Translations under genes and position numbers: made by a program
NCBI GenBank assembly: GCA_016715865.1
Contig: JADJXM010000006.1
Location: 65,486 to 129,485 of the forward strand
Length of the DNA stretch: 64,000 nucleotides
Reading direction: 5' to 3'
DNA from: Acidobacteriota bacterium
Lineage (GTDB): Bacteria; Acidobacteriota; Blastocatellia; RBC074
The notes under the pieces: generated by a model
What the model saw: the letters and a program-made list of their open reading frames with translations, nothing else
What the model was told of the DNA's origin: nothing
Databases searched by the model: none
Shown here: positions 1-64,000 of the stretch, piece after piece
Numbering within the stretch: position 1 is the first letter of the stretch
How the letters are laid out: every line of letters begins with the position of its first letter

Positions 1-422
1 ATGCGGACGGGCTGCCCGATGTGTTGAGCAGCTCGGCTCACGGGGTCGGCATCTGGTGGCACAAACAGACGAAAACGACCGATGGCCAGAAAAAATTCAT
101 TAAGCATCTAATCGACGACAGTTTTTCGCAGTCGCATTCATTGGAACTTGCCGACATCAATCGCGATGGGCTGCCCGACCTGGTTACGGGCAAGAGGTTC
201 TGGGCTCATGGGCCGAAAGGAGATATCGAACCGAACGCTCCGGCGGTTCTGGTCTGGTTCGAGATGAAGCGCGGCAAGGACGGCGTTCGCTGGATCAAAC
301 ACGTGATCGATGAGGATTCAGGCGTCGGGACGCAGTTCGCCATCGCCGATCTCAACCGCGACCGCAAACCGGACATCGTGACATCGAACAAAAAAGGCGT
401 TCATGTCTTTATTCAAAAATAG
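1..422 (+). CDS. FG-GAP/ASPIC-UnbV-type repeat protein, C-terminal fragment (5' end outside window)
   Basis: Frame-3 ORF is open from the window edge. Recurring DxNxDGxxD-like motifs (ADGLPDV, ADINRDGLPDLV, ADLNRDRKPDIV) are typical of FG-GAP/VCBS repeats. Confidence 0.5.
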   Translation, partial: ADGLPDVLSSSAHGVGIWWHKQTKTTDGQKKFIKHLIDDSFSQSHSLELADINRDGLPDLVTGKRFWAHGPKGDIEPNAPAVLVWFEMKRGKDGVRWIKHVIDEDSGVGTQFAIADLNRDRKPDIVTSNKKGVHVFIQK

Positions 423-487
423 ATGTGGAGTGCGGCGGCCCGGCGCCGCTTTGGCACTGTACCTGGAAGAAATCAGAATGGACTACA

Positions 488-518
<31 letters not shown>

Positions 519-2141
519 ATGCACATCCAGCGTAAAAAGATCTTCGATGTCTGCGTCATCGGTTCAGGCGCGGCGGGCGGATTTATGGCCAAAGAGCTGA
601 CCGCAGCCGGCGCCGATGTCGTCCTGCTGGAAGCCGGAGCGAAAGGGCGTCTGGAAGACCTGGACATTCACACTCCGCCATACGATCTTCCGAAAAACGG
701 ATACGGATTCTACAAGCAGCGATCGCTCTATCCCGACGACATCTCGCGAAGAATCGAATACCGCGGTGACCGCATCTCTGTCGATCGCATCCGCACGCTC
801 GGCGGACGGACGTTTCACTGGAACGCGGCGAGCTTCAGATTCTCGGCCGACGACTTCCGCGAACATTCCCTGCACGGAATCGAGGAGGACTGGCCGCTGA
901 GCTACGACGAACTGTCCCCGTTCTACAGCCACGTCGAACGCGAGATGCACGTTTTCGGAACGCGGGAAAAACTTGAGGTGCTGCCGGACGGTGATTTCGT
1001 GGCCGAGTCTCCGCGACTGCGCTGCTCCGAGGTGATCGCGCAGAGCAGGCTGGCGCGCAAGGGGATCAGACTGATTCCGACGCGCAAGGCGGTGCTCTTG
1101 AAAGGGAAGGCAGGGCGCGGCGGATGCCATTACTGCGGCCACTGCATGGATGTCTGCGATGTCCGCGCGGTCTGGTCGAGCGATATCACTCTCATCCCCG
1201 AAGCGCTGGCCACCGGCAAACTGACTTTGAGGCTCAATGCGCTCGCCCGTGAGATCACAGTCGATGATAAAGGTCTGGCTTCCGGAGTTTCGATAATCGA
1301 CAGGCGCACCGGCAAAGAAGATGTGATTCGCGCGCGCGTTGTCGTCGTCAGTTGCGCTTCGATCGAATCGGCCCGCCTGCTGCTCAATTCGAAGAGCGAA
1401 AAATACCCGAACGGCATCGCCAACTCGAATGATCTGGTCGGAAGATACCTGGGAGGCCATCTCAACACCAGCGCCTTTGGCTGTCTCAAAGACCTGGTCG
1501 GAAAAGACGTTTTTACAGGAGACGGGGCGACCGATCACGCCTACATCCCTCGCTTTAATCACCTGCGCGGAGGGCGCAGAGATTATGTCGGCGGATACGG
1601 CATGCAGCTTAACTACCAGAACTGGCATTGGCCGTACCACGCGAAATCGGTCAGTGGTTTCGGACAGGATTACAAGCGGCGCGTCCGCGATCTTCACCCG
1701 GCGACTCTGCTGGTCGGCGGATGGGGCAAGGTCGAGCATCGCCCGGACAATCGCGTCCTGGTCGATCCGAAGAAGGTGGACAACTACGGCATCCCAATTC
1801 CCATCATCCAGTTCACCTGGGGAGAGAACGATCTGAACCTGTTCCGCGAGATGCGCGAGAGTGTACTTGATGTGCTCGATACGTGCGGAGTCGAGATGAT
1901 TGTCAAGGGAAGCGACGGGCCGGGAGGTTTCGCCAGCCACGAAGTCGGAACCGTCAGGATGGGCAATGATCCAAAGAGTTCGGTCCTCAACTCGTTCTGC
2001 CAGGCACACGAGGTCAAAAACCTCTTCGTCGTCGACGGAAGCAGTTTTACTACTTTTCCGGAAAAGAATCCGACACTGACGATCGCCGCGCTGGCCGTGC
2101 GCAGCGCCCGCTATCTGGCTGATCAGCGCCGGAATTTGTAG
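519..2141 (+). CDS. GMC family FAD-dependent oxidoreductase
   Basis: N-terminal Rossmann motif DVCVIGSGAAGG...LLEAG and a C-terminal GMC signature region. The ORF opens at 423, but ATG 519 (MHIQRKK) gives an N-terminus like the paralog at 52328. Confidence 0.8.
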   Translation: MHIQRKKIFDVCVIGSGAAGGFMAKELTAAGADVVLLEAGAKGRLEDLDIHTPPYDLPKNGYGFYKQRSLYPDDISRRIEYRGDRISVDRIRTLGGRTFHWNAASFRFSADDFREHSLHGIEEDWPLSYDELSPFYSHVEREMHVFGTREKLEVLPDGDFVAESPRLRCSEVIAQSRLARKGIRLIPTRKAVLLKGKAGRGGCHYCGHCMDVCDVRAVWSSDITLIPEALATGKLTLRLNALAREITVDDKGLASGVSIIDRRTGKEDVIRARVVVVSCASIESARLLLNSKSEKYPNGIANSNDLVGRYLGGHLNTSAFGCLKDLVGKDVFTGDGATDHAYIPRFNHLRGGRRDYVGGYGMQLNYQNWHWPYHAKSVSGFGQDYKRRVRDLHPATLLVGGWGKVEHRPDNRVLVDPKKVDNYGIPIPIIQFTWGENDLNLFREMRESVLDVLDTCGVEMIVKGSDGPGGFASHEVGTVRMGNDPKSSVLNSFCQAHEVKNLFVVDGSSFTTFPEKNPTLTIAALAVRSARYLADQRRNL

Positions 2142-2306
2142 GGAAAGTTTCCAGCTAAGAAGTTTCCAGTTGTCAGTTTCCAGTTTCCAGTATTCGAGAT
2201 TGCAAATGTAATAACTTTTCAGATATACGCAATCAACAGGATACTTCTTTCACTGGAAACTGGAAACTTCTTCTAACTGGAAACTTCTTTCACTGGAAAC
2301 TTCCCA
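2142..2306. repeat. Hairpin element G1: imperfect inverted repeat with arms of tandem GTTTCCA(G) units around a roughly 45-nt unique core
   Basis: Left arm gtttccag...gtttccagtttccag, right arm ctggaaactggaaac...ctggaaac. Lies between the convergent GMC and lactonase genes. Confidence 0.7.
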
Positions 2307-2311
2307 GCTCT

Positions 2312-3479
<1,168 letters not shown>

Positions 3480-3483
<4 letters not shown>

Positions 3484-5225
3484 TAGCGCCAGCTTGTCAG
3501 ATCAGCACCTCGAGGCGCCGATTTTTTGATTCGTTCGAGAATCTTCGGCACGTACATCTGATTGTATCTCAGTCGTGACAGATGATTCGGCAGTGTCTGA
3601 TCGCCGTTCCAGCAGTGCTCGGCGCGATCTCCGTAATCGACCTCTCCGCCGTAAAACGGGTTCTTCGTCCCCTTGAGAAATTCCTCGACCAGATAGACGG
3701 CATTGTTGAGATAGTAGTTGTCCATATCGCCGCAATAGATATGAATCTTGCCTTCGAGTTTCGGACCGAGCTTTGCCCAGTCGCGTTTGAGGATGTGGCC
3801 GAGATCGTAGTTCTCGCGCCAGTATTCAGCGACCGATCGATCGATCTCTCCGGTCATCTTGTCCCAGATCGGTTTCGGATAGCCGTCCGCGCCGGCGGGC
3901 GAATAGACGGCCTGCCAGATATCCCACTGATCGCCCGAGCGGCTTTTGGTCCCCAGCGCCAGCTCGCGGTGATTCATCTCTTCGAGCGTGGCCGAAACGT
4001 GCCCCAGGTAATCGCGATGCCCCGGGCGCGGCGTCCGCTTCCATCTGCTGTCGAGGTAATAGGCGTTCTTGTCTTCATAAATATTGACGACGGTGTAGGC
4101 CCGAAAGTCGATCGGATCAGGACAGGCCGCGAAACATCCGTTGAACATATCCGGATAGAAGACCTGAGTCGCCAGGGCCTCCCAGCCTCCAGTCGATCCG
4201 CCGTAGGTGAATCGTGCCCAGCCCTCTCCGATGCCTCGAAACTTCTCCTCGATATACGGGATCAGCTCGTGATTGATGGCATCGCCATACGGCCCCAGAT
4301 TGGCCGAGTTGACGGCGTACGAATCATCGTAATATGGATTGGCGTGCTGGATTTCGATGATCAGAAACCGGGGATAGTTCGAGCCGGTCCATTCCTGATA
4401 GAACTTGTGTGCATATTCCTGAACAATGCGGTTGTATCCCGAAAGCTTGAACCTCTCGCTGTAATCGGGCTTTAGATCAGGGTCCGGAGGGGTTTCGCGA
4501 AAACCTCCGAAAGTGTATGGAAAATGGCCGTGGAAGACCATGAGCGGATAACGAGCATTTGGATGCGCATCGAAGCCCTCGGGCAGCAGAATGTTTGCGC
4601 CGAGGTACATCGGTCGGCCCCAGAACTCGCTCAGCTTTTTGCTTTGAATGCGGATATTCTTGATGTATTTCGTATCCTTCGGAGGCTCGATCCGGGGGAT
4701 CTCCTGATCGAGGATGATCGCGACGGTTTGAGCCTTTCGTCGATCTATCGTGATCTGAACGGGTTTGCTGTAGATGTTGCCCGGCGCAAGGTTCCAGTGC
4801 TGGCCTTCACCACGGTCCATCGGCAGTTTCACCGTATGGCCGTCGGCGCGGCGAAAAGTTTCATACTTGTGAAGCAGGGCCTGCACCCAGTAGGTTCCCG
4901 CCGGGACCCGATCGAGGCTTTTGACGGGGTAACCGAAAGCGCCGGCGTCGATCACCGCACGCTGTCCAGGTTTGAGACCGTCGACATCGATGCCGAATAC
5001 CTGCTGCGTCTTAACCGAATCGTTGATCTGCATCCGGGGTTCCTGCGATCCGTCGGTCGAAATGAGCAGCAGCAGTCTGCCGTCAAGCGGCGCTCGGCTG
5101 CGCTCGACCGGAAATGAGATCGCAAAGCTCACTGCCGATCGCTGCGCCTTCACCCCGCCCTGCTGCGCCAGCACTACGATCGACAAAGAAATGAGAAACA
5201 GAATTGTAAATCGCCTGAGCATCAT
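3480..5225 (-). CDS. Secreted alpha/beta-hydrolase, 'putative esterase' (enterochelin-esterase-like) family
   Basis: Signal peptide MMLRRFTILFLISLSIVVLAQ. GxSxGG nucleophile motif (GGSTGGW). A 4-nt ATGA overlap couples it to the downstream lactonase. The ORF is open to 5351, but the SD-supported start is ATGATG at 5225. Confidence 0.6.
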
Positions 5226-5231
5226 CGGATC

Positions 5232-5238
5232 TCCTTTA
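5232..5238 (-). promoter_or_regulatory. Shine-Dalgarno AAAGGAG, 6 nt upstream of the esterase start
   Basis: Minus-strand sequence gagTAAaggagatccgATGATG: stop codon of the upstream gene, the SD, then the start. Confidence 0.5.
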
Positions 5239-5697
5239 CTCAGCGATTCGCGTCGCCTGGTGGGCCACCATCTTCCAGTCTTCGCCGATCTTCGAATAGA
5301 CGTGAATGTAGCGGGCATTGGTATCGATCTTTGCTCCGCGTGCTGTGACATGCACGTCCCAGTGGCAAGTGACGACCGCAGTGTCTCCGTATACCTTGAT
5401 GCGCCGATCGTTGCGCGTCATCGATTCGTATTTGGTCTCGCCTGATCTGATCTTGGTGATGTAGGTCGCCTTGTCATCGACGCTGCCGTTCGAGTGGGTG
5501 TAGATCAGCGTATCGGCATAAATTTTATCGAGCCCATCGACATCCGATGCGACAAGCGCTTTGTCCCAGTCGTCTTCCAGTTTGAGAATCGTAGTTTCAA
5601 CATCGATCACCGGCATCTTCTCCTCCTTCGTCTGACAAGCGATCAGTAATTGAGAAACAACCAGAATTAACGCGGCGGAAAACAGATATTTTCTCAT
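5236..5697 (-). CDS. Lipoprotein with NTF2-like (SnoaL/DUF4440-type) fold
   Basis: Lipoprotein signal (LLIAC lipobox) and a small alpha+beta barrel-type sequence. Family assignment is tentative. Confidence 0.45.
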   Translation of the reverse strand: MRKYLFSAALILVVSQLLIACQTKEEKMPVIDVETTILKLEDDWDKALVASDVDGLDKIYADTLIYTHSNGSVDDKATYITKIRSGETKYESMTRNDRRIKVYGDTAVVTCHWDVHVTARGAKIDTNARYIHVYSKIGEDWKMVAHQATRIAE

Positions 5698-5717
5698 TGC
5701 GGGGTAACCTTTCTGAT

Positions 5718-5820
5718 GAGTTGAAAGTAGAAAGTTGAAAGTCAGAGCGCTTGAGGCCCGGGCGGGTTTCTAACCACCGCCGAATCGCGGTTCATACTTT
5801 CAACTTTTAACTTTCAACTT
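5718..5820. repeat. Hairpin element A1: arms gttgaaagtagaaagttgaaagt / actttcaacttttaactttcaac around a roughly 50-nt core
   Basis: Inverted tandem heptamers (GTTGAAA/AGTAGAA) between the lipoprotein start and the decarboxylase stop. Confidence 0.7.
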
Positions 5821-5822
5821 TA

Positions 5823-7241
<1,419 letters not shown>

Positions 7242-7288
7242 GATGATGAGTCCTGTTTGATAATGGAATCACGGGCGCTCGATGTCGC

Positions 7289-8181
7289 TCACGTTCTGAC
7301 AATCGATTCGACCGCGGCTCTGATGACATACCCTGAGCGATCGAGCGCGGCCCGCGCTTCGTCCGCCGCCGCGCCTGCATGAAGCATAACGATGGCGACT
7401 CGCAGATCCCAGTCTGCAGCCTCGAGCGTCCCGGCGGCTTCCATCTCAGTCACGCCGCACTCGGCCACGACGATTCCAATCGCCCGCTGCCTGAGCTTGA
7501 TATTACGGGTCTGCAGGTTGGTCATGCGATTGCCGGTGACATACCCGAGACGGACCATGGTCAAGGTCGACAGCATATTGAGCACCAGCTTTTGGGCTGT
7601 GCCTGATTTCAGCCGTGTCGAGCCCGCGATGACTTCAGGGCCGGGGACCGGCTCGATCGGAATCTCCACGGCTCGGGCCAGTTCCGTGTTTTGATTGCAG
7701 GTGACGCAGGCAGTCAGGGCTCCGATGCTGCGCGCATATTCTACCGCGCCGATGGTGTACGGCGTGCGCCCGCTGGCGGCGATTCCGACGACCACATCAT
7801 GCGCGGTCAGCTTCTTCGCCTGCAGATCTGTTGCCCCAGCCTCGCGATCGTCTTCAGATGCCTCGATTGACCTGTAACACGCTTCATATCCGCCGGCGAT
7901 AATTCCCTGAACCATCTCCGGCGAGACGCCGAAGGTCGGCGGACATTCTGAAGCATCGAGCACTCCGAGCCTTCCGCTGGTCCCTGTCCCAACATAAAAG
8001 AGACGGCCCCCACGCTGCAGCCTCTCGACAATGCCGTCGACCGCTTTAGCAACTGCCGGAAGGACTTTCTCGACCGCTTCGGCGACCTTTTTATCTTCGC
8101 TGTTGATGACCTGCAACGCCTCGAGTGTCGGCAATTGGTCGATCTGTGAAGTCGCTGGGTTGATCTGTTCGGTTGTCGTCA
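7289..8181 (-). CDS. murQ: N-acetylmuramic acid 6-phosphate etherase
   Basis: SIS domain with the GTGTSGRLG motif and a MurQ-like N-terminus (MTTTEQ...). The upstream ORF extension to 8272 merely reads through repeat G2. Confidence 0.75.
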
Positions 8182-8185
8182 TAAT

Positions 8186-8282
8186 TAGAAGAAGTTTCCA
8201 GCGGAAGAAGTTTCCAGTTTCCAGTGACACAAAGTTTCCTGTACCAACTGGAAACTGGAAACTTTCTCTCACTGGAAACTAC
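8186..8282. repeat. Hairpin element G2 (GTTTCCA-arm family)
   Basis: gaagtttccagtttccagtg ... cactggaaactggaaac. Confidence 0.7.
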
Positions 8283-9284
8283 TTATGATTCCAGAGTCAT
8301 AGCCTTGGCCATCATAGCGGCTCCGATGACAGGCGGATCGATCGGCGCAGCGACGACCGCTTTGGGAGCGGCTTCGCGAATCAGATCACGCATCGGATCA
8401 AGAATCAGATCACCGGCTTCGAAGACGCCGCCGACATAGGAAACAATGATTGTCTCCTGTGCCATGCGAAGCTGCTCGATGACTGCGATGGCCGCGCGCG
8501 CAAGCTCCTCAGCGGCATCCTTCAAAATCTGACGCGCGACCGAATCGCCATCCGCCGCGGCTTTGACAACGATCCGCGAAAGTTGTGAAATCATGGCGGG
8601 GACTTCACCCGGCGAGTCATATATCACGGGCGGAAGCTCGGGCGGAGTTGTAACGCCGAAATGGCGCAAAACCGGCTCCATCATACTGGTCGGCTCTCCG
8701 CGATAATCCCAGGCCATGACTACGGCTTCGAGCGCGCGCCGGCCGATGTAAGATCCACTGCCCTCATCGCCCATAGCCGGCCCCCATCCGCCGGCCCTTG
8801 CGAATCGACCGCGAGTGTTGATCCCGCACGCGATCGAGCCCGTCCCGGCAATGATCACGACTCCGGGCTGATTGCGGGTCGCTCCAGCCAGCGCAACGCG
8901 GGCGTCCGTTTCAAGCGTGATGTGGGGAACAGGCAATGCATTCTTCAGTGCCGAGAGCATACGGGCGTGATGTTCGGGATGCGAGACGCCGGCCAGACCG
9001 ATACATGCGGCCGTGATTTTCGTAACCTCGATGCCAGCCTGATGACAGGCCTCATCGACCGCAATCCGTACATGCCCGATCGCAGCTTCCAGTCCGACGC
9101 GGATGAAATTGGCCGCCTCGGCGCGACCTTCACCGCATACTCGATCATTCTCATCTACTATCACCGCGCGGCAATTGGTGCCGCCCCCATCTACCCCCAG
9201 CCAGTAGCTGAGCGGTTCTCCACCTTCTTCCTCTTCTGGTTCGTTTTTTGGCGGTTCTGTCAAAACTGTTTCTATCAAACCCAT
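8283..9284 (-). CDS. BadF/BadG/BcrA/BcrD-type ATPase (N-acetylglucosamine/MurNAc kinase-like)
   Basis: LGVDGGGTNCR phosphate-1 motif of the ASKHA sugar-kinase superfamily. Sits in a cluster with murQ. Confidence 0.6.
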   Translation of the reverse strand: MGLIETVLTEPPKNEPEEEEGGEPLSYWLGVDGGGTNCRAVIVDENDRVCGEGRAEAANFIRVGLEAAIGHVRIAVDEACHQAGIEVTKITAACIGLAGVSHPEHHARMLSALKNALPVPHITLETDARVALAGATRNQPGVVIIAGTGSIACGINTRGRFARAGGWGPAMGDEGSGSYIGRRALEAVVMAWDYRGEPTSMMEPVLRHFGVTTPPELPPVIYDSPGEVPAMISQLSRIVVKAAADGDSVARQILKDAAEELARAAIAVIEQLRMAQETIIVSYVGGVFEAGDLILDPMRDLIREAAPKAVVAAPIDPPVIGAAMMAKAMTLES

Positions 9285-9619
9285 ATTCTTTAACAGGCTC
9301 AGGATAATTTAATCCGGTTTGGAACCGGCAGGAAAGCGTTCCGTATGAGGCGCTTTTCGGCGACGCCGTCCTTTGAAATTTTCAGGGCTCTTTAGTGAAT
9401 AATCCGGATGGAACGGTGTCTTTCCTTCATCAGATCATCATCATACACTTGCCATGTCGAGAAAGAAAACCAAAAACTTCCTAAAATATTTCGTTTGAAC
9501 TCTGACGCCCGTGACTGTATGATTTGAAAAGGAATTCGGCTGATTTGCCTGGAATTCGTGATTCGTGCGCTTACCCCCCTTTATCTACACCCGGAGAATC
9601 ACCTATCTTCCCAGATGGC

Positions 9620-11377
<1,758 letters not shown>

Positions 11378-11384
11378 GATTAAG

Positions 11385-11459
<75 letters not shown>

Positions 11460-11464
11460 AATGA

Positions 11465-12471
<1,007 letters not shown>

Positions 12472-12518
12472 TGACGTGCCTCCGACACGATATTCGCTAT
12501 GCATTCTAAATCAGACTT

Positions 12519-13070
12519 ATGAAATTTAGCACTGTGAACAGGATAAGCAAGGGAGATGAAGGCAGGTTTCCAGGCAAATTGCAGCTTGACGACCCGGTCT
12601 CGATGCGTTACAAAAGGATGGAATTTTTGTCGATCCGGATCCGCTCCATTCCCTCTGGACGCGGATCAGAGAAGGTGCCTCTGCGTTTACTTCAAAAGAA
12701 CAAAAGGCAGGAGTCTGGCTTGCGAAACATACCGCGCTTTTGCTCCCTTGACGGATTCACCGAGTTGAGTTCAGCGCTCGGGGGTGTCGCGCTGCGAACG
12801 CTTGAGCCGTTCGATACCGTTTGTGCGCGGACATTGAATAACGACTATTACATCTTCCTGATTGAACCTGAATCGGGCAAGGCTCTGGTTCAGGGAGGCC
12901 GTTATTTCTCACAGCCCATCGAAGCCACCGTCAGCGGGTCCACCTTTGGCGGATGCATGCTCAAGATGGGCTGGCTCGGCATCGGCCTGCACATCGAAAT
13001 CTGCGCATCAGGCCAGCGCATCGTCACCTCGCCGGTCCAATCGCTTCACATCGAATATGCCGGCAACTAA
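12519..13070 (+). CDS. Hypothetical protein (weak PilZ-like resemblance at best)
   Basis: ORF only, with no confident motif. It is convergent with vanZ. Confidence 0.25.
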   Translation: MKFSTVNRISKGDEGRFPGKLQLDDPVSMRYKRMEFLSIRIRSIPSGRGSEKVPLRLLQKNKRQESGLRNIPRFCSLDGFTELSSALGGVALRTLEPFDTVCARTLNNDYYIFLIEPESGKALVQGGRYFSQPIEATVSGSTFGGCMLKMGWLGIGLHIEICASGQRIVTSPVQSLHIEYAGN

Positions 13071-13504
13071 CCCGCTTTTCTCTTCGCGTATAGTCGAATC
13101 AGTCCCAGTATCACCAGTCCGCCAGTCACGTCGATCGCGCTGTCGATCAATGATCCGTATCGCGTAGCTGTAAAGGTCTGATGGAATTCATCGAGCAGCG
13201 CATACGAGACAAGTATGATCAGCGTTCCGATGAACCAGCTCTGACGCCAGAGATCCCGCGCCCGGCCGCGAAATGCTCTGAAGAGCAGAGCCGCCAGTAT
13301 TCCATATTCAGTGAAATGGGCTGCTTTTCGAATCAGAAAATGGATCCGGTCGAGAGCGGGTGGATTCAGATGGATATCGAAGAAGCTGAGAATCGATTCA
13401 AGATACGATCCGGTATATTCGCCTGAGAATGTATCGGTCGAAAAATAGAAGATCATTGCCATCCAGGCCAGTGGAGGCAGCCAGTATCCGAGCATCTGTG
13501 TCAT
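13067..13504 (-). CDS. VanZ-family membrane protein
   Basis: Four transmembrane segments and the RKAAHFTEYG motif characteristic of VanZ-like proteins. Confidence 0.65.
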   Translation of the reverse strand: MTQMLGYWLPPLAWMAMIFYFSTDTFSGEYTGSYLESILSFFDIHLNPPALDRIHFLIRKAAHFTEYGILAALLFRAFRGRARDLWRQSWFIGTLIILVSYALLDEFHQTFTATRYGSLIDSAIDVTGGLVILGLIRLYAKRKAG

Positions 13505-13521
13505 TAAAGTATTTCGATCGA

Positions 13522-14406
<885 letters not shown>

Positions 14407-14430
14407 ACTCGATTCCCGTAACCCGGCGAA

Positions 14431-16526
<2,096 letters not shown>

Positions 16527-16563
16527 ATATCGATTATTCCGTTCGTAAGATAATAGGACAGGC

Positions 16564-17148
16564 CTATCTGGCTTTGCTCAGCTCCTGTCCGGCTCGCTCG
16601 ACCAGTTTTTTATCGTCTTCAACCGTCAATTCGCGACGGATCATCTGCTCAGCCAGCTCGACCGACTTGGTAGCCGTGAATTCCCTCAGATCAGCCAGGG
16701 CGATCTGACGGGCCGCGTCGATATCGCGCACCGCAGTCGCTCGAACCTTCTCAAGATCGCGCTGAGTCTCGGTCTGAATCCGCTCCCGTTCAACAATCGA
16801 TTCCCGTTCAGCCTGGGCCTTGATCTCGCCGATCTCGATGTCCAGCCGGTCAAGCCGCGCATCCAGATCGGCCATCTTCGCTGCTGCTTCGTCCTTCTCT
16901 CTTGCCGCGCGCTCGAGCGTCTTGCGCACATCCGCCAGTCGCGACTGGAAAAAGCCTCGAATCGGCTTGCGGACCAGAAAGTACATAACCCCGACAAAGA
17001 TCGCGAGGTTGACGGCCTTGGCAATGCCCGGATGAATTCCGCCTCCGCCGCTCAGCAAAAACAACGGTTGTATCTCTAAAAATGACATTGGAATATAAAA
17101 CGCTGCGAATGAAACGTTCCGGGACCAGAGACTATCAGTTGTCTTCAT
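16564..17148 (-). CDS. atpF: F1Fo ATP synthase subunit b
   Basis: Single N-terminal transmembrane segment followed by a long charged coiled-coil. Position in the operon supports the call. Confidence 0.7.
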
Positions 17149-17154
17149 AAAGCC

Positions 17155-17634
<480 letters not shown>

Positions 17635-17756
17635 GGCAGAATTCGCCTCTCCTCTCGTCCCGATACCCCGACAGAGTCCTTCCAGAGTTTACTTTGTGAT
17701 ACCGCTGATAGGGTCGAAATCTGTCGGTTTAGTTAAGCGAGAATAATTAGCACAGA

Positions 17757-17780
17757 AATTCACAAAGTGTCAACCTGACT
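17757..17780. repeat. Candidate attL-like direct repeat: aaattcac...cacaaagtgtcaac
   Basis: A 14-nt exact match plus an 8-nt flank match to 27741..27767 (a 7-nt indel between them). It bounds the low-GC region that contains both integrases. Confidence 0.4.
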
Positions 17781-18240
17781 ATGATGAACCCTGCATCGTC
17801 CTATGACGTTTTATGTCGTTTTATTGAGGTTTACAGCCGCAGGGAGAAGCGGCAATGACGGTTTAGGACGGTCTATGTAACGGTAATTTGCCTCTGAGGA
17901 GCCTCAGAGAATTGCCAACGCCCGAATCAAATCATCTGAGAAGGGGCGAAAGATCAAGTTTCGTCCCTTCAGGGCGTTTTCAGCCTGGATGACGTTCACC
18001 GCGTCAACCAAGCCTAACCAAAAACGCGAAGTGACCGCGATGCTGGCTGATTTAATTTTATCAAATTCTGGTAAATCTTCCAGTCTTCCCTTACCGCTTC
18101 GCCTTTTATTGAAAGGGCGATCATGAGCCACAAACAGAAAATTTCTTTTGAATCAGAGCATAAGGCTTTTTCTTATCTCTTCGCAGGATTGATAACCCTT
18201 TGCGCCTTCCCTGTCCTGGCCTATCACTACGCGACCACGC

Positions 18241-18861
18241 TTGAAGGCTTTGCATATTCTTGCCACTGGCGGCCTTTTTGGCGACCGATGCCGTCAGTGG
18301 TTTGCAGCGCATTGGAGCGTTAAAACCAGATCATCAGCAATGCGGGCCGTCTCTCTTATCGTCAAATTTTTGATTGCGACTGTTGCCGTTTGCGTGGCCG
18401 CAGTCGTGATTTTGTTGATGAGAGGCGACCGCCAGACCGAAACAATGATTCGCCAGCAATCCGAAGCGCGAAAAATCGAGATCGAGGCGAGGGCCGAGGC
18501 TGCGGCGAAGCTCGCCCAGGTCAAAGGCGGGCGGGCCGCATCACGCGAAGCAATGAAGATGAACGAGACGCGAGGCTCGAGGCCGCGACCACTGAGACCA
18601 GATCGAATCTCGAAAAACGAATCCCCAGAGATGGTTTCGGATTTTGGCGTCTATGCAATCCCACCTATTGTGGCCATTCTGGGAGCTTTGGCCTTGACGA
18701 TCACAGCTACCATTATCAAAAAGCACGAAGCTGAAGAAGAAGCGATCAGCCTCGAGCCTTTACGATTCTCTTCCCTGCCTGGCGAGCAAGGTAGTAAGCC
18801 TGTCCAGGTCTGGCGCGGAGGCGTCATGGTCGAACCGTCAAAGGATGTACGCCCAAACTGA
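18241..18861 (+). CDS. Hypothetical membrane protein (2 predicted transmembrane segments)
   Basis: ORF only. The start may be the internal Met near 18340. Confidence 0.3.
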   Translation: MKALHILATGGLFGDRCRQWFAAHWSVKTRSSAMRAVSLIVKFLIATVAVCVAAVVILLMRGDRQTETMIRQQSEARKIEIEARAEAAAKLAQVKGGRAASREAMKMNETRGSRPRPLRPDRISKNESPEMVSDFGVYAIPPIVAILGALALTITATIIKKHEAEEEAISLEPLRFSSLPGEQGSKPVQVWRGGVMVEPSKDVRPN

Positions 18862-19512
18862 CAGCGCCGGCGATCATCGCGGCAAGACCGCCGCGCAATC
18901 TTCAATTCAAGTCATTAATGACCAGCCGCGAAATATCTCTTCCACTGGCATTAGTGCCAGCCCAGGCAGAAAGTCAGATATTGGCATTAGTGACAATCAA
19001 GGGATGAAGTCACCCAGACCGAAGACCGGACCGAGGCCGCCGAAACGAAAAGGCTATATATGGTCATCACACGGCGCGGGATGGGATTGTCGAAGAGACG
19101 AACGGATAAACGGCAAGGGGCCGCGTCCGTATGTCGGACATCTCAGCAAAGCCGAATTTGACAGGATCAGGTCAGAAAACAAGACCCCGGCAACCCTTCA
19201 AAAAGCCTTTGAGCTTTGGATTGAAGAAAAAGAAAAATCGAAAGGAATCAACCATGAGCGAAACAATGACCAATGACCAGTCAGCCCAGAATCAACCGCC
19301 TCTTTCACGCTGTCTTGAGAACCTGCAAAAAGCCCTTGCGGATGTCGTCTGTCATCCAGACCTGTCAGGCGATGCGAAGTCATTTCTCATAGACTTCTGC
19401 AAAGTCATTTCTGAAAAGGCTTCTGAATCCGTCAAAGGGGAAAAAGCTTAGTGCCGCAGAATCTAGCAATAAACCAATTGTTGCCACATGTGGCAGAAAA
19501 GGGAAGAGGATC

Positions 19513-20655
19513 ATGGCCAGATCAAAACAAGGATCAGTAGTCAGGCGGGGCAAGTTGATTTATGCCCGTATTCGATGGACGGAGCGAATAGGCAATCAAT
19601 CTGTCACCCGCGAGAAGCTTGAGAGAGTCATGACCATTTCAGAAGGCCGGGAACAATGCAAACAGATGTTGCGCGACCTGGAAGAGAAGGGACAGACCAT
19701 CTTCGAGACACAGCGAATGACCTTCAACGATCTGGCCATGATTTACTCTGAAAGAAAACTCATTCCTGCCCAGTATCACGATGACAGGAAGATTGCAGGC
19801 TTGCGCTCCCTGGCGTCTGCAAAAGTCCAGATGCGATCACTTCAGGCTTACTTTGGGACATTCACTTTGAAAGAGATCACCCATTCAGACCTTGAACGAT
19901 TCAAGCTTCTGAGACTGGGAAAGACGACCAGGCGCGGATCGAGGCCGTCAATCGCAACCGTAAACAGGGAGCTTGAGCGAATGCGGGCCATGCTTCGATT
20001 TGCCGTCCGTCAAGGCTATCTTTCAAAATCGCCCTTTGAAATGGGCGAGTCACTTATCAGCAAAGCCGATGAACGAATGAGAGAGCGATTATTAACCATC
20101 GAGGAAGAGTGCCGATTGATTGAAGCTTGCACCGGCAACCGCGCACACTTGCGGCCTATTATCATTTGCGCGATTGATACGGGGATGAGGCGCGGCGAAA
20201 TCTTGAAATTGAAATGGTCTGATATGAGCCTGGATGATGGCATCATTAAACTGAGAGCGACCACAACAAAGACAGGGAAGCGGCGAATTATCGGTATCAC
20301 ACCCAGGCTTGAAGCCGAGCTTCACGGCCTTTGGGATCAGAGCTTGATGATTGATGAAGCTCTGGTCTTTGGAATCAAGAGCGATATCAAGAGATCGTTT
20401 GCGACCGCTTGCAGAATCGCGGGAATCAGCGATTTACGCTTTCATGATCTAAGGCACAGAGCAAGCCTTGATTTATTGCAGGCGGGCTTGTCCGAAGAAT
20501 TAGCGATGAAGATTCTAGGCCATACTCAGAGATCGACTTTCAGCCGGTATATCAACCCGGATCATAGAATTGCAAGAGAAGCGGCAAAGGCATTGGAAGT
20601 CTTACAGACCGCAAGAAATCAAGAGCGCATACATGAAAAAAGTAAATGTGCATGA
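19513..20655 (+). CDS. Tyrosine-type site-specific recombinase/integrase
   Basis: C-terminal catalytic box R...HDLRH...Y (RFHDLRHRASLDLLQAG...STFSRYINPD). Confidence 0.85.
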   Translation: MARSKQGSVVRRGKLIYARIRWTERIGNQSVTREKLERVMTISEGREQCKQMLRDLEEKGQTIFETQRMTFNDLAMIYSERKLIPAQYHDDRKIAGLRSLASAKVQMRSLQAYFGTFTLKEITHSDLERFKLLRLGKTTRRGSRPSIATVNRELERMRAMLRFAVRQGYLSKSPFEMGESLISKADERMRERLLTIEEECRLIEACTGNRAHLRPIIICAIDTGMRRGEILKLKWSDMSLDDGIIKLRATTTKTGKRRIIGITPRLEAELHGLWDQSLMIDEALVFGIKSDIKRSFATACRIAGISDLRFHDLRHRASLDLLQAGLSEELAMKILGHTQRSTFSRYINPDHRIAREAAKALEVLQTARNQERIHEKSKCA

Positions 20656-21175
20656 GCCTGAAGCGGCTTTATATCTGGTTTACTCATATCAGAAAGCTGA
20701 ATTTCATCAGGCTTTAGAAAAAGCAATTTTGAGTGCATACAAGAAAGAATCTCCCAAATCACCAATCAAAGTACTGGACACTGAAAAAGCCATCATTTCA
20801 ATTAAACGAGTCTTGAGGGAGTTTTCGGCAAGCAACAAAAAGCGGGGAAGAAAAACGGATCAAAGAGCAATAAAAGCAGACAGCTATTTCAAAGTCGCAC
20901 TAGAAGATGCCAAGTTGACAATGGCCAAATTTAAGCTAATGGACAATCAAAGCCGTCAAGAGTTTTGGGAAGAAAAAGTCTGGCAAAAGCACGAACGCGA
21001 AATAATCGAAGACGAATTATTTTTCGATGGCAGTAAAGCCCTTGTAAGAGGAAAAGATGCTTTATTGACTGAAAAGCGAAGGATCGAGGATTTAGTCAGA
21101 CGATGGAACATGGCGAAGCCACGGCGAGCAATGAAAAGAAAAGGTCAACCACGAATAAATTCTGAAAAGAAATAA
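20633..21175 (+). CDS. Hypothetical Lys-rich protein
   Basis: ORF only, AT-richer codon usage. Confidence 0.3.
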   Translation: MKKVNVHEPEAALYLVYSYQKAEFHQALEKAILSAYKKESPKSPIKVLDTEKAIISIKRVLREFSASNKKRGRKTDQRAIKADSYFKVALEDAKLTMAKFKLMDNQSRQEFWEEKVWQKHEREIIEDELFFDGSKALVRGKDALLTEKRRIEDLVRRWNMAKPRRAMKRKGQPRINSEKK

Positions 21176-21244
21176 TTCGCCGAATAAATTCAAGTCCGTA
21201 ATTTATTCGCCTTCATTTTTGGTAAGGTCGAAGTCGGAGGGATC

Positions 21245-21697
21245 GTGACGATGAAGAGAAACGGAATCCTGACAATTCGAAGAATGAAGGAATGCGAGAT
21301 CAACCGCCTTACTGGTAAGGAGTCTTGCAGGGAAGTAAACCCGAAAAAGGTTATGACCCTTCAACAAGCCGAGACCGCAAAGCAAAGAGCCGAGCGTTTC
21401 GCCTTGAATGTCCTTCGAGATGAAGACCTGGCTGATGACATCGCCGATGAAAGTCTTGAAGACTGGATCGAGCGCAAGGGCATCACAATCAAAAACCCGC
21501 AAAAGGAGAATAAACCGATGGCAACAAGACAGCCTTCAAAAGCCGACCTCGAAAACAAAATCGCCGAACTCGAAGAGGAATTGAGCGAGTACAAGGAACG
21601 CGAAGAGCAGATGTGTGAGCTTCTGGGGCTCGAACCGGAAGACGAAGATGAAGAGATCGAGGACGAAGACTTCGAGGAAGAAGACGAAGCCGCATAA
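21245..21697 (+). CDS. Hypothetical protein with coiled-coil and poly-acidic C-terminus
   Basis: ORF only. The C-terminus is EDEDEEIEDEDFEEEDE. Confidence 0.3.
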   Translation: MTMKRNGILTIRRMKECEINRLTGKESCREVNPKKVMTLQQAETAKQRAERFALNVLRDEDLADDIADESLEDWIERKGITIKNPQKENKPMATRQPSKADLENKIAELEEELSEYKEREEQMCELLGLEPEDEDEEIEDEDFEEEDEAA

Positions 21698-21712
21698 CGG
21701 GAGAGGTGGAAC

Positions 21713-22087
21713 ATGGCTTACTACACAGGATACTCAACGCCCGTTCCAGCCGATAAAACCGGTCATTGGTCAGACGTTGAATCTCTCCCTGGCGCATACG
21801 CCCCAGGCTTCGAATCTTCGCCTTATTACGTCGGGCCAGCCGGGGCGCGAACCTGGATACCAAACCAGCCTCAACAGCAGGCACAGCAACCGCCACAGCT
21901 TCAGGATCACCCTTCGACTTCTCAGGATACCTGTCTGGGTATGGGCCGGAATCGGATTACTTGTAGTTGTGATTCTGGTCAAGAAGAAATGACGATTGAT
22001 TTTACGGGGACATCTGCAAGTTTGCCGACTCGAAGATGTCCCCGCCCCCCCCACACCGATAGCAGCATCGGCGGGGAGAGATTCTAA
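21713..22087 (+). CDS. Hypothetical protein
   Basis: ORF only. Confidence 0.25.
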   Translation: MAYYTGYSTPVPADKTGHWSDVESLPGAYAPGFESSPYYVGPAGARTWIPNQPQQQAQQPPQLQDHPSTSQDTCLGMGRNRITCSCDSGQEEMTIDFTGTSASLPTRRCPRPPHTDSSIGGERF

Positions 22088-22478
22088 CACCTTCTCCCGC
22101 CTAAAGGTAGATACCTGGCCGATGTAGCCATCACTAAACTTTTACCAAGTATGCTCGAAGACCTTTTTCAATCTGACCCAGAATTAGCCTTGTATATCGA
22201 GCGTCAACGGTTTCAAGCGTCGATGCGCGATCAAAGCCGCTTCGAAAGCCTTAACGAAATTCTACCGCGAATGATGCAATCAATAATGCCTGACGCCGTT
22301 TCGACCGAACCGGAAGAGGGCATGGCTTTTTATCAGCTTGGATGAAGGCCGCGCATTCGATTATCAACCGGACGCTATCCGGTATTGATTCGATCACGGC
22401 GCGGGCCTTCATTCGGATTGACTGCGGAAAAATCGCGGCCTTTTCCGGGACTATTCCGGTAATCATCGAGGAAAAACT

Positions 22479-22904
22479 ATGACCACAAAAACGAGACAGA
22501 CCAGGAGCCGCAATAATGCAGATCAGAAGAACAAGGGCGAAATCGTTTCCTTCGATGTCTTCCTTAGTGAAGACCCATTCGAGGCGGGCAAGGAATCGAA
22601 GAAAGAACCCCTGGGGCCGATCACCTTCAGTCAAAACTATCTGAAAGACGCAGCGCAGCAATTCGGCGGCGGCGAATATTACTACTTCCTGCCACGACAT
22701 GCAGACGGGAGTTTCGGAACCGGCAAGACTCTTTTCTGTCCCAAAGTCGATCAAGAAGCCATCGAGGAGCCATTGACCGAGGATTACATCGAGGCCGAAA
22801 CAATGACCGGGCCGGATATCCGGCGAATTATCCGCGAAGAGATGTCATCGAGCGTCCGCAATCCTCAAAACGGGCATCATTCCTCAACATCATCGAGCTT
22901 GTGA
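22479..22904 (+). CDS. Hypothetical protein
   Basis: ORF only. Overlaps the next ORF as ATGA, which suggests an operon. Confidence 0.35.
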   Translation: MTTKTRQTRSRNNADQKNKGEIVSFDVFLSEDPFEAGKESKKEPLGPITFSQNYLKDAAQQFGGGEYYYFLPRHADGSFGTGKTLFCPKVDQEAIEEPLTEDYIEAETMTGPDIRRIIREEMSSSVRNPQNGHHSSTSSSL

Positions 22905-23566
22905 CGGCCATAGAAAGAATTGAAAACATGACCGCCGAAGATGAACCCAGGGATAAAACATCTGAGATCATCGGAACTCTGAAAGGGCTTGAAGAGATCA
23001 GAGGAATGTTTTCATCCAGGGAAGAGAACCCCAGGCCGATTATCGAGAACAAACCACTGACGACCGAGGCCGCATTGTTGAAGCTTATATCTGAAGACCC
23101 TATCGCCCTGGCCGCAGCCCGCGATCGTCTCTTAGGAAGCGAAGGCGAATCGTTTAGTTTCATGCAGCTCATACCCGCGATCATGCCAACCGTGGAAAGA
23201 ATCGTCTCTTCGATCACTGACGCGATGAAGGCCGCGAATCCGTCACCGGCGATAAATCAACCGGCGACCATTCCGCAGCCTGGCGGCGATCAGCCATCAC
23301 CCGCGACAGCCTTCAATCCCACGCAGCCGCCACAAGCGCAAGCACCCGGCGATCTGAGCATGCAGGCGGCATACGGGCGGGTTTTTAATTCCTTCCTCAA
23401 CGCCCTGGCGACGAATGCAGACGTTGAACCTATCGTCACCGCCTTTGATTCATTCTGCAATCTCTTTCCAGAGCATGAATTGATGATCGATGGCTTGATG
23501 ACACAACCGCCTGAAATGGTCATCGGATTTTTGAATCAGGCTTTGCCACAGGCCGCGAATGTTTGA
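22901..23566 (+). CDS. Hypothetical protein (Pro/Gln-rich linker)
   Basis: ORF only. Confidence 0.35.
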   Translation: MTAIERIENMTAEDEPRDKTSEIIGTLKGLEEIRGMFSSREENPRPIIENKPLTTEAALLKLISEDPIALAAARDRLLGSEGESFSFMQLIPAIMPTVERIVSSITDAMKAANPSPAINQPATIPQPGGDQPSPATAFNPTQPPQAQAPGDLSMQAAYGRVFNSFLNALATNADVEPIVTAFDSFCNLFPEHELMIDGLMTQPPEMVIGFLNQALPQAANV

Positions 23567-23675
23567 ATGCGCCGCATGCCATCGATTGGATCAAGAGACT
23601 TCAGGAAGCATACACGAAGGAACCGGACGGGCAGCCTGACGCTGAACCGACCGAAGCAATGAAAGGGGCTGCTTC

Positions 23676-24292
23676 ATGAAAGTCATCATCGGTGCGGGCG
23701 GATCGAGTCAACCTGGATGGATCAGCTTCAATCAAGACGACCTGGATATAACCAGGCTTACAGACTGGGCGAAACATTTTTCAAAGGCATCTATTGATTG
23801 CATTGTCGCCGAACATGTCTGGGAGCATTTGACGATGGAGCAAGGATTCATCGCAGCGGTCAATTGTTGGCTATATCTCAAGCCTGGCGGAAATCTGAGA
23901 CTGGCAGTCCCAGACGGCCTTCATCCAAGTTTCAATTATTTCAATTGGGTGAAGCCTGGCAATTGGATCAATGGAGACGACCACAAGGTTTGTACACGTA
24001 CCGAAGCCTTGAGGGAATCCTCAAAAGGGCATTGTTTCAATGCACCTTGAAAGAATACTTCGATGAGGCAGGGGAGCTTCATATAGACCCCTTGGACTAT
24101 GACCGGGGATATATCCGGCGATCAGGGTTTAGCCTTTGGGCCGGAATTTTAAGCCCGATCGTTGGAACGTGGTTTACGTCTCTTGTCATTGATGCTCGAA
24201 AAATGGGGATGGAAGAGCTTTGCCAGGCGACAGGGATGAAGCGTGCAAGCTTCAGGCGTTTCGATTTTGATTTAACGACACCTGGGATATAG
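23676..24292 (+). pseudogene. Class I SAM-dependent methyltransferase (Methyltransf_11/23-like), frameshifted
   Basis: ORF 23676..24050 carries the AEHVWEHL...YLKPGG motif II/III region. The expected C-terminus (LYTYRSLEGILKRALF...) continues in the +1 frame (ORF 23798..24292). Confidence 0.4.
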
Positions 24293-24344
24293 GCCGCGAC
24301 CTAAAAAACGAATAGCGGCCAATTCTGGCGAAATTTTCAGGCAA

Positions 24345-24395
24345 AAGAAAACCGCCTGCCGAGTTTTCGAGAAGCGGCAAGCGGTTTTAAAGGAA
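24345..24395 (+). terminator. Terminator-like hairpin
   Basis: aaaaccgcctgccgag...aagcggcaagcggtttt: a GC-rich stem flanked by A/T runs. Confidence 0.3.
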
Positions 24396-24501
24396 TAAGC
24401 TATGGCAAATAATACCACACTCTTAGAAACCACCACAAAAGAAAACAATTCTCATCGAAGACCAGATACCAACCGCCGACGAATTATTCGGGCCTTCATC
24501 A

Positions 24502-26066
24502 TTGCCACAATCTAATTGGAGTCTATCCATGGAGATGGCAAATCGGGAGAGCCTCCGGTTATTAAGAACTGCTTTGGATGACCCTGAAGGAGTTGGATTA
24601 CCCGCACCTTTTTACAATTTCGAGACACCTGATTTTCCATTGAACGCCATGCCTCCGTGGTTGAAAGCCTTTGTTGAAAAATTAGCCGCATCATCTCAAA
24701 CGCCTGTTGACCTGGCCGCACTCTTGAGTCTTGCGGTCTGTAGCGCGTCAGTTGCTCGAAACGTACGGATCGAAGCCCGGTCAGGATGGGAAGAGCCTTT
24801 AAATATTTTTGCAGTTGTCGCATTGCCACCGCAAACAGAAAAAGCCATGTCACATCAGAAGTGACAAAGCCTTTAATACAGTTTGAAAAAGAGTTGATCG
24901 AGTCTCAGTTGGATAAAATTGCAATTGAAAAAAGCGAGTATCGAATCTTAGAAAGCGAATTAGCCGAACTTGAAAAGAGATGCGCGAAGGCCAAGCCCGA
25001 AGATCAACCAAGCATTAAACAAGAGGCGAAAGCTAAGGCTAAGGAATTGTCAGCGCGAAAATTGCCTGTCTTGCCAAAGCTCATTGTTGATGACGTGACC
25101 GCCGAAGTCTTAGCCTCAATCCTGGCTGAACAAAAAGGGCGTGTCGGATTATTCAGCGCGGAAGGCGGCATCTTCGATACATTGGCCGGGCGATATTCGA
25201 ACGGCACTCCGAATTTTGATGTATTGCTCAAAGGGCACTCAGGCGATGATCTGAGAGTTGATAGACGTGACCGATCTGAACACGTTGGAAAACCAGCTTT
25301 GACAATTGGTCTGGCTGTCCAGCCTGAAGTATTACGTGGCTTGATTGATAAACCAGGCTTTCGAGGCCGCGGACTGATAGGACGCTTTCTTTACTCAATC
25401 CCGCAAAGCACTATCGGAAAGCGGAAAATACGACCGACCCCGATGAATGACGAGATTGCTCGATCCTATCAGCAAAACATTTACCGCCTGGCAGCAATCG
25501 AGCCTTTTGTGAACGACTACGGAGAAATCGAACACAGGTTGATTCGCCTCTCAAAAGATGCAGATGATTATCTTGCAGCCTTTGAAGAAGAGATAGAGCC
25601 AATGTTAGGCGAAGATGGAGACCTGGCCTTTATTGGAGACTGGGGAGGGAAACTTGCGGGCGCGACCGTCCGTCTGGCGGGCATTTTGCACCTTGCAGAA
25701 AACGCAGGGAACCTTCGCCCGAAATGGCCTGGCAACGTTTCAGCCGAGACCATGAAAAATGCAATTGCGATATCCAGATATCTACTGCCACATGCGCGGC
25801 TGGCTTATGCAGAAATGGGGGCCGATCCGAAAATCGAAGATGCGAAGTATGTACTTCGATGGATTAAAAGAACCGGATTACGCGAGTTTACGGAGCGTGA
25901 CGCATTCGAGGGGACTAAAGGCCGCTTTAAGCAAGTAGCAGGTATAAGACCGGCACTGGAAGTTTTAGAAGATCATGCCTACATTCGCCCCGAAGAAGGC
26001 GCAATAGAAAGACGCCGAGGGCGAAAATCAAGCCCGAAATACACAGTAAATCCAAACTTCAACTAG
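24502..26066 (+). pseudogene. DUF3987-family (P4-type primase-associated) protein, frameshifted
   Basis: An N-terminal DUF3987-like segment ends ...VVALPPQTEKA*. The rest continues in another frame. Restoring one base in the A5 run (acagaaaaagcc) would give PPQTGKSHVTSEV, a Walker-like motif. Confidence 0.45.
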
Positions 26067-26161
26067 CCGTCGCACAATTCGCACAATTCGCACAATTCAG
26101 TAAATTTTGTGCGAAATAGCGAATTGTGCGAATGTGCGAATTGTGCGACGGGTTCTTAGTA
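26067..26161. repeat. Hairpin element C: (CGCACAATT)x3 arms
   Basis: ccgtcgcacaattcgcacaattcgcacaattc ... gaattgtgcgaatgtgcgaattgtgcgacgg. Confidence 0.7.
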
Positions 26162-26211
26162 TTACAATTTTAGATAATTATTAATAAGCACTTATTTTCT
26201 AAGGTTGCCTG

Positions 26212-26559
26212 ATGGACAAAAATCAAGTCGAAATCTTCAAGAATATTGACAAGGCGACCGAACATTTTCACGCACTGATTGACGCTTTGAATGTCGTCTC
26301 GAAAAGGCTGATTGCACCCTGGCTTGAATCCCTGAGAACCGATATCGAGATCAGGCAGTCATCGAGAGAAATAAAAACACAATCGAGACTAATGACCGTT
26401 AAAGAGACTGCGGATTATTTACAGGTCCAAGAAGGAACGCTTCGAGTCTGGGCCAACCAGGGCGAAATTCCAACCAGGCGAATTAAATCTGAAATCCGAT
26501 TCGACCGCCGAGAAATTGACGAATGGTCTAGGCTAAATATTCACACCTGGCAAAAGTAA
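26212..26559 (+). CDS. Excisionase-family helix-turn-helix DNA-binding protein (Xis/AlpA/MerR-like)
   Basis: LMTVKETADYLQVQEGTLRVWANQGEIPTRRI...RFDRREIDEW matches the excisionase HTH pattern. Confidence 0.55.
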   Translation: MDKNQVEIFKNIDKATEHFHALIDALNVVSKRLIAPWLESLRTDIEIRQSSREIKTQSRLMTVKETADYLQVQEGTLRVWANQGEIPTRRIKSEIRFDRREIDEWSRLNIHTWQK

Positions 26560-26617
26560 GCCGTGATAAACTTGGGCCGCTTCTTCTTCCTGCGGCCACA
26601 TCGAAGGAGCATTGAGA

Positions 26618-27684
26618 AATGGGCGTTTTCATGCGCGACCCTCAAACCGGGCGAAAATGTAAAAAAGGTCAAAAGGGAATCTGGTATTACTACTTCACGA
26701 TTAAAGCCGTCGATATCGAGCGGCCATTCCCGGAAGCACAAAATAAAGAGTCAAGCTCTGGCGGTCGAGGCCAACGCAAGAAAGGCCGTCTTTGATGGTA
26801 CATATGGCCGTAAGGAATCAGGCCGGGCCAGCTTCGCAGAATTTATTCTTGGCGAATATATGACCTAGGCGAAGGACCATAAAAAGTCATGGCGATTCGA
26901 TCATTACATCGCACCCAAGGCGGCAAGGTTTTTCAAAGGCAAAAAATTTTGTGATGTGACAGTCAAAGAGATCGAGAAGTTTCGAGACACAAGATTGTCA
27001 GAGATCACAAAAAGAGGCTCGAAGCGAAACGGGAATAGTGTTTGTCGCGAAATGGCCATGCTTTCAAAAGTCTTTGACCTGGCTATCAAAAAAGACTACT
27101 GCGAAGAAAACCCCGTCGGAAAAGTCGAATGGCCGCATCAACCAAACCGGCGAGAACGATTTATTACCGAAGAGGAAGAATCCAAAATCTTTAAGTCTTT
27201 GTCCGGGCGCTATGAAAGACTGCGACCTGTTTTCCTATTGGCTCTTTATTCGGGATTGAGAAGGGGAGAGATTTTCGCCCTTCAATGGCGAGATGTAGAT
27301 TTTGAAAAGAAGAATCTTCGACTGAGAGCGGAGACCACTAAAACAAGCAAAGGGCGCAATGTGCCTTTGATAGAACCAGCTTTCTCTATTTTAGCCAAGT
27401 TGAAAAAATCAGTTGATGGTGAACCACATGAAAAAGTCTTTCCTTTCGGGGCAAGCCGGGCTTGTGCATTGTTTCGAGAAATTTTGGATCACTTAGGATT
27501 GATAGATGTTGGTCTTCACGTCCTAAGACATACCTTCGCGACAAGAGGCATGAGAGCCGGAATACACCCGCTTGTAATGAAAGACATACTTGGACATTCA
27601 ACCATCGACATGACCGCATATTATTCTCACACAGGCCGCGAAGACTTACTGAGAGAGGCCAAAAAGCTGGAAAAATCTGTCTAA
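26618..27684 (+). pseudogene. Tyrosine integrase, decayed (one frameshift plus an in-frame TAG)
   Basis: The N-terminus MGVFMRDPQTGRK..GIWYYYFTIKAV is integrase-like. The frame shifts near 26745. In-frame TAG at 26866-26868 sits where W is expected (EYMT*AKDHKKSW). The C-terminal catalytic domain HVLRHTFAT...YSH is intact. Confidence 0.7.
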
Positions 27685-27740
27685 ATGCCTCTATAGAGCC
27701 TCTTGGGTAAAGAATATTTGGCTTTTTTCTTGGAATTGTC

Positions 27741-27767
27741 AAAATTCACTTTACACAAAGTGTCAAC
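27741..27767. repeat. Candidate attR-like direct repeat partner
   Basis: aaattcactttacacaaagtgtcaac, lying 57 nt past the decayed integrase. Confidence 0.4.
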
Positions 27768-27913
27768 ATGAGTCGGAGTGACAGACACAGAGATTTCTCT
27801 TGCCTGATCAATCAATTCTGAGTACTATTTAATCTGCCTCATTAAATTTATTTGCCCAACAACTCTGTCACTGACCTTGCTCCTCACCGAACCCCCGTAG
27901 AAAGATCTCAGCC

Positions 27914-28768
27914 ATGATTCGATCATTGTTTCTAGTTTGCAGCCTGTTTATACCGACAGGAACCTACGCGCAACAGCCTTTGACGAACACCGACGTGATT
28001 TACCTGATGAAATCAGGATTTTCTGAGGAAATAATAATTGCCAAAATCAGATCAGGCGGTGGAAAGTTTGATACGTCCACATCCGCTTTGAAAAATCTGA
28101 AAGATGCAGGCGTTCAGGAATCAGTCATATTGGCTATGATCGAGACTGAATCACCCGCAAATACGGAACAAGTTGAGAGCGCACCTCTAGTCAAAATGCC
28201 TTTGAATTTGAATGAAATTCTTTTGAAGGACGGAACCCGAGTTGAGTTGGAATTGGCTTATACCGTCTCTTCAGAAAACCTCAATGAAGGTGATGCAGTC
28301 AGTTTCCTTGTCGTTCAGCCGGTGATGGTTAATGGCCTGACGGTCATCGATCGGGCAGCTGCCGCTACAGCCAGAGTCGTGAAGGCCGAGGGCGGTAAAA
28401 GCTGGGGTCGTGGAGGTCAGCTGACATGGGCTATCCAACACGTCTCTGCGGTTGATGGAACAAAAGTGCCGCTCCATTTTACTTCGCAGACCAAAGGCGG
28501 AGGCAAGCCTGGCACTGTCACGACTGGAATCGTTGTCACCGGATTGCTTTTCTGGCCCGCGGCTCCGCTATGGGGTTTCAAGAAGGGTAAACCGGCAGTA
28601 ATTCCAGCAGGTAAACGGTTTGAAGTGTTCGTTCATGGCGACATAACGATCATGACTAATCAGGTAGAGACGTCATTGCCAATTCGCGAACCCCGAAAGC
28701 AGCCGTTGCCGGCGGCAAAACCTAAAAACCGTTGTTATGAAAATGGAAGGAAGGTGCCCTGTCCATAG
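27914..28768 (+). CDS. Hypothetical secreted protein
   Basis: Signal peptide, with no recognisable family. Confidence 0.35.
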   Translation: MIRSLFLVCSLFIPTGTYAQQPLTNTDVIYLMKSGFSEEIIIAKIRSGGGKFDTSTSALKNLKDAGVQESVILAMIETESPANTEQVESAPLVKMPLNLNEILLKDGTRVELELAYTVSSENLNEGDAVSFLVVQPVMVNGLTVIDRAAAATARVVKAEGGKSWGRGGQLTWAIQHVSAVDGTKVPLHFTSQTKGGGKPGTVTTGIVVTGLLFWPAAPLWGFKKGKPAVIPAGKRFEVFVHGDITIMTNQVETSLPIREPRKQPLPAAKPKNRCYENGRKVPCP

Positions 28769-28818
28769 TTGAGTTCGCACTAAACTGTCGAGTAACTTTT
28801 ATATCAGATTATTTTTCT

Positions 28819-29655
28819 TCACAGGCGATATTCCGTTTTTAGTTGCAGGAGGTCAGATTCAAACTGATTGGCCATTGCGTATGTATACACGCGTGTGATG
28901 TCACCATTATGTTGAAAGTCAATGATCTTCCGTAGATCGCTTTTACGCTGCTTCCAGGTAAGACCATCCGTAAAAAATAAAAAAGTCGTATCAGGCCGCT
29001 TGGCATCAATGATGGTTCTGATATCTCCCAGAATATCAGTCATCTTTGAACCCGTCGCTCCGTAACCTTTCGACTCGATCAGAATACGGGGGGCGCTTTT
29101 TGTAGGGATTGCAAAATCGCACTTCGCATCTTTTCCAGAACGCCCTGAAAAAGTACAACGCGCTTGATAATTTTCTCCAAAAACATTTTTAACGATAGCT
29201 TCTACGAAGTCTTCTACATCGCGCCCGCGTTTCTGGCCGGAAATTGCGCTTCCACGTCCACTACGCAGTCTTTCCACCAAAACATCACTCCAGTGCAGCT
29301 TTCGATTGGCTTCGTTAACCATGGCCTCCAAAAGACCGGTAGAGAGGAGATCTTTAATGAATTGTTCGGGATTTGCCTTGTAGCTTTTGACGCCAATTCC
29401 CTGGTCTGAACGAATCCCCTTCATTACAGAAACAAACTGGTCTTTCGAGAAACCCAGGAACAACCGACATATCAGTAAGCCATCATCAAAATTTTCATCA
29501 AGAAGCGCTTTCACATCCTCAATTGTATAAGCCTTTTTTTGTGAAATTAATTTGATCCGTTTGATGATGCGGAATGCCGTTTCGTCCTTCCACTCGACGG
29601 TAAGCGGTCTCAGGTTATTGACGATTTCGTCGAGACTTTGTGCAATTACTTCCAT
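28819..29655 (-). CDS. Type II restriction endonuclease (DpnII/MboI-like, probably GATC-specific)
   Basis: About 278 aa, immediately downstream of and abutting a Dam-family methyltransferase. Size and context fit the DpnII family, but identity was not verified by motif. Confidence 0.45.
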   Translation of the reverse strand: MEVIAQSLDEIVNNLRPLTVEWKDETAFRIIKRIKLISQKKAYTIEDVKALLDENFDDGLLICRLFLGFSKDQFVSVMKGIRSDQGIGVKSYKANPEQFIKDLLSTGLLEAMVNEANRKLHWSDVLVERLRSGRGSAISGQKRGRDVEDFVEAIVKNVFGENYQARCTFSGRSGKDAKCDFAIPTKSAPRILIESKGYGATGSKMTDILGDIRTIIDAKRPDTTFLFFTDGLTWKQRKSDLRKIIDFQHNGDITRVYTYAMANQFESDLLQLKTEYRL

Positions 29656-30783
29656 TCATTGTCCCACGATCAAGTATTCATGTACTTCGGCACGTACAAC
29701 GTTTTGATGAGTCCCGAAATGATAGCGATGTGGTTTCTCGTACAGAGTGACTCTTTTCTTGTAACGGCTTAAAAGATCTTCTAATACATCCTTGTCAGGG
29801 AAACCGTTGGAGCTATATGAGAGAACGATAGTGCTGTTGCGGTATAGTTGAAAAAGCTTGTCAAAGGCTTCGATCGCCGTTTTTCTATAGCTGAATGGCG
29901 TATAGGGTTTTTCGATTTTCTTAACTTTTGTGCTTTCCATGATCCGAAGTCCTTGCCAATAACAAGAAAGACCTTCCAGAAAGTGATATCGCTTAACGTA
30001 GCAGTTGTCATCCGAGCGCGGCACATATGGCGGATCCAAATAGACCAGATCAACACCCTCTGGCTTTAATGTAAAAACGTCTGCTCGTTTTACTATATTC
30101 TGGCGACCATTATCGAAAACAACCCGGTTGAATGTCTCGATCTGTTCAAGAAAATGTTCTTCGATAGAAAGCTGCAGATCCCGTCGACCATCGTCGTAGC
30201 GAGAGAGATCACCCGAAACCGTGAAGACACCACGAGGCTGCTTCTTCAAGCAAGAACGTATCAGAGCAGCGCGGGCAAGGGCACGCTGATGGTCATGTTC
30301 GAGTTTATCAAGATTATTGGAAACACGGTCCAGGAACCCCAGATCTTTGGCGGTATAGAAGATTCCTTTGAATGTTTTTTGGATGAAATTGGAGCTGTTT
30401 TTTGAAGGTGTGAGCAACTTGTCCACTGCCGGACCAGCGAGCTGATACTTACTATTTTCAACTGTCGCCATTGCCAAAACTGTTGGGAAATTCAGAAAGT
30501 CTGAAGCGATTACACTCTTGCCCATCGCCTTCAGCAAATAGGCTACACATCCGCTTCCGACAAACGGATCCGCAGCTGTCTCGAAGTCGAGAGTGCGAAA
30601 GACGCCATGAATCCATGGTAAAAGTCTGCGTTTGGAACCCATGTAGCGCAGTTCCGGATACTCCAAGACCAGCCTTGGAAGAGGGGTATCAATGATCTCT
30701 TCATGATTGATGGCGCCACTCACCTGTTCATTGGATTGCCGCGTAAAAAGAGGCATTTGAATTCCTGATCTTGGAGACGCCAT
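29656..30783 (-). CDS. Dam-family (D12 class) N6-adenine DNA methyltransferase
   Basis: Motif I RYMGSKRRLLPWI and motif IV DPPY. Confidence 0.8.
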   Translation of the reverse strand: MASPRSGIQMPLFTRQSNEQVSGAINHEEIIDTPLPRLVLEYPELRYMGSKRRLLPWIHGVFRTLDFETAADPFVGSGCVAYLLKAMGKSVIASDFLNFPTVLAMATVENSKYQLAGPAVDKLLTPSKNSSNFIQKTFKGIFYTAKDLGFLDRVSNNLDKLEHDHQRALARAALIRSCLKKQPRGVFTVSGDLSRYDDGRRDLQLSIEEHFLEQIETFNRVVFDNGRQNIVKRADVFTLKPEGVDLVYLDPPYVPRSDDNCYVKRYHFLEGLSCYWQGLRIMESTKVKKIEKPYTPFSYRKTAIEAFDKLFQLYRNSTIVLSYSSNGFPDKDVLEDLLSRYKKRVTLYEKPHRYHFGTHQNVVRAEVHEYLIVGQ

Positions 30784-30853
30784 AAATTACCTTCAGATAA
30801 TGACTGAATGATCATATCTCATTGTTATCTTGTCAATGAAGTAATTGTCGAAA

Positions 30854-33187
30854 TCAAAACTCTATCCTTCCGCCGATGATCGGGATCAGAGTCCGTTCGC
30901 GCAGGAAACCGGCCGTCCCGCTTCCCAGCCGGTAATTGACATCGACGACATTGGTGTATTTCGTCAGATTGAAGATATCGACGTAAGGCGAGAAGGACCA
31001 GCGCCTGAAATCGAAGCGGCGCTCGACGCGCAGATCGAGTTGGAAGAAGTTCGGCAACCTCAGAGCATTCCTGTCTTCAGGCCGCAACAGTTCAAACAGT
31101 GTCACTCGCGGAGGCTCGTTGAAAATCACAGGCGTCAGATTCGAGTAGGCGAGACCGCTCGCGACGCGCATTTTTGAAGCGAGCAACCATTGTCCCCAGA
31201 GCTTGATGCGGGTCAGGCCGATCAGCGTCAACTGGTGCGGGCGAGCGACTTCTGAAGGAAAAGTGAACCCTTCGGGTGTGAAACGCCTGCGGGCGCGCGT
31301 CCAGGAGTACCCCGCCTGACCGGCGAATCTTCCAGACAATGCCTTCTGAGCGGTGACTTCGACGCCCTGGACATCGGCTTCCCCAGTGTTAAGGTACCGC
31401 GGCGAGGTGCGTGTCGGTTGGACCAGCAGATCGTAGTAACTCTTACGATAAGCCTCGACTGTGACACGCACATCTTCACGCGCCAGCCATTCGATTCCGC
31501 CGATAGCGTGGACCGAGCGCTGCGCCTTGAGCGTGCGATTTTCCGGAGTTAACGCGAGCAGAAAGCTGGGAGGCGGCTGGCGATAGAGGCCCGCGGCCAG
31601 ATTGAGGGCGAAACGCGAACTGAGCCGGATGCGCGCACTTGCTCGCGGGCTGATCAGAGTCTGCCGCGTGACGCCGTACCTGTCGAAGCGCACGCCGGGC
31701 GAGATCGACAGTCGACTTGTCGCCTGCCATGTCGCCTGGGCATAGGCATAACCATTGACGGTCGAATCGATGCGCAAATGATGTTCGCGCGTCGGAGCTC
31801 GATACTCTTCGCCGATAGGGCTGTATCCGACGGGCGAACGCTCGAATGTATAAATGTCGCCCTGCTGGACGATCAGTGCTCCACCAGCCGCCAGATTGAC
31901 GCGCGGACTAAATGCGGTCGTCAACTCCTGCTTGATGCCGAACTGCGATTCGCGCAGGTCACGCCGGCGCTGCAGCGTGGTCCGATCGATGCGCAGAAAG
32001 CTGCCGTCATTGTGTTCGCCGATGCCCCAGGCTGTAATGTTCGAAAGCGTGCGATCTCCGAGAGTCGAGCTTAGCGTGGCGCCGGCGATGTAACGCTTGC
32101 CGGTACGTTCGCTGATCAACTGATCACGACGCGAAGCTCTTTGCGCGGTCTCGAACGGAACGGTGATGCGCTCGGCGAAGGTCATCGCCGTCAGTGACAA
32201 TTTGTGCCGCGGAGCCAGATCGACGTCTATCTTATTAATAACATCCAGATTGCGCGGCTTGCCGATATCGCCCAGATCGAAAAGCTCGAAGGCCAGGTCG
32301 ATGTAGCTGCGCCGGATTGAGACAAACCAGCCGGCGCGCGGCCCGAGCGGGATTTCGACGCTCCCGCCGGCTACGCCAGAATCCGCAAAGAGACTTCCCT
32401 GCACCCTGTCGCGCGTCGCTTTGCGAATGGTGATGTCGAGTGCGGAAGACATCCGATCGCCATAGCGCGCGCCGAATCCTCCGGCTGAAAATTCCAGGCG
32501 GTCAAAGACGTCCGGCGCCAGCAGCGCCGCTCGCCCTCCGCGACCGTTGTCGTATTGATCGGAAAAATAGGTGAAGTCGCCGATGGGGATGTTGTCGATG
32601 AAGGTCAGATTTTCGCTGGGGAAACCACCGCGCACCAGCAGGTCGCCAAACTGCGCCGAGTCGGCGGTCACTCCGGGCAAAGACGAGATGGCGCGCAGAG
32701 CATCGCCTCCCGTGCCGGGCAGCGATCGCAGCTCGGCACGTCGCAGCGTCACGTTGCTGATCGGCTGATCCGTCGTTTGAACATAGTATCCGCTGCTGAC
32801 CGTCATCTCTTCGGAGACCTGCAGGTCCAATCGCACATCGTAGATCGAAGTGTAACGGGCCGTAACCGTGATCAGTCCGATGATGAGTGGAGCATAGCCC
32901 CTGGCCTTCACTCGCGCCGCCCAGGTTCCGGGCGGAAGCTCCAGCCTGTAGCGACCTTCCTCATCGGTGACGGCTTCAGTCCGGTCAGCGATGGCGATTA
33001 CAGCGCCGGCGACCGGCTGTCCGCTGACGCGTTCAGTGACCTGACCGGTCACGGTTCCAGATTGAGGCGAAGGGTTCTGAGCGCCCGCGCTGGCGACTGC
33101 CGCGAGCATCACCATCGCGACCAGACAGGACTTTACCGGGAGATCCATAATCTGACTGCATACTCTGCCAACTAAATTTTCTGACAT
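30854..33187 (-). CDS. TonB-dependent receptor with N-terminal carboxypeptidase-regulatory-like domain
   Basis: Signal peptide, a CarboxypepD_reg-like Ig domain (VTGQVTERVSGQPVAGAVIA), a plug, and a C-terminal barrel ending in aromatic F. Confidence 0.8.
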   Translation of the reverse strand: MSENLVGRVCSQIMDLPVKSCLVAMVMLAAVASAGAQNPSPQSGTVTGQVTERVSGQPVAGAVIAIADRTEAVTDEEGRYRLELPPGTWAARVKARGYAPLIIGLITVTARYTSIYDVRLDLQVSEEMTVSSGYYVQTTDQPISNVTLRRAELRSLPGTGGDALRAISSLPGVTADSAQFGDLLVRGGFPSENLTFIDNIPIGDFTYFSDQYDNGRGGRAALLAPDVFDRLEFSAGGFGARYGDRMSSALDITIRKATRDRVQGSLFADSGVAGGSVEIPLGPRAGWFVSIRRSYIDLAFELFDLGDIGKPRNLDVINKIDVDLAPRHKLSLTAMTFAERITVPFETAQRASRRDQLISERTGKRYIAGATLSSTLGDRTLSNITAWGIGEHNDGSFLRIDRTTLQRRRDLRESQFGIKQELTTAFSPRVNLAAGGALIVQQGDIYTFERSPVGYSPIGEEYRAPTREHHLRIDSTVNGYAYAQATWQATSRLSISPGVRFDRYGVTRQTLISPRASARIRLSSRFALNLAAGLYRQPPPSFLLALTPENRTLKAQRSVHAIGGIEWLAREDVRVTVEAYRKSYYDLLVQPTRTSPRYLNTGEADVQGVEVTAQKALSGRFAGQAGYSWTRARRRFTPEGFTFPSEVARPHQLTLIGLTRIKLWGQWLLASKMRVASGLAYSNLTPVIFNEPPRVTLFELLRPEDRNALRLPNFFQLDLRVERRFDFRRWSFSPYVDIFNLTKYTNVVDVNYRLGSGTAGFLRERTLIPIIGGRIEF

Positions 33188-33205
33188 TTAGATCTGGAAG
33201 AAATT

Positions 33206-33366
33206 AATCGCAAAGCCGCAAAGCAGGCAAAGATTGCTGTAATATCATGCCGCCAAAGGGCAAAGATTTATGGTGATATTAATATCCGAATTATTGCCCA
33301 CTTGGATATAATTCGAAAACTGATCTTCCCTCTATATCTTTGCCCCTTTGCGGCCTCTGCGATTAA
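33206..33366. repeat. Element K1: GCAAAG-repeat inverted arms around a conserved, roughly 95-nt core with an internal hairpin
   Basis: About 88% identical to 48712..48920. The core is ggtgatattaatatccgaattattgcccacttggatataattcgaaaactgatcttccctctatatctttgcccctttgcggcc. Confidence 0.7.
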
Positions 33367-33452
33367 CTTTTTTCCAGTCTTGAATACAAGAAAATTTAGT
33401 TAACAAAGTGTTAAAGTTCTTTGAAATCACAGGAAGATTTCTTGCCATTGAT

Positions 33453-35345
33453 TCAATTGATTCTGATGCTGACAGTATTCGCCTGCTGACCGTCGACGGT
33501 CAATCCGACATCGACCACGCCGCGATTGATAAGAGCCCTGTCGAGGCGGATGTTGGCCTGATCCAGACCGATGAGAGTCGGATGCGCCCCCAGAAACGTC
33601 ACCTGCATCGAAGACCCGCCAACCATGGCGGAAACATTGGCCAGCGCACTGCGGTAGCGGAATCCGGTTCCGAACAGAATCAGAAAAACCTGATCCGTTT
33701 CAGGGCCAAGGTCGATCGGAAGAGCTACGAATTGATTGCTCGCCTGATCGAAAGTGATAACCGGTTCGAAGCTCTGCGAACCATCGGAACGGGTTCTCTG
33801 CACGACAGCGGCGGCGACTCCGCGGCCGTTGGCATTTGCGCTGAAGACCGACGGCACGACGGTCGCGATATTGATGGCGCTGCTGAAAGCGGCGCCGAAA
33901 ACTATGTCATTCCTGAAATTTATGGTCGCATTGCCAGGGGCTGTCCCGGGGGGAATCTGGAAGTTGACCTGATCGGGCGAAACGAAGAAGAGTGAAGCCG
34001 GACGATTGCTCCCGAGCGCATCGATGACGCTGACGCTTGCGCCGGCGAGCGTCGTCGGCAAAGCCTGATTTGCCGGCGCTGACTGCGTGGTCGAAGCCAG
34101 TCCGGAACCAAAGGCCGCGACGATCGATTCGGCGGCAACCTGCGCTCCGGCATAATTGGCGGCCGAAACGACCGCTGCCGTCCCCGGCAGGGCCAGCCGG
34201 TAGATTCCGCCGTTGATATCGATGACGTAGATTTCTCCAGACTCATCCTCGGCGAACGACGAGATCAGGAAACTGGTGTCGCGGAGCAAACTCATCGTGT
34301 TGTTGTTCCAGAGAAATATCTCTCCGGTGCAGTAATCGGCGAAAACATAGCTGCCGGCGGGCAGTGTCCCTTTCGTACCGCGATAGACATACCCTCCGGT
34401 GACTGAGCAGCGATTGTTCGAATGGTCGTATTCGATCAGCGGGGCGATGAATCCCGGAGCCGTGCATGACGCCGGGCCGAGGCCGGTGCAGCGAGTCCCT
34501 TCGAGCACTCGCCAGCCATAATTGCCGCCCAGTGTGATCAGACTGACCTCTTCGCGCTGGCCCTGTCCGACATCGCCGGCATAGAGCTGCCCCGTTTGCC
34601 GGTCGAACGACCAGCGCCAGGGATTTCGAACGCCGACCGCGTAAATCTCATCAGCTCCCGGCGTCGATCCGAAGAACGGATTGGTCGACGGCGAAGAATA
34701 CGGCACATTTCCATTCGGCGTATCGACATCGATACGCAGCATCTTGCCCAGCAGGTTATTGATGTCCTGCGAACGGTCGCCTGGATCGTTGGCCGAACCG
34801 CCGTCTCCCATGCCGATGTACAGAAACCCGTCAGCCCCAAAATCGATCATCCCCCCGTTGTGATTCGAAAACGGCTGGGCGATCGTCAGAATGATCTTTT
34901 CTTCAATATCGGCCACATTCGGATTCGCAACCGAGGCCTTGAATTCAGAGATGACAGTTGCGCCGTCGCTGCGACGTGTGTAGTTGACGATAAAACGCCG
35001 GTTGTTCGCGAACTGAGGATGAAATGCGAGACCGAGCAGGCCGCGCTCACCGCCAGAGCCGACCTTCGTAACGATATCGAGAAAAGGTGTCGGCAGCGGA
35101 GCCGCCGCACCGGGTAACATGACCAGAATCCTGCCCGGTTGTTCGATGATGAAGAACCGGTTGCTGCCGTCGTGCGCGCTGGTTGCGAAGACAGGCGAAT
35201 TCAATCCTTGCGCCACAGGAATAAGCTGAATCGTCGCCTGGGCTGAAACAGTCCGCTCAACACCATCCGGTGAAAAACTGAAGAGAGACGACAACCCACC
35301 GATCAATAAAAATAGAATGAATATACGAATGAATAATCTGTTCAT
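33453..35345 (-). CDS. PQQ-dependent soluble sugar (glucose/sorbosone) dehydrogenase with C-terminal Solibacter-type (TIGR03437-like) domain
   Basis: Signal peptide [17 protein letters not shown] and the GSDH beta-propeller motif [30 protein letters not shown]. The C-terminal roughly 200 aa is an Ig-like tail. Confidence 0.65.
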
Positions 35346-35352
35346 GGTCCCC

Positions 35353-35432
35353 CCCTGGGAGCGCAGGCTTCCAGCCTGCTTTTTTTGGCTAATAGTGAAA
35401 TTCAAGCAGGCTGGAAGCCTGCGCTCCCAGGT
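35353..35432 (-). terminator. Perfect 28-bp inverted repeat (hairpin) immediately downstream of selB
   Basis: cctgggagcgcaggcttccagcctgctt / aagcaggctggaagcctgcgctcccagg with a 24-nt loop that contains a T7 run. Confidence 0.4.
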
Positions 35433-35487
35433 TCCTGGAAACATTACAAGATTGAGGGGCGTTAAATTGCAGGGGAGGAAGATCAGT

Positions 35488-37407
<1,920 letters not shown>

Positions 37408-37588
37408 TCGTTATTCTTCAAGTCGCTCCTGCTTATCAGTCCCCGTTCATGGCAAAAATTTAATCTCCCCGGCCAAAACTTTTCAAGGCGGGCGGGAGAT
37501 CATACTTGATCATCGACCGAGTTTGGAAAAGAATATGATGTATCCCCTGAGAAACTGCTATCTTGTCCGTCCCGGTGACATAAAAAAG

Positions 37589-40500
37589 ATGAGCCATAAT
37601 CCAGAGGACAATTCAGCTACGCCGGCGCCAACCCGACGACGCCTCAGATGGCTGCGTCCAAAACGCCTCGTAGCGGCGCTGCTCATCGCGGTCGCGCTGC
37701 TCGGTCTGCTGGGCCTCGGCGGATGGCTCTACATTCGTTCTGAAAATTTCAACAGATTCATCGCTGACCAGATCAAGAACAAGCTCAGGGAATATGGGCT
37801 GCGCGGAGAGATCGGCGGATTCGGCCTCGCACTGAGCCAGCAGACGGCTTCCCTCAGGGATTTCAAAATATACAACGAGCAAAACGGCAAGCTGCTTGCG
37901 ACGATCGACGCGGTCCGAATTTCATTCAAGATCCGCGAGCCATTCGCGGCAAGACTGAGCCGTGAAATCGGCGTCAATCTGGCCGAGATCGATGGGCTGA
38001 AGCTGAATCTTGAGATCGACAAGGATGGTCGGAGCAGTTTCGAGGGGCTGCACACTCCGCCTCGCAAGGTCAGACGCCTGTCATTCGATACCTCAAAATT
38101 GAAAGGAATGCTGACGGACAGCTCGGTCAGATTCTCAGACCTCCGGCGCGAAATCGAGATAGATCTTGGAGGCATCAGCGCAACGGCTGCTCCGCTGCCG
38201 GATAATTCAGGGGTGATATCGGTCCAGTTCGAAGGCCGTGGGGGACGGATCGAGCGACAGCAGCGTACGGCCTCGATCGAATCGCTGGTCATCGACTGCC
38301 GGGTTGCCGAATCCGGTCTGACCATTGAGAAGCTGACGCTCGATTCCGATTTCGCACAGGCCAGCATTAAAGGAGGCATCGAAACGTGGTCCCCTGTCAA
38401 ATACGGTTTCGATTTCGATGCCCGGATCAAGGCCGAAGAACTGACCCGCGTCTTTTTGCCGGATGTTGAAATCAGCGGAACTGCGACGAGCAAAGGCAGG
38501 TTCGAGGGCGAACAAACGGATTATCGATTCAACGGCGATGTCGCCTCGTCCGATCTGGATGTCTACGGCGCGCAACTGCGGGATCTGAAATTCAACCGGC
38601 TCAGGGGATCGGGCAGAGGCGATCGATTCGATTTCACCTGCGATCGTCTTTCGGCTGGATCGACCACGATCGACAAGATCATCATCGGACCCGCATCGAT
38701 CAACCAGGTGAAGGGCGATTTCAGGAAGATGGTATTGCAAACCAGATCGCCCTCAGCTCAGATCGGCACTGTCGAATGGACTGAGAGCAAGCTGAGCAAC
38801 CTCATGCTGAACAGCATGACTGCCGATTTCGATTTTCATTCCGGACGATTCGCATATGACGTTAAAACCGCCGCGAACCTGCAAGAGGGAGAGATCACCA
38901 GCGTCAAATTCAGCAATGCCAGCGCTCAGGCCGTATTCGACAAGAACGGTCTTGGTTTGACGGAGATACAGGCGGATGTCCTGGGCGGCAAAGCACAGGG
39001 GACCTTCGAGCTGCCATTGGGCAGTGGAACGATATCCAGGGCCACGGCAAGCTATTCCGAGTTGCAGGCCCGGGAACTGATCTCGGCGCTGCTCAATGCC
39101 GGCCAGGAGAAGACAGCGACCCTGGTGCCACTTGCCGGACGGGTGAGCGGTCAGGCTGAGCTGACCTTCAAAGGCGCCGACCCGCAAACCCTGAACGGAA
39201 AAATCAGCGCCCATTTCGCCGGCGCCACGGGCGAATCGCTGGATGCCATTCCGATCAACGGCGACACTTCAATCGACGTCACAGACGGCATGTTTCAAGT
39301 CAGGGATACGCAATTCACTACCGATGCCACACGTTTGAACGCCGAGGGCACGATGGCCGTCGTCGGAGACTCCGATCTGAAGCTGAGCATCGTTTCGACC
39401 AGGGCCGAGCAGCTGATACAGATCGCACGGTCGATCGAATCAGCACGCCCGTACATCACCGAATACGAACCGCAGATGATCGGAAACTTCAGTTTTAACG
39501 GAACCCTGCGCGGAAGAACCGTTGAGACAGCCGGCGGCGAGATCACAGGCTTGACAGAAGAGTTGACGCTGGATGGCGAGATCGACGCCGAAACGGTGGG
39601 GCTGCGCGACGCGCTGCTGGGCGCCTTCTCCGGCAGCCTCTATTTATCGAATGAAGAGATCCGCGTGTCACGGGGACTGATCAAGGCCTCGAACGGCGGT
39701 TCGCTGAAATTCGAGCTGCAAACTCCGTTCGACCCCAATTCGTCCACGGGACGTCTTGATGCATACATTGACCGGCTGGAACTGGATTCTTTGCTCGCGG
39801 CTGCTGGTGCACCGGACTCCGGCCAGGTTGTGACCGGCGAAGTGACCGGGGAGGTTCATCTGACTGAGCTGCCCGCCACGCTTCGCGGAACCGCGCAAGT
39901 CAGGCTCATCAACGGGATGATCGCCAATCAGCCGGCTGAAATGGCCATGGCGGACCTTCGTTTCGACGGTAAGACGGCTCTGCTCAACGAGCTTGCAGTT
40001 CGCATGCGCGAGAGCAGCCTGAGCGTTCAGGGATCGATGAACCTCGACGATTACTCTTTTAAGGTCGCGGGCAAGGCCGATCGCATTGCGCTCAGCGAAA
40101 TCGCCCGGGAGTTGACGGACGAAGGCCAGGAGAACAGGGTCCGCGTGGATGGGACGGCAGATGCCGAATTCACTCTCAGCGGTCGGATAATTCCCGGCAA
40201 GCAACCGGACATCGATCGGGAAAATCTTGAAATTTCGCTGACTGCACGGGGCAGGGATGTGCTCATCAACGGACGCGACGCCGGCAAATCGGCGCTCACC
40301 GTTCGAACCAGCCCCGGCGGCCGAATCGATTTCGGCGTTAGTTCCGACCTGCTTCTCATCGAAAAGCCGCCCGACGAGGCCGCCCATCCCGAGATACTGC
40401 GTGGCAACATCGAATTGCGCAAACCCGGAATTCCACTGCAGCTTGAAAGCGATCTCGTCAATCAGGAATTGTCCCCCATTCTGGAACTGCTGGCTCCGGA

Positions 40501-43500
40501 TGTGAAGAACCTTGTTCGCGGGACGGTGAGCGGAAAACTGCGGATGGAAGGCCCGACGCAGGATGCCGCCGGGAATGCGACGATCGAAATGATGCGTGGC
40601 GAATTGACATTGACCGAGGCTTCGCTGTTTGTGGCAGACACGCCCGTGACCGTCAACACCCCTGTTTCCGCCACGCTGGAGTCGATGAAGATCGGCATAG
40701 CTCCAACGCGTTTCACAGGCGAAGGGATCGATTTGAGCGTTGCAGGCGATTTCGGCCTCAAGGGAGACGCCGAGATGAGCCTCTCGCTCAATGGCATGAT
40801 CAATCTCAACAAGCTGCCGTTGAGCGGTTCCGATCTGAGTCTGAATGGTAACGTCTCCATCGATGGCACGCTCAAGGGATCGGCTGATAATCCTGTTCTC
40901 GGAGGAAAGATCGATCTCGAAGGCGTTGGCCTGTCGTCACGGGACCTTCCCTTCTTCATCTCGGACGGAAAAGGCTCAATCACACTGAGCGGCGATCAGG
41001 TGGTGCTTAATGAATTCAACGCCGATGCGAATGATGGGACGCTCAAGGCCTCAGGTACGATGAAGATCGAGGGCCTCAAACCGAAGGAATGGAACTACAC
41101 CATTCTGGCCGACAACGCCACGCTCAACTATCGCGACGTGAGCGCCAATATCATCGGCGACCTGAGACTGTCCGGCAACATGGAAGGTCAGACACTGGCC
41201 GGAACGATCACCATACCGCAGGCTGAATACGCGCCGGATCTCGACCTTGACAATCTGCTCACGAGCGGAGCCGAAATCTCGTTGCTCGGTTTCGGGCTGG
41301 CCGGCGGATCGGACAACATCGGAGGCTTGCCGACAATCAGGCTGAACCTGCGTGTCGAAGCCAAAGATTCTCTGATAGTTCGCAATGAACAGATCAACGC
41401 GGTCGGCTCAGCACTGCTCAACGTCACCGGCTCACTGACCAATCCGGATCTTGCAGGGCGTATTGAGAGCGAAGGCGGTTCAGTACGTTTTCGCGGGCAG
41501 CGATACGAGATCACTATCGGCACGCTCGACCTGCCCCCCGGAGACGCATCTCCGCTGCTCAACCTGGTGGCTGAAAGCGAATACGGCGGCTATCGCGTGA
41601 CAATCGGTTTCATCGGTCCGATCGACGACATCGACCTGACACTTCGTTCCGAACCACAACTGGTGAGAGACGAGATCATCGCCCTGATCACAACCGGGCG
41701 GACCGAAGCAGGAACGATCACATCGAGCGATCCGCTCCGCACCGGCGTCGGCACTGCCGCTTCCCTGCTCTCTTCGGGACTCATCTCGCGTCCGACTGAG
41801 CGGTTGCTCGGCCTGAGCCGCTTCCAGATCGATCCGGTCATCCGTCCCAACGCTAACCCCGCCGCGCGACTGACGGTCGGACAGCAGCTCTCGCGTGACG
41901 TCTATCTCAGTTACTCGACCAACCTCGCCACCGAACAGGATCAGACCGCACTGGCCGAATACACCATCTCGAACCGGTTCTCGGCGCTCGCCTCCTACAC
42001 CCAGGGCGGCAGTTCGACACGCCAGGGACTGCGCGAAAATACATTCACAATCGAACTGCGCGGTCGCAAACGCTTTTCGATCGGATTCAGCCCCGATACG
42101 CTCTCGGCCGGTGGCGGGGTGGCCAGCACGACCGACCAGATCGCGGACTTTTCGCGAGCGACCTTGCCTGCGGCCGAGGTGAAGGTGGATGAAGTGCCCG
42201 ATCTGAAGCTGAACAACAAGAAACTGCGCGAATTGTTGCCGGTCATGACTCAGGGATTCAGCCGTTCGCTGGCGAGACTCGGAGAACAGCGACTCAGAGA
42301 GTACCTTCAGGAACACGGATATTTCTTCGCCGAGGTCGCCTATCGCTGCGAACCCGTCACGTGTTCGGGCGGCGATCTCAATCTCTATTACGACATCGAA
42401 CCGAATGCCATTTATGACCTCAAGGATATTCGGATCGAAGGGACGGACCTGGTCAAACTGAAAAACATCGAAGACCAGCTGCAATCGAAGACCGCAAGCG
42501 ATTTCGGGGGAATTCCGTTTCTCAAGGATCTGCCGCTGATTGGAGGCTACGTTCGCGGCCTGACCAGCAACGACCGGCTGCGCAGCGATGCCGAAATCAT
42601 TCGCCGTACTCTGGTCGATATCGGATACAGGAAAGCCGATGTCAAATCAAGGCTGGCCGTCAACGCGAACAATGATGAACTGGTCGTCGTCTTCGAGATC
42701 GATGAAGGCGTTCAGTCAGAAGTCGCCGGCCTGACACTGCGGGGCAATTCGATAATCACCGCGGATGAGTTGCTCGAAGCCGTCCCGATTCAGGAAGGCG
42801 AAGCCTTTTCGATCAGCCGTGCTCTTGCCGGTGTACAGCAGATCAGGGGGCTATACAACGACCTCGGTTATTTGCAGGCCACTGCCGAGCTCGATCTCGA
42901 GGATATCGACGAAGACAGCGTTCAGTTGATTTACACGGTCAATGAAGGCGCGCGCGCGGTCATCAGCGAAATCGAGATCAACGGGCTGACAAAGACCGGC
43001 AAGGGATGGGTTCGACGCTATTTTGATTTCAAACAGGGCGAGATACTGACACCTGACAAAATCAGGCAGACCCAGCGGGACCTGTACGCGACCAATGCAT
43101 TTCGTGAAATCAACATCCTGACCGATCCGATCGGCGGAGATGATGGCTCAGCCCATCGCATCTTGGTCAATCTGACGGAAGCGAAACCTCTGCTGCTGGT
43201 CTATGGTCTTGGCTACTCGACCGACGACGGTGTGCGCGGATTGATGGAAGTCGCAAACACGAACCTCGCCGGCTCGCTCGATGCTCTTTCGTTGAGGCTG
43301 CGCGGCAGCCGGCGCGAACAGTTCGGACAGCTTTCGTTCACTGATCTGCGTCCTTTCGGTTCGCGATTACCGACGACGATGTCGGTCTTTTACAACCGCA
43401 ACAACAATCTGGTGCCGATCATCCGACGGCGTCTGGTCGACGGCAAGGAAGAGAACGTTCGAGATCAGTCGTTCGGTCTGAACCGTTTTGCGGCCTTCAT

Positions 43501-44338
43501 TCAAACAGAACGCAAGGTCAGTGACCGGACCTCGCTGCGCATCCGGTACAATTATGAACGGGCCTCGCTCTTCAATTTCGAGAACCTCCCGGAGACCGAG
43601 ATTACGCGCAACGAACGTGACGTCAGGCTGGGAATGTTTTCGATCGGCATCTCCCGCGATACACGCGACAGCGTGCTCAACCCGACACGGGGACAACTGG
43701 TCAGCGCCGACCACTCGCTGGCGGCGAATATCTTCGGTGGCAACGAATCATTCAACAAGTTTTTCGGCACCTATCAGCGATACCACACGCTATCGAACGG
43801 ATTCCCCCTGCTCGGTGCGACCACGCTCGCGTTTTCCGGTCGAATAGGACTGGCTCAGGTCTTTCGCGATGCCGATCGGAACAACGACGGAGAGATCAGC
43901 GAAAGTGAACAACGGCTCCCAATCAGCGAACGATTCTTCTCAGGCGGTGCAACCACGCTGCGCGGTTTCCGATTCGAAACCGCAGGCCCCCAGGGTGTGC
44001 TGGCTCCGCGTCCGGACAGGCCGGGCGAATTGCCGACCCTCATCCCGCTCGGCGGCGACGCGCTGGCGATCTTCAATTTCGAATTGCGTTACCCGATCAA
44101 TGAACGCTGGCGCCTGGTTCCCTTCTACGATCTGGGTAATGTCTTTCGCCGGATCAATGATTTCAAATTTCGCAACATGACTCACACGGTCGGCATCGGC
44201 ATCCGCATCAACACCCCGCTCGGACCAGTGGGACTTGATTACGGATTCCTGATCGATCCGCCGGCCTATCCTTATGGCGCCGCGATGCTTCGACAGCCCC
44301 GCGGAGCTTTTCATATCCGGTTAGGTCAAACCTTCTAA
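37589..44338 (+). CDS. Giant envelope protein fusing a TamB/AsmA-like (DUF490) periplasm-spanning module to POTRA domains and an Omp85 (TamA/BamA-type) beta-barrel
   Basis: N-terminal signal-anchor ([23 protein letters not shown]). About 1450 aa of repetitive beta-rich sequence ends in the DUF490 signature [27 protein letters not shown]-like repeats follow with no stop or signal peptide in between. The C-terminus has an Omp85 barrel with the loop-6 motif LRGFRF and terminal ...LGQTF. The ORF is open from 37205, and the likely start is Met 37589. Confidence 0.7.
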
Positions 44339-44385
44339 ATTTCATTCAAAACAGGCAGAATAAAGGAGACGTGTAAATAGTTTGT

Positions 44386-44518
44386 GGTTTCCAGTTTCCA
44401 GCATCCAGTTTTCAGAAGATTGCCCCTTTCTTTGCATGCGTTCTGAAAACATTGAACTGGAAGTTGCCCCGCAGGTATGTCAATCCTCCGGAAACCGGAA
44501 ACTGCAGACTGGAAACTT
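44386..44518. repeat. Hairpin element G3 (GTTTCCA-arm family, compound)
   Basis: ggtttccagtttccag ... ccggaaaccggaaactgcagactggaaac, with an inner inverted repeat ccagttttcagaa/ttctgaaaac. Confidence 0.65.
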
Positions 44519-44521
44519 TAT

Positions 44522-45067
44522 ATGGAGAAACCAGCAATGACCAAGTTCTGTACGCAATGTGGAGCGACCGTCAGCGATACTGCCAGATTCTGCAACAAGT
44601 GCGGGAACAAAATGTTGCCGACTCAACCGACGGAGACCTATCAACCGCCCGCGCCCCAGGCCGAGGAGATGCGCCAGGATCCATACCAGGTGCCGTATTC
44701 ACCCCCATATCCGGGTCCGGCGGGAAGCACCGATCTCAAGCCAAATATCGCAGGTATGCTCTGCTATCCGCTTTCGTTCATCACCGGGATCGTCTTTCTG
44801 ATTCTGACGCCGTATAACAAGGATTCGTTCGTGAGGTTCCACGCCTATCAGTCGATATTCTTCGGAGTGGCGATGTTCATTCTGAATATCCTGCTCGGAA
44901 TCGTGACGATCGTCACCCCGGGATTCCTTGACGGCCTGCTTTTTACCGGACTTCGGTTGCTGGCGCTGGGCGGAACCGGCTGGCTGATGTATCAGGCGTA
45001 TCTGGGTAATCATTTCAAATTGCCTGTGATTGGAGATATGGCCGAAAATCAGGCATCCAAACATTGA
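44522..45067 (+). CDS. Zinc-ribbon plus DUF4870-like multi-pass membrane protein
   Basis: CTQCG...CNKCG zinc ribbon, a Pro/Tyr-rich linker and three transmembrane helices. Confidence 0.5.
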
Positions 45068-45172
45068 TTGGATTGGGACCACATTCCCCGGAGTTGGCAT
45101 CATCCCGCTCAGGTGGTATTTTTATTACTGCAGAGCATTTCTGCACTGAATAAATAGCACCGGTGGAGAGTT

Positions 45173-45676
45173 ATGTTGTGGAAACCAATCATCGTTCTGC
45201 TTCTCGCGTTCCCGGCAGCGCAGGTTCACATGCGACAGGCCGGTAATCCGGCCTTGCCTGAGGACTTGAACGAAACGGAAATGCGCGCGATCCGGAAGGA
45301 ACAGAACCCGAAATCGCACGTCGCCGCCACAATCAAGATCTCTGCACAGAGAATTGACCGCGCCTACCAGATGATCGGGGAAGGCAATTTCCAGGCTGCA
45401 GCTCAAAACGTCGACACCTACACTTCATTGATCCGTTATGCAGACGATTACACGCGACAGATTCCCGAAACCAGGATCAAGGACAGAAACAACTGTCTTA
45501 AAAAGATCGAACAGGCGATCTTCAAAACATCACGGACTTTCGATGCCGTCATGCGTGGCCTGCCTTTCAACTATCGTGAAAGCACCGAAAGCGCAGTCGA
45601 AGAGATCAAGAAGATAAGGCTGCGCGCAATCAATGATCTGCTCGGCGGGGGAAAAGCCTTCGATACCGATAATTAA
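45173..45676 (+). CDS. Hypothetical secreted protein
   Basis: Signal peptide, with no recognisable family. Confidence 0.3.
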
Positions 45677-46646
<970 letters not shown>

Positions 46647-46946
46647 TCGACGTATGAAATTAAGGCATATGAAAAAGCGCCTCCGCCATTACGTCAAAGG
46701 AGGTACGACAAGACTGGTCAGCCCTGAACTGGCCCGTCAGGATGACGTCTCCGCGGCGTTGGATGACGGAGTATTGCGTCAGAGAACCCGTGAGCTGCAA
46801 TTGCCGGAAGCGCTTGTCGAAGCGGGCGATACGAAACCTTCGCGCGTCCTGCCGGGACCTTTTATGACGACGATCCTCATCCTTGCGATCGTCTTCATCT
46901 CGATTATTGCGTGGTTCGTATCACGCATGCCTGATTAGCCGGTTAA

Positions 46947-47705
46947 TTGAAGGGATTCATCATGTGGAAAGCAGGATTTCAAGTCTTCTTTCTAGCCTTC
47001 ATACTATCTTCAATAGTGCCTGCGTATGCCCAGGATAAACCCGATCTCGAAAAACTGAAGGTATTAATAAAGGATAGGGACGCAGGAGTAAGGAAATCCG
47101 CCGTGGAAGATCTGGGCCGGAGCGAAGACCCGGCGGCTGTCGACATCATCCTGCCGGCGCTCGAAGACGGTGACGCCAATGTCAGGTCGGCGGCAGCGCT
47201 GGCGCTGGGCCAGACCGGAGCAGAAAAGGCCGTTGTTCCGCTGACGCGCCTGCTGCGCAGTTCGCACGCACGCGACCGCAAGATCGCAGCCGTGGCGCTC
47301 GGGATAATTGGCGGGGCCGAAGCTCGCCAGGCCTTGATCTCGGCACTATCTTCAACTTCGAACGAAGACCGCGAAAGCGCTGTCGCCGCTCTGGGCAATC
47401 TGGGCGATCCCGAAGCCTACACGGCAGTCGTCCGCATGCTGACAGACAGCCATACCTTTGTCAGATCGAGTGCGGCGGTTGCACTCGGCCGTTTAAGAGA
47501 TAAACGCGCCGTCGATCCGTTGATCGGCGCCCTCTCGGATCCCGATCCGGCTGTCCGGACCGGCGCAGCGCTGGCTCTTGGAGAGATCGGCGATAAACGG
47601 GCTGTCATTTTGCTCGAAAAACTCCTGACAACTGAAAAAAATGAAAACGTCAGGCAGCAGATCTCCGTCGCTCTCGAAATGCTCCGTGAAATTCCTGATC
47701 ACTGA
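46947..47705 (+). CDS. HEAT-repeat (PBS-lyase-type) protein, secreted
   Basis: Six or seven repeats of D/NxxVRxxAAxALGxIGDxxAVxxLxxLL. Confidence 0.7.
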
Positions 47706-47707
47706 GA

Positions 47708-47852
47708 TAGAGTTTCCAGTGGTAGTAGTTTCCAGTTTCCAGTATTCTGAATGGCGCACAGTTAATTTCAGAGAGCAAGGTTGTGACGGGTATTGAAAGC
47801 GGATATAGAGAAGCCACTGGAAACTGGAAACTTCTTCTTCCGGAAACTATTC
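47708..47852. repeat. Hairpin element G4 (GTTTCCA-arm family)
   Basis: gagtttccagtggtagtagtttccagtttccagta ... ccactggaaactggaaacttcttcttccggaaac. Confidence 0.7.
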
Positions 47853-47962
47853 CCCACCCTTCCCTTTCTTACTCTTGAGTATTACTATTTCCCATACCTG
47901 CAATGCTTTGCAGGCGTCAATTCAACTATTGGATTAAGAGTCATCAAACCAAGGAGTGCCCC

Positions 47963-48577
47963 ATGCGAAGCTTGTTGTTTGTGACATTGCTTCTTCTTCT
48001 CTGCGTACCCGTATTCGCGCAGGATACTCCGAGAGTGGAACTATTCACCGGATACTCACTGCTCAGAACTGACGATCAGACGATCGACCTGAATCAGTTC
48101 GGGCTGACTGGCGCCGCAACACGTGATGCGACAACGCTTCACGGATGGAATGCAACACTCGGTCTCAATTTTTCAGGCATCTTCGGCATTGTGGTTGATG
48201 GTGCCGGTGGATATGGAAAGATCGATTATTCACTTTCAGCCCCGGGTTTGTCGGGGTCAGTCGGGATCAAGACCCGACTGCATACGATCATGATCGGCCC
48301 GCAAATCAACCTGCGCGGCGAAGAGATTCTATTCTTCGTCCGGGCGATGGGCGGCGTAGCCCGAATCGATCAGTCGTTCGATGTCGCAGGCCAGAAAGTC
48401 TCATTCCACGAGACCGCCTTTGCCGGGGCGGCCGGCCTCGGCCTCGATTTCAAATTGTCGGATTCCGTCTGGCTGCGGCTGCTGCAGGGTGATTACGTTG
48501 TCACGCGGTTCAAAGAGGGTGTTTCAGATAAAAATCAGAGGAGCATTCGAATTTCAACCGGCCTGGTCTTTCGTTGA
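47963..48577 (+). CDS. Outer-membrane beta-barrel protein (OmpA-like transmembrane domain/porin family)
   Basis: Signal peptide, alternating amphipathic strands and a C-terminal ...STGLVFR. Confidence 0.5.
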
Positions 48578-48711
48578 TCGTGGCCCGTCCATACTCGGAA
48601 AAATAATTGGCGCGAGCAGCTCACGCTTCTGCTCGCGCCTTAATTTTTGGAGAATATCGATGCACCTGTATAGACGATGTGAGATCGTTTTTTTTGCCCG
48701 AATAGAAAAAA

Positions 48712-48920
48712 TAATCGCAAATCGCAAAGGAGCAAAGGAGCAAAGGAGCAAAGATTTTAAATCGCAGGCCGCAAAGCGGCAAAGAATTTTTGGTGATATG
48801 AATATCCGGATTATTGCCGACCGGATATAATTCGAACACTGATCTTCCTTATATATCTTTGCCGCTTTGCGGCCTTTGCGATTTAAAATCTTTGCTCCTT
48901 TGTGACCTTTGCGATTAAAT
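48712..48920. repeat. Element K2: second copy of the conserved core with (GCAAAGGA)x3 arms
   Basis: See K1. The arms aatcgcaaaggagcaaaggagcaaaggagcaaagattttaaatcgca... are mirrored by ...tgcgatttaaaatctttgctcctttgtgacctttgcgatt. Confidence 0.7.
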
Positions 48921-48965
48921 AGTTAAAAGAATTAATTTACACAGTAGTGTAAGGCCCTGCAAATA

Positions 48966-51335
48966 TCATTTGAAAATAAACCGCAGCCGGCCGCCGGCCA
49001 TACGCGGATGGCCGAAGTGAGTCCCCTCGAATGGATTGCCGAAATTGTAAGCGAAGGGCCGATCAGCAAGGTTCTGAAGATCGAGCTGCGCGCTGACGGT
49101 GACTCGATCCCTTGAGATCAGTTCGATTCCGGCCGAAAGATCGAAGACATACCATGGTTTGACGCGCGCGCGATCGAAATCGACCAGTTCTGCTCCGCGC
49201 TCCTCCATGAGATCTTCCAGCCTGTCCTCTTCGACCTCGAGCGGGACTCCGCTTTCATATCGTCCCGAGAGAGACGCCCACCATTTGCCGCGCTGATAGC
49301 TGAGTCCGAAGGCTCCGACGTTGCGCTGATCGTGATCGGGCAAAAACTTCGTTCCGGGCCCGATCTCGATCGCTTCATCCGTCAGGAACAATCCGCCGTT
49401 GATCGGTCCCGTCTGCAGTATTCTGCCGTTGGTGTAGCTGATAAACGACGACCATCCTTTGTATATCGGTATATCCAGCCGGACATCCAGACCGCGCGCA
49501 AACCCTTTTGCGACGCTGTTCGGGAAAGCTATGGTCGTGCCAAAAAAGACATTAGGATCGTCGAAATTGCGAAAATTGCGGTGCCAGAATGCAACATCCA
49601 GCCTGACCAATCCGGCTAAATCCTGGGCAAATCCGACTTCATAAGCCGAGACGCTTTCGGGATGAATTTCGGCCCCTCCGGGATTGCCTTCGGCGAAGGG
49701 TGAGAGCTGCCGCGCCTCAACCGAGTTGGAAAGCAGCAGATTCTCGACCTGGGGTGGCATAAACATCCGGTTGAAAGAGGCGCGCAGAACCGTGTGAGTC
49801 CGCACAATGGTCCAGGCTGCGCCGATGCGCGGGCTGAGCTGATCGTCTGTGACCGGCATCGTCGATCGATCGTATCGGAGACCGGCATTCACCCTCAGAT
49901 TTTTGGTCGGATTGAACGTATCCTGAATATACCAGGAGAACCATGTCCCGTTCTGACTGCCGCGAAAGATGAAAGGATTTTCCGGGGTGAATGCAAGAGC
50001 CGCATCGCTGACTTCCAGCTCGTCGGCCTCCTCCGGATCGGTCACGGCGAAGGTGAAGAATTCACGCGGAGTCACGCGCGCGGCCTCGATACCTGATTTG
50101 ATCGTGTGCGAGCCCTTGCCGATGGTCAGGCCGGCCAGAAATCCCTGCCGGGCATGCCGTCGATCCTGTGTCGCATTGATCGGCGTATCGAACTCGCTGC
50201 CGATCAATTTCGACTCATAAGATCGACGAAACCATGCGACATTGCTGACCGCGTTCGCCGACCAGACATGCTGCCAGCTGACAGATTGACCCTGATCGCG
50301 CAGCCGCTGCTCCTGATCCTGACCGGCGAGCTGCTGTTTCAGCCGATTTGTGACATGAAAATCGGCGCCGTTGGCGGCAATGTCGATCAGCAGGATGTCC
50401 TTCTCAGTCGGGTGCCAGTCTGCGCGGGCATTGAGCTTGCCCGTCCCTCCGCGGTTGTTGAAATTCCCCAGATCGATCGGATCCAGAAACCGGTCCGAAA
50501 TGCTGGTCGATCCATTGAAATAGACCCCGAAGGTGCGATGCAACTTTCCGCCGGCATTGGCCGCCAGTTCGCGGGCATGGAAACTTCCCATCCCCAGACT
50601 GGCTCCTCCGGCGAATGACTGGTCGATGCCCGATTGCGGCTGTATCTGAACCACAGCGCCCGACCTGCCGCCGAACTCCGCAGGGATATTGCCTGTAATT
50701 ATGTTGAGCGAGCGGATCATTTCGGTGTCGAAACTGCCGGCCGAGACCGCGTCGATCCGGTCAACCGTTGGAATGCCATCGATGACATAAAGTATCCCGT
50801 CATCGACCCCGCGAATATGCAGTAATCCGTTGTTTTGAGTCGTAAAACCCGGCGTCGTCGCAATCAGCCGTTGCAGCGCCAGACTCTTCGTCGCTCCAGG
50901 TGCGCGACGGATGAGAGATTGGGACAATTGTGTCTGTGTGCTGGTCGAATCAGGATTGATCAGCGCCTGTTGCTCAACTGTCGTCACCTGCTCAGTGATC
51001 GCCGCAGGACTCATCCTGAATTCCACGATCCGCTCGATGTTAGAGTTGACTGCGATCTGCCTGGTTTCCGATCTGAAGCCGGCGGCATTCACCTGCAGCG
51101 AATATCCGTTAAACGTTACATTGTTGAAGACGAACTCCCCTGATTGTCCACTCAAGGTTACAAACCGATCTCCCGTCAACGGATTCAAAAGCTCGACCTG
51201 AGCGCCGGCCAGCCTGGCTCCTGACGCATCCATGACCGCACCTCGAACCGTGCCGATCTGAATCTGACCCGCTGCTTCGATCGATAAAAATATAGGAAAA
51301 AGACAGAGCATCAATCTGTAAATCCACTTATGCAT
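48966..51335 (-). CDS. TonB-dependent receptor with N-terminal carboxypeptidase-regulatory-like domain
   Basis: Signal peptide, a CarboxypepD_reg-like N-domain, a plug and a barrel whose C-terminus is ...RLRFIFK. Confidence 0.8.
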   Translation of the reverse strand: MHKWIYRLMLCLFPIFLSIEAAGQIQIGTVRGAVMDASGARLAGAQVELLNPLTGDRFVTLSGQSGEFVFNNVTFNGYSLQVNAAGFRSETRQIAVNSNIERIVEFRMSPAAITEQVTTVEQQALINPDSTSTQTQLSQSLIRRAPGATKSLALQRLIATTPGFTTQNNGLLHIRGVDDGILYVIDGIPTVDRIDAVSAGSFDTEMIRSLNIITGNIPAEFGGRSGAVVQIQPQSGIDQSFAGGASLGMGSFHARELAANAGGKLHRTFGVYFNGSTSISDRFLDPIDLGNFNNRGGTGKLNARADWHPTEKDILLIDIAANGADFHVTNRLKQQLAGQDQEQRLRDQGQSVSWQHVWSANAVSNVAWFRRSYESKLIGSEFDTPINATQDRRHARQGFLAGLTIGKGSHTIKSGIEAARVTPREFFTFAVTDPEEADELEVSDAALAFTPENPFIFRGSQNGTWFSWYIQDTFNPTKNLRVNAGLRYDRSTMPVTDDQLSPRIGAAWTIVRTHTVLRASFNRMFMPPQVENLLLSNSVEARQLSPFAEGNPGGAEIHPESVSAYEVGFAQDLAGLVRLDVAFWHRNFRNFDDPNVFFGTTIAFPNSVAKGFARGLDVRLDIPIYKGWSSFISYTNGRILQTGPINGGLFLTDEAIEIGPGTKFLPDHDQRNVGAFGLSYQRGKWWASLSGRYESGVPLEVEEDRLEDLMEERGAELVDFDRARVKPWYVFDLSAGIELISRDRVTVSAQLDLQNLADRPFAYNFGNPFEGTHFGHPRMAGGRLRFIFK

Positions 51336-51679
51336 TTCCAAACTCCTCGCTTAGGTCAATTTCAGCCGATCAACAATCTGCTCGGCATTTTTTTATTCGA
51401 CTCGTTGTTGATCCAGGAAATAGACGGAACGGTTATCGACAATATATCCGTTTTTCAACGGAGGGAAAAGGTTGAAGTTTCCAGAGAGAGAGAAGTGCCA
51501 GCAAGAGAGGGGAAAAAAGGACTCGGCCTCAATCCACTGAAACTGGATCTTGAACTTCTCTCCGAAACTTCTCTCGAAATTCGTGTACACTTGAACTCAT
51601 CGCGACATCAGATCGCCGCTGATTACATATGCGGAATCTGAATTGATTCCAATCTCTACCGATAATTGAGGACGCCCGA

Positions 51680-52285
51680 ATGAAACGACGACGTTTTATA
51701 CAGACTCTCGCGGCGGCGCCGGCACTGGCAGTGCCTGCAACGTCAACGGCAGATGCGCAGCAAACTGGCGGCCCGGGTGGCGCCCAACGACCTCAGGCTA
51801 ATGCGCCGAATCTCGAAATATCGCCGCCTGATGCTGCGGCCGAGACGATGCCTCGATTTTTTACGGCTTTGCAATTCTCAGCGCTCCGCCGGCTGAGCGA
51901 CATCCTTATGCCTCCGCTTAACGGGCTGCCAGGCGCGCTCGATGCAGGGGCTCCCGAATTCCTGGATTTTCTGATCGGCGCTTCGCCGGCTGAGAGACAG
52001 CAGGTATACAAAGTTGGACTGGATACATTGAACGCACAGTCACGCAGAAGGTTCGGCAAGTCGTATGCCGACATCACAGCTGATCAGGCTGTCGAGCTTC
52101 TGGCGCCGCTCAAACGCCCGTGGACCTATGATCCGCCGGCTGATCCGCTTGAACGTTTCCTGAAAGATGCCCGGCAGGACGTCAGAACGGCAACAACCAA
52201 TTCGCAAGAATACGCCACCGCCGAAACGCCCGGAGGCGGCCGTCGCCGCGGAGGCGTCGGACAATACTGGTACCCGATCGATTGA
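51680..52285 (+). CDS. Gluconate 2-dehydrogenase subunit-3-family small subunit (Tat-exported)
   Basis: Twin-arginine signal [20 protein letters not shown]. Sits immediately upstream of the GMC large subunit. Confidence 0.65.
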
Positions 52286-52327
52286 AGAACCGCAAGCGTC
52301 TGCGCGCGGCCTAACGTCACATAAAAA

Positions 52328-53899
52328 ATGATAAACACAGAATATGATGTCCTGATCATCGGCTCCGGAGCATCCGGCGGTATGGCCGCTTACACGCTGA
52401 CGCAAAAAGGGGTCAAGTGCCTGCTGCTCGAAGCCGGTCCGTCGATCGACTTTCAGCGACAGCGAGGGCTGAAACCCGTCTACGAACTACCATATCGCGG
52501 CTTCGGCAAACCCGGCCGACTTTCCCACGTCCTGCAGGCCAACGAATTCAACGCAAATCAGTGGGTTGACGAAGCGGAGGCGCCATACACTCACGATCCC
52601 AGAGAACCGTACAACTGGGTGCGAGTGCGTATGATCGGAGGCAAATCGCTCTTCTGGGCGAGGATGTCCTATCGTCTGAGCGATTACGAGTTCAAGGCCA
52701 AAGACCATGACGGATTTGGCGACAACTGGCCGATCAGCTATGCCGATCTGGCTCCGTTTTACGATCGCGTCGAACCGATCTTCCGCGTCTCAGGCCGCAA
52801 GGAAGGGCTGGCCCAGCTTCCGGACGGAAACTTCGTCGACGACACTTCACCTGATGCGGGGGCACTGAAACGATTTGGCGCGGCCGGACAATCTCGCGGG
52901 ATGACCGTGACCAAGATCCGCCGCTCGCTTGGGGATGGACAATTCGCCAGCTCTTACAACCTGCTGCTGCCTCCGGCTCAGGCGACCGGCAATCTGACAA
53001 TCGTTTCAAACGCCGTGGTCCGTGAAATCACGACCGACAAAAAGACGGGCCTTGCCAATGGCGTAAATTTCGTCGACCGTCAGTCAGGCCGCGAATTGCA
53101 TGCCAGGGCGAAGGTGATCGTACTTGGAGCGTCCTGCCTCGAGAGCACACGCATTCTGCTCAATTCAAAGATCGCCAACTCAAGCGGAGTGCTCGGTCGC
53201 TACCTGCATGATCAGTTCTACATTTCAAACGGAGTTATCGCCATCGTTCCGGAAGCGAAGGACGGCAAAGCGCCACGCGGGTTGATGGGCGGCGCCGGAT
53301 ACGTACCGCGCTTCAGAAACATGAAGACGAAAGAGAAGAACTTTCTGCGCGGTTACGCATTCGACATTTACACTGGCGGAACGCCCGACGCGAAATACTA
53401 TCCGTCCTGGGGCGAAGAGCTGAACAGGATGATCGAGAGCCACCGCGGAGCCTCGATCGGCACGACAATCATGGGCGAAGTGCTGCCGCGATACGAAAAC
53501 CACGTCCGGCTGGATCCGAAAGTCAGGGACGCGTGGGGAATCCCGGTGCTCAACTTCCAGTGCCGCTACACCGACAACGAATTCAACATGGCAAAGGACG
53601 CCGTGACGACGATCAGCGAGGTCTGCGCCGAGGCGGGTTTCGAAGTGCTCAACGGCAATGACAAGATGTTCCCGCCTGGTTACAGCATCCACGAACTCGG
53701 CACCTGCCGCATGGGCGCTAATCCGAAAACCAGCGTCCTCAATAAGTGGAATCAATGCCACGATGTCAAAAATCTGTTCGTCGTCGATGGCAGCAGCTTC
53801 GTCACCGGCGGAACACAGAATCCTACGCTGACGATCATGTCCCTCTCGATGCGCGCGTCGGAATATCTGGCCGAGCAGTTGCGCAAAGGAGATTTGTGA
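52328..53899 (+). CDS. GMC family FAD-dependent oxidoreductase (dehydrogenase large subunit)
   Basis: [13 protein letters not shown]...LLEAG and a C-terminal GMC motif. Paralog of the gene at 519. Confidence 0.85.
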
Positions 53900-53903
53900 A
53901 ACA

Positions 53904-54440
53904 GTGAAAAGCGTGAATAGAACATCCGCCAGATTTCGGCACGCCGTGACCATCATTCTGTTCGCGAGCGCATCGATCTGGGTATCATCGACCGGCAGGA
54001 CACAGGAACCTCTCGAGGGGCCTGAACAACCGATCCCCTACAGCCATAAACTGCATGCCGGAAAGATGAATCTGGAATGCAAAAAGTGCCATCCCAATCC
54101 CGATCCCGGAGAGAAGATGACAATTCCGGCGACGGCCGTCTGTATGGAATGCCACGCTGTGATCAAGACCGATAGCCCGGCGATACAGAAGCTGGCGTCA
54201 TTCGCCGAAAGCAACCGCGATATTCGATGGGTGCGCATTTACGAAATTCCGAGCTTCGTCCGTTTCAGCCATCGCGCGCACCTGGAAGCTGAGAGCACCT
54301 GCGCTGACTGCCACGGGCCTGTCAAGGAACGCGTCCGGCTGCACCGCGAAGCCGACATCTCGATGAAAGGCTGCATGGATTGCCATATGGCGAAGAGCGC
54401 CAGCACTGACTGCACCTTTTGCCATGAAAATATGAATTGA
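53904..54440 (+). CDS. Multiheme c-type cytochrome (5 CxxCH)
   Basis: CKKCH, CMECH, CADCH, CMDCH and CTFCH. N-terminal anchor or signal sequence. Confidence 0.7.
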
Positions 54441-54452
54441 GAGGATCTAACC

Positions 54453-55295
<843 letters not shown>

Positions 55296-55318
55296 GAAAC
55301 GATAAAGGAGTCCCTACC

Positions 55319-56677
<1,359 letters not shown>

Positions 56678-56724
56678 AACTGGAACGCCAACCTCCGGTC
56701 GGCATGCTTACACAATATTGATAA

Positions 56725-59184
<2,460 letters not shown>

Positions 59185-59356
59185 TCGACCTTCAATCATT
59201 GGAATGGAATACAGATTATTTTAATAGCCTTCCCGGGACGAAAGAAAAAGCGTCTGCTCAGCAAGGTCCAATGGCTTTGAAACTGGTTCACCTGATCGAG
59301 CGGGGTTAAGATAGTCTGGATATTTCCCAAACTTCAACGATCGTGCGGAGGTGCGT

Positions 59357-59914
59357 ATGAGATTTATCAACCTGTCCACTTTGATTGCACTAGCAGTGGC
59401 TGTATTTCACTTACAGTCTCCTCAAGCCCCTCAGGTCGCTGATAAAAACGCTCCTTCTAAAATCACCATCGTCAGTAAAGATGAACCTGGTGAACGCCTG
59501 ATCGTTTCGGGCAGGGTCTTCGGGCCGGACGGCAAATCGCCACTCGCAGGCGTTTCGATCTATGTCTATCAGACCGATGCCAAAGGGCTCTACACTCCCG
59601 AAACCAATGACAACCGCAATCCTCGCCTGCGCGGCTATCTGCGCACTGACGAGCAGGGCCGCTACGAATTCAGCACTATCAAACCGGCAGCCTACCCTGG
59701 CCAGTCTCCGCCACCCGCACACATTCACTACGTCGTCAACGCGCAGAATCACAGTCAGAAGATCTTCGAGATAGTCTTCGAAGGCGACCCTTTGATAAGC
59801 CAGCGCATTCGCGAAAACGCCGCAAGGCAAGGCAGCCCCTTCTCGATGCGTCCGCTCACTCGCGATCAGCAGGGCGTGTGGCGCTGCACGCAGGACATCA
59901 TCATGCAGCGTTAG
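59357..59914 (+). CDS. Intradiol ring-cleavage dioxygenase-like protein
   Basis: [28 protein letters not shown]...PAHIHY motif pattern and a signal peptide. Confidence 0.5.
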
Positions 59915-59939
59915 CTCGTGTGCTGGCCGGAACTGCGAT

Positions 59940-60183
59940 CCTCGATCAATCCATTTCAGCCCTGGGCATATCGGACTCCGAGGGTCAATCGGGATTTGCC
60001 TTCGGCGCCGGCGGAGGATTCGACGTCAAGATCAATGACCAGATCTCGTGGCGAGCTGTTCAGGCTGACTATATCTGGATGAGGTTAGGTGAGCCCAAAT
60101 TGATCATGAACGGGCAGAAGCTGAATGATGCGACTTCGATCAATACCTTTCGAATCTCATCAGGTTTTGTCTTCCGGGATTAA
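59940..60183 (+). pseudogene. Remnant: C-terminal roughly 80 aa of an OmpA-like beta-barrel protein, paralogous to 47963..48577
   Basis: FAFGAGGGFDVKINDQISWRAVQADYIWMRL...FRISSGFVFRD parallels [29 protein letters not shown]...[10 protein letters not shown]. No N-terminal portion is present. Confidence 0.4.
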
Positions 60184-60267
60184 TCCGGGCAGCAGTGTCG
60201 AACCAAAACAGGTCGAAAATTCCGCAATTCAACGATTAGTGGCGAGCGAAGTGATTTGAATGACCGC

Positions 60268-60921
60268 TCATCGCGGCAGAATTTTCTCGGTCATGGTGTC
60301 GATGTTGACCAGCTTGACATCGAGTGCTCCGGCGGCGATCTTCGAGGCCACGGCAGGCCGAGCCAAAAACTCTTTGATTCGCGCTTCGCGCTCGTCGACA
60401 GCCCGGGCGAGCGCCGGATAACGCTGACGCATGTCCGGCGTGGAGGCGACCTTTTCGGCGGCGCAATCGGAGTGAGTCGAAAGCAGGATCAGTTCCACAC
60501 CGTTGGCCACAGCCAGTTCCAGCATCTCCTCCTCTCTTTCGGAGAGCACTGAGCCTGCGGTTCGGATGATGTAATAGTAATGCCTGCTATCGCCGGTCAA
60601 TTCGTTGGTGTCCAGCCTGGCATCCATACAGACCACCATGGCAACCAGCGGATGGCGCGCAGTTCTGGGAAACCACTTTCGGACTGCCGAAGCCACCTCA
60701 TTCTGGCTCTGCATCTCTTTCCAAACGTCACCGGGTGAAATGGCATGCTCGTGCTCGAAATCGTAGCTCGCAAGATGATCCTGCATCCCGTATCCGAGAT
60801 TGATCATGGCCCCGCCAATGAAGAATTGCATGCGTCGCCCCGAATCGGTGAACAGCATCCAGCAGGCCAGCAATACCACGCCCGCCAATCCAAGCCCGGA
60901 TATTTTAACCTTCCTCGTCAT
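60268..60921 (-). CDS. Beta-class carbonic anhydrase-like protein with N-terminal transmembrane anchor
   Basis: CMDAR...IRTAGSV...THSDCAA resembles the beta-CA CxDxR / RNAGN / HxxCG motifs. Confidence 0.5.
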
Positions 60922-60968
60922 GCGAACTCCTCCGATTAGTGACCAGACCAGTGACTGAAACTATTTAG

Positions 60969-60989
60969 GCCGCCCTCGAGGCGGCCTAA
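60969..60989 (-). terminator. Terminator-like hairpin, 3' of tRNA-Pro
   Basis: aggccgccctcgaggcggcct followed by an A/T-rich tract. Confidence 0.35.
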
Positions 60990-61005
60990 GTTATAGGGAA
61001 TATTG

Positions 61006-61081
<76 letters not shown>

Positions 61082-61356
61082 CAAGAAGCTGACATTATAC
61101 ACTACGCGCCACTTTGTTCAACCAATGCCGCCGTTGAAGAAGATCTTCCTTGAAAACGGATATCACTAGGCATATCATGCATTTAGATTTTTACCAATTT
61201 TATTGGCGTTCAAACCTGTCTACCGGTGGGCCTGGTTCGGAAAGGCGAGGATGATGGCTGAATAGAGGTGTTGATACAACCGCGTAGCGTGGATCGAGCA
61301 TCGGAGAGAGCGCAAAGTGTCAAAATTTCGCTCGCAATCATCCGGGAGTTTTTTCT

Positions 61357-61749
61357 ATGGAAGTGATTAAAGAGAAACGTACTGATCTGACATTTCTATA
61401 TCTCAAGGGGCGGCTTGACGCCGAGAATGCCAAATCCCTTGAAGAGAATCTGTTAAAGCTGATCGATGAAGGAGCGAGGCAGATGATTGTCGACTGCTCC
61501 AAGATTGACTTCATTAATAATGCAGGGTTGCGAGTATTGTTGAGCGTGGCGAAGCGATTGACAAAACTGGATGGGCGGCTGGCGTTGCATTCTCCGAGTC
61601 CGATAGCGAAGCAGATTTTTGACTCATCGGGGTTTGGGATGGTCGCTCGCATCTACGATACACGAGAGGAAGCGGCAGCCAACGTTGCACATTCCGGTCT
61701 GTTGTCTTCGGCCGACAATCTTCAGAAGATATTAAAGAACGACAACTGA
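61357..61749 (+). CDS. STAS-domain protein (anti-sigma-factor antagonist, SpoIIAA-like)
   Basis: LKGRLDAENAKSLEE...DCSKIDFINNAGLRVLL pattern. Confidence 0.7.
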   Translation: MEVIKEKRTDLTFLYLKGRLDAENAKSLEENLLKLIDEGARQMIVDCSKIDFINNAGLRVLLSVAKRLTKLDGRLALHSPSPIAKQIFDSSGFGMVARIYDTREEAAANVAHSGLLSSADNLQKILKNDN

Positions 61750-61751
61750 TT

Positions 61752-62783
<1,032 letters not shown>

Positions 62784-62860
62784 GAGTATGACCGGGAACC
62801 ATTCTCAATTTATTACTGCGAATCACCATTTTTTCTAAGCGCAACACAAATCGATAATCG

Positions 62861-62867
62861 AAGGGAG
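62861..62867 (+). promoter_or_regulatory. Shine-Dalgarno AAGGGAG upstream of a GTG start
   Basis: gaagggagcgcacGTGatcaag. Confidence 0.45.
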
Positions 62868-62872
62868 CGCAC

Positions 62873-64000
62873 GTGATCAAGATCGCTGTCTTGTGCGTGT
62901 TTTTATTTCTGCCGGTGAGTGGGTGGAGTCAGACCGCTTCGACAACGGCAGAGACACTGACGCTGGAGCGGGCCATCGAACTGGCCCTGCGCGAAAACAG
63001 GCAGATCAAACACGAGAAGTTCGAATTCGAGAAATCGATCGACAAGCTGGCGGCGATCACAACGCGGCGATTGCCTGGATTCGACATTTCGGTGCTGCAG
63101 TTGCAATGGTTCAACCCGCTCAACTTCCGTTTCGACCGCGGAGTCTTCGGGACGTTTCCGGGCATCGGGCCGGTTCCGGGAGTGGACACCGAAGTGCAAT
63201 CGGGCCGCTCTCCGAGCGCGTTCGTGATGGCGACGGCGACTCAGCCGCTGACACAGCTACACCGGATCGGCCTCGGGATCAAACTGAGCGAGGTGACGCG
63301 CGACCTGGCCAATGAAAAACTGAGCCGGCAGCAGCGCGAAATCGTCAATCAGGTCAAACGCAGTTACTATTCCATCCTTCAACTTCAAAGTTCACTCGGG
63401 GCATCAGAAGAAACTCTTAAACTGTATATCGAACTCGATCGTGTGGTCGGGACATATGTCGACCAGCAGATTGTGCTGGCCTCGGACAGCCTTGATGTGA
63501 AGACGCAGCTGGCCAAAGAGGAATACGAAGCGCTCAAGGTGCGCAACACGCTGGAGACCGCGAAGGAGCAGCTCAATCACCTGCTCGGCAGGGATATCCG
63601 GACTCAGTTTCAGGTGAGCCCGGTCTCGACGGCGACGCTGTATGAGGCCGACCTGAGTTCGGCTCAGACTCGGGCGCTGGCCGAGCGGCCAGAGATCAGG
63701 GAGGCCCAGCTGAAGCAGAAGCAGGCCGAATACGATTATCGCATCAAAAAGTCCGAAGCGATTCCGGATGTCAGCTTGACCGTGGGGTATTACTCGGCCT
63801 TCGGCGTCTCGGTGCTTCCTCGTAATGCAGCCGGTGTGGGCGTGACGATGAACTGGGAACCGTTCGACTGGGGTCGTCGCAAACATGAAATGGATGAGAA
63901 GCAGAAGACGATCGAGCAGGCACGGGAAGGCATGCAGGAGGTCGAGGCGCTGATTCTGCGCGAAGTTGGCGATCGATTTCGCAAGCTGCAGGAATCACGG
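62873..64000 (+). CDS. TolC-family outer-membrane efflux protein (3' end beyond window)
   Basis: Not listed in the ORF track because it has no stop within the window. Frame from GTG 62873: signal peptide, LTLERAIELALRENRQIK and repeated coiled-coil/beta motifs of the outer-membrane factor family. Confidence 0.65.
   Translation, partial: MIKIAVLCVFLFLPVSGWSQTASTTAETLTLERAIELALRENRQIKHEKFEFEKSIDKLAAITTRRLPGFDISVLQLQWFNPLNFRFDRGVFGTFPGIGPVPGVDTEVQSGRSPSAFVMATATQPLTQLHRIGLGIKLSEVTRDLANEKLSRQQREIVNQVKRSYYSILQLQSSLGASEETLKLYIELDRVVGTYVDQQIVLASDSLDVKTQLAKEEYEALKVRNTLETAKEQLNHLLGRDIRTQFQVSPVSTATLYEADLSSAQTRALAERPEIREAQLKQKQAEYDYRIKKSEAIPDVSLTVGYYSAFGVSVLPRNAAGVGVTMNWEPFDWGRRKHEMDEKQKTIEQAREGMQEVEALILREVGDRFRKLQESR

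Follow-up and report, generated by a model that had tools for sequence, protein, structure and literature searches.

What are the long hairpins, with arms built of tandem GTTTCCA heptamers, that recur at the 3' ends of genes in this stretch of Acidobacteriota DNA, and what might they do there? We addressed this question by a computational analysis of the whole stretch, 64 kb in length (hereafter the window), together with loci from related and distant genomes. To our knowledge, Acidobacteriota are abundant soil bacteria in which almost no transcription punctuation has been characterised, and in our coverage of the literature, which is incomplete, we found no published description of such hairpins in this phylum. 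The closest analogues are the STRR hairpins of cyanobacteria and the REPIN/MITE elements. The comparisons below lead us to the reading, to which we give a probability of about one half, that the elements are non-autonomous palindromic repeats of an STRR/REPIN/MITE-like kind, which would form or stabilise transcript 3' ends. If the hairpins do define transcript 3' ends, they would be a main terminator or stabiliser class of Acidobacteriota, and the 30-year-old question of STRR function would become testable in a second, independent lineage.

Architecture of the hairpins

The initial annotation had placed four copies of a GTTTCCA-armed hairpin (A1 to A4) in the window, and inspection of the sequence bears out their coordinates (Table 1). 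The motif AGTTTCCAG occurs 22 times in the window (0.41 expected), and 21 of the 22 matches fall within the four A elements, the copies on the plus strand making up the left arm and those on the minus strand the right arm. The 15-mer GTTTCCAGTTTCCAG, with at most 1 mismatch, occurs 7 times in the window (0.00 expected). Each A element, 97 to 165 nt in length, makes one long hairpin, with a minimum free energy (MFE) of -47.2 to -56.3 kcal/mol and a z-score of -4.4 to -9.3; inside a single arm of tandem GTTTCCA units no self-complementarity was found in any of A1 to A4. The arms had been described as heptamers plus AGAAG spacers, repeated in inverted form on the other side. These components are indeed present, but in a composite plan and not as uninterrupted heptamers: an outer single copy of AGTTTCCAG, then a purine-rich spacer of 6-8 nt (..AGAAG..), and an inner double unit AGTTTCCAGTTTCCAGT, with a higher-order period of 17 nt detected by TRF.

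The presence of three further arm families is equally clear, namely AGTAGAA/AGTTGAA (B, n = 3, period 7 by TRF, as for the A family), TCGCACAAT (C, n = 1, period 9) and GCAAAGG (D, n = 2, period 8). This brings the window to 10 tandem-unit hairpins (4 GTTTCCA and 6 others), which occupy ~1.3 kb, or ~2% of the 64 kb. The MFE of the B and C elements ranges from -44.6 to -58.6 kcal/mol, and the z-scores of all the folded A, B and C elements from -4.4 to -11.3. The cores of D1 and D2 are 87-89% identical. Element C lies in an integrative island, where a Pfam scan of the ORFs finds two integrases together with DUF3987 and HTH_17, and it may be foreign to the host's own hairpin system.

Table 1. Tandem-unit hairpins of the 64-kb window, their flanking genes and their folding energies
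Element	Arm type	Position	Arms and core	Flanking genes	MFE (kcal/mol)	z-score
A1	GTTTCCA	2142-2306	5' arm 2142-2191 (4 units), core 2192-2251, 3' arm 2252-2306 (4 units)	fills convergent gap: GMC oxidoreductase (+) stop 2141, lactonase (-) stop 2312	-56.3 (segment 2142-2290)	-7.5 (segment 2142-2290)
A2	GTTTCCA	8186-8282	3+3 units, 20-nt core	co-directional gap on - strand: BadF-type kinase stop 8283, true murQ start 8182	-55.3	-9.3
A3	GTTTCCA, degenerate	44380-44518	arms GTTTCCAGTTTCCAGCATCCAGTTTTCAG / CCGGAAACCGGAAACTGCAGACTGGAAAC	co-directional gap: TamB-Omp85 stop 44338, true Zn-ribbon start 44538	-47.2	-4.4
A4	GTTTCCA	47708-47852	arms 47711-47743 / 47816-47848, 72-nt core	co-directional gap: begins 2 nt past HEAT-protein stop 47705; OMP beta-barrel gene (47903) downstream	-50.6	-4.7
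B1	AGTTGAA/AGTAGAA	5719-5821		- strand gene pair: decarboxylase stop 5823, SnoaL/DUF4440 start 5697	-44.6	-7.3
B2	AGTAGAA	11275-11377		overlaps 572-aa ORF stop (11283); abuts tRNA-Arg 3' end (11384-11458, -)	-52.7	-11.3
B3	AGTAGAA	11467-11598		between patatin gene stop (11590) and tRNA-Arg 5' end	-58.6	-10.3
C	TCGCACAAT (9-mer)	26070-26148		3 nt past DUF3987 gene stop	-55.8	-10.8
D1	GCAAAG(G)	33198-33372	conserved ~65-nt core	GSDH-family gene stop 33453, TonB-receptor gene start 33187		
D2	GCAAAGGA	48713-48910		between convergent OMP and TonB-receptor genes		

Location at gene 3' ends

Every one of the 10 elements of the window has a gene 3' end on at least one side, and for 7 of them the distance from the stop codon to the start of the element is 0-5 nt, a spacing that is similar across the other loci. 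The A sites had been described as two convergent and two co-directional; a Pfam scan of the flanking ORFs gives instead one convergent site (A1) and three co-directional ones. The gap filled by A2 is internal to an operon, and the element ends 6 nt before the ATG of murQ. A tRNA-Arg gene is bracketed by B2 and B3. Across loci, divergent gaps hold 11 of 55 hairpins, for a baseline of 26%, figures that derive from crude ORF calls, which are misled where an array leaves every frame open; on these figures a preference for 3' ends over divergent gaps is not significant.

That two of the elements create spurious N-terminal extensions, of the murQ and of the Zn-ribbon ORF, was confirmed by alignment with homologues. 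The true murQ start is 8182, because the homologues, of 294-297 aa, can be aligned from their first residue; that of the Zn-ribbon gene is 44538, because the orthologues begin with MTK(Y/F)C. Given such false ORF extensions, and the broken MAG assemblies of which a contig ending within an arm (see below) is an example, these elements should be masked when Acidobacteriota and similar genomes are annotated. Intrusion on ORF ends is also what could be expected if the elements were functionless selfish or mutational by-products, tolerated past stop codons and away from promoters. We regard this explanation as rather unlikely (see below).

Persistence and turnover of sites in relatives

Two relatives carry long stretches homologous to the window. 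L119 (GCA_964493645.1, mislabelled Heliobacteriaceae) has 90-95% nucleotide identity to window positions 2275-10853, and L120 (CP065005.1) has 76-81% nucleotide identity and is syntenic over 17.8 kb (window 3-17815). The initial annotation had proposed a comparison of orthologous intergenic regions, and in these two genomes its outcome is clear: occupied sites persist, and their content turns over. The unit type is kept at 4 of the 5 sites compared in relatives of ~95% and ~80% nucleotide identity, the fifth site carrying another type. The unit number, the cores and sometimes the entire elements have been replaced.

In the window, L119 and L120 alike, a GTTTCCA hairpin lies between the kinase gene and murQ, with 3+3, 7+5 and 1+1 units, respectively, and the element measures 234 nt in L119 and 92 nt in L120. 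In the L119 element, duplication of blocks has lengthened each arm independently of the other, and the spacers of the two arms (AAAAAT vs TCTTCCA) show no complementarity. Conservation of the heptamer next to such non-complementary spacers is not predicted by selection on pairing alone. An AGTAGAA-type hairpin occupies the decarboxylase-to-SnoaL gap in 3 of 3 genomes (window, L119 and L120), the unit variant differing on both arms (AGTTGAA/TTCAACT in the window, AGTAGAA/TTCTACT in L120); between the window and L119, the whole element and its core are unrelated, and the adjacent murQ-to-decarboxylase gap is identical. The tRNA-Arg gene has a B-type hairpin on both flanks in the window and in L120 alike. 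At the lactonase/GMC gap, the A-type element A1 of the window is replaced in L120 by two D-type elements (L120 16055-16540), and the L119 contig comes to its end there, inside an outer arm that is identical to that of A1. For A4 there is no orthologous locus to compare, as our search found no close orthologues of the HEAT protein.

The persistence of sites could be explained if these were ordinary, site-bound 3' hairpins, i.e. non-canonical terminators, evolving in place with no mobility. Slippage would make new units in one arm, quasipalindrome (template-switch) correction would copy them to the other, and the likeness between sites would reflect a mutational bias. Site occupancy down to ~80% nucleotide identity, with the unit type mostly retained, agrees with this explanation, as do the arm variants that differ on both arms. 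The exchange of an A-type for a D-type element at the lactonase/GMC site does not, nor does the swapping of entire elements in L119 where the surroundings are 90-95% identical. Taken with the evidence on cores and nesting given below, we consider evolution in place to be rather unlikely.

Rapid turnover is also in line with functionless by-products, and so is the absence of any element from the murQ site of many relatives. In a survey of the kinase-to-murQ gap in 80 metagenomic murQ loci, we found the gap empty in many lineages (L128, L130, L132, L141, L143-L153), and some distant loci to hold hairpins of other units (ACGGAAANN, CAGGAT, CACGAATNN, CACGGAT, GTTCAAG, AGTGACG, AAATCTC) or, with reverse polarity, a GCAAAG hairpin. 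Three observations speak against the absence of function: sites have remained occupied across ~20% nucleotide divergence, the tRNA gene is flanked on both sides in two genomes, and a 3' end that lacks the heptamer type may still have a hairpin of another kind, as the Omp85-to-Zn-ribbon gap does in loci L206 and L207, where the hairpins are not built of repeats.

Shared cores and dispersal

The central cores had been reported as unrelated to one another. This is correct for the four A elements within the window, but across genomes the cores of A1 and A4 have homologues elsewhere. A 28-nt module of the A1 core (2192-2219), ATTCGAG[GA]TTGCAAAT[GT]TAA[CT]AACTTTT, is also found in the murQ-site element of L119, and in inverted form in that of L120. 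A4 as a whole is 77% identical to an A-type element of L039 (6745-6900), a locus from the same MAG as L119. L039 has no long BLAST match to the window, and its A-type element adjoins an efp-like ORF, in a non-syntenic position. This same element is nested inside the loop of a B-type hairpin. The core shared by D1 and D2 is present in L120 as well.

Homologous cores, nesting and replacement together argue for dispersed homologous copies that are able to exchange or insert, and not for independent local inventions, and the composite arm plan common to A1, A2, A4 and the L119 element indicates common descent. Evolution in place accounts poorly for one composite arm (unit, spacer, double unit) at four sites of the window, for homologous cores of 28-70 nt at non-orthologous sites, or for an A-type element within a B-type loop.

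A promoter within the shared core (TTGCAA-N17-...) was considered and rejected: A1, L119 and L120 do not have the -10-like hexamer in common, and L120 carries the module in the opposite orientation.

Comparison with mobile repeats

REPs and REPINs are extragenic and are found mostly 3' of coding regions, where the neighbouring genes are co-directional or convergent; a role in the stabilisation of mRNA or in termination has been suggested for REPs (PMC3733652; PMC3116915). Like REPINs, the elements described here consist of two inverted arms and a less conserved spacer that together form one long hairpin; there is no target-site duplication, and several families coexist in a genome. They differ from REPs in the unit, which in a REP is self-palindromic, 20-40 nt long and bears an unpaired GTAG/CGTC tag, and which is here replaced by a tandem 7-mer array. 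The tetramer GTAG does adjoin A1, A2 and A4 and occurs in every AGTAGAA unit, where it is paired in the stem and is not a terminal tag. A second difference is that a cognate RAYT flanked by the same repeats is absent from the window and from the 1.3 Mb of loci that we collected. A tblastn search of the window with E. coli RayT gave no significant match (E 0.63), and the sole RAYT in the 1.3 Mb, in a Poribacteria locus (L044, 6939-7484), is flanked by classical GTAG REPs (GGTAGGTGCGGTT..AACCGCACC) and not by heptamers. Membership of the RAYT/REPIN system was rejected on these grounds, no RAYT with heptamer flanks being found in the window or in the 1.3 Mb.

Bacterial MITEs are non-coding and have terminal inverted repeats around a core (PMC3733652). 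The elements resemble MITEs such as Neisseria Correia/NEMIS, RUP, ERIC and Nezha in their size (70-300 bp) and in their terminal inverted repeats around a non-coding core. They further share with MITEs a location next to genes, with which they would be co-transcribed, the strong hairpins, and the homologous copies at non-orthologous loci. They differ in the lack of a target-site duplication and of a parent IS with matching ends, neither of which was found in the loci fetched here, and in the terminal inverted repeats themselves, which in MITEs are of a fixed 15-30 bp and are here made of tandem units in variable number. The initial annotation had put forward the term REP/MITE-like. The homologous cores at non-orthologous sites, the nested insertion and the rapid replacement justify it, but in the strict sense the elements would be neither REPs nor MITEs.

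A third comparison is with the TAACTGA heptamers of Beggiatoaceae, Cyanobacteria and Bacteroidetes, which are intergenic and form direct arrays, mostly just upstream of gene starts, with one inverted case reported (PMC4679880). Both are tandem heptamers of intergenic DNA that occur in scattered phyla, and each TAACTGA unit contains a stop codon, as each B-type unit does; the elements described here differ in that they are always inverted pairs and are placed past stop codons.

As to the means of dispersal, we found neither a RAYT nor any other transposase associated with the elements in the window or in the 1.3 Mb of loci, and no target-site duplication or common insertion target at A1 to A4 or at the copies in L035, L039, L118 and L119. 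Nor did we find an autonomous element in the fetched loci, in the form of an ORF enclosed by a pair of GTTTCCA arrays 0.3-6 kb apart. The lack of a transposase and of target-site duplications is a further point in favour of evolution in place. Under the reading that we prefer, that of non-autonomous palindromic repeats, the arms would lengthen and shorten through slipped-strand mispairing of units or of unit-plus-spacer blocks, and copies would swap cores and sometimes whole elements. Spread might then proceed by ectopic recombination via the common arms, or by a transposition route without target-site duplication.

Putative role at transcript 3' ends

STRR hairpins of cyanobacteria are made of 7-bp tandem intergenic units, for instance between hupS and hupL of Nostoc/Anabaena, and roles in transcript stability, translational coupling or termination have been proposed for them (PMC2670836). 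The elements described here are similarly composed of tandem 7-bp units in non-coding DNA, with the hairpin close to where the preceding gene ends. They differ in their host, by its MurQ and Omp85 homologues an Acidobacteriota (Blastocatellia-like) and not a filamentous or heterocystous cyanobacterium, in their units (GTTTCCA and AGTAGAA), and in having composite arms with spacers and core subfamilies common to several sites. The unit sequences of STRR1-3 are different from GTTTCCA/AGTAGAA. Between close strains, STRR hairpins vary in sequence and keep their structure, and they reportedly also extend a helix of RNase P RNA.

The initial annotation had also suggested that the hairpins form a genome-wide system of bidirectional terminators. 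That the tandem-unit hairpins make up a system located at gene 3' ends is well borne out, with 10 elements in 64 kb, 7 of the 10 at 0-5 nt past stops, a recurrence in relatives and in many phyla, and a strong over-representation of period 7. The case for termination is different. The hairpins have stems of 30-45 bp and loops of 20-90 nt, and do not show the features of a canonical intrinsic terminator (a short GC-rich stem and a 3-8 nt loop, with 7-9 nt of U-tract directly 3'); a terminator scan misses them. In 15% of 67 heptamer hairpins, at least 5 of the 8 nt that follow the hairpin, on one side or the other, are T, and the T content after the stems is 2.2-2.4 per 8 nt (1.7 expected), a modest enrichment. 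Since the loops are long and a U-tract is absent in most, intrinsic termination is doubtful. A hairpin on a viral contig (L208) speaks for a role at 3' ends: a GTTTCCA stem of 28 bp with a 5-nt loop and a TGTTTTG tail lies immediately past a TAG stop.

The folding energies also show no preferred RNA strand. The sense and antisense RNAs have similar MFEs, with no consistent direction, and this equal stability offers nothing specific to selection at the RNA level; an RNA-level strand bias (G-U vs A-C) was rejected as the sense and antisense MFEs are alike. A search of the window with Rfam at the gathering score returned two tRNAs and no match to the elements, and by E-value only sub-threshold models of eukaryotic miRNA precursors, i.e. 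generic long hairpins. The absence of a U-tract and of a strand bias would be expected of functionless by-products.

If the elements do act as STRR- or REP-like palindromic repeats, a transcript from either strand would form a 30-45 bp hairpin right after the stop codon. In a REP-like role this hairpin would block 3'-to-5' exonucleases, and would pause or partly terminate transcription in both directions, possibly with a weak, factor-assisted terminator action. The 3' ends of mRNAs and of the tRNA flanks would be defined or stabilised in this manner, in DNA where canonical terminators show no enrichment (13 terminator-like sites in window positions 1-20 kb, with 19.6 expected). With its end 6 nt short of the murQ ATG, A2 is better placed for an RNA 3'-end or stabilising function than for full termination. 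As A2 abuts the stop codon and nearly reaches the ATG, a folded element inside operons would seem to be mainly tolerated, or may even aid coupling; folded compactly, it would also draw the upstream stop and the downstream start together.

Period-7 hairpins across phyla

The 15-mer GTTTCCA seed that selected the first loci has at least 118 matching loci across 596 Gb of genome contigs, none of them from the genome of the window. As ~1100 chance matches are expected for a 15-mer in 596 Gb, single matches mean little, and only paired plus- and minus-strand matches are informative. We therefore rely on a TRF-pair detector, applied to the 1.3 Mb of loci from many phyla with dinucleotide shuffles as control. 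It detected 91 tandem-repeat hairpins, of which 69 have period 7 (~0.4 period-7 hairpins per shuffle), and 33 of these 69 are unrelated to the GTTTCCA seed. They come from several Acidobacteriota classes and from MAGs labelled Verrucomicrobiota, Poribacteria, Chlamydiota, Anaerolineae, Dyadobacter and others, and comparable hairpins occur in Planctomycetota and Desulfobacterota loci. Some of the period-7 hairpins are nested in one another. The strong bias to period 7, together with the conservation of the unit and not of the spacers, hints at a specific mechanism. Heptamers are an abundant class of SSR in prokaryotes (PMC4679880; PMC4692102), and a period-7 bias across phyla in line with this excess is also what evolution in place, driven by mutational bias, would produce.

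The same bias could be explained if the heptamers were arrays of binding sites for a trans-acting protein, with 7 nt or bp per subunit, the hairpin geometry being secondary. Candidates would be a cold-shock/OB-fold protein on RNA or single-stranded DNA, or a nucleoid or transposase-like protein on double-stranded DNA. Such a protein would account for the strength of the period-7 bias, for the lack of strand asymmetry, and for a unit that is conserved across genomes between spacers that diverge and need not pair; CspB, in addition, is reported to bind heptamer repeats with one protein per heptamer (as cited in PMC4679880). It would have to be reconciled with several unrelated unit families, of periods 7, 8 and 9, in a single genome, and with the many other units found at the same site in relatives, which would require many cognate factors. 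It would leave aside the fact that the arms are always inverted pairs of high complementarity, and we found no candidate protein gene linked to the elements. We consider this explanation very unlikely.

A more far-reaching possibility, which we hold to be decidedly unlikely, is that heptamer-armed hairpins constitute a distinct pan-bacterial class of elements, apart from REP/RAYT and MITEs, and that some molecular reader or writer is specifically dedicated to the 7-nt register. It might be, for example, a protein each subunit of which binds a single heptamer, or a mechanism of copying or insertion that is aimed at hairpins and puts elements at stops and in hairpin loops. Within such a class the STRR hairpins of cyanobacteria would form one branch. 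Heptamer-armed hairpins are seen here in Acidobacteriota, Planctomycetota, Verrucomicrobiota, Poribacteria, Desulfobacterota, Chlamydiota and a viral contig.

Stop codons in the arm units

Every unit of the B-type hairpins, whose arms are built from AGTAGAA or AGTTGAA, contains a stop codon (AG-TAG-AA, AG-TAA-AA, AGT-TGA-A or AGTA-TAA), both in the window (5719-5821 and 11275-11598) and in the orthologues at two syntenic relative loci, L119 (GCA_964493645.1) and L120 (CP065005.1), so that three tandem units place stops in all three frames. In these two relatives, the gene's own stop codon falls within the first B-type unit. The units of the A-type hairpins (GTTTCCA arms) are open in all six frames, and it is for this reason that murQ and the zinc-ribbon gene acquire false N-terminal extensions across them.

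Nested, duplicated and other intergenic elements

At three loci, heptamer hairpins sit in the loops of other heptamer hairpins whose units differ (see table). At L120 6640-7110, a B-type hairpin and a 3' fragment of tRNA-Arg are duplicated next to the intact tRNA-Arg, which suggests recombination or duplication via the hairpin arms.

We also found a second class of intergenic hairpins in the window, consisting of three perfect or near-perfect GC-rich palindromes, mutually unrelated in sequence and placed between co-directional genes, one of them after the SelB stop. In L120 (10880-11130), the gap that separates murQ from the decarboxylase gene holds a REP/BIME-like cluster of about four tandem copies of a GC-rich palindromic unit of ~66 nt; the same gap in the window and L119 is 47 nt, mutually identical and free of repeats. 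A classical REPtron was seen in a locus of a Poribacteria MAG (L044 6850-7720), with a RAYT-like gene (6939-7484) between GTAG-tagged REPs, and the same 8 kb carries a separate heptamer hairpin (2456-2537).

The 9-mer-armed hairpin C is located within a probable integrative element (~19500-27700) with two tyrosine integrases. Each of the two D-type elements (GCAAAG arms; 33198-33372 and 48713-48910) adjoins a TonB-dependent receptor gene. The two have a conserved core of ~65 nt in common, also found in L120; this core matches no Rfam family and may represent a small RNA or the core of a MITE.

Coordinates of palindromes, integrative element genes and nested hairpins
Feature	Location	Remark
GC-rich palindromes	window 426-514, 35354-35431, 56681-56749	arms 25-28 nt, loops 19-35 nt
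Tyrosine integrases	window 19513-20655, 26956-27684	in probable integrative element
DUF3987 protein	window 24786-26066	in probable integrative element
HTH_17 protein	window 26212-26559	in probable integrative element
Nested heptamer hairpins	L012 7654-7804	Chlamydiota-labelled MAG
Nested heptamer hairpins	L061 5042-5166	Saccharibacteria-labelled MAG
Nested heptamer hairpins	L039 6540-6930	close relative of window

Split and fused genes

The lactonase gene (7-bladed propeller; 2312-3483, minus strand) is read in the window as two ORFs (2312-2914 and 2914-3483), one base being missing near 3008 relative to L119, and is unbroken in L119 and L120 (384-387 aa); the gene has either become a pseudogene through a frameshift or been broken by an error in the assembly. 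The HEAT-repeat gene (46654-47705, plus strand) likewise seems to be broken into two ORFs, 46654-46938 and 46947-47705, in different frames. The top homologues of its product are ~400 aa long; no close orthologue was found, identity reaching 47% at most. A single ORF of 2377 aa (37205-44338, plus strand), with DUF748/TamB, POTRA and Omp85 domains, is a TamB-TamA-like fusion, and the matching region in a relative (L206) is called as several genes.

Taxonomic label of a relative

The MAG GCA_964493645.1 (L119, L035, L039) is labelled 'uncultured Heliobacteriaceae', yet L119 is 90-95% identical at the nucleotide level to the Acidobacteriota window (76-81% for L120); judged from this identity, the label is almost certainly wrong.

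Follow-up and report, generated by a model that had tools for sequence, protein, structure and literature searches.

A 10-kb site-specific integrative element, apparently broken, upstream of the ATP-synthase operon in an uncultured acidobacterium

The segment at 17775–27767 (9,993 bp) of the window, the 64,000-nucleotide stretch analysed here from the metagenome-assembled genome (MAG) of an uncultured acidobacterium, is a site-specific integrative element. Its presence or absence among related contigs is exact, the core sequence is single where the site is unoccupied and duplicated on either side of the insert, and a recombinase gene, a pseudogene in this copy, adjoins one attachment (att) site. 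The best explanation of the whole, which we consider probable, is an element that its terminal integrase Int2 would have placed and that would replicate through a DUF3987 helicase on iterons, now cryptic if the assembly is right. As a small integrative island it is ordinary, though well documented, and this copy seems to be broken; it occupies an intergenic region, with the ATP-synthase operon beginning (gene b′) ~125 nt downstream. Its ~13 genes, packed into 10 kb (Table 1), are all on the + strand, and its GC content is 0.484 against 0.56 for the rest of the window, in agreement with an earlier interpretation made from the letters alone (the sequence-only reading).

Table 1. Features of the element and its att sites, in window positions.
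Feature	Position	Strand	Remarks
attL	17756–17774	.	host arm + 14-nt core, AAATTCACAAAGTGTCAAC; element starts at 17775
Tandem repeat TATGACGTTT / TATGTCGTTT	17802–17824	+	2.3 copies, P′ arm
Membrane-protein gene, broken	18123–18861	+	at least 3 frame-disrupting indels; intact orthologues 245–278 aa
65-aa gene	19254–19451	+	MBK9314620 in source annotation; kept in L077 and L083
Int1, intact tyrosine integrase, internal	19513–20655	+	380 aa; PF00589 at 1.2e-22
ORF A	20633–21175	+	180 aa; dN/dS 0.18; variable slot
ORF B	21251–21697	+	148 aa, acidic C-terminus; homologues in L077, L083, L007
Window-only segment	21699–22033	+	~290–330 nt, includes mechanical ORF 21713–22087; absent from L077 and L083
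ORF D	22151–22345	+	64 aa (77–78 aa in relatives); dN/dS 0.22
EF gene, split	22479–23679	+	one 393–399-aa gene in relatives
Class I SAM-methyltransferase gene	23676–24292	+	205 aa when intact; weak Methyltransf_23 match; frameshift near 23988
DUF3987 (YfjI-type) helicase gene	24400–26066	+	phrog_2373 'DNA helicase' at 9e-53
Iteron palindrome	26067–26151	.	3 direct TCGCACAAT and 4 inverted copies, directly 3′ of DUF3987 gene
AT-rich stretch	26152–26205	.	between iterons and HTH_17 gene; sequence read directly
HTH_17 excisionase-family protein, intact	26212–26559	+	115 aa; PF12728 at 2.3e-12
Int2, tyrosine-integrase pseudogene	26619–27684	+	frameshift ~26700–26740; TGG>TAG at 26866–26868
attR	27742–27767	.	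P arm + core, AAATTCAC TTTACAC AAAGTGTCAAC; element ends at 27767

Boundaries and the unoccupied site

The 14-nt core, CACAAAGTGTCAAC, occurs as two exact copies in the window, at 17761–17774 and 27754–27767. The sequence-only reading had proposed a ~10-kb integrated element between att-type direct repeats; its core stands, whereas its first repeat copy is 17756–17774 and not 17757–17780, and the second is 27742–27767. In attR, CACTTT and AAAGTG form a 6-nt inverted repeat, and three of the four bases following the core agree between the copies (CTGA vs. ATGA). Taken alone the repeat carries no significance, as unrelated exact pairs of this length are common in the window: 51 left-maximal direct-repeat pairs of at least 14 nt were counted, ~20 of them outside simple heptamer arrays. 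Together with a low-GC tract that continues for ~3 kb past the right repeat, to ~30835, this would suit a chance 14-mer flanking variable AT-rich host DNA or a defective prophage. We rule that explanation out and give it a negligible probability on account of the empty sites, since six independent contigs break exactly at both repeat copies; in addition, searches for structural and lysis genes of phages came back empty.

In these six contigs (L071–L076, from different samples and with 94–98% nucleotide identity), the alignment runs to window position 17778 and resumes at 27754, and the 18-nt overlap at the junction corresponds to a single core copy. The empty site, gcacagaaattcacaaagtgtcaac joined to atgagtcggagtgac, combines the left arm of attL with the right arm of attR, and in a seventh relative (L001) the alignment stops exactly at 17774. 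The search for an empty site that had been suggested as a check thus bears out the proposed boundaries. The core is also no common genomic motif, one of two grounds named for abandoning the proposal: beyond its two copies in the window, a core-type pattern occurs once per contig, at the att site only, in L001 and L071–L077. The other, relatives with the same genes but no flanking repeats, was not encountered, element-free relatives carrying one core copy. The segment beyond 27767 is present in the empty-site contigs as well and therefore lies outside the element; the low-GC tract there forms a block of its own, variable and encoding type II restriction-modification.

The element entered by recombination of a chromosomal attB (AAATTCACAAAGTGTCAAC) with an attP on the element over their shared 14-nt core, which is why the core now stands in both attL and attR, whereas in related genomes attB is still unoccupied. 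Neither an attP junction nor an excised circle was found in a scan of IMG/VR. At the same site, L077 carries an element of 83–85% identity with the same P′ arm. The tandem repeat in this arm, a candidate arm-type site for the integrase, is kept in L077 and diverged in L083, a related element at another locus.

Genes of the element and their lesions

Values of dN/dS between 0.06 and 0.22 for Int1, ORFs A, B and D, EF, the methyltransferase, the membrane protein and DUF3987 indicate that the genes of the element are real. Left of Int1 the gene list of the sequence-only reading is extended by the broken membrane-protein gene (dN/dS 0.06 between intact orthologues) and the 65-aa gene. Int1, already recognized there as an intact integrase, matches PF00589, is 89% identical to its orthologue in L077 and 93.5% to that in L083, and has a dN/dS of 0.12–0.16. 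ORF B has a dN/dS of ~0 against L077, and the slot of ORF A holds a different 255-aa gene in L083.

The cargo genes are lineage-restricted, and the anti-phage role suggested for them found no support. They gave no Pfam or PHROG matches and no system-level match in PADLOC, where nothing appeared beyond an HTH match below threshold (mad1) and a weak one to PbeC (7e-4); ORF A had no family match in any of the three collections. The two type II restriction-modification genes are not part of the element. The profile searches and structure prediction recommended for the cargo thus returned no families, nor did the EF model give a significant fold match.

What had been taken for an ATGA-coupled pair (22479–22904 and 22901–23566) is the single EF gene, split by frameshifts near 22886 and 23562 that also cost it its C-terminus. 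The EF family comprises 53 clusters among 1.84 billion representatives and has no match in Pfam, PHROGs or the PDB. Its homologues always lie directly upstream of a replicative helicase, which is of three unrelated kinds: DUF3987 in the window and L083, AAA_25 in L078 and L079, and DUF927 in L086. This placement suggests that the 393–399-aa EF protein belongs to the replication module.

Compared with intact relatives in L077 and L083, five genes are broken (Int2, DUF3987, EF, methyltransferase and membrane protein) by at least eight frameshifts and one nonsense codon, and the lesions are specific to the window copy when L077, L083 and L007 are compared. Intact orthologues in related elements thereby confirm the frameshifts previously called in the methyltransferase and DUF3987 genes, and expose the lesions behind the decay that had been proposed for the element as a whole. 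The call of decay is one of single-base indels in a metagenome-assembled genome, however, and the element may be intact and mobile, its frameshifts being consensus errors in a strain-variable region. We regard this as unlikely, though with an appreciable chance of being right. All but one of the nine lesions are single-base indels, several of them in runs of 2–4 nt, and dN/dS is as low in the broken genes as in intact pairs, which implies many indels with very few excess amino-acid changes and fits consensus errors of long-read MAGs; the IPM55 locus-tag series belongs, we assume, to a long-read activated-sludge MAG set, which would point the same way. Presence/absence polymorphism among contigs of 94–98% identity also speaks for this reading, as it implies recent mobility and mixed populations. 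Against it, a comparison with L071 and L001 showed no frame-disrupting indel in ~10 kb of coding sequence flanking the element. One lesion is a substitution (the TGG>TAG change in Int2), another is a 57-nt in-frame deletion, and neither long homopolymers nor GATC sites coincide with any of the lesions.

Replication module and the two integrases

The DUF3987 protein is 574 aa long when intact, in L083; the window copy has a 1-nt deletion at 24831 and the 57-nt deletion near its 5′ end (dS 0.074 and dN/dS 0.088 against L083). No primase domain was detected in it, its N-terminal 118 aa are without a Pfam match, and its relatives are named "YfjI family protein" in their source annotations. A DUF3987 protein has been shown to be a 5′–3′ helicase (PMC11724360). 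In IMG/VR, the nearest relatives of the element's DUF3987 protein are no closer than 41%, and Int1 and EF are without matches.

Directly behind this gene, the seven copies of TCGCACAAT fall within 85 nt and occur nowhere else in the window. L007 shows the same geometry of three direct plus inverted copies, with a different 9-mer, directly after its own DUF3987 gene. The palindrome is a candidate replication origin or operator: in SaPIs and other phage-inducible chromosomal islands (PICIs), the rep gene is followed by an iteron origin, and both the palindrome and its L007 analogue fit that predicted layout. The array could instead be where the HTH gene downstream is regulated, as its operator, or form a terminator hairpin, and the degenerate right half of the array in L083 counts against an origin. 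Were it an origin, the excised circle would replicate with the DUF3987 superfamily helicase on the seven-copy palindrome and the adjoining AT-rich stretch, with the EF protein acting in the same module.

The HTH_17 protein scores 36.2 bits against TIGR01764 "excise" (cutoff 28.8) and is thus the excisionase-type HTH that had been predicted. Int2, directly behind it, corresponds to the decayed integrase noted earlier; its end at 27684 leaves 57 nt to attR, as described, and apart from the frameshift and the premature TAG its catalytic part is complete. Its identity is 36% with the integrase at the end of L007, which shares the xis-int-att order, and 29% with Int1. This classic layout suggests that Int2, and not Int1, is the recombinase that set the att site. 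The conserved internal Int1 does not appear to track the insertion site, since L083 combines its closely similar Int1 with another flank and a P′ arm that has diverged. Against a role of Int2, no right end was recovered from an intact relative, and of the two integrases only Int1 is known from L077, which occupies the same site.

Two integrases of such low mutual identity raise the question of whether the 10 kb is a fusion of two once-independent elements of which only the outer att sites are left, an origin that we consider improbable. One part would be an Int1-type element with the membrane protein, the 65-aa gene, Int1, EF and the methyltransferase; the other would be an L007-type element with DUF3987, HTH_17 and Int2. 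L007 does have the right-hand module and ORF B without Int1, and the methyltransferase gene of L078 and L079 is followed by an AAA_25 helicase gene instead of DUF3987, showing that the right half is exchangeable. However, L083 has the same succession of Int1, EF, methyltransferase and DUF3987, the last of them intact, at 87–96% identity, which argues that the joint architecture is a stable family design rather than a one-off fusion in the source genome. ORF B homologues occur in both types of element, and no internal att-like copy was found within the element with up to three mismatches allowed.

Relation to known satellites and islands

[quoted passage not shown] The defining trio is present here as PF00589, PF12728 and PF13148 within 3.3 kb. 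Like PICMIs, the element is small, has direct repeats and a non-tRNA site near a housekeeping gene, and carries ORFan accessories and frequent pseudogenes. It does not belong to the PICMIs, however, as it lies upstream of atp b′ rather than at fis, in an acidobacterial host, is ~10 kb long with ~13 genes instead of ~6, and has two integrases and the one-strand order DUF3987, HTH, int, att.

An integrase, an AlpA-like excision regulator and a YfjI/DUF3987-family protein also unite the element with the P4/CP4-57-type islands of Enterobacteria, which are often cryptic and decaying. In CP4-57 these genes form an int-alpA-yfjI module. The element differs in that its att site is not a tRNA and that neither homologues of psu, delta, sid and epsilon, nor cos, nor an alpha-type primase-helicase was detected, the cargo ORFs having no Pfam or PHROG matches. 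With the SaPI/PICI replication module it shares a helicase gene followed by direct and inverted iterons, here a candidate origin, that flank or adjoin an AT-rich stretch and vary in sequence among relatives while keeping their geometry; its helicase, though, is DUF3987 and not the DUF927-like SaPI Rep, and the genes terS, ppi, cpm and a Stl-type repressor were not detected with Pfam and PHROGs. Elements with Argonautes (pAgo) in Bacteroidota combine an integrase, a PrimPol and a PriCT-DUF3987 helicase (PMC11724360). They resemble the element as integrative low-GC islands bounded by their integration site and with a DUF3987 helicase in the replication machinery, but the element has no AEP PrimPol gene, PriCT domain or Argonaute, and its site is non-tRNA.

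The P4/PICI-like satellite seen in the sequence-only reading therefore holds as far as the trio, the core of PICMIs, but not for packaging, capsid remodelling or a helper phage, for which no evidence was found. That the element is, or recently was, a genuine satellite of phages, of the minimalist PICMI/PICI type, seems to us rather improbable. The same low probability attaches to its proposed life cycle, in which a helper phage would induce the element, the integrase and AlpA-like HTH excise it, DUF3987 replicate it and helper capsids package it, and to a use of the ORFan genes in hijacking or interference. The mandatory PICMI core, the small size, the single coding strand, the rep-then-iteron layout and a lack of conjugation genes all favour a satellite, as does the mosaicism of related elements, with modules swapped as in satellite families. 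Against it, Pfam and PHROGs revealed no terminase small subunit, capsid-remodelling gene, cos/pac or other phage-derived gene, IMG/VR holds no closer relatives than those given above, and no helper phage is known; size and gene count are about twice those of PICMIs, and host phylum and integration site are different.

Relaxase, coupling-protein and type IV secretion domains of Pfam are absent from the element, L077, L083 and L007, although an oriT may be present, and neither Pfam nor PHROGs detected genes of tailed, inovirus- or corticovirus-like prophages (capsid, portal, terminase, Zot-type morphogenesis) in the element. Our leading guess for transfer between cells is packaging by a helper phage in the manner of PICMIs. 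If the assembly is right, the element lost its mobility recently and is now a cryptic member of a family with intact copies in other genomes.

Attachment sites and element boundaries

A reading made from the sequence alone had described a ~10-kb integrated element between direct repeats, with low GC between them and an integrase gene ending 57 nt before the second repeat. The 14-mer core CACAAAGTGTCAAC has exactly two occurrences in the window (17761–17774 and 27754–27767). Copy 1 reads AAATTCACAAAGTGTCAAC at full length (17756–17774) and copy 2 reads AAATTCAC-TTTACAC-AAAGTGTCAAC (27742–27767), in which the 7-nt insert turns CACTTT/AAAGTG into a perfect 6-nt inverted repeat. Of the four bases just past the core, three are also identical between the two copies; no third or internal att copy turned up in a search. 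On its own the 14-nt repeat carries no significance, because the window holds 51 left-maximal pairs of exact direct repeats of at least 14 nt, ~20 of them outside simple arrays. Position, not sequence, sets this pair apart, with copy 2 starting at the described 57 nt from the stop codon of Int2, the terminal tyrosine integrase; GC content between the repeats is 48.4%, against 56% in the remaining window.

The check proposed for such an element, an empty site in related genomes, gave a clear answer. Six contigs from different samples (L071–L076; ENA, NCBI, Logan; 94–98% identity) were reached via clusters of window proteins and share the gene order atp b', ~300 nt, 284-aa secreted protein, DpnII-like endonuclease, D12 methyltransferase and TonB-dependent receptor. 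In all six, the match to the window ends at 17778 and resumes at 27754, the 18-nt overlap being a single core copy, and the junction ...gcacagaaattcacaaagtgtcaac/atgagtcggagtgac... reproduces the attL left arm followed by the attR right arm without a difference. Since these contigs carry one core at the joined arms, the 9,993 bp of 17775–27767 were inserted as a unit by att recombination, which doubled the core. The observation is thereby confirmed, and the sequence-only proposal holds in its main points. The unoccupied attB reads ...TTCACAAAGTGTCAAC/ATGAGTCGG... and the attP junction predicted for the excised form ...CACTTTACACAAAGTGTCAAC/CTGACTATGATG...; a scan of IMG/VR for the latter gave no close relative.

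Another contig lacking the element, L001, was reached by a genome-collection scan using the ATP-synthase b subunit (identity ~91–96%). Its alignment to the window stops exactly at 17774 and restarts at ~30850, 13 kb being replaced by a 93-nt filler, which fixed the left junction at the end of copy 1 and left the right junction open. This filler showed no significant homology to the DNA that follows attR or precedes the TonB gene. The low-GC tract immediately right of attB (27768 to ~30835, GC 45.6%) is a separate variable segment outside the element, with a restriction-modification block; it is present in L071–L076 and absent from L001, where the unrelated filler takes its place. No repeats flanking this segment were found. 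A metagenome scan with b' was discarded; the relatives it gave were at most 73% identical and lacked synteny and the att motif.

On the minus strand, which codes for atp, the att core region (17743–17774) contains a perfect TTGACA (17773–17768) followed 18–19 nt on by TAATTAT. Speculatively, if this were the atp promoter, integration would regenerate it at attL; a sigma-70 consensus scan at attL called no promoter. Elsewhere in the window, a tRNA-Arg(TCG) (11384–11458, minus strand) sits between two long imperfect palindromes of heptamer arrays, (AAAGTAG)n ... (CTACTTT)n, at 11283–11382 and 11460–11599. Hairpin-forming intergenic arrays of the type (AGTTTCC)n ... (GGAAACT)n at 2157–2300, 8188–8265, 44387–44401 and 47727–47840 have the look of a repeat-hairpin family particular to this host.

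Gene content, related elements and lesions

All credible element genes lie on the + strand. Domain scans and relatives agree with the earlier assignment of an intact integrase (here Int1, internal to the element), an excisionase-type HTH protein, frameshifted DUF3987 and methyltransferase genes and a decayed integrase; the list had missed further genes left of Int1, which encode a membrane protein and a 65-aa protein.

Features of the element and of the adjoining variable segment. Gene identities are from Pfam, NCBIfam and PHROG scans; lesions were called against relatives with intact genes.
Feature	Position	Strand	Match or note	Lesions
Membrane protein		+		at least 3 frame-disrupting indels (~18255–18297, 18577, 18630–18640)
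Int1	19513–20655	+	PF00589, intact	
EF (ORFan)	22479–23679	+		2 frameshifts (near 22886 and 23562)
SAM methyltransferase		+		1 frameshift (near 23988)
DUF3987 gene, split	24502–24864 and 24786–26066	+	PF13148 at 1e-86; phrog_2373 "DNA helicase"	1-nt deletion at 24831; 57-nt in-frame deletion
HTH_17 protein	26212–26559	+	above TIGR01764 "excise" cutoff	
Int2 (position of the catalytic part)	26956–27684	+	Pfam/NCBIfam/PHROG scans	1 frameshift (~26700–26740); TGG>TAG at 26866
Secreted protein, 284 aa	27914–28768			
DpnII-like type II endonuclease	28819–29655	-		
D12 N6-adenine methyltransferase	29656–30783	-		

Related elements on contigs L077 and L078–L080 are 83–85% identical to the window element, and that on L077 occupies the same attB and has the same P' arm (element DNA just inside attL). 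Those on L083 and L084 are 87–96% identical and adjoin a fatty-acid desaturase gene instead. Gene order in the relatives is membrane protein (245–278 aa), 65-aa protein, Int1, a variable slot, a 77–78-aa protein, EF (393–399 aa), class I SAM methyltransferase (205 aa, weak Methyltransf_23 match) and replicative helicase. With dN/dS values of 0.06–0.22, these prove to be real genes under purifying selection. One segment of ~290–330 nt (21699–22033), lying between ORFs B and D, is unique to the window copy; it contains a low-complexity ORF and an inverted repeat with 17-nt arms (22005–22044), and matched neither the rest of the window nor any fetched locus. Sample ERZ24879087 holds both an unoccupied site upstream of atp (L071) and, on L084, the intact element most closely related to that of the window. 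On L083, from the sister sample ERZ24879086, this relative has the desaturase flank and its P' arm has diverged, so an element variant inserted elsewhere is found together with the empty host site.

Five genes of the window copy carry lesions relative to these elements. The two in EF yield an apparent pair of ORFs (22479–22904 and 22901–23566), with the last ~37 codons lost; what had been taken for an ATGA-coupled pair is thus one split gene, intact in relatives, and "coupled ORF pairs" in MAGs should be read with this caution. The decay that had been proposed is supported by these five genes, and ~10 kb of flanking coding DNA contained no frame-disrupting indels when compared to L071 and L001, which argues for decay that is real and element-specific. 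The broken genes still show dN/dS of 0.08–0.14, and dS between the DUF3987 gene and its L083 counterpart is only 0.074, so the lesions would either have arisen very recently or reflect faulty consensus calling where the MAG varies between strains. We consider such an artefact the less likely explanation, though not a negligible one.

Integrases, candidate origin and helicase module

Int1 does not seem to track the insertion site, because the copy closer to that of the window (L083, 93.5% identical) lies at a different flank with a diverged P' arm, whereas the less similar one (L077, 89%) is at the same site. Int2, in the canonical xis-int-att position, would set the integration site and is probably the integrase responsible for it. 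This arrangement is common to the window element and L007, a 13.8-kb contig with a DUF3987 protein 65% identical to that of the window and a terminal integrase 36% identical to Int2.

Directly after the DUF3987 stop codon, TCGCACAAT occurs seven times within 26067–26151, three times in direct and four times in inverted orientation, and AT-rich DNA follows; this 9-mer does not occur elsewhere in the window. At the same position L007 has equal repeat geometry built from another 9-mer (TTACTCRCA), as one would expect if initiator and origin form a cognate pair. This iteron array is a candidate origin, with an operator as the alternative. The sole Rfam result on 17000–31000, a miRNA match falling on the iteron palindrome, was rejected as spurious. 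For one DUF3987 protein, 5'-3' helicase activity in concert with an MGE primase has been demonstrated (PMC11724360). In L078 (4656–5939) and L079 (1928–3211) the position of the DUF3987 gene is taken by an AAA_25 (RepA/DnaB-like) helicase that has only the N-terminal ~70 aa in common with the L083 DUF3987 protein (49% identity); the helicase module is exchangeable.

No meaningful match was found for the cargo ORFs in Pfam, PHROGs or PADLOC. EF forms only three 90%-identity clusters in an index of 5.8 billion proteins and, by exhaustive search, 53 clusters at 50% identity, all of ~380–475 aa; 40 family members had no match in Pfam or PHROGs, nor did a PDB profile search give one. An AlphaFold model from the 40-sequence alignment (pLDDT 72) has a confident N-terminal beta domain (20–90) and C-terminal helical domain (290–380), and fold comparison returned no significant match. 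EF homologues lie just upstream of replicative helicases of three unrelated kinds (DUF3987, AAA_25 and, in L086, DUF927), with a methyltransferase in between in two of the three. From this synteny, its sole functional clue, we infer that EF is part of the replication module.

In L086 (1–13057; JGI 3300020047, Ga0206650_1001416) the EF homologue is 40% identical and directly precedes the DUF927 helicase-type gene. Genes upstream of these, on that strand, encode type I restriction-modification (HsdR/M/S) and a DarT/Macro-domain (DarG-like) pair, so distant relatives of the element type may carry defence cargo.

Relation to known satellites and islands

The mandatory core of the PICMI model of phage satellites is an integrase, an HTH_17 protein and DUF3987 (PMC10803314). 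Our element has exactly this trio, but does not qualify as PICMI by host, fis site, size or signs of packaging and a helper phage. Enterobacterial int-alpA-yfjI islands have a similar trio, and sources use the name "YfjI family" for relatives. The sequence-only reading had compared the element to P4/PICI-like satellites. The core of the element is satellite-like; a search for the defining genes of P4 and PICI, and likewise those of ICE/IME and prophages, found none. IMG/VR scans with Int1, EF and the AAA_25 helicase gave no close relative, and DUF3987 relatives there were at most 41% identical with nothing else in common with the element; the cluster of the L083 DUF3987 protein yielded no further contig. 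The element fits best among the small integrative islands with an integrase, an excisionase and a helicase, a broad class.

A bolder reading, which we think improbable, groups the element with the L077, L083, L007 and L086 types as one so far undescribed island family, integrative and replicative, whose members in Acidobacteria and other bacteria from the environment might be phage satellites. The family would be recognised by the ORFan EF (~400 aa), which would work solely with the replicative helicase (DUF3987, AAA_25 or DUF927, one replaceable by another) as its initiator, loader or packaging adaptor, and the second, internal integrase would serve for something other than chromosomal integration.

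The biology of the element is ordinary for mobile-element specialists and does not overturn current understanding. To our knowledge, few mobile elements have been characterized in Acidobacteria, and the locus shows, clearly and in nature, an att site both occupied and empty in an uncultured acidobacterium; the site is non-tRNA and lies upstream of the ATP-synthase operon. The element extends the integrase/AlpA-like/DUF3987 core of enterobacterial islands and Vibrio PICMI to Acidobacteria, in a version whose helicase modules can be swapped and in which an ORFan gene beside the helicase is conserved, and may serve as an anchor for cataloguing satellite-like elements of soil and wastewater bacteria.

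Follow-up and report, generated by a model that had tools for sequence, protein, structure and literature searches.

The 64-kb stretch of acidobacterial DNA analysed here (the window) carries two long hairpin elements in which inverted arms built from GCAAAG repeats enclose an asymmetric core, and the locus raises the question of what that core is. The original prediction read an apparent compensatory base-pair change between the two copies as the signature of a selected secondary structure, and offered a MITE-like mobile hairpin, a small RNA or a terminator/attenuator family as possible identities. The elements themselves were confirmed. Positions 33266-33364 and 48786-48883 are 88.9% identical over 99 nt on the same strand (blastn E=3e-24; alignment), matching the description of two elements in the same orientation with a core of about 88% identity. 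The inverted arms of GCAAAG units around the core are equally real: the GCAAAGNNGCAAAG pattern occurs eight times in the window, against 0.31 expected, and every occurrence lies inside the two elements. A third copy was not found in the 64-kb window by blastn, nhmmer or a covariance model. On the plus strand, copy 1 is predicted to fold into a hairpin of -59.5 kcal/mol (z -7.3) and copy 2 into one of -107.3 kcal/mol (z -13.8), and the minus-strand folds are as good (-68.1 and -105.7 kcal/mol, respectively). The boundaries needed correction, copy 1 being wider than proposed, with an outer palindrome that gives it a total span of 33162-33409. The component parts are as follows.

33162..33203, no strand assigned: outer left palindrome layer of copy 1, AACTAAATTTTCT...CTGGAAGAAA, pairing with 33368-33409.
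33204..33366, plus strand: copy 1 repeat unit of 163 nt, TTAATCGC...GCGATTAA (regular expression and alignment A3).
33267..33337, plus strand: asymmetric core of copy 1, with two overlapping alternative 8-bp stems.
33367..33409, no strand assigned: outer right palindrome layer of copy 1, CTTTTTTCCAG...AGAAAATTTAGTT (inverted repeat).
48712..48757, no strand assigned: additional outer left arm of copy 2, TAATCGCAAATCGCAAAG(GAGCAAAG)x3 ATTTT, supported by direct repeat D1, inverted repeats I2, I6 and I15, and the fold.
48758..48885, plus strand: copy 2 repeat unit of 128 nt (nhmmer; covariance model 143 bits).
48786..48856, plus strand: asymmetric core of copy 2, with stem A and the alternative stem B.
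48886..48920, no strand assigned: additional outer right arm of copy 2 (direct repeat D2).

The outer palindrome of copy 1 is a 42-nt inverted repeat (I1) with 74% complementarity. Its left layer starts 13 nt from the likely ATG (33149) of a TonB-receptor gene and its right layer ends 44 nt from the stop codon (33453) of a GSDH-domain gene, placing the element between the end of one gene and the start of the other. The copy 1 unit, which matches the family with an nhmmer E-value of 7e-37 and a covariance model score of 120 bits, consists of a 130-nt canonical unit and 33 extra nucleotides (33214-33246) made up of a partial left-arm duplicate and a linker. Copy 2 is nested at the exact centre of its outer arms, with a junction (48741-48766/48877-48902) that is 100% complementary. 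Its outer right arm is a tandem second right arm, 84% identical to 48855-48886, and ends 46 nt from the stop codon (48966) of a second TonB-receptor gene.

The canonical unit of 130 nt has 30-nt arms, perfectly inverted in the consensus, on either side of an asymmetric centre of ~70 nt. The left arm reads TTAATCGCAAAG-GCCGCAAAG-GGGCAAAGA and the right arm TCTTTGCCC-CTTTGCGGC-CTTTGCGATTAA, each being composed of three ~9-nt CGCAAAG-type units. Further palindromic layers, either GGAAGAAA/TTTCTTCC or additional copies of the arms, frequently surround the unit, and a tandem second right arm is present both in copy 2 and in L005, one of the copies described below.

A search for more copies revealed that the family is more than a local two-copy duplication. 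An exact scan of 185,579 species genomes (one genome per species) with the 19-mer GGATATAATTCGAANACTG returned nine matches, of which five were chance matches in unrelated sequence and four were true copies (L001, L003, L005 and L009), all from a single metagenome-assembled genome (MAG), CAZBPH01 (GCA_964493645.1). The family thus comprises six copies, plus one divergent variant, in two sister genomes, with the copies at sites that are not orthologous. Pairwise identity between copies is 86-97%, with differences that are mainly private to one copy, in a star-like pattern. Since exact-word scans catch the close subfamily only, the description 'rare' holds for that subfamily only. A scan of JGI metagenomes with AATTCGAANACTGATCTTCC gave two chance matches within unrelated sequence and a scan of viral contigs gave one, with no copy in either; BLAST against plasmid and phage collections gave no matches, and a six-frame translation of the consensus had no match in a set of 5.8 billion proteins, in which spurious ORFs over copies were sought. 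Over the 189 kb of window and loci, nhmmer and the covariance model detected no further full copy, the only extras being a generic hairpin in L013 and a truncated variant in L019. Weak nhmmer matches at 27340-27470 and 61297-61418 fall in coding-like sequence and were not accepted as family members. A small ORF within the unit (MNIRIIAHWI, 10 codons) was likewise rejected, with its ATG changed to ATT in copy 1 and no conserved ORF across the family. One concatenated query of four flanking proteins, aimed at the orthologous sites of both copies, gave no match.

The MAG CAZBPH01 bears the record label 'Heliobacteriaceae', but sequence comparison indicates that it is in fact a sister of the window's genome. 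By its SelB homologues, the window belongs to a Blastocatellia-like branch of Acidobacteriota. The SelB protein encoded in the window is identical to MBK9314638.1, from an Acidobacteria MAG (450-kb contig), and differs from that of CAZBPH01 at 34 of 639 residues; CAZBPH01 and the window share 12 kb of synteny, in which median nucleotide identity is 95%. The SelB-anchored comparison with relatives covered the site of copy 1; copy 2 is over 10 kb away from this gene.

The additional copies allow the proposed core structure to be re-evaluated. The 8-bp internal stem (stem A) exists in both window copies with the predicted sequences, as AUAUCCGA/UUGGAUAU at 33282-33289/33302-33309 in copy 1 and as AUAUCCGG/CCGGAUAU at 48802-48809/48821-48828 in copy 2. 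In the six-copy consensus it reads AUAUCCGG/CUGGAUAU, with 95.8% of cells paired, and the family state is CCGG/CUGG, including one G.U pair. Against this state, the change in copy 2 affects one side of the stem, as U to C (G.U to G-C), and the supposed compensatory conversion of G-C to A-U in copy 1 is in fact a G-to-A substitution combined with a 1-nt inserted T that shifts the register. Elsewhere in the family, L009 has a C-to-U wobble and L001 an A-to-U change that breaks the stem. None of the eight stem A pairs is changed on both sides across the six copies, and shuffle controls give the same result as observed. With the enlarged set of copies, the covariation signal is lost.

A second stem, stem B (CGGAUUAU/AUAAUUCG, at 33287-33294/33308-33315 in copy 1 and 48807-48814/48827-48834 in copy 2), overlaps stem A and is mutually exclusive with it, yet is 100% paired in the six copies and is preferred over stem A by RNAalifold. 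The G-to-A change of copy 1 also fits stem B, where it converts G.U to A-U. In isolation, the core folds with a stability that is ordinary compared with shuffled sequence (z -0.5 to -2.8), and the minimum-free-energy folds of copies 1 and 2 differ in their predicted internal core stems. Rfam contains no family for the element, with only tRNAs scoring above the gathering threshold; a permissive search returned matches to generic miRNA-precursor hairpins, whose scores of 20-44 bits fall short of the cut-offs of 90-211 bits. A promoter scan found no sigma-70-like promoter in the core, and the one weak promoter-like sequence, TTGCCG-17-TAAAAT, points outward and is confined to the arm of copy 2.

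It is therefore very improbable that the core is itself a structured RNA, be it a small RNA, a riboregulator or an attenuator, whose fold is selected and which the arms merely present. In its favour, the core is ~92% conserved between copies from two genomes, all copies have the 8-bp stem, and a related core start, TGTTCGAATTAT..ATCCA, is kept in a subfamily with GCCAAG arms though all of its arm units differ. Nevertheless, in addition to the absence of two-sided pair changes, the fully kept competing stem and the ordinary folding energies, arm conservation is nearly equal to that of the core (89.8% versus 92.2%), and the core is in sense orientation to the upstream gene in two copies (L001 and L009) and antisense in three (copy 1, copy 2 and L005). 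This mixed orientation speaks against a small RNA or riboregulator with a fixed orientation. The evidence that the core is a selected RNA structure does not hold.

Symmetry of the arms could also be maintained without an RNA. Three compensated cells occur in two arm pairs, a level reached by 4 of 500 shuffles, with T/A changed to G/C in L005, and T/A to A/T and G/C to C/G in copy 2. These are outnumbered by 12 uncompensated (unpaired) arm cells, and a DNA palindrome would give compensated arm cells as well. Template switching at the DNA level in quasi-palindromes can maintain the symmetry of arms. An asymmetry between G.U and A.C mismatches in the arms was considered as an indicator of an RNA hairpin and was set aside, as the events are too few and inconsistent.

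Repetitive arms are not peculiar to this family, as many other long hairpins in the window are likewise armed with inverted arrays of tandem 7-9-nt units. The principal examples, and the perfect palindromes of the window, are listed here.

2150-2300, 8195-8285 and 47711-47848: (AGTTTCC)n-armed hairpins of inverted tandem units.
5719-5819, 11285-11377 and 11467-11598: (AGTAGAA)n-armed hairpins of inverted tandem units.
26067-26151: (CACAATTCG)n-armed hairpin of inverted tandem units.
426-514, 35354-35431 and 56681-56749: perfect palindromes.

The sister MAG has comparable hairpins, as do more distant relatives, with AGTTTCC-armed hairpins recurring in one of the latter (L017). Arms that are strictly periodic, with units of 8-9 nt, alongside hairpins armed with AGTTTCC, AGTAGAA or CACAATTCG units, the first of which extend to a more distant relative, suggest that the arrays could consist of sites recognised by a DNA- or RNA-binding protein with nucleoid, recombination or post-transcriptional functions, to which the hairpin would be secondary. 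Intergenic heptamer direct repeats in other phyla have been proposed as regulator binding sites (PMC4679880). However, the coexistence of many unit sequences in one genome is a poor fit to one binding protein, the units always form inverted arrays that give perfect stems, and no candidate protein was identified, making this reading very unlikely.

Most of the elements lie at gene 3' ends. A stop codon lies less than 50 nt away in five of the six copies (2-46 nt when the outer layer is counted). Copy 2 is between convergent genes, one of them the second TonB-receptor gene. In the sister MAG, the outer layer of one element begins right at the stop codon of a DUF11 giant protein, another unit lies 29 nt past a DUF4230 stop codon, and a third lies 2 nt past the stop codon of a PA14/PKD protein, followed by MscS, while L003 lies between the divergent starts of a PMT glycosyltransferase and an FMN_dh gene. 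Adjacency to TonB-receptor genes and a position always 3' of a minus-strand gene, both of which had been put forward, are true of the two window copies and do not extend to the sister MAG or the family as a whole; the unrelated neighbours across copies suggest that the TonB-receptor link is incidental. The wider class of hairpins behaves similarly. In the window, long hairpins were found in 3 of the 9 convergent gaps, in at least 7 of the 40 tandem gaps and in none of the 8 divergent gaps, and most of them start 0-10 nt past a stop codon. In bacteria generally, inverted repeats are enriched just after stop codons, which has been attributed to intrinsic termination (PMC13155455).

As RNA, the element would take the same form from either strand, GGAAGAAAUUAAU[25-60-bp stem]AUUAAUUUCUUCC, in which A-rich sequence precedes the stem and U-rich sequence follows it. 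Such a stem between A-rich and U-rich tracts makes the element a candidate bidirectional terminator or 3'-protecting hairpin, although the loop of ~70 nt and the moderately U-rich tail AUUAAUUUCUUCC are atypical of intrinsic terminators. A terminator consensus scan did not call the whole element; in copy 1 a small sub-hairpin only was flagged, and in the element of copy 2 nothing. Both genes flanking copy 2 own small terminator-like hairpins, at 48609-48650 and 49000-48974, and copy 2 would thus not be needed as a terminator there.

Location directly behind stop codons, which is shared with many other hairpins of the genome, raises the possibility that the elements are non-mobile host terminators, which spread only with adjacent gene 3' ends, as segments are duplicated or domains shuffled, and in which slippage and template switching cause rapid divergence. 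Consistent with this, no target-site duplication was found, and copy 1 and L009 follow genes with a homologous C-terminal domain (~40% amino-acid identity) and share the gene-proximal outer sequence AACTAAATT..TCTT..ATTC.A.ACTGGAA, the outer left sequence of copy 1 recurring at positions 7008-7040 of L009. Moreover, divergence and indels between the sister genomes are greatest in the hairpin regions. The remaining copies, however, lie behind unrelated genes, and copy 2 is seamlessly nested in another arm pair.

The orthologous site of copy 1 provides a further comparison. In the sister MAG this site is on contig 126 (L019), which is near-identical to the window through the GSDH stop codon and for 40 nt further, and then diverges. 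What follows is a variant with two tandem left arms of CGCCAAGGA-CGCCAAGTT-TGCCAAGA, in which the hexamer is GCCAAG instead of GCAAAG, and a core start that keeps the TGTTCGAATTAT..ATCCA motif, before the contig ends inside the element. The variant has the same orientation as copy 1 and is ~72% identical to the family consensus (reverse complement), and the covariance model matches it weakly (E=2.4). Identity is therefore ~72% at the orthologous position, in flanks of ~95% identity, whereas non-orthologous copies share 86-97%, the figure given for such copies in the two genomes being 86-92%. A ~72% orthologue amid ~95% flanks implies replacement, conversion or re-insertion and not simple vertical descent, and the comparison indicates that the copy 1 site has undergone turnover between the sister genomes. 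The same figures are the opposite of what vertical descent of non-mobile terminators predicts, and leave that explanation with a small chance of being correct. In relatives at 76-85% SelB identity, the orthologous GSDH gene is followed by unrelated short spacers or by another perfect palindrome; the element is absent after this gene in these more distant relatives, in which the neighbouring gene also differs.

Evidence of transposition was sought at the unit ends. T(T/A)AA bounds both sides of five of the six units, and L005 ends in TGAA...TTCA. The proposed check for target-site duplications at the arm ends thus yielded a recurrent boundary sequence but no demonstrable duplication across the six copies, because TTAA is palindromic and inseparable from an extension of the inverted repeat, and the TGAA/TTCA of L005 is an inverted and not a direct repeat. 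The flanks outside the unit are again inverted repeats. An empty site was not found, the orthologous site of copy 1 being filled by the other subfamily. Neither an autonomous insertion sequence (IS) with the same ends nor a transposase was found in the window and ~190 kb of loci from both genomes. A Pfam scan of 31 ORFs of the window and loci detected two phage-type integrases and no Y1 transposase (RAYT). The unit ends, TTAATCGCAAAG and CTTTGCGATTAA, carry neither a GTAG nor a CGTC tetranucleotide.

These boundaries bear on a further explanation, namely that the 128-130-nt unit is a discrete insertion at the TTAA/TA apex of pre-existing hairpins and that the outer layers are host terminators. 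Copy 2 occupies the very middle of an outer GCAAAG hairpin (GATTT-TA...TA-AAATC, with hyphens at the junctions), copy 1 is centred in an outer 13+10-bp palindrome, and the T(T/A)AA boundaries fit such an insertion site. Yet GGAAGAAA/TTTCTTCC, the supposed host flanks, are shared by four independent sites, and for this reason look like parts of the element; L005 departs from the boundary sequence, the palindromic TTAA is indistinguishable from arm extension, and no empty GCAAAG-type hairpin was found in the window and loci. Apex insertion in this strict form is improbable.

The elements are a young, dispersed, non-coding hairpin repeat family at gene 3' ends. With the core-fold evidence failing, what is left looks like an ordinary MITE/REP-like repeat where terminators sit, and we consider it somewhat more probable than the opposite that the elements are a lineage-specific, MITE/REPIN-like palindromic repeat family in terminator position, belonging to an uncultured Blastocatellia-like acidobacterial lineage. 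From among the identities first proposed, dispersed copies, stop-codon adjacency and turnover favour the MITE-like and terminator-position options, and mixed orientation speaks against the small RNA.

Hairpin MITEs include the Correia elements of Neisseria, the ERIC/IRU elements of Yersinia and Enterobacteriaceae, and the pneumococcal RUP and BOX elements, and act on transcripts. The elements described here share with them a length of ~130-250 nt, non-coding and multi-copy nature, long terminal inverted repeats and an intergenic location, as well as transcripts that fold into a long hairpin and a tendency of assemblies to break at the copies. In contrast to hairpin MITEs, a target-site duplication could not be demonstrated for the present family, a partner transposase or IS was not found in the window and loci, its arms are tandem 8-9-nt units of variable number with extra palindromic layers, and it is located almost exclusively just behind stop codons.

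REP and REPIN sequences are extragenic palindromes, often arranged as inverted doublets with a conserved spacer that form a larger hairpin, and are mobilised by RAYT tyrosine transposases (PMC3733652). They are clustered and tandemly reiterated behind genes, with proposed roles in termination and mRNA stabilisation, and the REP palindrome ends in a conserved GTAG or CGTC tetranucleotide (PMC3733652). The family resembles them in consisting of extragenic palindromes behind genes that form a larger hairpin around a spacer, but differs in lacking the GTAG/CGTC tag, in having arms that are not imperfect palindromes of 20-40 nt, in an apparently low copy number and in the absence of a RAYT gene from the available sequence. 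Heptamer repeats, such as the cyanobacterial STRR and the TAACTGA repeats of Beggiatoaceae, Cyanobacteria and Bacteroidetes (PMC4679880), are similarly intergenic arrays of 7-9-nt units of variable number with several unit types per lineage. However, these are direct repeats located mostly upstream of start codons, whereas the present arms are inverted and follow stop codons, and the family adds a conserved non-repetitive centre. Like bidirectional intrinsic terminators, the elements lie 0-60 nt after stop codons, or between convergent genes, and have A-rich/U-rich tracts. In comparison with such terminators, the stems are long (25-60 bp), the loop is ~70 nt as opposed to 3-8 nt, the tail is moderately U-rich, and the sequence belongs to a repeated family and is not an idiosyncratic hairpin. 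No specific literature on such repeats in Acidobacteria or Blastocatellia was found.

A possible mechanism can be outlined for the MITE/REPIN-like family. The element may spread, or be replaced, as a non-autonomous unit through mobilisation in trans or through recombination or gene conversion between hairpins, and would favour the apex of hairpins already present at gene 3' ends. Slippage would alter the copy number of the arm units, and selection for the hairpin or correction by template switching would keep the arms symmetrical. When transcribed from either strand, the element would most likely function as a bidirectional terminator or as a hairpin protecting the 3' end. Conservation of the core would then reflect young copies from a common source and not a selected RNA fold. 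A more radical, and rather improbable, alternative is that the elements are self-propagating 'terminator cassettes' that home behind stop codons, with concerted evolution of the arm units and a core preserved across arm subfamilies. If true, such preservation would call for core-reading machinery and not mere youth of the copies, implying an unknown recombinase, guide-RNA-type transposase or RNA-binding factor.

The family does not provide a new structured RNA, and its significance lies elsewhere. Together with the wider class of hairpins, it marks gene 3' ends and breaks short-read assemblies: the contig of L001 stops within a copy, that of L019 within the variant, and those of L012, L020 and L021 at the 35354-35431 palindrome. 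Annotators and builders of MAGs should mask these elements or exploit them. The hairpins are also hotspots of divergence between near-identical genomes of an uncultured acidobacterial lineage, and the exchange of GCAAAG for GCCAAG arms at one orthologous site offers a case for studying palindrome turnover. Should the hairpins prove to stop transcription in both directions, they would be an example of a spreading repeat that provides terminator function.

Beside the GCAAAG family, the window carries other long hairpins, with arms made up of short units repeated in tandem and arranged as inverted arrays:

2150-2300, (AGTTTCC)n arms
8195-8285, (AGTTTCC)n arms
47711-47848, (AGTTTCC)n arms
5719-5819, (AGTAGAA)n arms
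11285-11377, (AGTAGAA)n arms
11467-11598, (AGTAGAA)n arms
26067-26151, (CACAATTCG)n arms

Each of these encloses an asymmetric spacer of 20-90 nt, the distance from the preceding stop codon to the hairpin is usually 0-10 nt, and none of the three types is found in the divergent gene gaps of the window. Hairpins with AGTTTCC or AGTAGAA arms are also present in relatives (L017 17614-17684; L003 6564-6686). A minus-strand tRNA gene (11385-11458) sits between two (AGTAGAA)n hairpins (11285-11598). In a 77% SelB relative, a hairpin 3' of a kinase gene (L016 11998-12079) has 38-bp arms of GGCAAAAAA/GGCAAGAAG units, which are reminiscent of the GCAAAG family, but the two share no core.

Perfect palindromes of 25-32 bp that lack tandem units also lie immediately 3' of stop codons, both in the window and in the 85% relative (L013):

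Window 426-514, palindrome
Window 35354-35431, palindrome
Window 56681-56749, palindrome
L013 1-41, palindrome
L013 13472-13536, palindrome

The loop of the palindrome at 426-514 contains CTGGAAGAAATCAG, which is similar to the GCAAAG family's outer flank. In L013, the palindrome sequence is found again at the end of the contig and therefore represents a further repeat family. Differences between sister genomes involve such elements. Compared with the window at about 35455, the interval between the SelB and GSDH genes is 52 nt longer in the sister genomes (L019/L012), and this extra segment includes GGAACGCCGACCTCCGGTCGGCAT, a single arm of the palindrome present in full at window 56681-56749, making the difference an insertion/deletion polymorphism of yet another repeat. 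The hairpin at window 44340-44500 differs from the sister genomes by a 24-nt indel and an altered number of units.

The sister MAG GCA_964493645.1 (L001, L003, L005, L009, L019) is labelled 'uncultured Heliobacteriaceae bacterium'. This label looks wrong, because GCA_964493645.1 encodes a SelB sharing 94.7% identity with the SelB of an Acidobacteria MAG and matches the window at 95% identity over a 12-kb block of synteny.

The following genes lie in a probable integrated mobile island at window 19513-30783:

19513-20655, phage-type integrase
24786-26066, DUF3987 gene
26212-26559, excisionase-like HTH_17 gene
26956-27684, phage-type integrase
28819-30783, DpnII-like endonuclease and D12 adenine methyltransferase

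Synteny with the 85% relative ends exactly at the GSDH stop codon beside copy 1, which places this copy near a variable-region boundary. Over its last ~200 residues, the GSDH-domain protein is homologous to the C-terminal ends of two sister-MAG proteins (~40% amino-acid identity):

Window 33453-34100, GSDH-domain protein, C-terminal segment
L009 6320-7007 and L003 204-720, homologous segments in, respectively, a DUF11 protein of 2259 aa and a TIG-domain protein

All three genes have a long hairpin element directly 3'; the hairpin at L003 1-200 has (CACGAAG)n arms. On the other side of copy 1, the likely start of the first TonB-receptor gene is the ATG at 33149, which a signal-peptide-like sequence follows, and only 13 nt separate this ATG from the outer palindrome (33147-33203). 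Given so short a distance, the receptor gene must depend either on transcription that enters from the GSDH gene and passes through the hairpin, or on transcription originating within the copy 1 element.

What the first reader, a model, noticed from the sequence alone, without database searches (positions are those of the whole stretch)
37589..44338. Single-chain TamB-TamA-like fusion: an inner-membrane-anchored AsmA/TamB module joined in one ORF to POTRA domains and an Omp85 barrel
A 6.7-kb ORF, 7.1 kb stop-free, contains in order:
- a signal-anchor transmembrane helix;
- about 1450 aa of TamB/AsmA-like beta-rich sequence ending in the DUF490 signature ([22 protein letters not shown], about 41.63-41.70 kb);
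- a roughly 35-aa linker with no signal peptide;
- POTRA-like repeats (about 42.18-43.1 kb);
- a C-terminal Omp85 barrel with the loop-6 (V/L)RGF motif and an aromatic C-terminus.

In the described translocation-and-assembly systems, TamB (inner-membrane anchored, periplasm-spanning) and TamA/BamA (outer-membrane barrel) are separate polypeptides that dock through DUF490 and POTRA. Here the DUF490 C-terminus is covalently continuous with the POTRA N-terminus. That predicts a single protein physically bridging the inner and outer membranes. I am not aware of this architecture having been described. It could be a naturally fused trans-envelope lipid or outer-membrane-protein assembly machine.
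Basis: partly seen in the sequence, partly recalled or inferred. Interest (0 to 1): 0.85.

Follow-up and report, generated by a model that had tools for sequence, protein, structure and literature searches.

The report
Single-chain TamB–Omp85 envelope-spanning protein
One 2249-residue gene really does join the inner-membrane-anchored lipid-bridge protein TamB to its outer-membrane barrel partner, and this fusion is conserved across many Acidobacteriota yet appears undescribed in the literature I could search.

Summary
ORF 37589-44338 (+) encodes 2249 aa in this order:
- one N-terminal signal-anchor helix;
- about 1300 aa of AsmA/TamB-type beta-groove;
- a full DUF490 domain;
- a 38-aa linker with no signal peptide;
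- four POTRA domains;
- a 16-strand Omp85 barrel with LRGF and a terminal Phe.

It is not an assembly artefact. 119 loci in species-representative genomes encode the same junction, and 64 uncut loci carry one stop-free frame of 2191-2488 codons at 45-98% identity. Some MAGs carry up to three paralogues.

A second, distant fused clade also exists in Acidobacteriota, including Bryobacteraceae.

Pyrinomonadaceae keep the split form. There tamB ends exactly where the fused TamB module ends. It is followed by a separate Omp85 gene that has its own signal peptide and about three extra POTRA domains.

Most likely function: a covalent TAM, meaning a TamB lipid bridge permanently tied to its Omp85 anchor. 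The intramolecular hybrid barrel, the full-length product and the function itself are inferred, not shown.

I found no paper describing the fusion, although databases already annotate these proteins by domain. I rate it a new variant of a known kind, of moderately high interest.

The parts
37589..44338 (+). Complete CDS of the fused TamB-POTRA-Omp85 protein (2249 aa plus stop)
   Evidence: ORF list and translation. Pfam and NCBIfam domain matches. Orthologous stop-free frames of 2191-2488 codons (predicted proteins 2173-2483 aa) in 64 loci.
37664..37738 (+). N-terminal signal-anchor transmembrane helix (aa 26-50), preceded by an Arg/Lys-rich cytoplasmic tail (aa 1-25)
   Evidence: It is the only hydrophobic peak in the protein (KD 2.57). 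AF2 predicts a helix at aa 26-50. The layout of a basic stretch, a hydrophobic stretch and then (Y/W)xRSExFNR recurs in nearly all of the 64 orthologues; a few have an uncertain predicted start.
37739..41653 (+). AsmA/TamB-type repeating beta-groove ('beta-taco'), about 1300 aa
   Evidence: BLASTP to the stand-alone 1665-aa TamB P0103 covers aa 291-1496 at 29% identity and aa 50 to about 290 at 25%. AF2 of aa 1-1200 has pLDDT 84.6 and shows about 65 consecutive strands. Top Foldseek hits are the lipid-binding beta-sheets of ApoB100 and LPD-3, E 2e-8 to 2e-6, but with low TM-scores.
41021..42010 (+). DUF490 / TamB Pfam domain match (aa 1145-1474)
41666..41809 (+). Two DUF490 helices (aa 1360-1369 and 1389-1407), lying in the region corresponding to the conserved amphipathic helices of E. 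coli TamB
   Evidence: AF2 helices at model residues 216-225 and 245-263. This is the most conserved segment of the protein (mean column identity 0.78). The functional role of the E. coli helices is taken from PMC13119328.
41867..42076 (+). TamB C-terminal short beta-strands, ending in [11 protein letters not shown] (aa 1427-1496). This is the segment that enters the TamA barrel in E. coli.
   Evidence: Five strands in the AF2 model, pLDDT 45-79 by 10-residue block. Stand-alone TamB P0103 ends ...FSFEIRFRKRF-COOH, aligned exactly here. The motif F[TS]IE[LIFV]RGR[KQ]RF[SA]LG recurs, with occasional substitutions, across the 64 orthologues. Column identity is 0.75.
42077..42190 (+). Inter-module linker (aa 1497-1534, 38 aa)
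   Evidence: AF2 pLDDT is below 50. No Met and no hydrophobic stretch. Length is 31-47 aa in all 65 sequences, it is rich in Pro, Ala, Ser, Thr and Gly, and it is among the least conserved regions (0.43). No promoter-like site lies nearby.
42191..43180 (+). Four POTRA domains (aa 1535-1864). POTRA2 carries a roughly 30-aa insertion. POTRA1 has an invariant Cys pair, C1587 and C1592.
   Evidence: Pfam POTRA, four stretches. AF2 beta-alpha-alpha-beta-beta units at model residues 385-460, 466-561, 567-641 and 647-720. CxPxxC is present in 65 of 65 sequences.
43190..44335 (+). Omp85 16-strand beta-barrel (aa 1868-2249) with the loop-6 motif LRGF (nt 43958-43969) and the C-terminal beta-signal HIRLGQTF
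43874..43909 (+). EF-hand-like loop [12 protein letters not shown] (aa 2096-2107), just upstream of the loop-6 motif
   Evidence: Pfam EF-hand_1 gives only E 0.005. The pattern Dx[DN]x[DN][GK]x[ILVF]xxx[DE] (in the window, [12 protein letters not shown]) is present in 50 of 65 orthologues and in the split Pyrinomonadaceae Omp85.

Best explanation

**Proposed layout**
- An uncleaved N-terminal helix holds the protein in the inner membrane.
- About 1300 aa of TamB-type hydrophobic beta-groove cross the periplasm.
- The DUF490 end (amphipathic helices plus short C-terminal strands) reaches the outer membrane.
- After a flexible linker of 31-47 aa, the same chain continues into four POTRA domains and a 16-strand Omp85 barrel, which anchors the bridge in the outer membrane.

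**Origin.** It arose from a tamB-omp85 operon of the kind still present in Pyrinomonadaceae. The fusion lost the intergenic region, the Omp85 signal peptide and about three N-terminal POTRA domains.

**Function, by analogy with E. coli TamAB.** The TamB C-terminal strands most likely sit in the lateral gate of the barrel in cis, forming an intramolecular hybrid barrel. The machine most likely carries phospholipid from the inner to the outer membrane. A role in assembling a subset of outer-membrane proteins is possible. The fusion enforces 1:1 stoichiometry and permanent coupling.

**Shown here:** the architecture, its conservation, the fold of each half, the split relatives and the absence of an internal export signal.

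**Inferred:** an uncleaved product, the cis hybrid barrel, lipid transport, and barrel insertion by a separate BamA.
For: **Domains and fold**
- All domains lie in one chain.
- AF2 of aa 1145-2249 gives pLDDT 80.9 and pTM 0.60, with a beta-groove, helices, C-terminal strands, a disordered linker, four POTRA domains and a barrel.
- AF2 of aa 1-1200 shows a transmembrane helix followed by about 65 strands.

**Conservation**
- 119 loci were confirmed in species-representative genomes. The best 80 match the junction query contiguously: 77 over essentially its full 600 residues, 3 cut by contig ends.
- 64 uncut loci have a single stop-free frame of 2191-2488 codons.
- More than 12 independent metagenome proteins span the junction.
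- Synteny GSDH-SelB / fusion / Zn-ribbon / CorA is kept at 54% identity in L046.
- The two sides of the junction are among the most conserved parts of the protein (0.72-0.78), while the linker is variable in sequence but bounded in length.

**Split relatives**
- In Pyrinomonadaceae, tamB (1644-1665 aa) is followed 176-279 bp later by an omp85 gene with its own signal peptide.
- The TamB C-terminus aligns to fused aa 1496.
- The Omp85 aligns from its aa 307 to fused aa 1535-2249. A further split operon is L084.

**Second fused clade.** It was confirmed by Pfam on four members and by a single gene call on a 559-kb contig.

**Functional model.** It rests on E. coli TamAB cryo-EM and genetics (PMC12800296, PMC13119328).

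**Weak hint of an open gate.** Foldseek's best TM-scores are to open, substrate-engaged BamA states (0.63-0.66) rather than to most other BamA states (about 0.51-0.60; one N. gonorrhoeae BamACDE entry also reaches 0.60).
Against: - No coordinates or PAE were available, so the cis hybrid barrel is not verified. pTM is only 0.60 and the TamB C-terminal strands have pLDDT 45-79 by 10-residue block.
- There are no expression or proteomic data, so cleavage within the linker cannot be excluded.
- The NCBIfam equivalog models for proteobacterial TamB and TamA are far below cut-off (62 of 825 and 86 of 625 bits). This is not an orthologue of E. coli TamAB in the strict sense.
- I could not check whether the genome has a separate canonical BamA.
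- Lipid transport is inferred entirely from E. coli work.
- Foldseek global matches for the N-terminal groove are weak, with TM-scores of 0.26 or below.
Confidence: 0.75

Rival explanations
1. The gene is translated as one precursor, but the chain is cut in the variable linker after export. The mature machine would then be an ordinary two-subunit TamB plus Omp85 complex. The fusion would serve only for co-export and stoichiometry, in the way polyproteins or autotransporter passenger/barrel pairs do.
For: The linker is predicted to be disordered (pLDDT below 50). It is rich in Pro, Ala, Ser, Thr and Gly and poorly conserved (0.43), which is typical of protease-accessible segments. The TamB end motif ...RGRKRF is kept exactly as in free TamB C-termini.
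Against: No conserved cleavage motif appears in the linker across 65 sequences. Linker length is bounded at 31-47 aa, which suggests a tether under geometric constraint. Because TamB and TamA form a stable complex in E. coli anyway (PMC13119328), cleavage is not needed for function. No data support either outcome.
Confidence: 0.12
2. The Omp85 half is not a TamA-like paralogue but the cell's main, or only, BamA. The protein would then be a single-chain BAM-TamB machine coupling general outer-membrane protein insertion to lipid supply, a covalent version of the Borrelia BamA-TamB complex.
For: The Omp85 half scores best against the BamA equivalog TIGR03303 (271 bits, just under the cut-off of 297), far above TamA (86) or TamL (75). 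A tamB-linked split Omp85, P0029, passes the BamA cut-off at 388 bits and sits next to a SurA-like gene. TamB pairs with BamA itself in lineages that have a single Omp85 (PMC4494059, PMC13382580).
Against: Some genomes hold up to three fused paralogues. None of the five fused-gene loci whose neighbours I examined lies in a bamA-type neighbourhood such as skp, lpxD or fabZ. Heinz et al. 2015 report that Acidobacteria have a canonical BamA plus a second TamB-associated copy. If TamB strands permanently occupy the lateral gate, the insertase site would be occluded (PMC13119328). Whether a separate bamA exists in these genomes could not be tested here.
Confidence: 0.1
3. The long ORF is an assembly or sequencing artefact that merges adjacent tamB and omp85 genes.
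For: Split tamB-omp85 operons with a short gap exist in relatives. Two of the 80 loci, L035 and L045, show broken frames.
Against: 64 uncut loci from many studies and assemblers keep one frame. More than 12 independent metagenome proteins span the junction. The fused form lacks the signal peptide and about 300 aa that the split Omp85 has, so it cannot be produced by deleting a stop codon. The two broken loci come from a hybrid 'opera' contig and a nanopore MAG and look like frameshift errors.
Confidence: 0.01

Closest known systems
E. coli TamA-TamB (translocation and assembly module)
   Different: Here there is one polypeptide instead of two. The Omp85 half has no signal peptide. There are four POTRA domains rather than three. 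The TamB beta-signal strand is internal rather than C-terminal. The proteobacterial TamA and TamB equivalog HMMs are far below cut-off. The Omp85 half is more like BamA than TamA.
Split tamB-omp85 operon of Pyrinomonadaceae (L081, L083); a similar split operon also occurs on contig L084, of unknown taxon
   Same: These are the closest sequence relatives: 35-42% identity in DUF490 and 36% in POTRA plus barrel. Gene order is the same, TamB then Omp85. TamB ends exactly at the fusion point. The EF-hand-like loop is shared.
   Different: These are two genes separated by 176-279 bp. The Omp85 has its own signal peptide, about 300 extra N-terminal residues (about three more POTRA domains) and a low-complexity insert. 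The upstream neighbour is ribBA rather than selB.
Borrelia burgdorferi BamA-TamB (BAM-TAM hybrid)
   Same: TamB is encoded next to, and binds, a BamA-type Omp85. Modelling suggests that the TamB C-terminal strands complete the BamA barrel (PMC5582053, PMC13382580).
   Different: The polypeptides are separate. The partner is the cell's only, essential BamA, with five POTRA domains.
Long MlaD of Veillonella parvula (MCE protein with a C-terminal outer-membrane barrel)
   Same: It is a single polypeptide of a lipid-trafficking system with an inner-membrane helix at one end and an outer-membrane beta-barrel at the other (PMC10665443).
   Different: The fold is unrelated (MCE hexamer plus helical tunnel). 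The barrel is a small 10-strand one, not Omp85. Lipid trafficking is retrograde.
Chloroplast TIC236-TOC75
   Same: A TamB homologue anchored in the inner envelope docks through its DUF490 domain onto the POTRA domains of an Omp85 barrel (abstract of 10.1101/2021.04.25.441383; further details are from my own knowledge).
   Different: Two separate proteins, used for protein import in the eukaryotic organelle.
Omp85 proteins fused to partner-like domains (Omp85-WD40, 'reminiscent of a BamA-BamB fusion')
   Same: This is a precedent for an Omp85 barrel covalently joined to what is elsewhere a separate partner (PMC4104836).
   Different: The partner differs (a BamB-like beta-propeller). There is no inner-membrane anchor and the protein is not envelope-spanning. 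That 2014 survey of Omp85 architectures, as far as its main text shows, lists no TamB fusion.

Membership tests
TamB / AsmA-like bridge proteins (Pfam PF04357 DUF490) | DUF490 domain above the Pfam gathering score | tested here: met
   131.6 bits against a cut-off of 22.4, aa 1145-1474.
TamB / AsmA-like bridge proteins | Single N-terminal uncleaved signal-anchor helix | tested here: met
   There is one hydrophobic peak, at aa 27-45. AF2 predicts a helix at aa 26-50. The feature recurs in the orthologues. Non-cleavage itself is inferred.
TamB / AsmA-like bridge proteins | Long, continuous beta-groove (beta-taco) between the anchor and DUF490 | tested here: met
TamB / AsmA-like bridge proteins | DUF490 beta-signal strand forms the free C-terminus of the protein | tested here: not met
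   The strand ...[11 protein letters not shown] is conserved, but the chain continues for another 753 aa.
Proteobacterial TamB (NCBIfam NF047952 equivalog) | Score above the curated cut-off | tested here: not met
   61.9 bits against 825.
Omp85 superfamily (BamA/TamA type) | 16-strand barrel, PF01103 above cut-off, loop-6 (V/I/L)RG(F/Y) motif, aromatic C-terminus | tested here: met
Omp85 superfamily (BamA/TamA type) | Periplasmic POTRA domains N-terminal to the barrel | tested here: met
   Four POTRA domains by Pfam and by AF2.
Omp85 superfamily (BamA/TamA type) | Own N-terminal cleavable signal peptide | tested here: not met
   There is no hydrophobic stretch and no Met in aa 1497-1552. The split orthologue does have a signal peptide.
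BamA (NCBIfam TIGR03303 equivalog) | Score above the curated cut-off; five POTRA domains; bamA-skp-lpx neighbourhood | tested here: not met
   271.2 bits against 297.15. There are four POTRA domains. The neighbours are SelB, a Zn-ribbon protein and CorA. The score falls only marginally short.
TamA (NCBIfam NF047950 equivalog) | Score above cut-off; three POTRA domains | tested here: not met
   85.9 bits against 625. There are four POTRA domains.
TAM complex (functional system) | TamB C-terminal strands inserted at the Omp85 lateral gate (hybrid barrel), with POTRA domains contacting the TamB groove | not testable with these tools
The only indirect hints are the best TM-scores to open BamA states and high conservation on both sides of the junction.
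TAM complex (functional system) | Anterograde phospholipid transport and/or outer-membrane protein assembly activity | not testable with these tools
   This needs genetics or biochemistry. It is inferred from E. coli.

The most novel reading that the evidence does not exclude
The covalent TamB-Omp85 chain is the ancestral state in Acidobacteriota, not a late lineage-specific fusion. Heinz et al. 2015 placed the origin of TamA in this phylum. On this reading, the split tamB-omp85 operons, and by extension the two-gene TAM, arose by fission of a single envelope-spanning protein. That would make the Omp85 partner of TamB primarily a built-in membrane anchor rather than an insertase.
Probability: 0.15. 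Interest if true: 0.8.

Novelty: new variant of a known kind. Interest (0 to 1): 0.62.

Why it matters
**A natural experiment on TAM.** Two 2026 structural studies disagree on whether the TamA-TamB hybrid barrel is a permanent functional state or one of two interchanging states (PMC13119328 against PMC12800296). A protein family that has kept TamB and its Omp85 covalently joined across at least 64 species-level genomes, with several paralogues per genome, argues that permanent 1:1 coupling is compatible with function, and probably favourable. It supports the view that DUF490 is an Omp85-docking anchor for a lipid bridge.

**A biogenesis puzzle.** A 245-kDa chain fixed in the inner membrane has to deliver a 16-strand barrel at its far end to the outer membrane.

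**Practical uses.** It offers a ready-made single-chain construct for structural work. It also gives a design for engineered TamB-linker-TamA fusions in model organisms.

Tried and rejected
- **Model coordinates.** They are not exposed to the sandbox, so the hybrid barrel could not be inspected.
- **Foldseek against afdb50.** I wanted it to find cultured organisms with the fusion, but it was unavailable.
- **Third word-index search.** Run with the junction of the distant clade (P0244), it returned only 10 hits and no taxonomy.
- **Heinz 2015 supplements.** They are not held.
- **Paralogue neighbourhoods.** I looked for an envelope-biogenesis context such as skp, lpxD or fabZ and found none.
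- **Second Omp85 or TamB gene.** I searched the window and 1.3 Mb of fetched loci and found none. This says little about whole genomes.
- **Canonical BamA.** P0046 is a canonical bamA in an lpx context, but its taxon is unknown.
- **Internal promoter or terminator at the junction.** Nothing above chance.
- **One fusion or two.** A neighbour-joining tree of DUF490 places unfused TamBs between the two fused clades. It has no support values, so it does not settle the question.
Full report
**1. The observation**

The + strand is stop-free from 37205 to 44338. The ATG at 37589 opens a 2249-aa protein. The 98%-identical orthologue L001 has an open frame that starts only three codons upstream of the equivalent Met, which fixes the start.

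Pfam places the following in one chain:
- weak AsmA/DUF748 matches at aa 23-198;
- TamB/DUF490 at aa 1145-1474 (E 5.8e-38);
- four POTRA stretches (E 8.7e-28);
- an Omp85 barrel at aa 1892-2249 (E 2e-45).

NCBIfam's best model is BamA TIGR03303, at 271 bits and just under its cut-off of 297. The proteobacterial TamA and TamB equivalogs are far below theirs.

A hydropathy scan finds one transmembrane-like segment (aa 27-45, KD 2.57) and nothing else above 1.24. LRGF lies at aa 2124 and the chain ends ...HIRLGQTF.

**2. Anatomy in more detail**

*C-terminal half.* AF2 of aa 1145-2249 (60-sequence alignment, mean pLDDT 80.9, pTM 0.60) gives, in order:
- beta-groove strands;
- two helices;
- five short strands ending at aa 1496;
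- a disordered linker (pLDDT below 50);
- four beta-alpha-alpha-beta-beta POTRA units;
- a barrel at pLDDT about 90.

*N-terminal half.* AF2 of aa 1-1200 (pLDDT 84.6) shows a helix at aa 26-50 followed by about 65 consecutive strands. Foldseek finds only low-TM matches to lipid-binding beta-sheets: ApoB100 and the bridge-like lipid-transfer protein LPD-3. The stronger evidence is BLASTP homology to a stand-alone 1665-aa TamB over aa 50-1496.

*The junction.* That stand-alone TamB ends ...FSFEIRFRKRF-COOH, aligned to fused ...[11 protein letters not shown] at aa 1486-1496. The TamB module is therefore complete and ends at aa 1496. The linker is aa 1497-1534, and POTRA1 starts at about aa 1535. 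The linker holds no Met and no hydrophobic stretch, so the Omp85 half has no export signal of its own. No promoter-like site lies near the junction.

**3. Real, not an artefact**

- A word-index search with the 600 aa around the junction returned more than 12 independent partial proteins with PF04357, POTRA and Omp85 in one chain (45-68% identity, from Blastocatellia and other Acidobacteriota MAGs and JGI metagenomes). Their alignment is continuous across the junction.
- A scan of one genome per species (GTDB r232) confirmed 119 loci. The 80 kept match the query contiguously: 77 over essentially residues 1-600, and 3 are cut by contig ends.
- Of these 80 loci, 64 are not cut by contig ends and carry a single stop-free frame of 2191-2488 codons.
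- The two exceptions, L035 on a hybrid 'opera' contig and L045 from a nanopore MAG, look like frameshift errors.
- Nearly all full-length copies show the same N-terminal layout of a basic tail followed by a hydrophobic helix; a few have an uncertain predicted start.
- L046, from a complete 9.5-Mb chromosome at 54% identity, has the same neighbours as the window: GSDH and SelB divergently upstream, then a Zn-ribbon protein, a hypothetical protein and CorA downstream.

**4. Family structure**

- The 64 full-length proteins plus the window's form several clades. MAGs such as CAVUPU01, CAWCKY01, DATEMY01 and DASTMP01 carry three fused paralogues each. One clade is longer, at 2358-2483 aa.
- The paralogues sit in unrelated neighbourhoods. 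None of the five loci examined lies in a bamA-type context.
- The linker is 31-47 aa in all 65 sequences, rich in Pro, Ala, Ser, Thr and Gly, and among the least conserved regions (0.43).
- The flanking DUF490 helices (0.78), the TamB C-terminal strands (0.75), POTRA1 (0.72) and the barrel (0.75) are the most conserved parts.
- An exhaustive HMMER search with aa 1400-1640 found 21 representatives of this family at E below 1e-30. It also found about 31 further full-length representatives of 2030-2310 aa in which the TamB end lies about 740-800 aa before the C-terminus.
- Pfam confirmed DUF748/AsmA, TamB, POTRA and Omp85 in four of these distant members. One is a single gene call on a 559-kb NCBI contig.
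- Source names for this second clade include 'Acidobacteriota bacterium' and Bryobacteraceae, which is in class Terriglobia.
- The architecture therefore occurs in at least two classes of the phylum. Another distant partial example is P0049.

**5. Origin**

- The nearest unfused relatives are TamBs of about 1650 aa from Pyrinomonadaceae, at 35-42% identity in DUF490.
- On two long contigs, tamB is followed after 176-279 bp by a 1132-1222-aa Omp85 gene.
- That Omp85 starts with a typical signal peptide. It aligns to the fused protein only from its residue 307 onward, at 36% identity through the barrel.
- A third split operon, ribBA-tamB-omp85-surA_N, is L084.
- The fused gene thus corresponds to tamB plus omp85, minus the intergenic region, the signal peptide and about three N-terminal POTRA domains.
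- A neighbour-joining tree of DUF490 puts the unfused TamBs between the two fused clades. Either two independent fusions or one ancient fusion followed by a fission would fit. The tree has no support values.

**6. How it most likely works**

E. coli work provides the model:
- TamB is an inner-membrane-anchored beta-taco that carries phospholipid.
- Its DUF490 C-terminal strands form a hybrid barrel with TamA strand beta1.
- The POTRA domains hold the groove (PMC12800296; PMC13119328).

The geometry fits a fusion. E. coli TamB inserts an even number of strands (six, per PMC12800296), and if that holds here the end of the TamB module lies on the periplasmic side, next to the start of beta1. A tether of 31-47 aa could plausibly reach back to POTRA1, four domains away. 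The bounded linker length fits this, but it is inference.

Foldseek's highest TM-scores for the model are to open, substrate-engaged BamA states (9mge, 8bnz and 8qn4 at 0.63-0.66). Most other BamA entries score about 0.51-0.60, though one N. gonorrhoeae BamACDE entry also reaches 0.60. This is a weak hint that the modelled barrel is open. I could not inspect coordinates.

I therefore read the protein as a covalent TAM: a lipid bridge with its own Omp85 anchor. The barrel is probably inserted by a separate BamA, which Heinz et al. 2015 report for Acidobacteria. I could not test that here.

**7. Rivals**

- *Cleavage in the linker after export* cannot be excluded (about 0.12).
- *The Omp85 half is the cell's main BamA* is kept alive by the near-threshold BamA score and by P0029, which passes the BamA cut-off. 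It is disfavoured by the multiple paralogues and the gene context (about 0.10).
- *An artefact* is effectively excluded.

**8. Novelty**

Full-text searches and targeted reading found no mention of a natural TamB-Omp85 fusion. The papers I read were:
- the TAM evolution paper (PMC4494059);
- the Omp85 architecture survey (PMC4104836), which does note a BamA-BamB-like fusion;
- the TamL paper;
- both 2026 TamAB structure papers.

The library covers open-access papers only. NCBI and JGI already label these proteins 'TamB domain-containing protein' or 'YaeT'.

An inner-membrane helix and an outer-membrane barrel in one lipid-trafficking polypeptide has a precedent in Veillonella long MlaD (PMC10665443). 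TamB itself is now known to reach into the outer membrane.

I therefore class this as a new variant of a known kind. It is of real interest to outer-membrane biogenesis specialists, but it is not categorically new.

Noticed in passing
window 43874-43909 (aa 2096-2107): An EF-hand-like loop, [12 protein letters not shown], sits two residues before LPISERFF...LRGF, the loop-6 motif of the Omp85 barrel. It is present in 50 of 65 fused orthologues and in the split Pyrinomonadaceae Omp85, but absent from one paralogue clade. The Pfam EF-hand match is weak (E 0.005). It may be a Ca2+ site in or near loop 6.
   Followed up: partly
window 42347-42364 (C1587, C1592): An invariant Cys pair (RCEPxxC) lies in the POTRA1 hairpin of all 65 full-length sequences. 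The window protein has only two other cysteines. A periplasmic disulfide is likely.
   Followed up: partly
L001, L004, L007, L013, L019, L024, L026, L038, L043, L052, L061, L066, L072: Thirteen loci (twelve ENA 'binchicken'-type MAG assemblies and one GenBank MAG, L007) carry fused genes 53-98% identical to the window but are titled Heliomicrobium or Heliobacteriaceae, which belong to the Bacillota. The labels look like taxonomy-mapping errors for Blastocatellia.
   Followed up: partly
L021/L045/L076; L023/L039/L040; L025/L042/L074; L032/L044/L079: Single MAGs hold up to three fused TamB-Omp85 paralogues at about 42-48% mutual identity, in unrelated neighbourhoods. One clade carries a roughly 230-aa longer groove. 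This recalls the TamB/YhdP/YdbH redundancy of E. coli, except that here each copy has its own barrel.
   Followed up: partly
P0225-P0309; L086 10001-16834: A second, distant fused clade has proteins of 2030-2310 aa that mostly end in ...FFFSIGQAF or close variants. In the one member examined (P0244) the linker is shorter (about 18 aa) and five POTRA domains appear likely. It occurs in Acidobacteriota MAGs, including Bryobacteraceae. Whether it reflects an independent fusion is unresolved.
   Followed up: partly
L084 5790-8402 (P0029): A tamB-linked split Omp85 of 870 aa passes the NCBIfam BamA equivalog cut-off (388 bits against 297) and is followed by a SurA_N gene. In some lineages the TamB partner may therefore be BamA itself.
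   Followed up: no
L081 13174-16842: The split Pyrinomonadaceae Omp85 is 1222 aa. It has about 300 extra N-terminal residues and a roughly 100-aa insert rich in Pro, Ala, Asn and Thr between POTRA domains. This matches the 'seven-POTRA second BamA' of Acidobacteria noted by Heinz et al. 2015.
   Followed up: no
L035 and L045: These are the only two of the 80 loci in which the fused frame is broken. They come from a hybrid 'opera' contig and a nanopore MAG, so frameshift errors are more likely than real pseudogenes.
   Followed up: no
window 30854-33187 (-), 48966-51341 (-), 47903-48577 (+): Two TonB-dependent-receptor-like barrels with CarboxypepD_reg N-domains and a small OMP_b-brl protein flank the locus. 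SelB (35488-37407, -) is the divergent upstream neighbour.
   Followed up: no

What the first reader, a model, noticed from the sequence alone, without database searches (positions are those of the whole stretch)
48712..48920. Second copy (K2) of the conserved-core hairpin, with near-perfect 65-nt inverted arms made of (GCAAAGGA)x3
The left arm aatcgcaaaggagcaaaggagcaaaggagcaaagattttaaatcgcaggccgcaaagcggcaaag is mirrored by ...ctttgccgctttgcggcctttgcgatttaaaatctttgctcctttgtgacctttgcgatt. The result is a hairpin more than 200 nt long with the conserved core as an asymmetric loop, in the 31-135-nt gap between two convergent outer-membrane genes. The architecture is MITE-like: terminal inverted repeats, small size and no coding capacity.
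Basis: seen in the sequence. Interest (0 to 1): 0.55.

Follow-up and report, generated by a model that had tools for sequence, protein, structure and literature searches.

The report
Mobile hairpin repeat with flipping core
K2 is one copy of a small non-coding palindromic DNA repeat inserted between two outer-membrane genes of a soil acidobacterium, and its arms belong to a very widespread class of repeat, which I could not find described, that in other bacteria wraps a small nuclease-like gene.

Summary
Window 48712-48920 folds into a ~210-nt hairpin (-107 kcal/mol, z = -13.8) whose 68-nt loop is the core shared with K1 (33160-33411).

K2 belongs to a dispersed family. I found eight copies: two in the window, four in a Blastocatellia MAG and two in ENA assemblies. 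The full form is a ~290-nt composite palindrome: outer module, two arm modules of GCAAAG units, then the core. K2's 65-nt arms are that normal double arm.

Both window copies are insertion-polymorphic. K2 is missing from a relative with ~98% identical flanks, and K1 from a syntenic relative. The core occurs in both orientations relative to the asymmetric outer arms. No Rfam family, coding capacity, convincing promoter, clean target duplication or parent IS was found.

The arms (a cap plus 3-4 units at an 8-9-nt period) occur in more than 120 metagenome contigs. In independent data the same kind of inverted unit array brackets GxxExxY/PDDEXK_3 genes wedged between operon genes.

Best reading: K2 is a gene-less, non-autonomous member of this cassette class. 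It is MITE-like in behaviour but is not a demonstrated DDE-transposon MITE. That it is mobilised by a GxxExxY protein is inferred, not shown.

The parts
48712..48920 (.). K2, the whole palindromic element (double-arm form that lacks the family's outer A module)
48713..48755 (+). K2 outer left arm B1: AATCGCAAATC + (GCAAAGGA)x3 + GCAAAGAT
48760..48786 (+). K2 inner left arm B2: AATCGCAGGCCGCAAAGCGGCAAAGAA (family consensus TTAATCGCAAAGGCCGCAAAGGGGCAAAGAT)
48787..48854 (+). K2 conserved 68-nt core (hairpin loop). It contains a small internal hairpin, ATATCCGG...CCGGATAT.
48855..48883 (+). K2 inner right arm B2' (ATCTTTGCCGCTTTGCGGCCTTTGCGATT). The CG spacer matches the left arm, which is a change on both arms that preserves pairing.
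48888..48916 (+). K2 outer right arm B1' (ATCTTTGCTCCTTTGTGACCTTTGCGATT)
33160..33411 (.). K1, a near full-length copy: X-type outer arm, B1, degenerate B2, core, hybrid B2'/B1' arm, Y-type outer arm. It ends about 12 nt from the TBDR start codon at 33148.
33268..33335 (+). K1 core (87.5% identical to the K2 core)
47903..48577 (+). Left neighbour of K2: outer-membrane beta-barrel protein. Its own terminator-like hairpin lies at 48609-48640.
48966..51341 (-). Right neighbour of K2: TonB-dependent receptor (CarboxypepD_reg + Plug + barrel)
30854..33148 (-). Gene downstream of K1: TonB-dependent receptor
33453..35513 (-). Gene upstream of K1: GSDH-domain protein. In a relative it lies 55 nt from the TBDR.

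Best explanation
K2 is a gene-less, non-autonomous copy of a selfish palindromic cassette.

Shown:
- It is one of a dispersed family in Blastocatellia (Acidobacteriota). The units are [cap TTAATC + 3-4 x (GCAAAG + 2-3 nt)] inverted arms around a conserved 68-nt non-coding core, often with a second arm module and an outer module (about 290 nt in all).
- Copies sit in unrelated intergenic sites, in either orientation.
- K1 and K2 are each absent from the same site in a relative.
- The arms change by unit slippage, module duplication and deletion.
- The core is found flipped relative to the outer arms.
- Arms of the same design are extremely widespread. In other phyla they bracket a GxxExxY/PDDEXK_3 (PD-(D/E)XK nuclease-fold) gene wedged between operon genes.

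Inferred:
- The arms are the cis-acting ends recognised by a trans-acting protein, with a GxxExxY-type nuclease encoded elsewhere in the genome as the candidate. The gene-less palindromes, K2 included, would then be its non-autonomous derivatives, as REPs are to RAYT genes.
- When transcribed, the roughly 57-bp stem makes the insert tolerable inside transcription units, for example by RNase III processing or as a 3' stabiliser. This would work from either strand.
- The flip of the core is a by-product of recombination or template switching between the arms.
For: Family and architecture.

Hairpin energies: K2 -107 kcal/mol, L128 and L129 about -152 kcal/mol.

Empty sites:
- K2: L005 has a 96% identical TBDR and flanks about 98% identical. 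The intergenic gap is 171 nt against 388 nt in the window.
- K1: L130 and L131 are fully syntenic. The gap is 55 nt against 304 nt. L132 has no element either.

Not an RNA family, not coding:
- No Rfam family matches.
- No ORF is conserved. The frame is broken in K1 and has no start codon, and there is no Pfam hit.

No strand asymmetry:
- G-U pair counts are the same on both strands.
- The arm arrays show no orientation bias relative to neighbouring genes: 38 vs 39 and 37 vs 35.

Flip/flop of the core: the L128 left arm is 92% identical to the L129 right arm, and the L128 right arm is 93% identical to the L129 left arm. Same-side comparisons give 77-83%.

Arm class:
- More than 120 metagenome contigs carry the 21-base arm motif, where fewer than one is expected by chance (my own estimate). 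54 of 139 arrays have an inverted partner, with loops of 12-314 nt.

GxxExxY link:
- The gene lies 9-84 nt from arrays in four independent array-selected loci.
- It is the only recurrent small ORF beside the arrays.
- It sits between TrpE and TrpG in L020 and between NuoF and a NuoG-like gene in L069.
- In an independent protein-selected plasmid set, 5 of 8 genes are bracketed by inverted unit arrays and 1 by a simple inverted repeat.
- PF13366 is described as of unknown function with multiple horizontal transfers (PMC3424549).
Against: - No GxxExxY gene is present in the 64-kb window or in about 60 kb of related Blastocatellia loci. The rest of the genome could not be searched, so a partner for K-type arms is not demonstrated.
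- The core shows no detectable similarity to PDDEXK_3. It is therefore not a simple internal-deletion remnant of that gene.
- There is no clean target-site duplication. The K2 junction region is itself diverged between the window and L005, so deletion in the relative cannot be excluded.
- K1 and K2 differ from each other (83-87%) as much as from copies in other genomes (86-93%). This fits old copies or selection on the sequence as well as it fits recent mobility.
- Only eight copies are known. Six were found with a pattern taken from the core, so the invariance of the core's right half is partly by construction.
- No biochemical activity of any GxxExxY protein is known to me or was found in the literature searched.
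Confidence: 0.6

Rival explanations
1. K2 is a canonical MITE: an internal-deletion derivative of a DDE-transposase insertion sequence (for example the IS5 or IS630 type, which duplicate TA, TAA or TTAA), mobilised in trans by cut-and-paste.
For: - Terminal inverted repeats, small size, several copies and presence/absence polymorphism.
- Termini often read TTAA-TCGC...GCGA-TTAA, and the outer ends in L128 and L129 are next to TAA or TA.
Against: - TTAA is palindromic and part of the inverted repeat, and it is absent or altered in L003, K1 and K2. No consistent duplication can therefore be shown.
- No IS-sized inverted array pair encloses a transposase in about 860 kb of array-bearing loci.
- The one transposase seen, an IS3 orfA in L077, interrupts an arm pair rather than being flanked by one.
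- Arms made of 8-9-nt units are not typical binding sites for DDE transposases (my own knowledge).
Confidence: 0.12
2. K2 is a host-retained structural element of the REP/BIME or ERIC type. In this reading its function is the hairpin itself: a transcript 3' end, an mRNA stabiliser, an RNase III site or an insulator between convergent genes. The family is kept by selection, not by ongoing mobility.
For: - Copies are always intergenic and mostly just after stop codons.
- Changes in the K2 arms keep pairing, for example the CG spacer present on both arms.
- The core is far better conserved (87-93%) than the host proteins (about 58-65% identity between the genomes).
- Short forms end in a U-rich tail, GCGAUUAAUUUCUUC.
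Against: - Both neighbours of K2 already have their own terminator-like hairpins or 3' ends.
- A relative with a 96% identical TBDR lacks the element entirely, so it is dispensable.
- K1 sits inside a probable operon junction.
- A loop of 68 nt is not terminator-like.
- This reading does not explain how the copies reached unrelated sites.
Confidence: 0.15
3. K2 is an invertible switch (inverton). The core would carry a directional signal, and flipping between the arms would turn neighbouring outer-membrane genes on or off.
For: - The core occurs in both orientations relative to asymmetric outer arms.
- K1 lies 12 nt upstream of a TonB-dependent receptor gene.
- In the four copies lying between co-directional genes, the core is antisense to them every time, although in L129 the outer arms have the opposite (flipped) arrangement.
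Against: - The two orientations are seen at different loci, never at one locus.
- No sigma-70-like promoter is present in the core on either strand.
- A 68-bp invertible segment is very short for synapsis by a recombinase (my own knowledge).
- No recombinase is seen nearby.
- 4 of 4 is not significant (two-sided p = 0.125).
- Loop flipping is a known mutational by-product of hairpins, for example the minute inversions in chloroplast DNA (my own knowledge).
Confidence: 0.05
4. The core encodes a small structured RNA or is a protein-binding site, and the arms merely flank it.
For: - The core is strongly conserved, and it has an internal hairpin with one change on both sides that preserves pairing in K1.
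- A sister palindrome with different arm units (GCCAAG) shares a 20-nt core motif, TGTTCGAATTAT(T)ATCCA. The alignment score is 30, against a maximum of 26 in 500 shuffles.
Against: - There is no Rfam match.
- There is no promoter or terminator pair.
- Other substitutions break the small hairpin, in L001 and K1.
- Only eight sequences are available, found partly through the core itself.
Confidence: 0.06

Closest known systems
REP/BIME elements with their RAYT genes (REPtrons)
   Same: Short intergenic palindromes are present in many gene-less copies. A small gene is flanked by the same repeats in inverted orientation. They sit mostly after genes and are also targets for IS insertion; compare L077.
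   Different: RAYTs are IS200-like Y1 transposases, whereas the gene here has a PD-(D/E)XK fold. REPs are 20-40 nt and carry a GTAG or CGTC tag (PMC3733652). The arms here are arrays of 8-9-nt units with a TTCAC, AAC or TTAATC cap. K-type copies also carry a conserved 68-nt loop.
Correia / NEMIS elements of Neisseria (a MITE)
   Same: Both are 100-160-nt elements with 26-30-nt terminal inverted repeats around a conserved core. Both have subtypes made by end variants and internal deletions, insert next to or within transcription units, and form a long hairpin in RNA (my own knowledge).
   Different: Correia elements have a TA duplication, an IHF site and outward promoters. None of these could be shown here.
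ERIC / IRU elements of enterobacteria
   Same: Both are imperfect palindromes of about 127 nt with a conserved centre. Both are intergenic, occur in either orientation, and have size variants caused by internal insertions or deletions (my own knowledge).
   Different: There is no sequence similarity. ERIC arms are not tandem-unit arrays, and no associated gene is known for ERIC.
Cyanobacterial STRR (short tandemly repeated repetitive) sequences
   Same: Both are intergenic arrays of 7-nt-scale units. The window also has GAAAGTA heptamer arrays.
   Different: STRRs are described as tandem arrays, not as capped inverted pairs bracketing a core or a gene (my own knowledge).
23S rRNA intervening sequences with an ORF (Leptospira, Coxiella)
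   Same: A small ORF is bounded by inverted repeats and inserted in a transcribed region. It is tolerated because the stem is cut out by RNase III (my own knowledge). This is the model for how K1 could sit in an operon junction.
   Different: The protein family is different (four-helix bundle), the location is different, and no processing has been shown here.
Minute hairpin-loop inversions (chloroplast DNA) and flip/flop hairpin termini (parvovirus ITRs)
   Same: The loop between inverted arms is found in both orientations.
   Different: Those are mutational or replicative phenomena in other systems. Here the two states belong to different copies of a dispersed repeat.

Membership tests
MITE (non-autonomous DDE-transposon derivative) | Terminal inverted repeats | tested here: met
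   Arms of 27-75 nt, 62 complementary positions in K2
MITE (non-autonomous DDE-transposon derivative) | Small size and no coding capacity | tested here: met
   140-290 nt. No conserved ORF, no start codon, no Pfam hit.
MITE (non-autonomous DDE-transposon derivative) | Several dispersed copies with presence/absence polymorphism | tested here: met
   Eight copies. Empty sites for K2 and K1.
MITE (non-autonomous DDE-transposon derivative) | Target-site duplication | tested here: inconclusive
   The TTAA/TAA at the ends is palindromic and not constant. The K2 junction is diverged in the empty-site relative.
MITE (non-autonomous DDE-transposon derivative) | An autonomous IS with the same ends encoding a transposase | tested here: not met
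   None in the window or in about 860 kb of array-bearing loci. The whole genome could not be searched.
REP / REPtron | GTAG or CGTC tag on a 20-40-nt palindrome, and an associated RAYT gene | tested here: not met
   The caps are TTAATC, TCAC or AAAC. The associated gene is PDDEXK_3, not a Y1 transposase.
Unit-array cassette class defined here (GxxExxY-associated) | Inverted arms made of a short cap plus 3-4 units of about 6-7 nt at an 8-9-nt period | tested here: met
   K1, K2 and all relatives. The same design occurs in more than 120 contigs and around GxxExxY genes.
Unit-array cassette class defined here (GxxExxY-associated) | GxxExxY/PDDEXK_3 gene between the arms, or encoded in the same genome | tested here: not met
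   None between K-type arms, and none in the window or related loci. The rest of the genome cannot be tested with these tools.
Inverton (phase-variable invertible promoter) | Both orientations at one locus, a promoter inside, and a cognate recombinase | tested here: not met
   Flip and flop are seen only at different loci. No promoter was found. Read-level heterogeneity cannot be tested here.
Any Rfam RNA family | Score at or above the family's gathering threshold | tested here: not met
   Only generic miRNA-precursor hairpin models match, far below threshold.

The most novel reading that the evidence does not exclude
The GCAAAG-type capped unit arrays, together with their CACAGAG, CGCAGAG, CGCGAAG and ACAAATC variants, are the ends of a cross-phylum class of selfish cassette whose cargo is the GxxExxY PD-(D/E)XK protein. 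I could not find this class described. The countless gene-less palindromes in metagenomes, and K1 and K2 with their flip-flop 68-nt core, would be its non-autonomous forms. This would be a second REPtron-like system built on a different enzyme fold. It inserts precisely between operon genes and is tolerated because the arms form a processable hairpin.
Probability: 0.35. Interest if true: 0.8.

Novelty: new variant of a known kind. Interest (0 to 1): 0.6.

Why it matters
Taken alone, K2 is one more bacterial palindromic repeat. It matters for four reasons.

- It gives two clean presence/absence cases in an uncultured Acidobacteriota lineage.
- It shows a hairpin repeat whose loop flips.
- Its arms connect it to a very abundant family of intergenic palindromes, spread across phyla, for which I found no description.
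- Those palindromes are linked to GxxExxY/PDDEXK_3, a common protein family of unknown function.

If that link is causal, it assigns a role to the protein family. It would also explain a large amount of repeat 'dark matter' in soil, gut and aquatic metagenomes, and account for contig breaks and spurious ORF calls at these sites.

Tried and rejected
1. L004 as an orthologous site of K1 with an inverted core. Rejected: the upstream genes share only a 240-aa C-terminal domain.
2. The core as a remnant of a GxxExxY gene. The minus-frame '...QCSNYIQWAIIRIF' resembles '...QLLNYL...GLLINF'. No PDDEXK_3 hit appears even at E <= 10, so the idea is unsupported.
3. The open minus-strand frame as a real peptide. 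It has no start codon and is broken in K1. It did prove useful for finding two spurious ORF calls, and through them two new copies.
4. A promoter in the core (sigma-70 type, or the Bacteroidota TAnnTTTG motif). There is no consistent match. An intrinsic terminator is conceivable only for the short forms.
5. L008, with an inverted array pair 5.2 kb apart, as a parent IS. The pair encloses housekeeping genes. Other array pairs 0.6-4.5 kb apart enclose SerC-, LeuB- and PheS-like ORFs (judged from their translations).
6. The core searched in JGI metagenomes, viral contigs, plasmids and phages: no hits.
7. Literature searches for the arm strings, for Acidobacteria MITEs and for GxxExxY or PF13366: nothing describes these repeats.
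8. A strand bias that would indicate an RNA-level function (G-U asymmetry, orientation relative to genes): none found.
9. Exact look-up of the window's K2 neighbours in the contig index failed, probably because the start codons were called differently.

Full report
**Observation**

The sequence at 48712-48920 is as described. The repeat finder gives a perfect 26-nt inverted pair and eight further inverted pairs, together with direct 8-nt-period repeats of GCAAAG units. The region folds at -107.3 kcal/mol on the + strand and -105.7 on the - strand, against about -49 +/- 4 for dinucleotide shuffles (z about -13.8). An explicit arm alignment gives 62 complementary positions over arms of 77 and 69 nt. 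The (GCAAAGGA)x3 run is in the left arm only. The earlier copy, K1, is at 33160-33411, with the 68-nt core 87.5% identical.

K2 lies between the stop codons of an OMP_b-brl gene and a TonB-dependent receptor (TBDR). K1 lies between the stop codon of a GSDH-domain gene and the start codon of another TBDR.

**Host and census**

The flanking proteins place the window in Acidobacteriota, class Blastocatellia. The window's own TBDR is on record from an NCBI Acidobacteria MAG contig of 450 kb.

- A 21-base core pattern found only four more copies in 185,579 representative genomes. All four are in one MAG, CAZBPH01, which is titled Heliobacteriaceae. One of its contigs has the same length (10,712 bp) as the contig recorded for a protein named as Blastocatellia, so the title is probably wrong.
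- A second core pattern found nothing in JGI metagenomes. Neither the core nor the arm pattern found anything in viral contigs.
- One minus-strand frame happens to stay open across the element. I searched the protein collection with its translation and recovered two spurious ORF calls. Their contigs, L128 and L129, carry two more copies, both full-length.

**Anatomy**

The eight copies show a modular composite palindrome, made of:

- an outer module A (AATACTCTGTAAACTAAATTTTCT...CTGGAAGAAAT);
- arm module B1;
- arm module B2 (consensus TTAATCGCAAAGGCCGCAAAGGGGCAAAGAT);
- the 68-nt core;
- then B2', B1' and A'.

The full form is about 290 nt and folds at about -152 kcal/mol. Short forms (B2-core-B2') occur on their own in L001-L003. 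K2 is a B1-B2-core-B2'-B1' form, so its '65-nt arms' are the family's double arm. Its B1 has diverged to GGA spacers on both sides.

The arms change by unit slippage, by tandem duplication of modules (L003, L004, L002) and by deletion between repeated modules (the hybrid right arm of K1).

The B2-core-B2' alignment has 87% mean column identity. The near-invariance of the core's right half is partly by construction, because six copies were found with a pattern from that half.

**Mobility**

L005 carries a 96% identical TBDR and the same convergent OMP gene, with flanks about 98% identical. Its intergenic gap is 171 nt rather than 388 nt, and it contains no trace of K2. The roughly 85 nt at the junction are themselves diverged, so the boundaries are not exact and no duplication can be read.

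L130 and L131 (TBDR 82% identical) are fully syntenic with the window: SelB, GSDH, TBDR, methyltransferase. There GSDH and TBDR are 55 nt apart rather than 304 nt. K1 therefore sits in what is probably an operon junction, with its outer end about 12 nt from the TBDR start codon. L132 also lacks an element.

**Flip/flop**

The outer arms are not identical. One side carries ...CTGRCATTTARRTCTGG... (X type) and the other ...CCAGTCTTGAATACAAG... (Y type). With the core written in the + orientation:

- K1 and L128 read X-core-Y';
- L129 reads Y-core-X';
- the left arm of L004 is Y-like.

Cross-side arm identities are 92-93%, against 77-83% for same-side comparisons. The core, or the whole B2-core-B2' unit, has therefore been inverted relative to the outer arms at least once. 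The cause could be recombination or template switching between the arms, or nested insertion in both orientations. The two states are seen at different loci only, so this is not evidence of an active switch.

In the four copies lying between co-directional genes, the core is antisense to them. This is suggestive but not significant.

**What it is not**

- No Rfam family reaches threshold. Only generic long-hairpin miRNA models score, and far below their cut-offs.
- There is no conserved ORF and no Pfam hit.
- There is no convincing promoter in the core.
- G-U pair counts are equal on the two strands.
- There is no match in the plasmid or phage collections.

**The arms belong to a much larger class**

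They come from soil, peat, freshwater, rumen and human gut. By my own estimate fewer than one hit would be expected by chance.

The arrays have 3-4 units at an 8-9-nt period and are preceded by TCAC, AAAC, TCTC or CAAC. 54 of 139 have an inverted partner downstream, with loops of 12-314 nt. They show no orientation bias relative to neighbouring genes (38 vs 39; 37 vs 35). Arrays of other units (CACAGAG, CGCAGAG, CACGAAG, GCCAAG) lie beside them or nested within them.

The window itself holds six tandem-unit palindromes, where shuffles give almost none. These are K1, K2, three with GAAAGT(A) units (5723-5821, and two flanking the tRNA at 11385-11458) and one with CGCACAAT units (26070-26148).

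**An associated gene**

Among array-selected loci, the only recurrent small ORF next to arrays is a GxxExxY protein (TIGR04256 / PF13366 PDDEXK_3). It lies 9-84 nt from arrays in four independent loci.

In L020 and L069 the gene is bracketed by inverted arrays. The cassette sits between TrpE and TrpG in L020, and between NuoF and a NuoG-like gene in L069.

As an independent test I searched plasmid records with the protein alone. The eight genes found gave these results:

| Flanking feature | Number of genes | Cases |
|---|---|---|
| Inverted unit arrays | 5 | Bacteroides radA\|x\|FAD-dependent protein; Sphingomonas fabD\|x\|fabG-acpP; Bernardetia; Gemmatirosa; Prevotella |
| Simple 12-16-nt inverted repeat | 1 | Treponema |
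| Direct repeats | 1 | Fusobacteria |
| Nothing evident | 1 | Persicobacter |

In every annotated case the gene is co-directional with its housekeeping neighbours and fitted tightly between them.

PF13366 is listed as of unknown function with multiple horizontal transfers (PMC3424549). No structure of the family has been solved. Full-text searches for the arm strings and for the family name found no description of these repeats. That is absence from the library searched, not proof of novelty.

**Interpretation**

The best-supported reading is that K2 is a gene-less, non-autonomous member of this cassette class. It behaves like a MITE or a REP: it is dispersed, intergenic, insertion-polymorphic and non-coding. 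Its ends, however, are capped unit arrays of the kind that elsewhere enclose a PD-(D/E)XK-fold gene.

Three steps are inferred and not shown:

- that a GxxExxY protein acts on the arms;
- that the hairpin is processed in RNA, which would make insertion in transcription units harmless;
- that the core is an alternative 'cargo'.

Several points weigh against this reading:

- No GxxExxY gene was seen in the roughly 125 kb of this lineage that I could read.
- The core shows no similarity to that gene.
- There is no target duplication.
- The divergence between K1 and K2 is as large as the divergence between genomes, which would also fit an old, selected structural element.

The rival explanations (canonical DDE MITE, host structural element, inverton, small RNA) are scored in their own section of this report.

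**Verdict**

The MITE-like interpretation is partly supported. The element is a new variant of a known kind, the bacterial palindromic interspersed repeat. A more novel possibility is attached: a REPtron-like system built on GxxExxY proteins. That possibility is now directly testable.

Noticed in passing
window 11283-11375 and 11467-11596: Two palindromes whose arms are 4-5 tandem GAAAGTA heptamers flank the tRNA gene at 11385-11458, one on each side. The MAG locus L002 6566-6683 carries the same kind of array.
   Followed up: partly
window 5723-5821: A further GAAAGT-unit inverted pair (gaaagtagaaagttgaaagt ... aacttttaactttcaacttt).
   Followed up: no
window 26070-26148: A palindrome with arms of TCGCACAAT x3 (9-nt period) and a loop of about 20 nt. 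It lies in the low-GC stretch of the window (about 44-48% GC over roughly 24-30 kb).
   Followed up: partly
L128 1940-2120: A sister palindrome lies 40 nt from the K-type copy. Its arms are GCCAAG units capped by TTCAAC. Its core shares TGTTCGAATTAT(T)ATCCA with the K core (alignment score 30, against a maximum of 26 in 500 shuffles). The shared motif faintly recalls a tRNA T-arm (GGTTCGAATCC).
   Followed up: partly
L020 1405-1788; L069 707-1087; L135 1195-1623; L136 1195-1569: GxxExxY/PDDEXK_3 genes bracketed by inverted unit arrays sit precisely between conserved operon genes: trpE|trpG, nuoF|nuoG, fabD|fabG and radA|next gene. In each case the gene is co-directional with its neighbours.
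   Followed up: yes
L047 2812-3709 (same as L081 8130-8885): A GxxExxY gene is preceded by two and followed by four tandem 71-nt repeats. Each repeat holds one GCAAAG array, and the series is closed by a single inverted array. The arm modules can therefore amplify in tandem.
   Followed up: partly
L077 190-330: A double K-type arm (AATCGCAGAGG... followed by TTGAATCGCAAAGACC...) is followed directly by the end of an IS3-family element and its orfA. This suggests that IS elements insert into these palindromes, as is known for REPs.
   Followed up: no
L001-L004 (CAZBPH01): The MAG is titled 'uncultured Heliobacteriaceae bacterium'. However, the contig of L002 has the same length (10,712 bp) as the contig recorded for a TonB-dependent receptor that NCBI names as Blastocatellia (P0049). 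The title is probably a mislabel.
   Followed up: partly
window 29656-30783 and the syntenic L130 8438-10401: A D12-class methyltransferase lies downstream of the TBDR. In the relative L130 it is followed by a DpnII-type restriction gene. In the window this falls in the low-GC stretch of the window (about 44-48% GC over roughly 24-30 kb).
   Followed up: no
window 33453-35513 and L004 228-7007: A GSDH-domain protein and a 2259-aa protein share a 240-aa C-terminal domain (44% identity). In both cases the gene ends just before a K-type element.
   Followed up: partly
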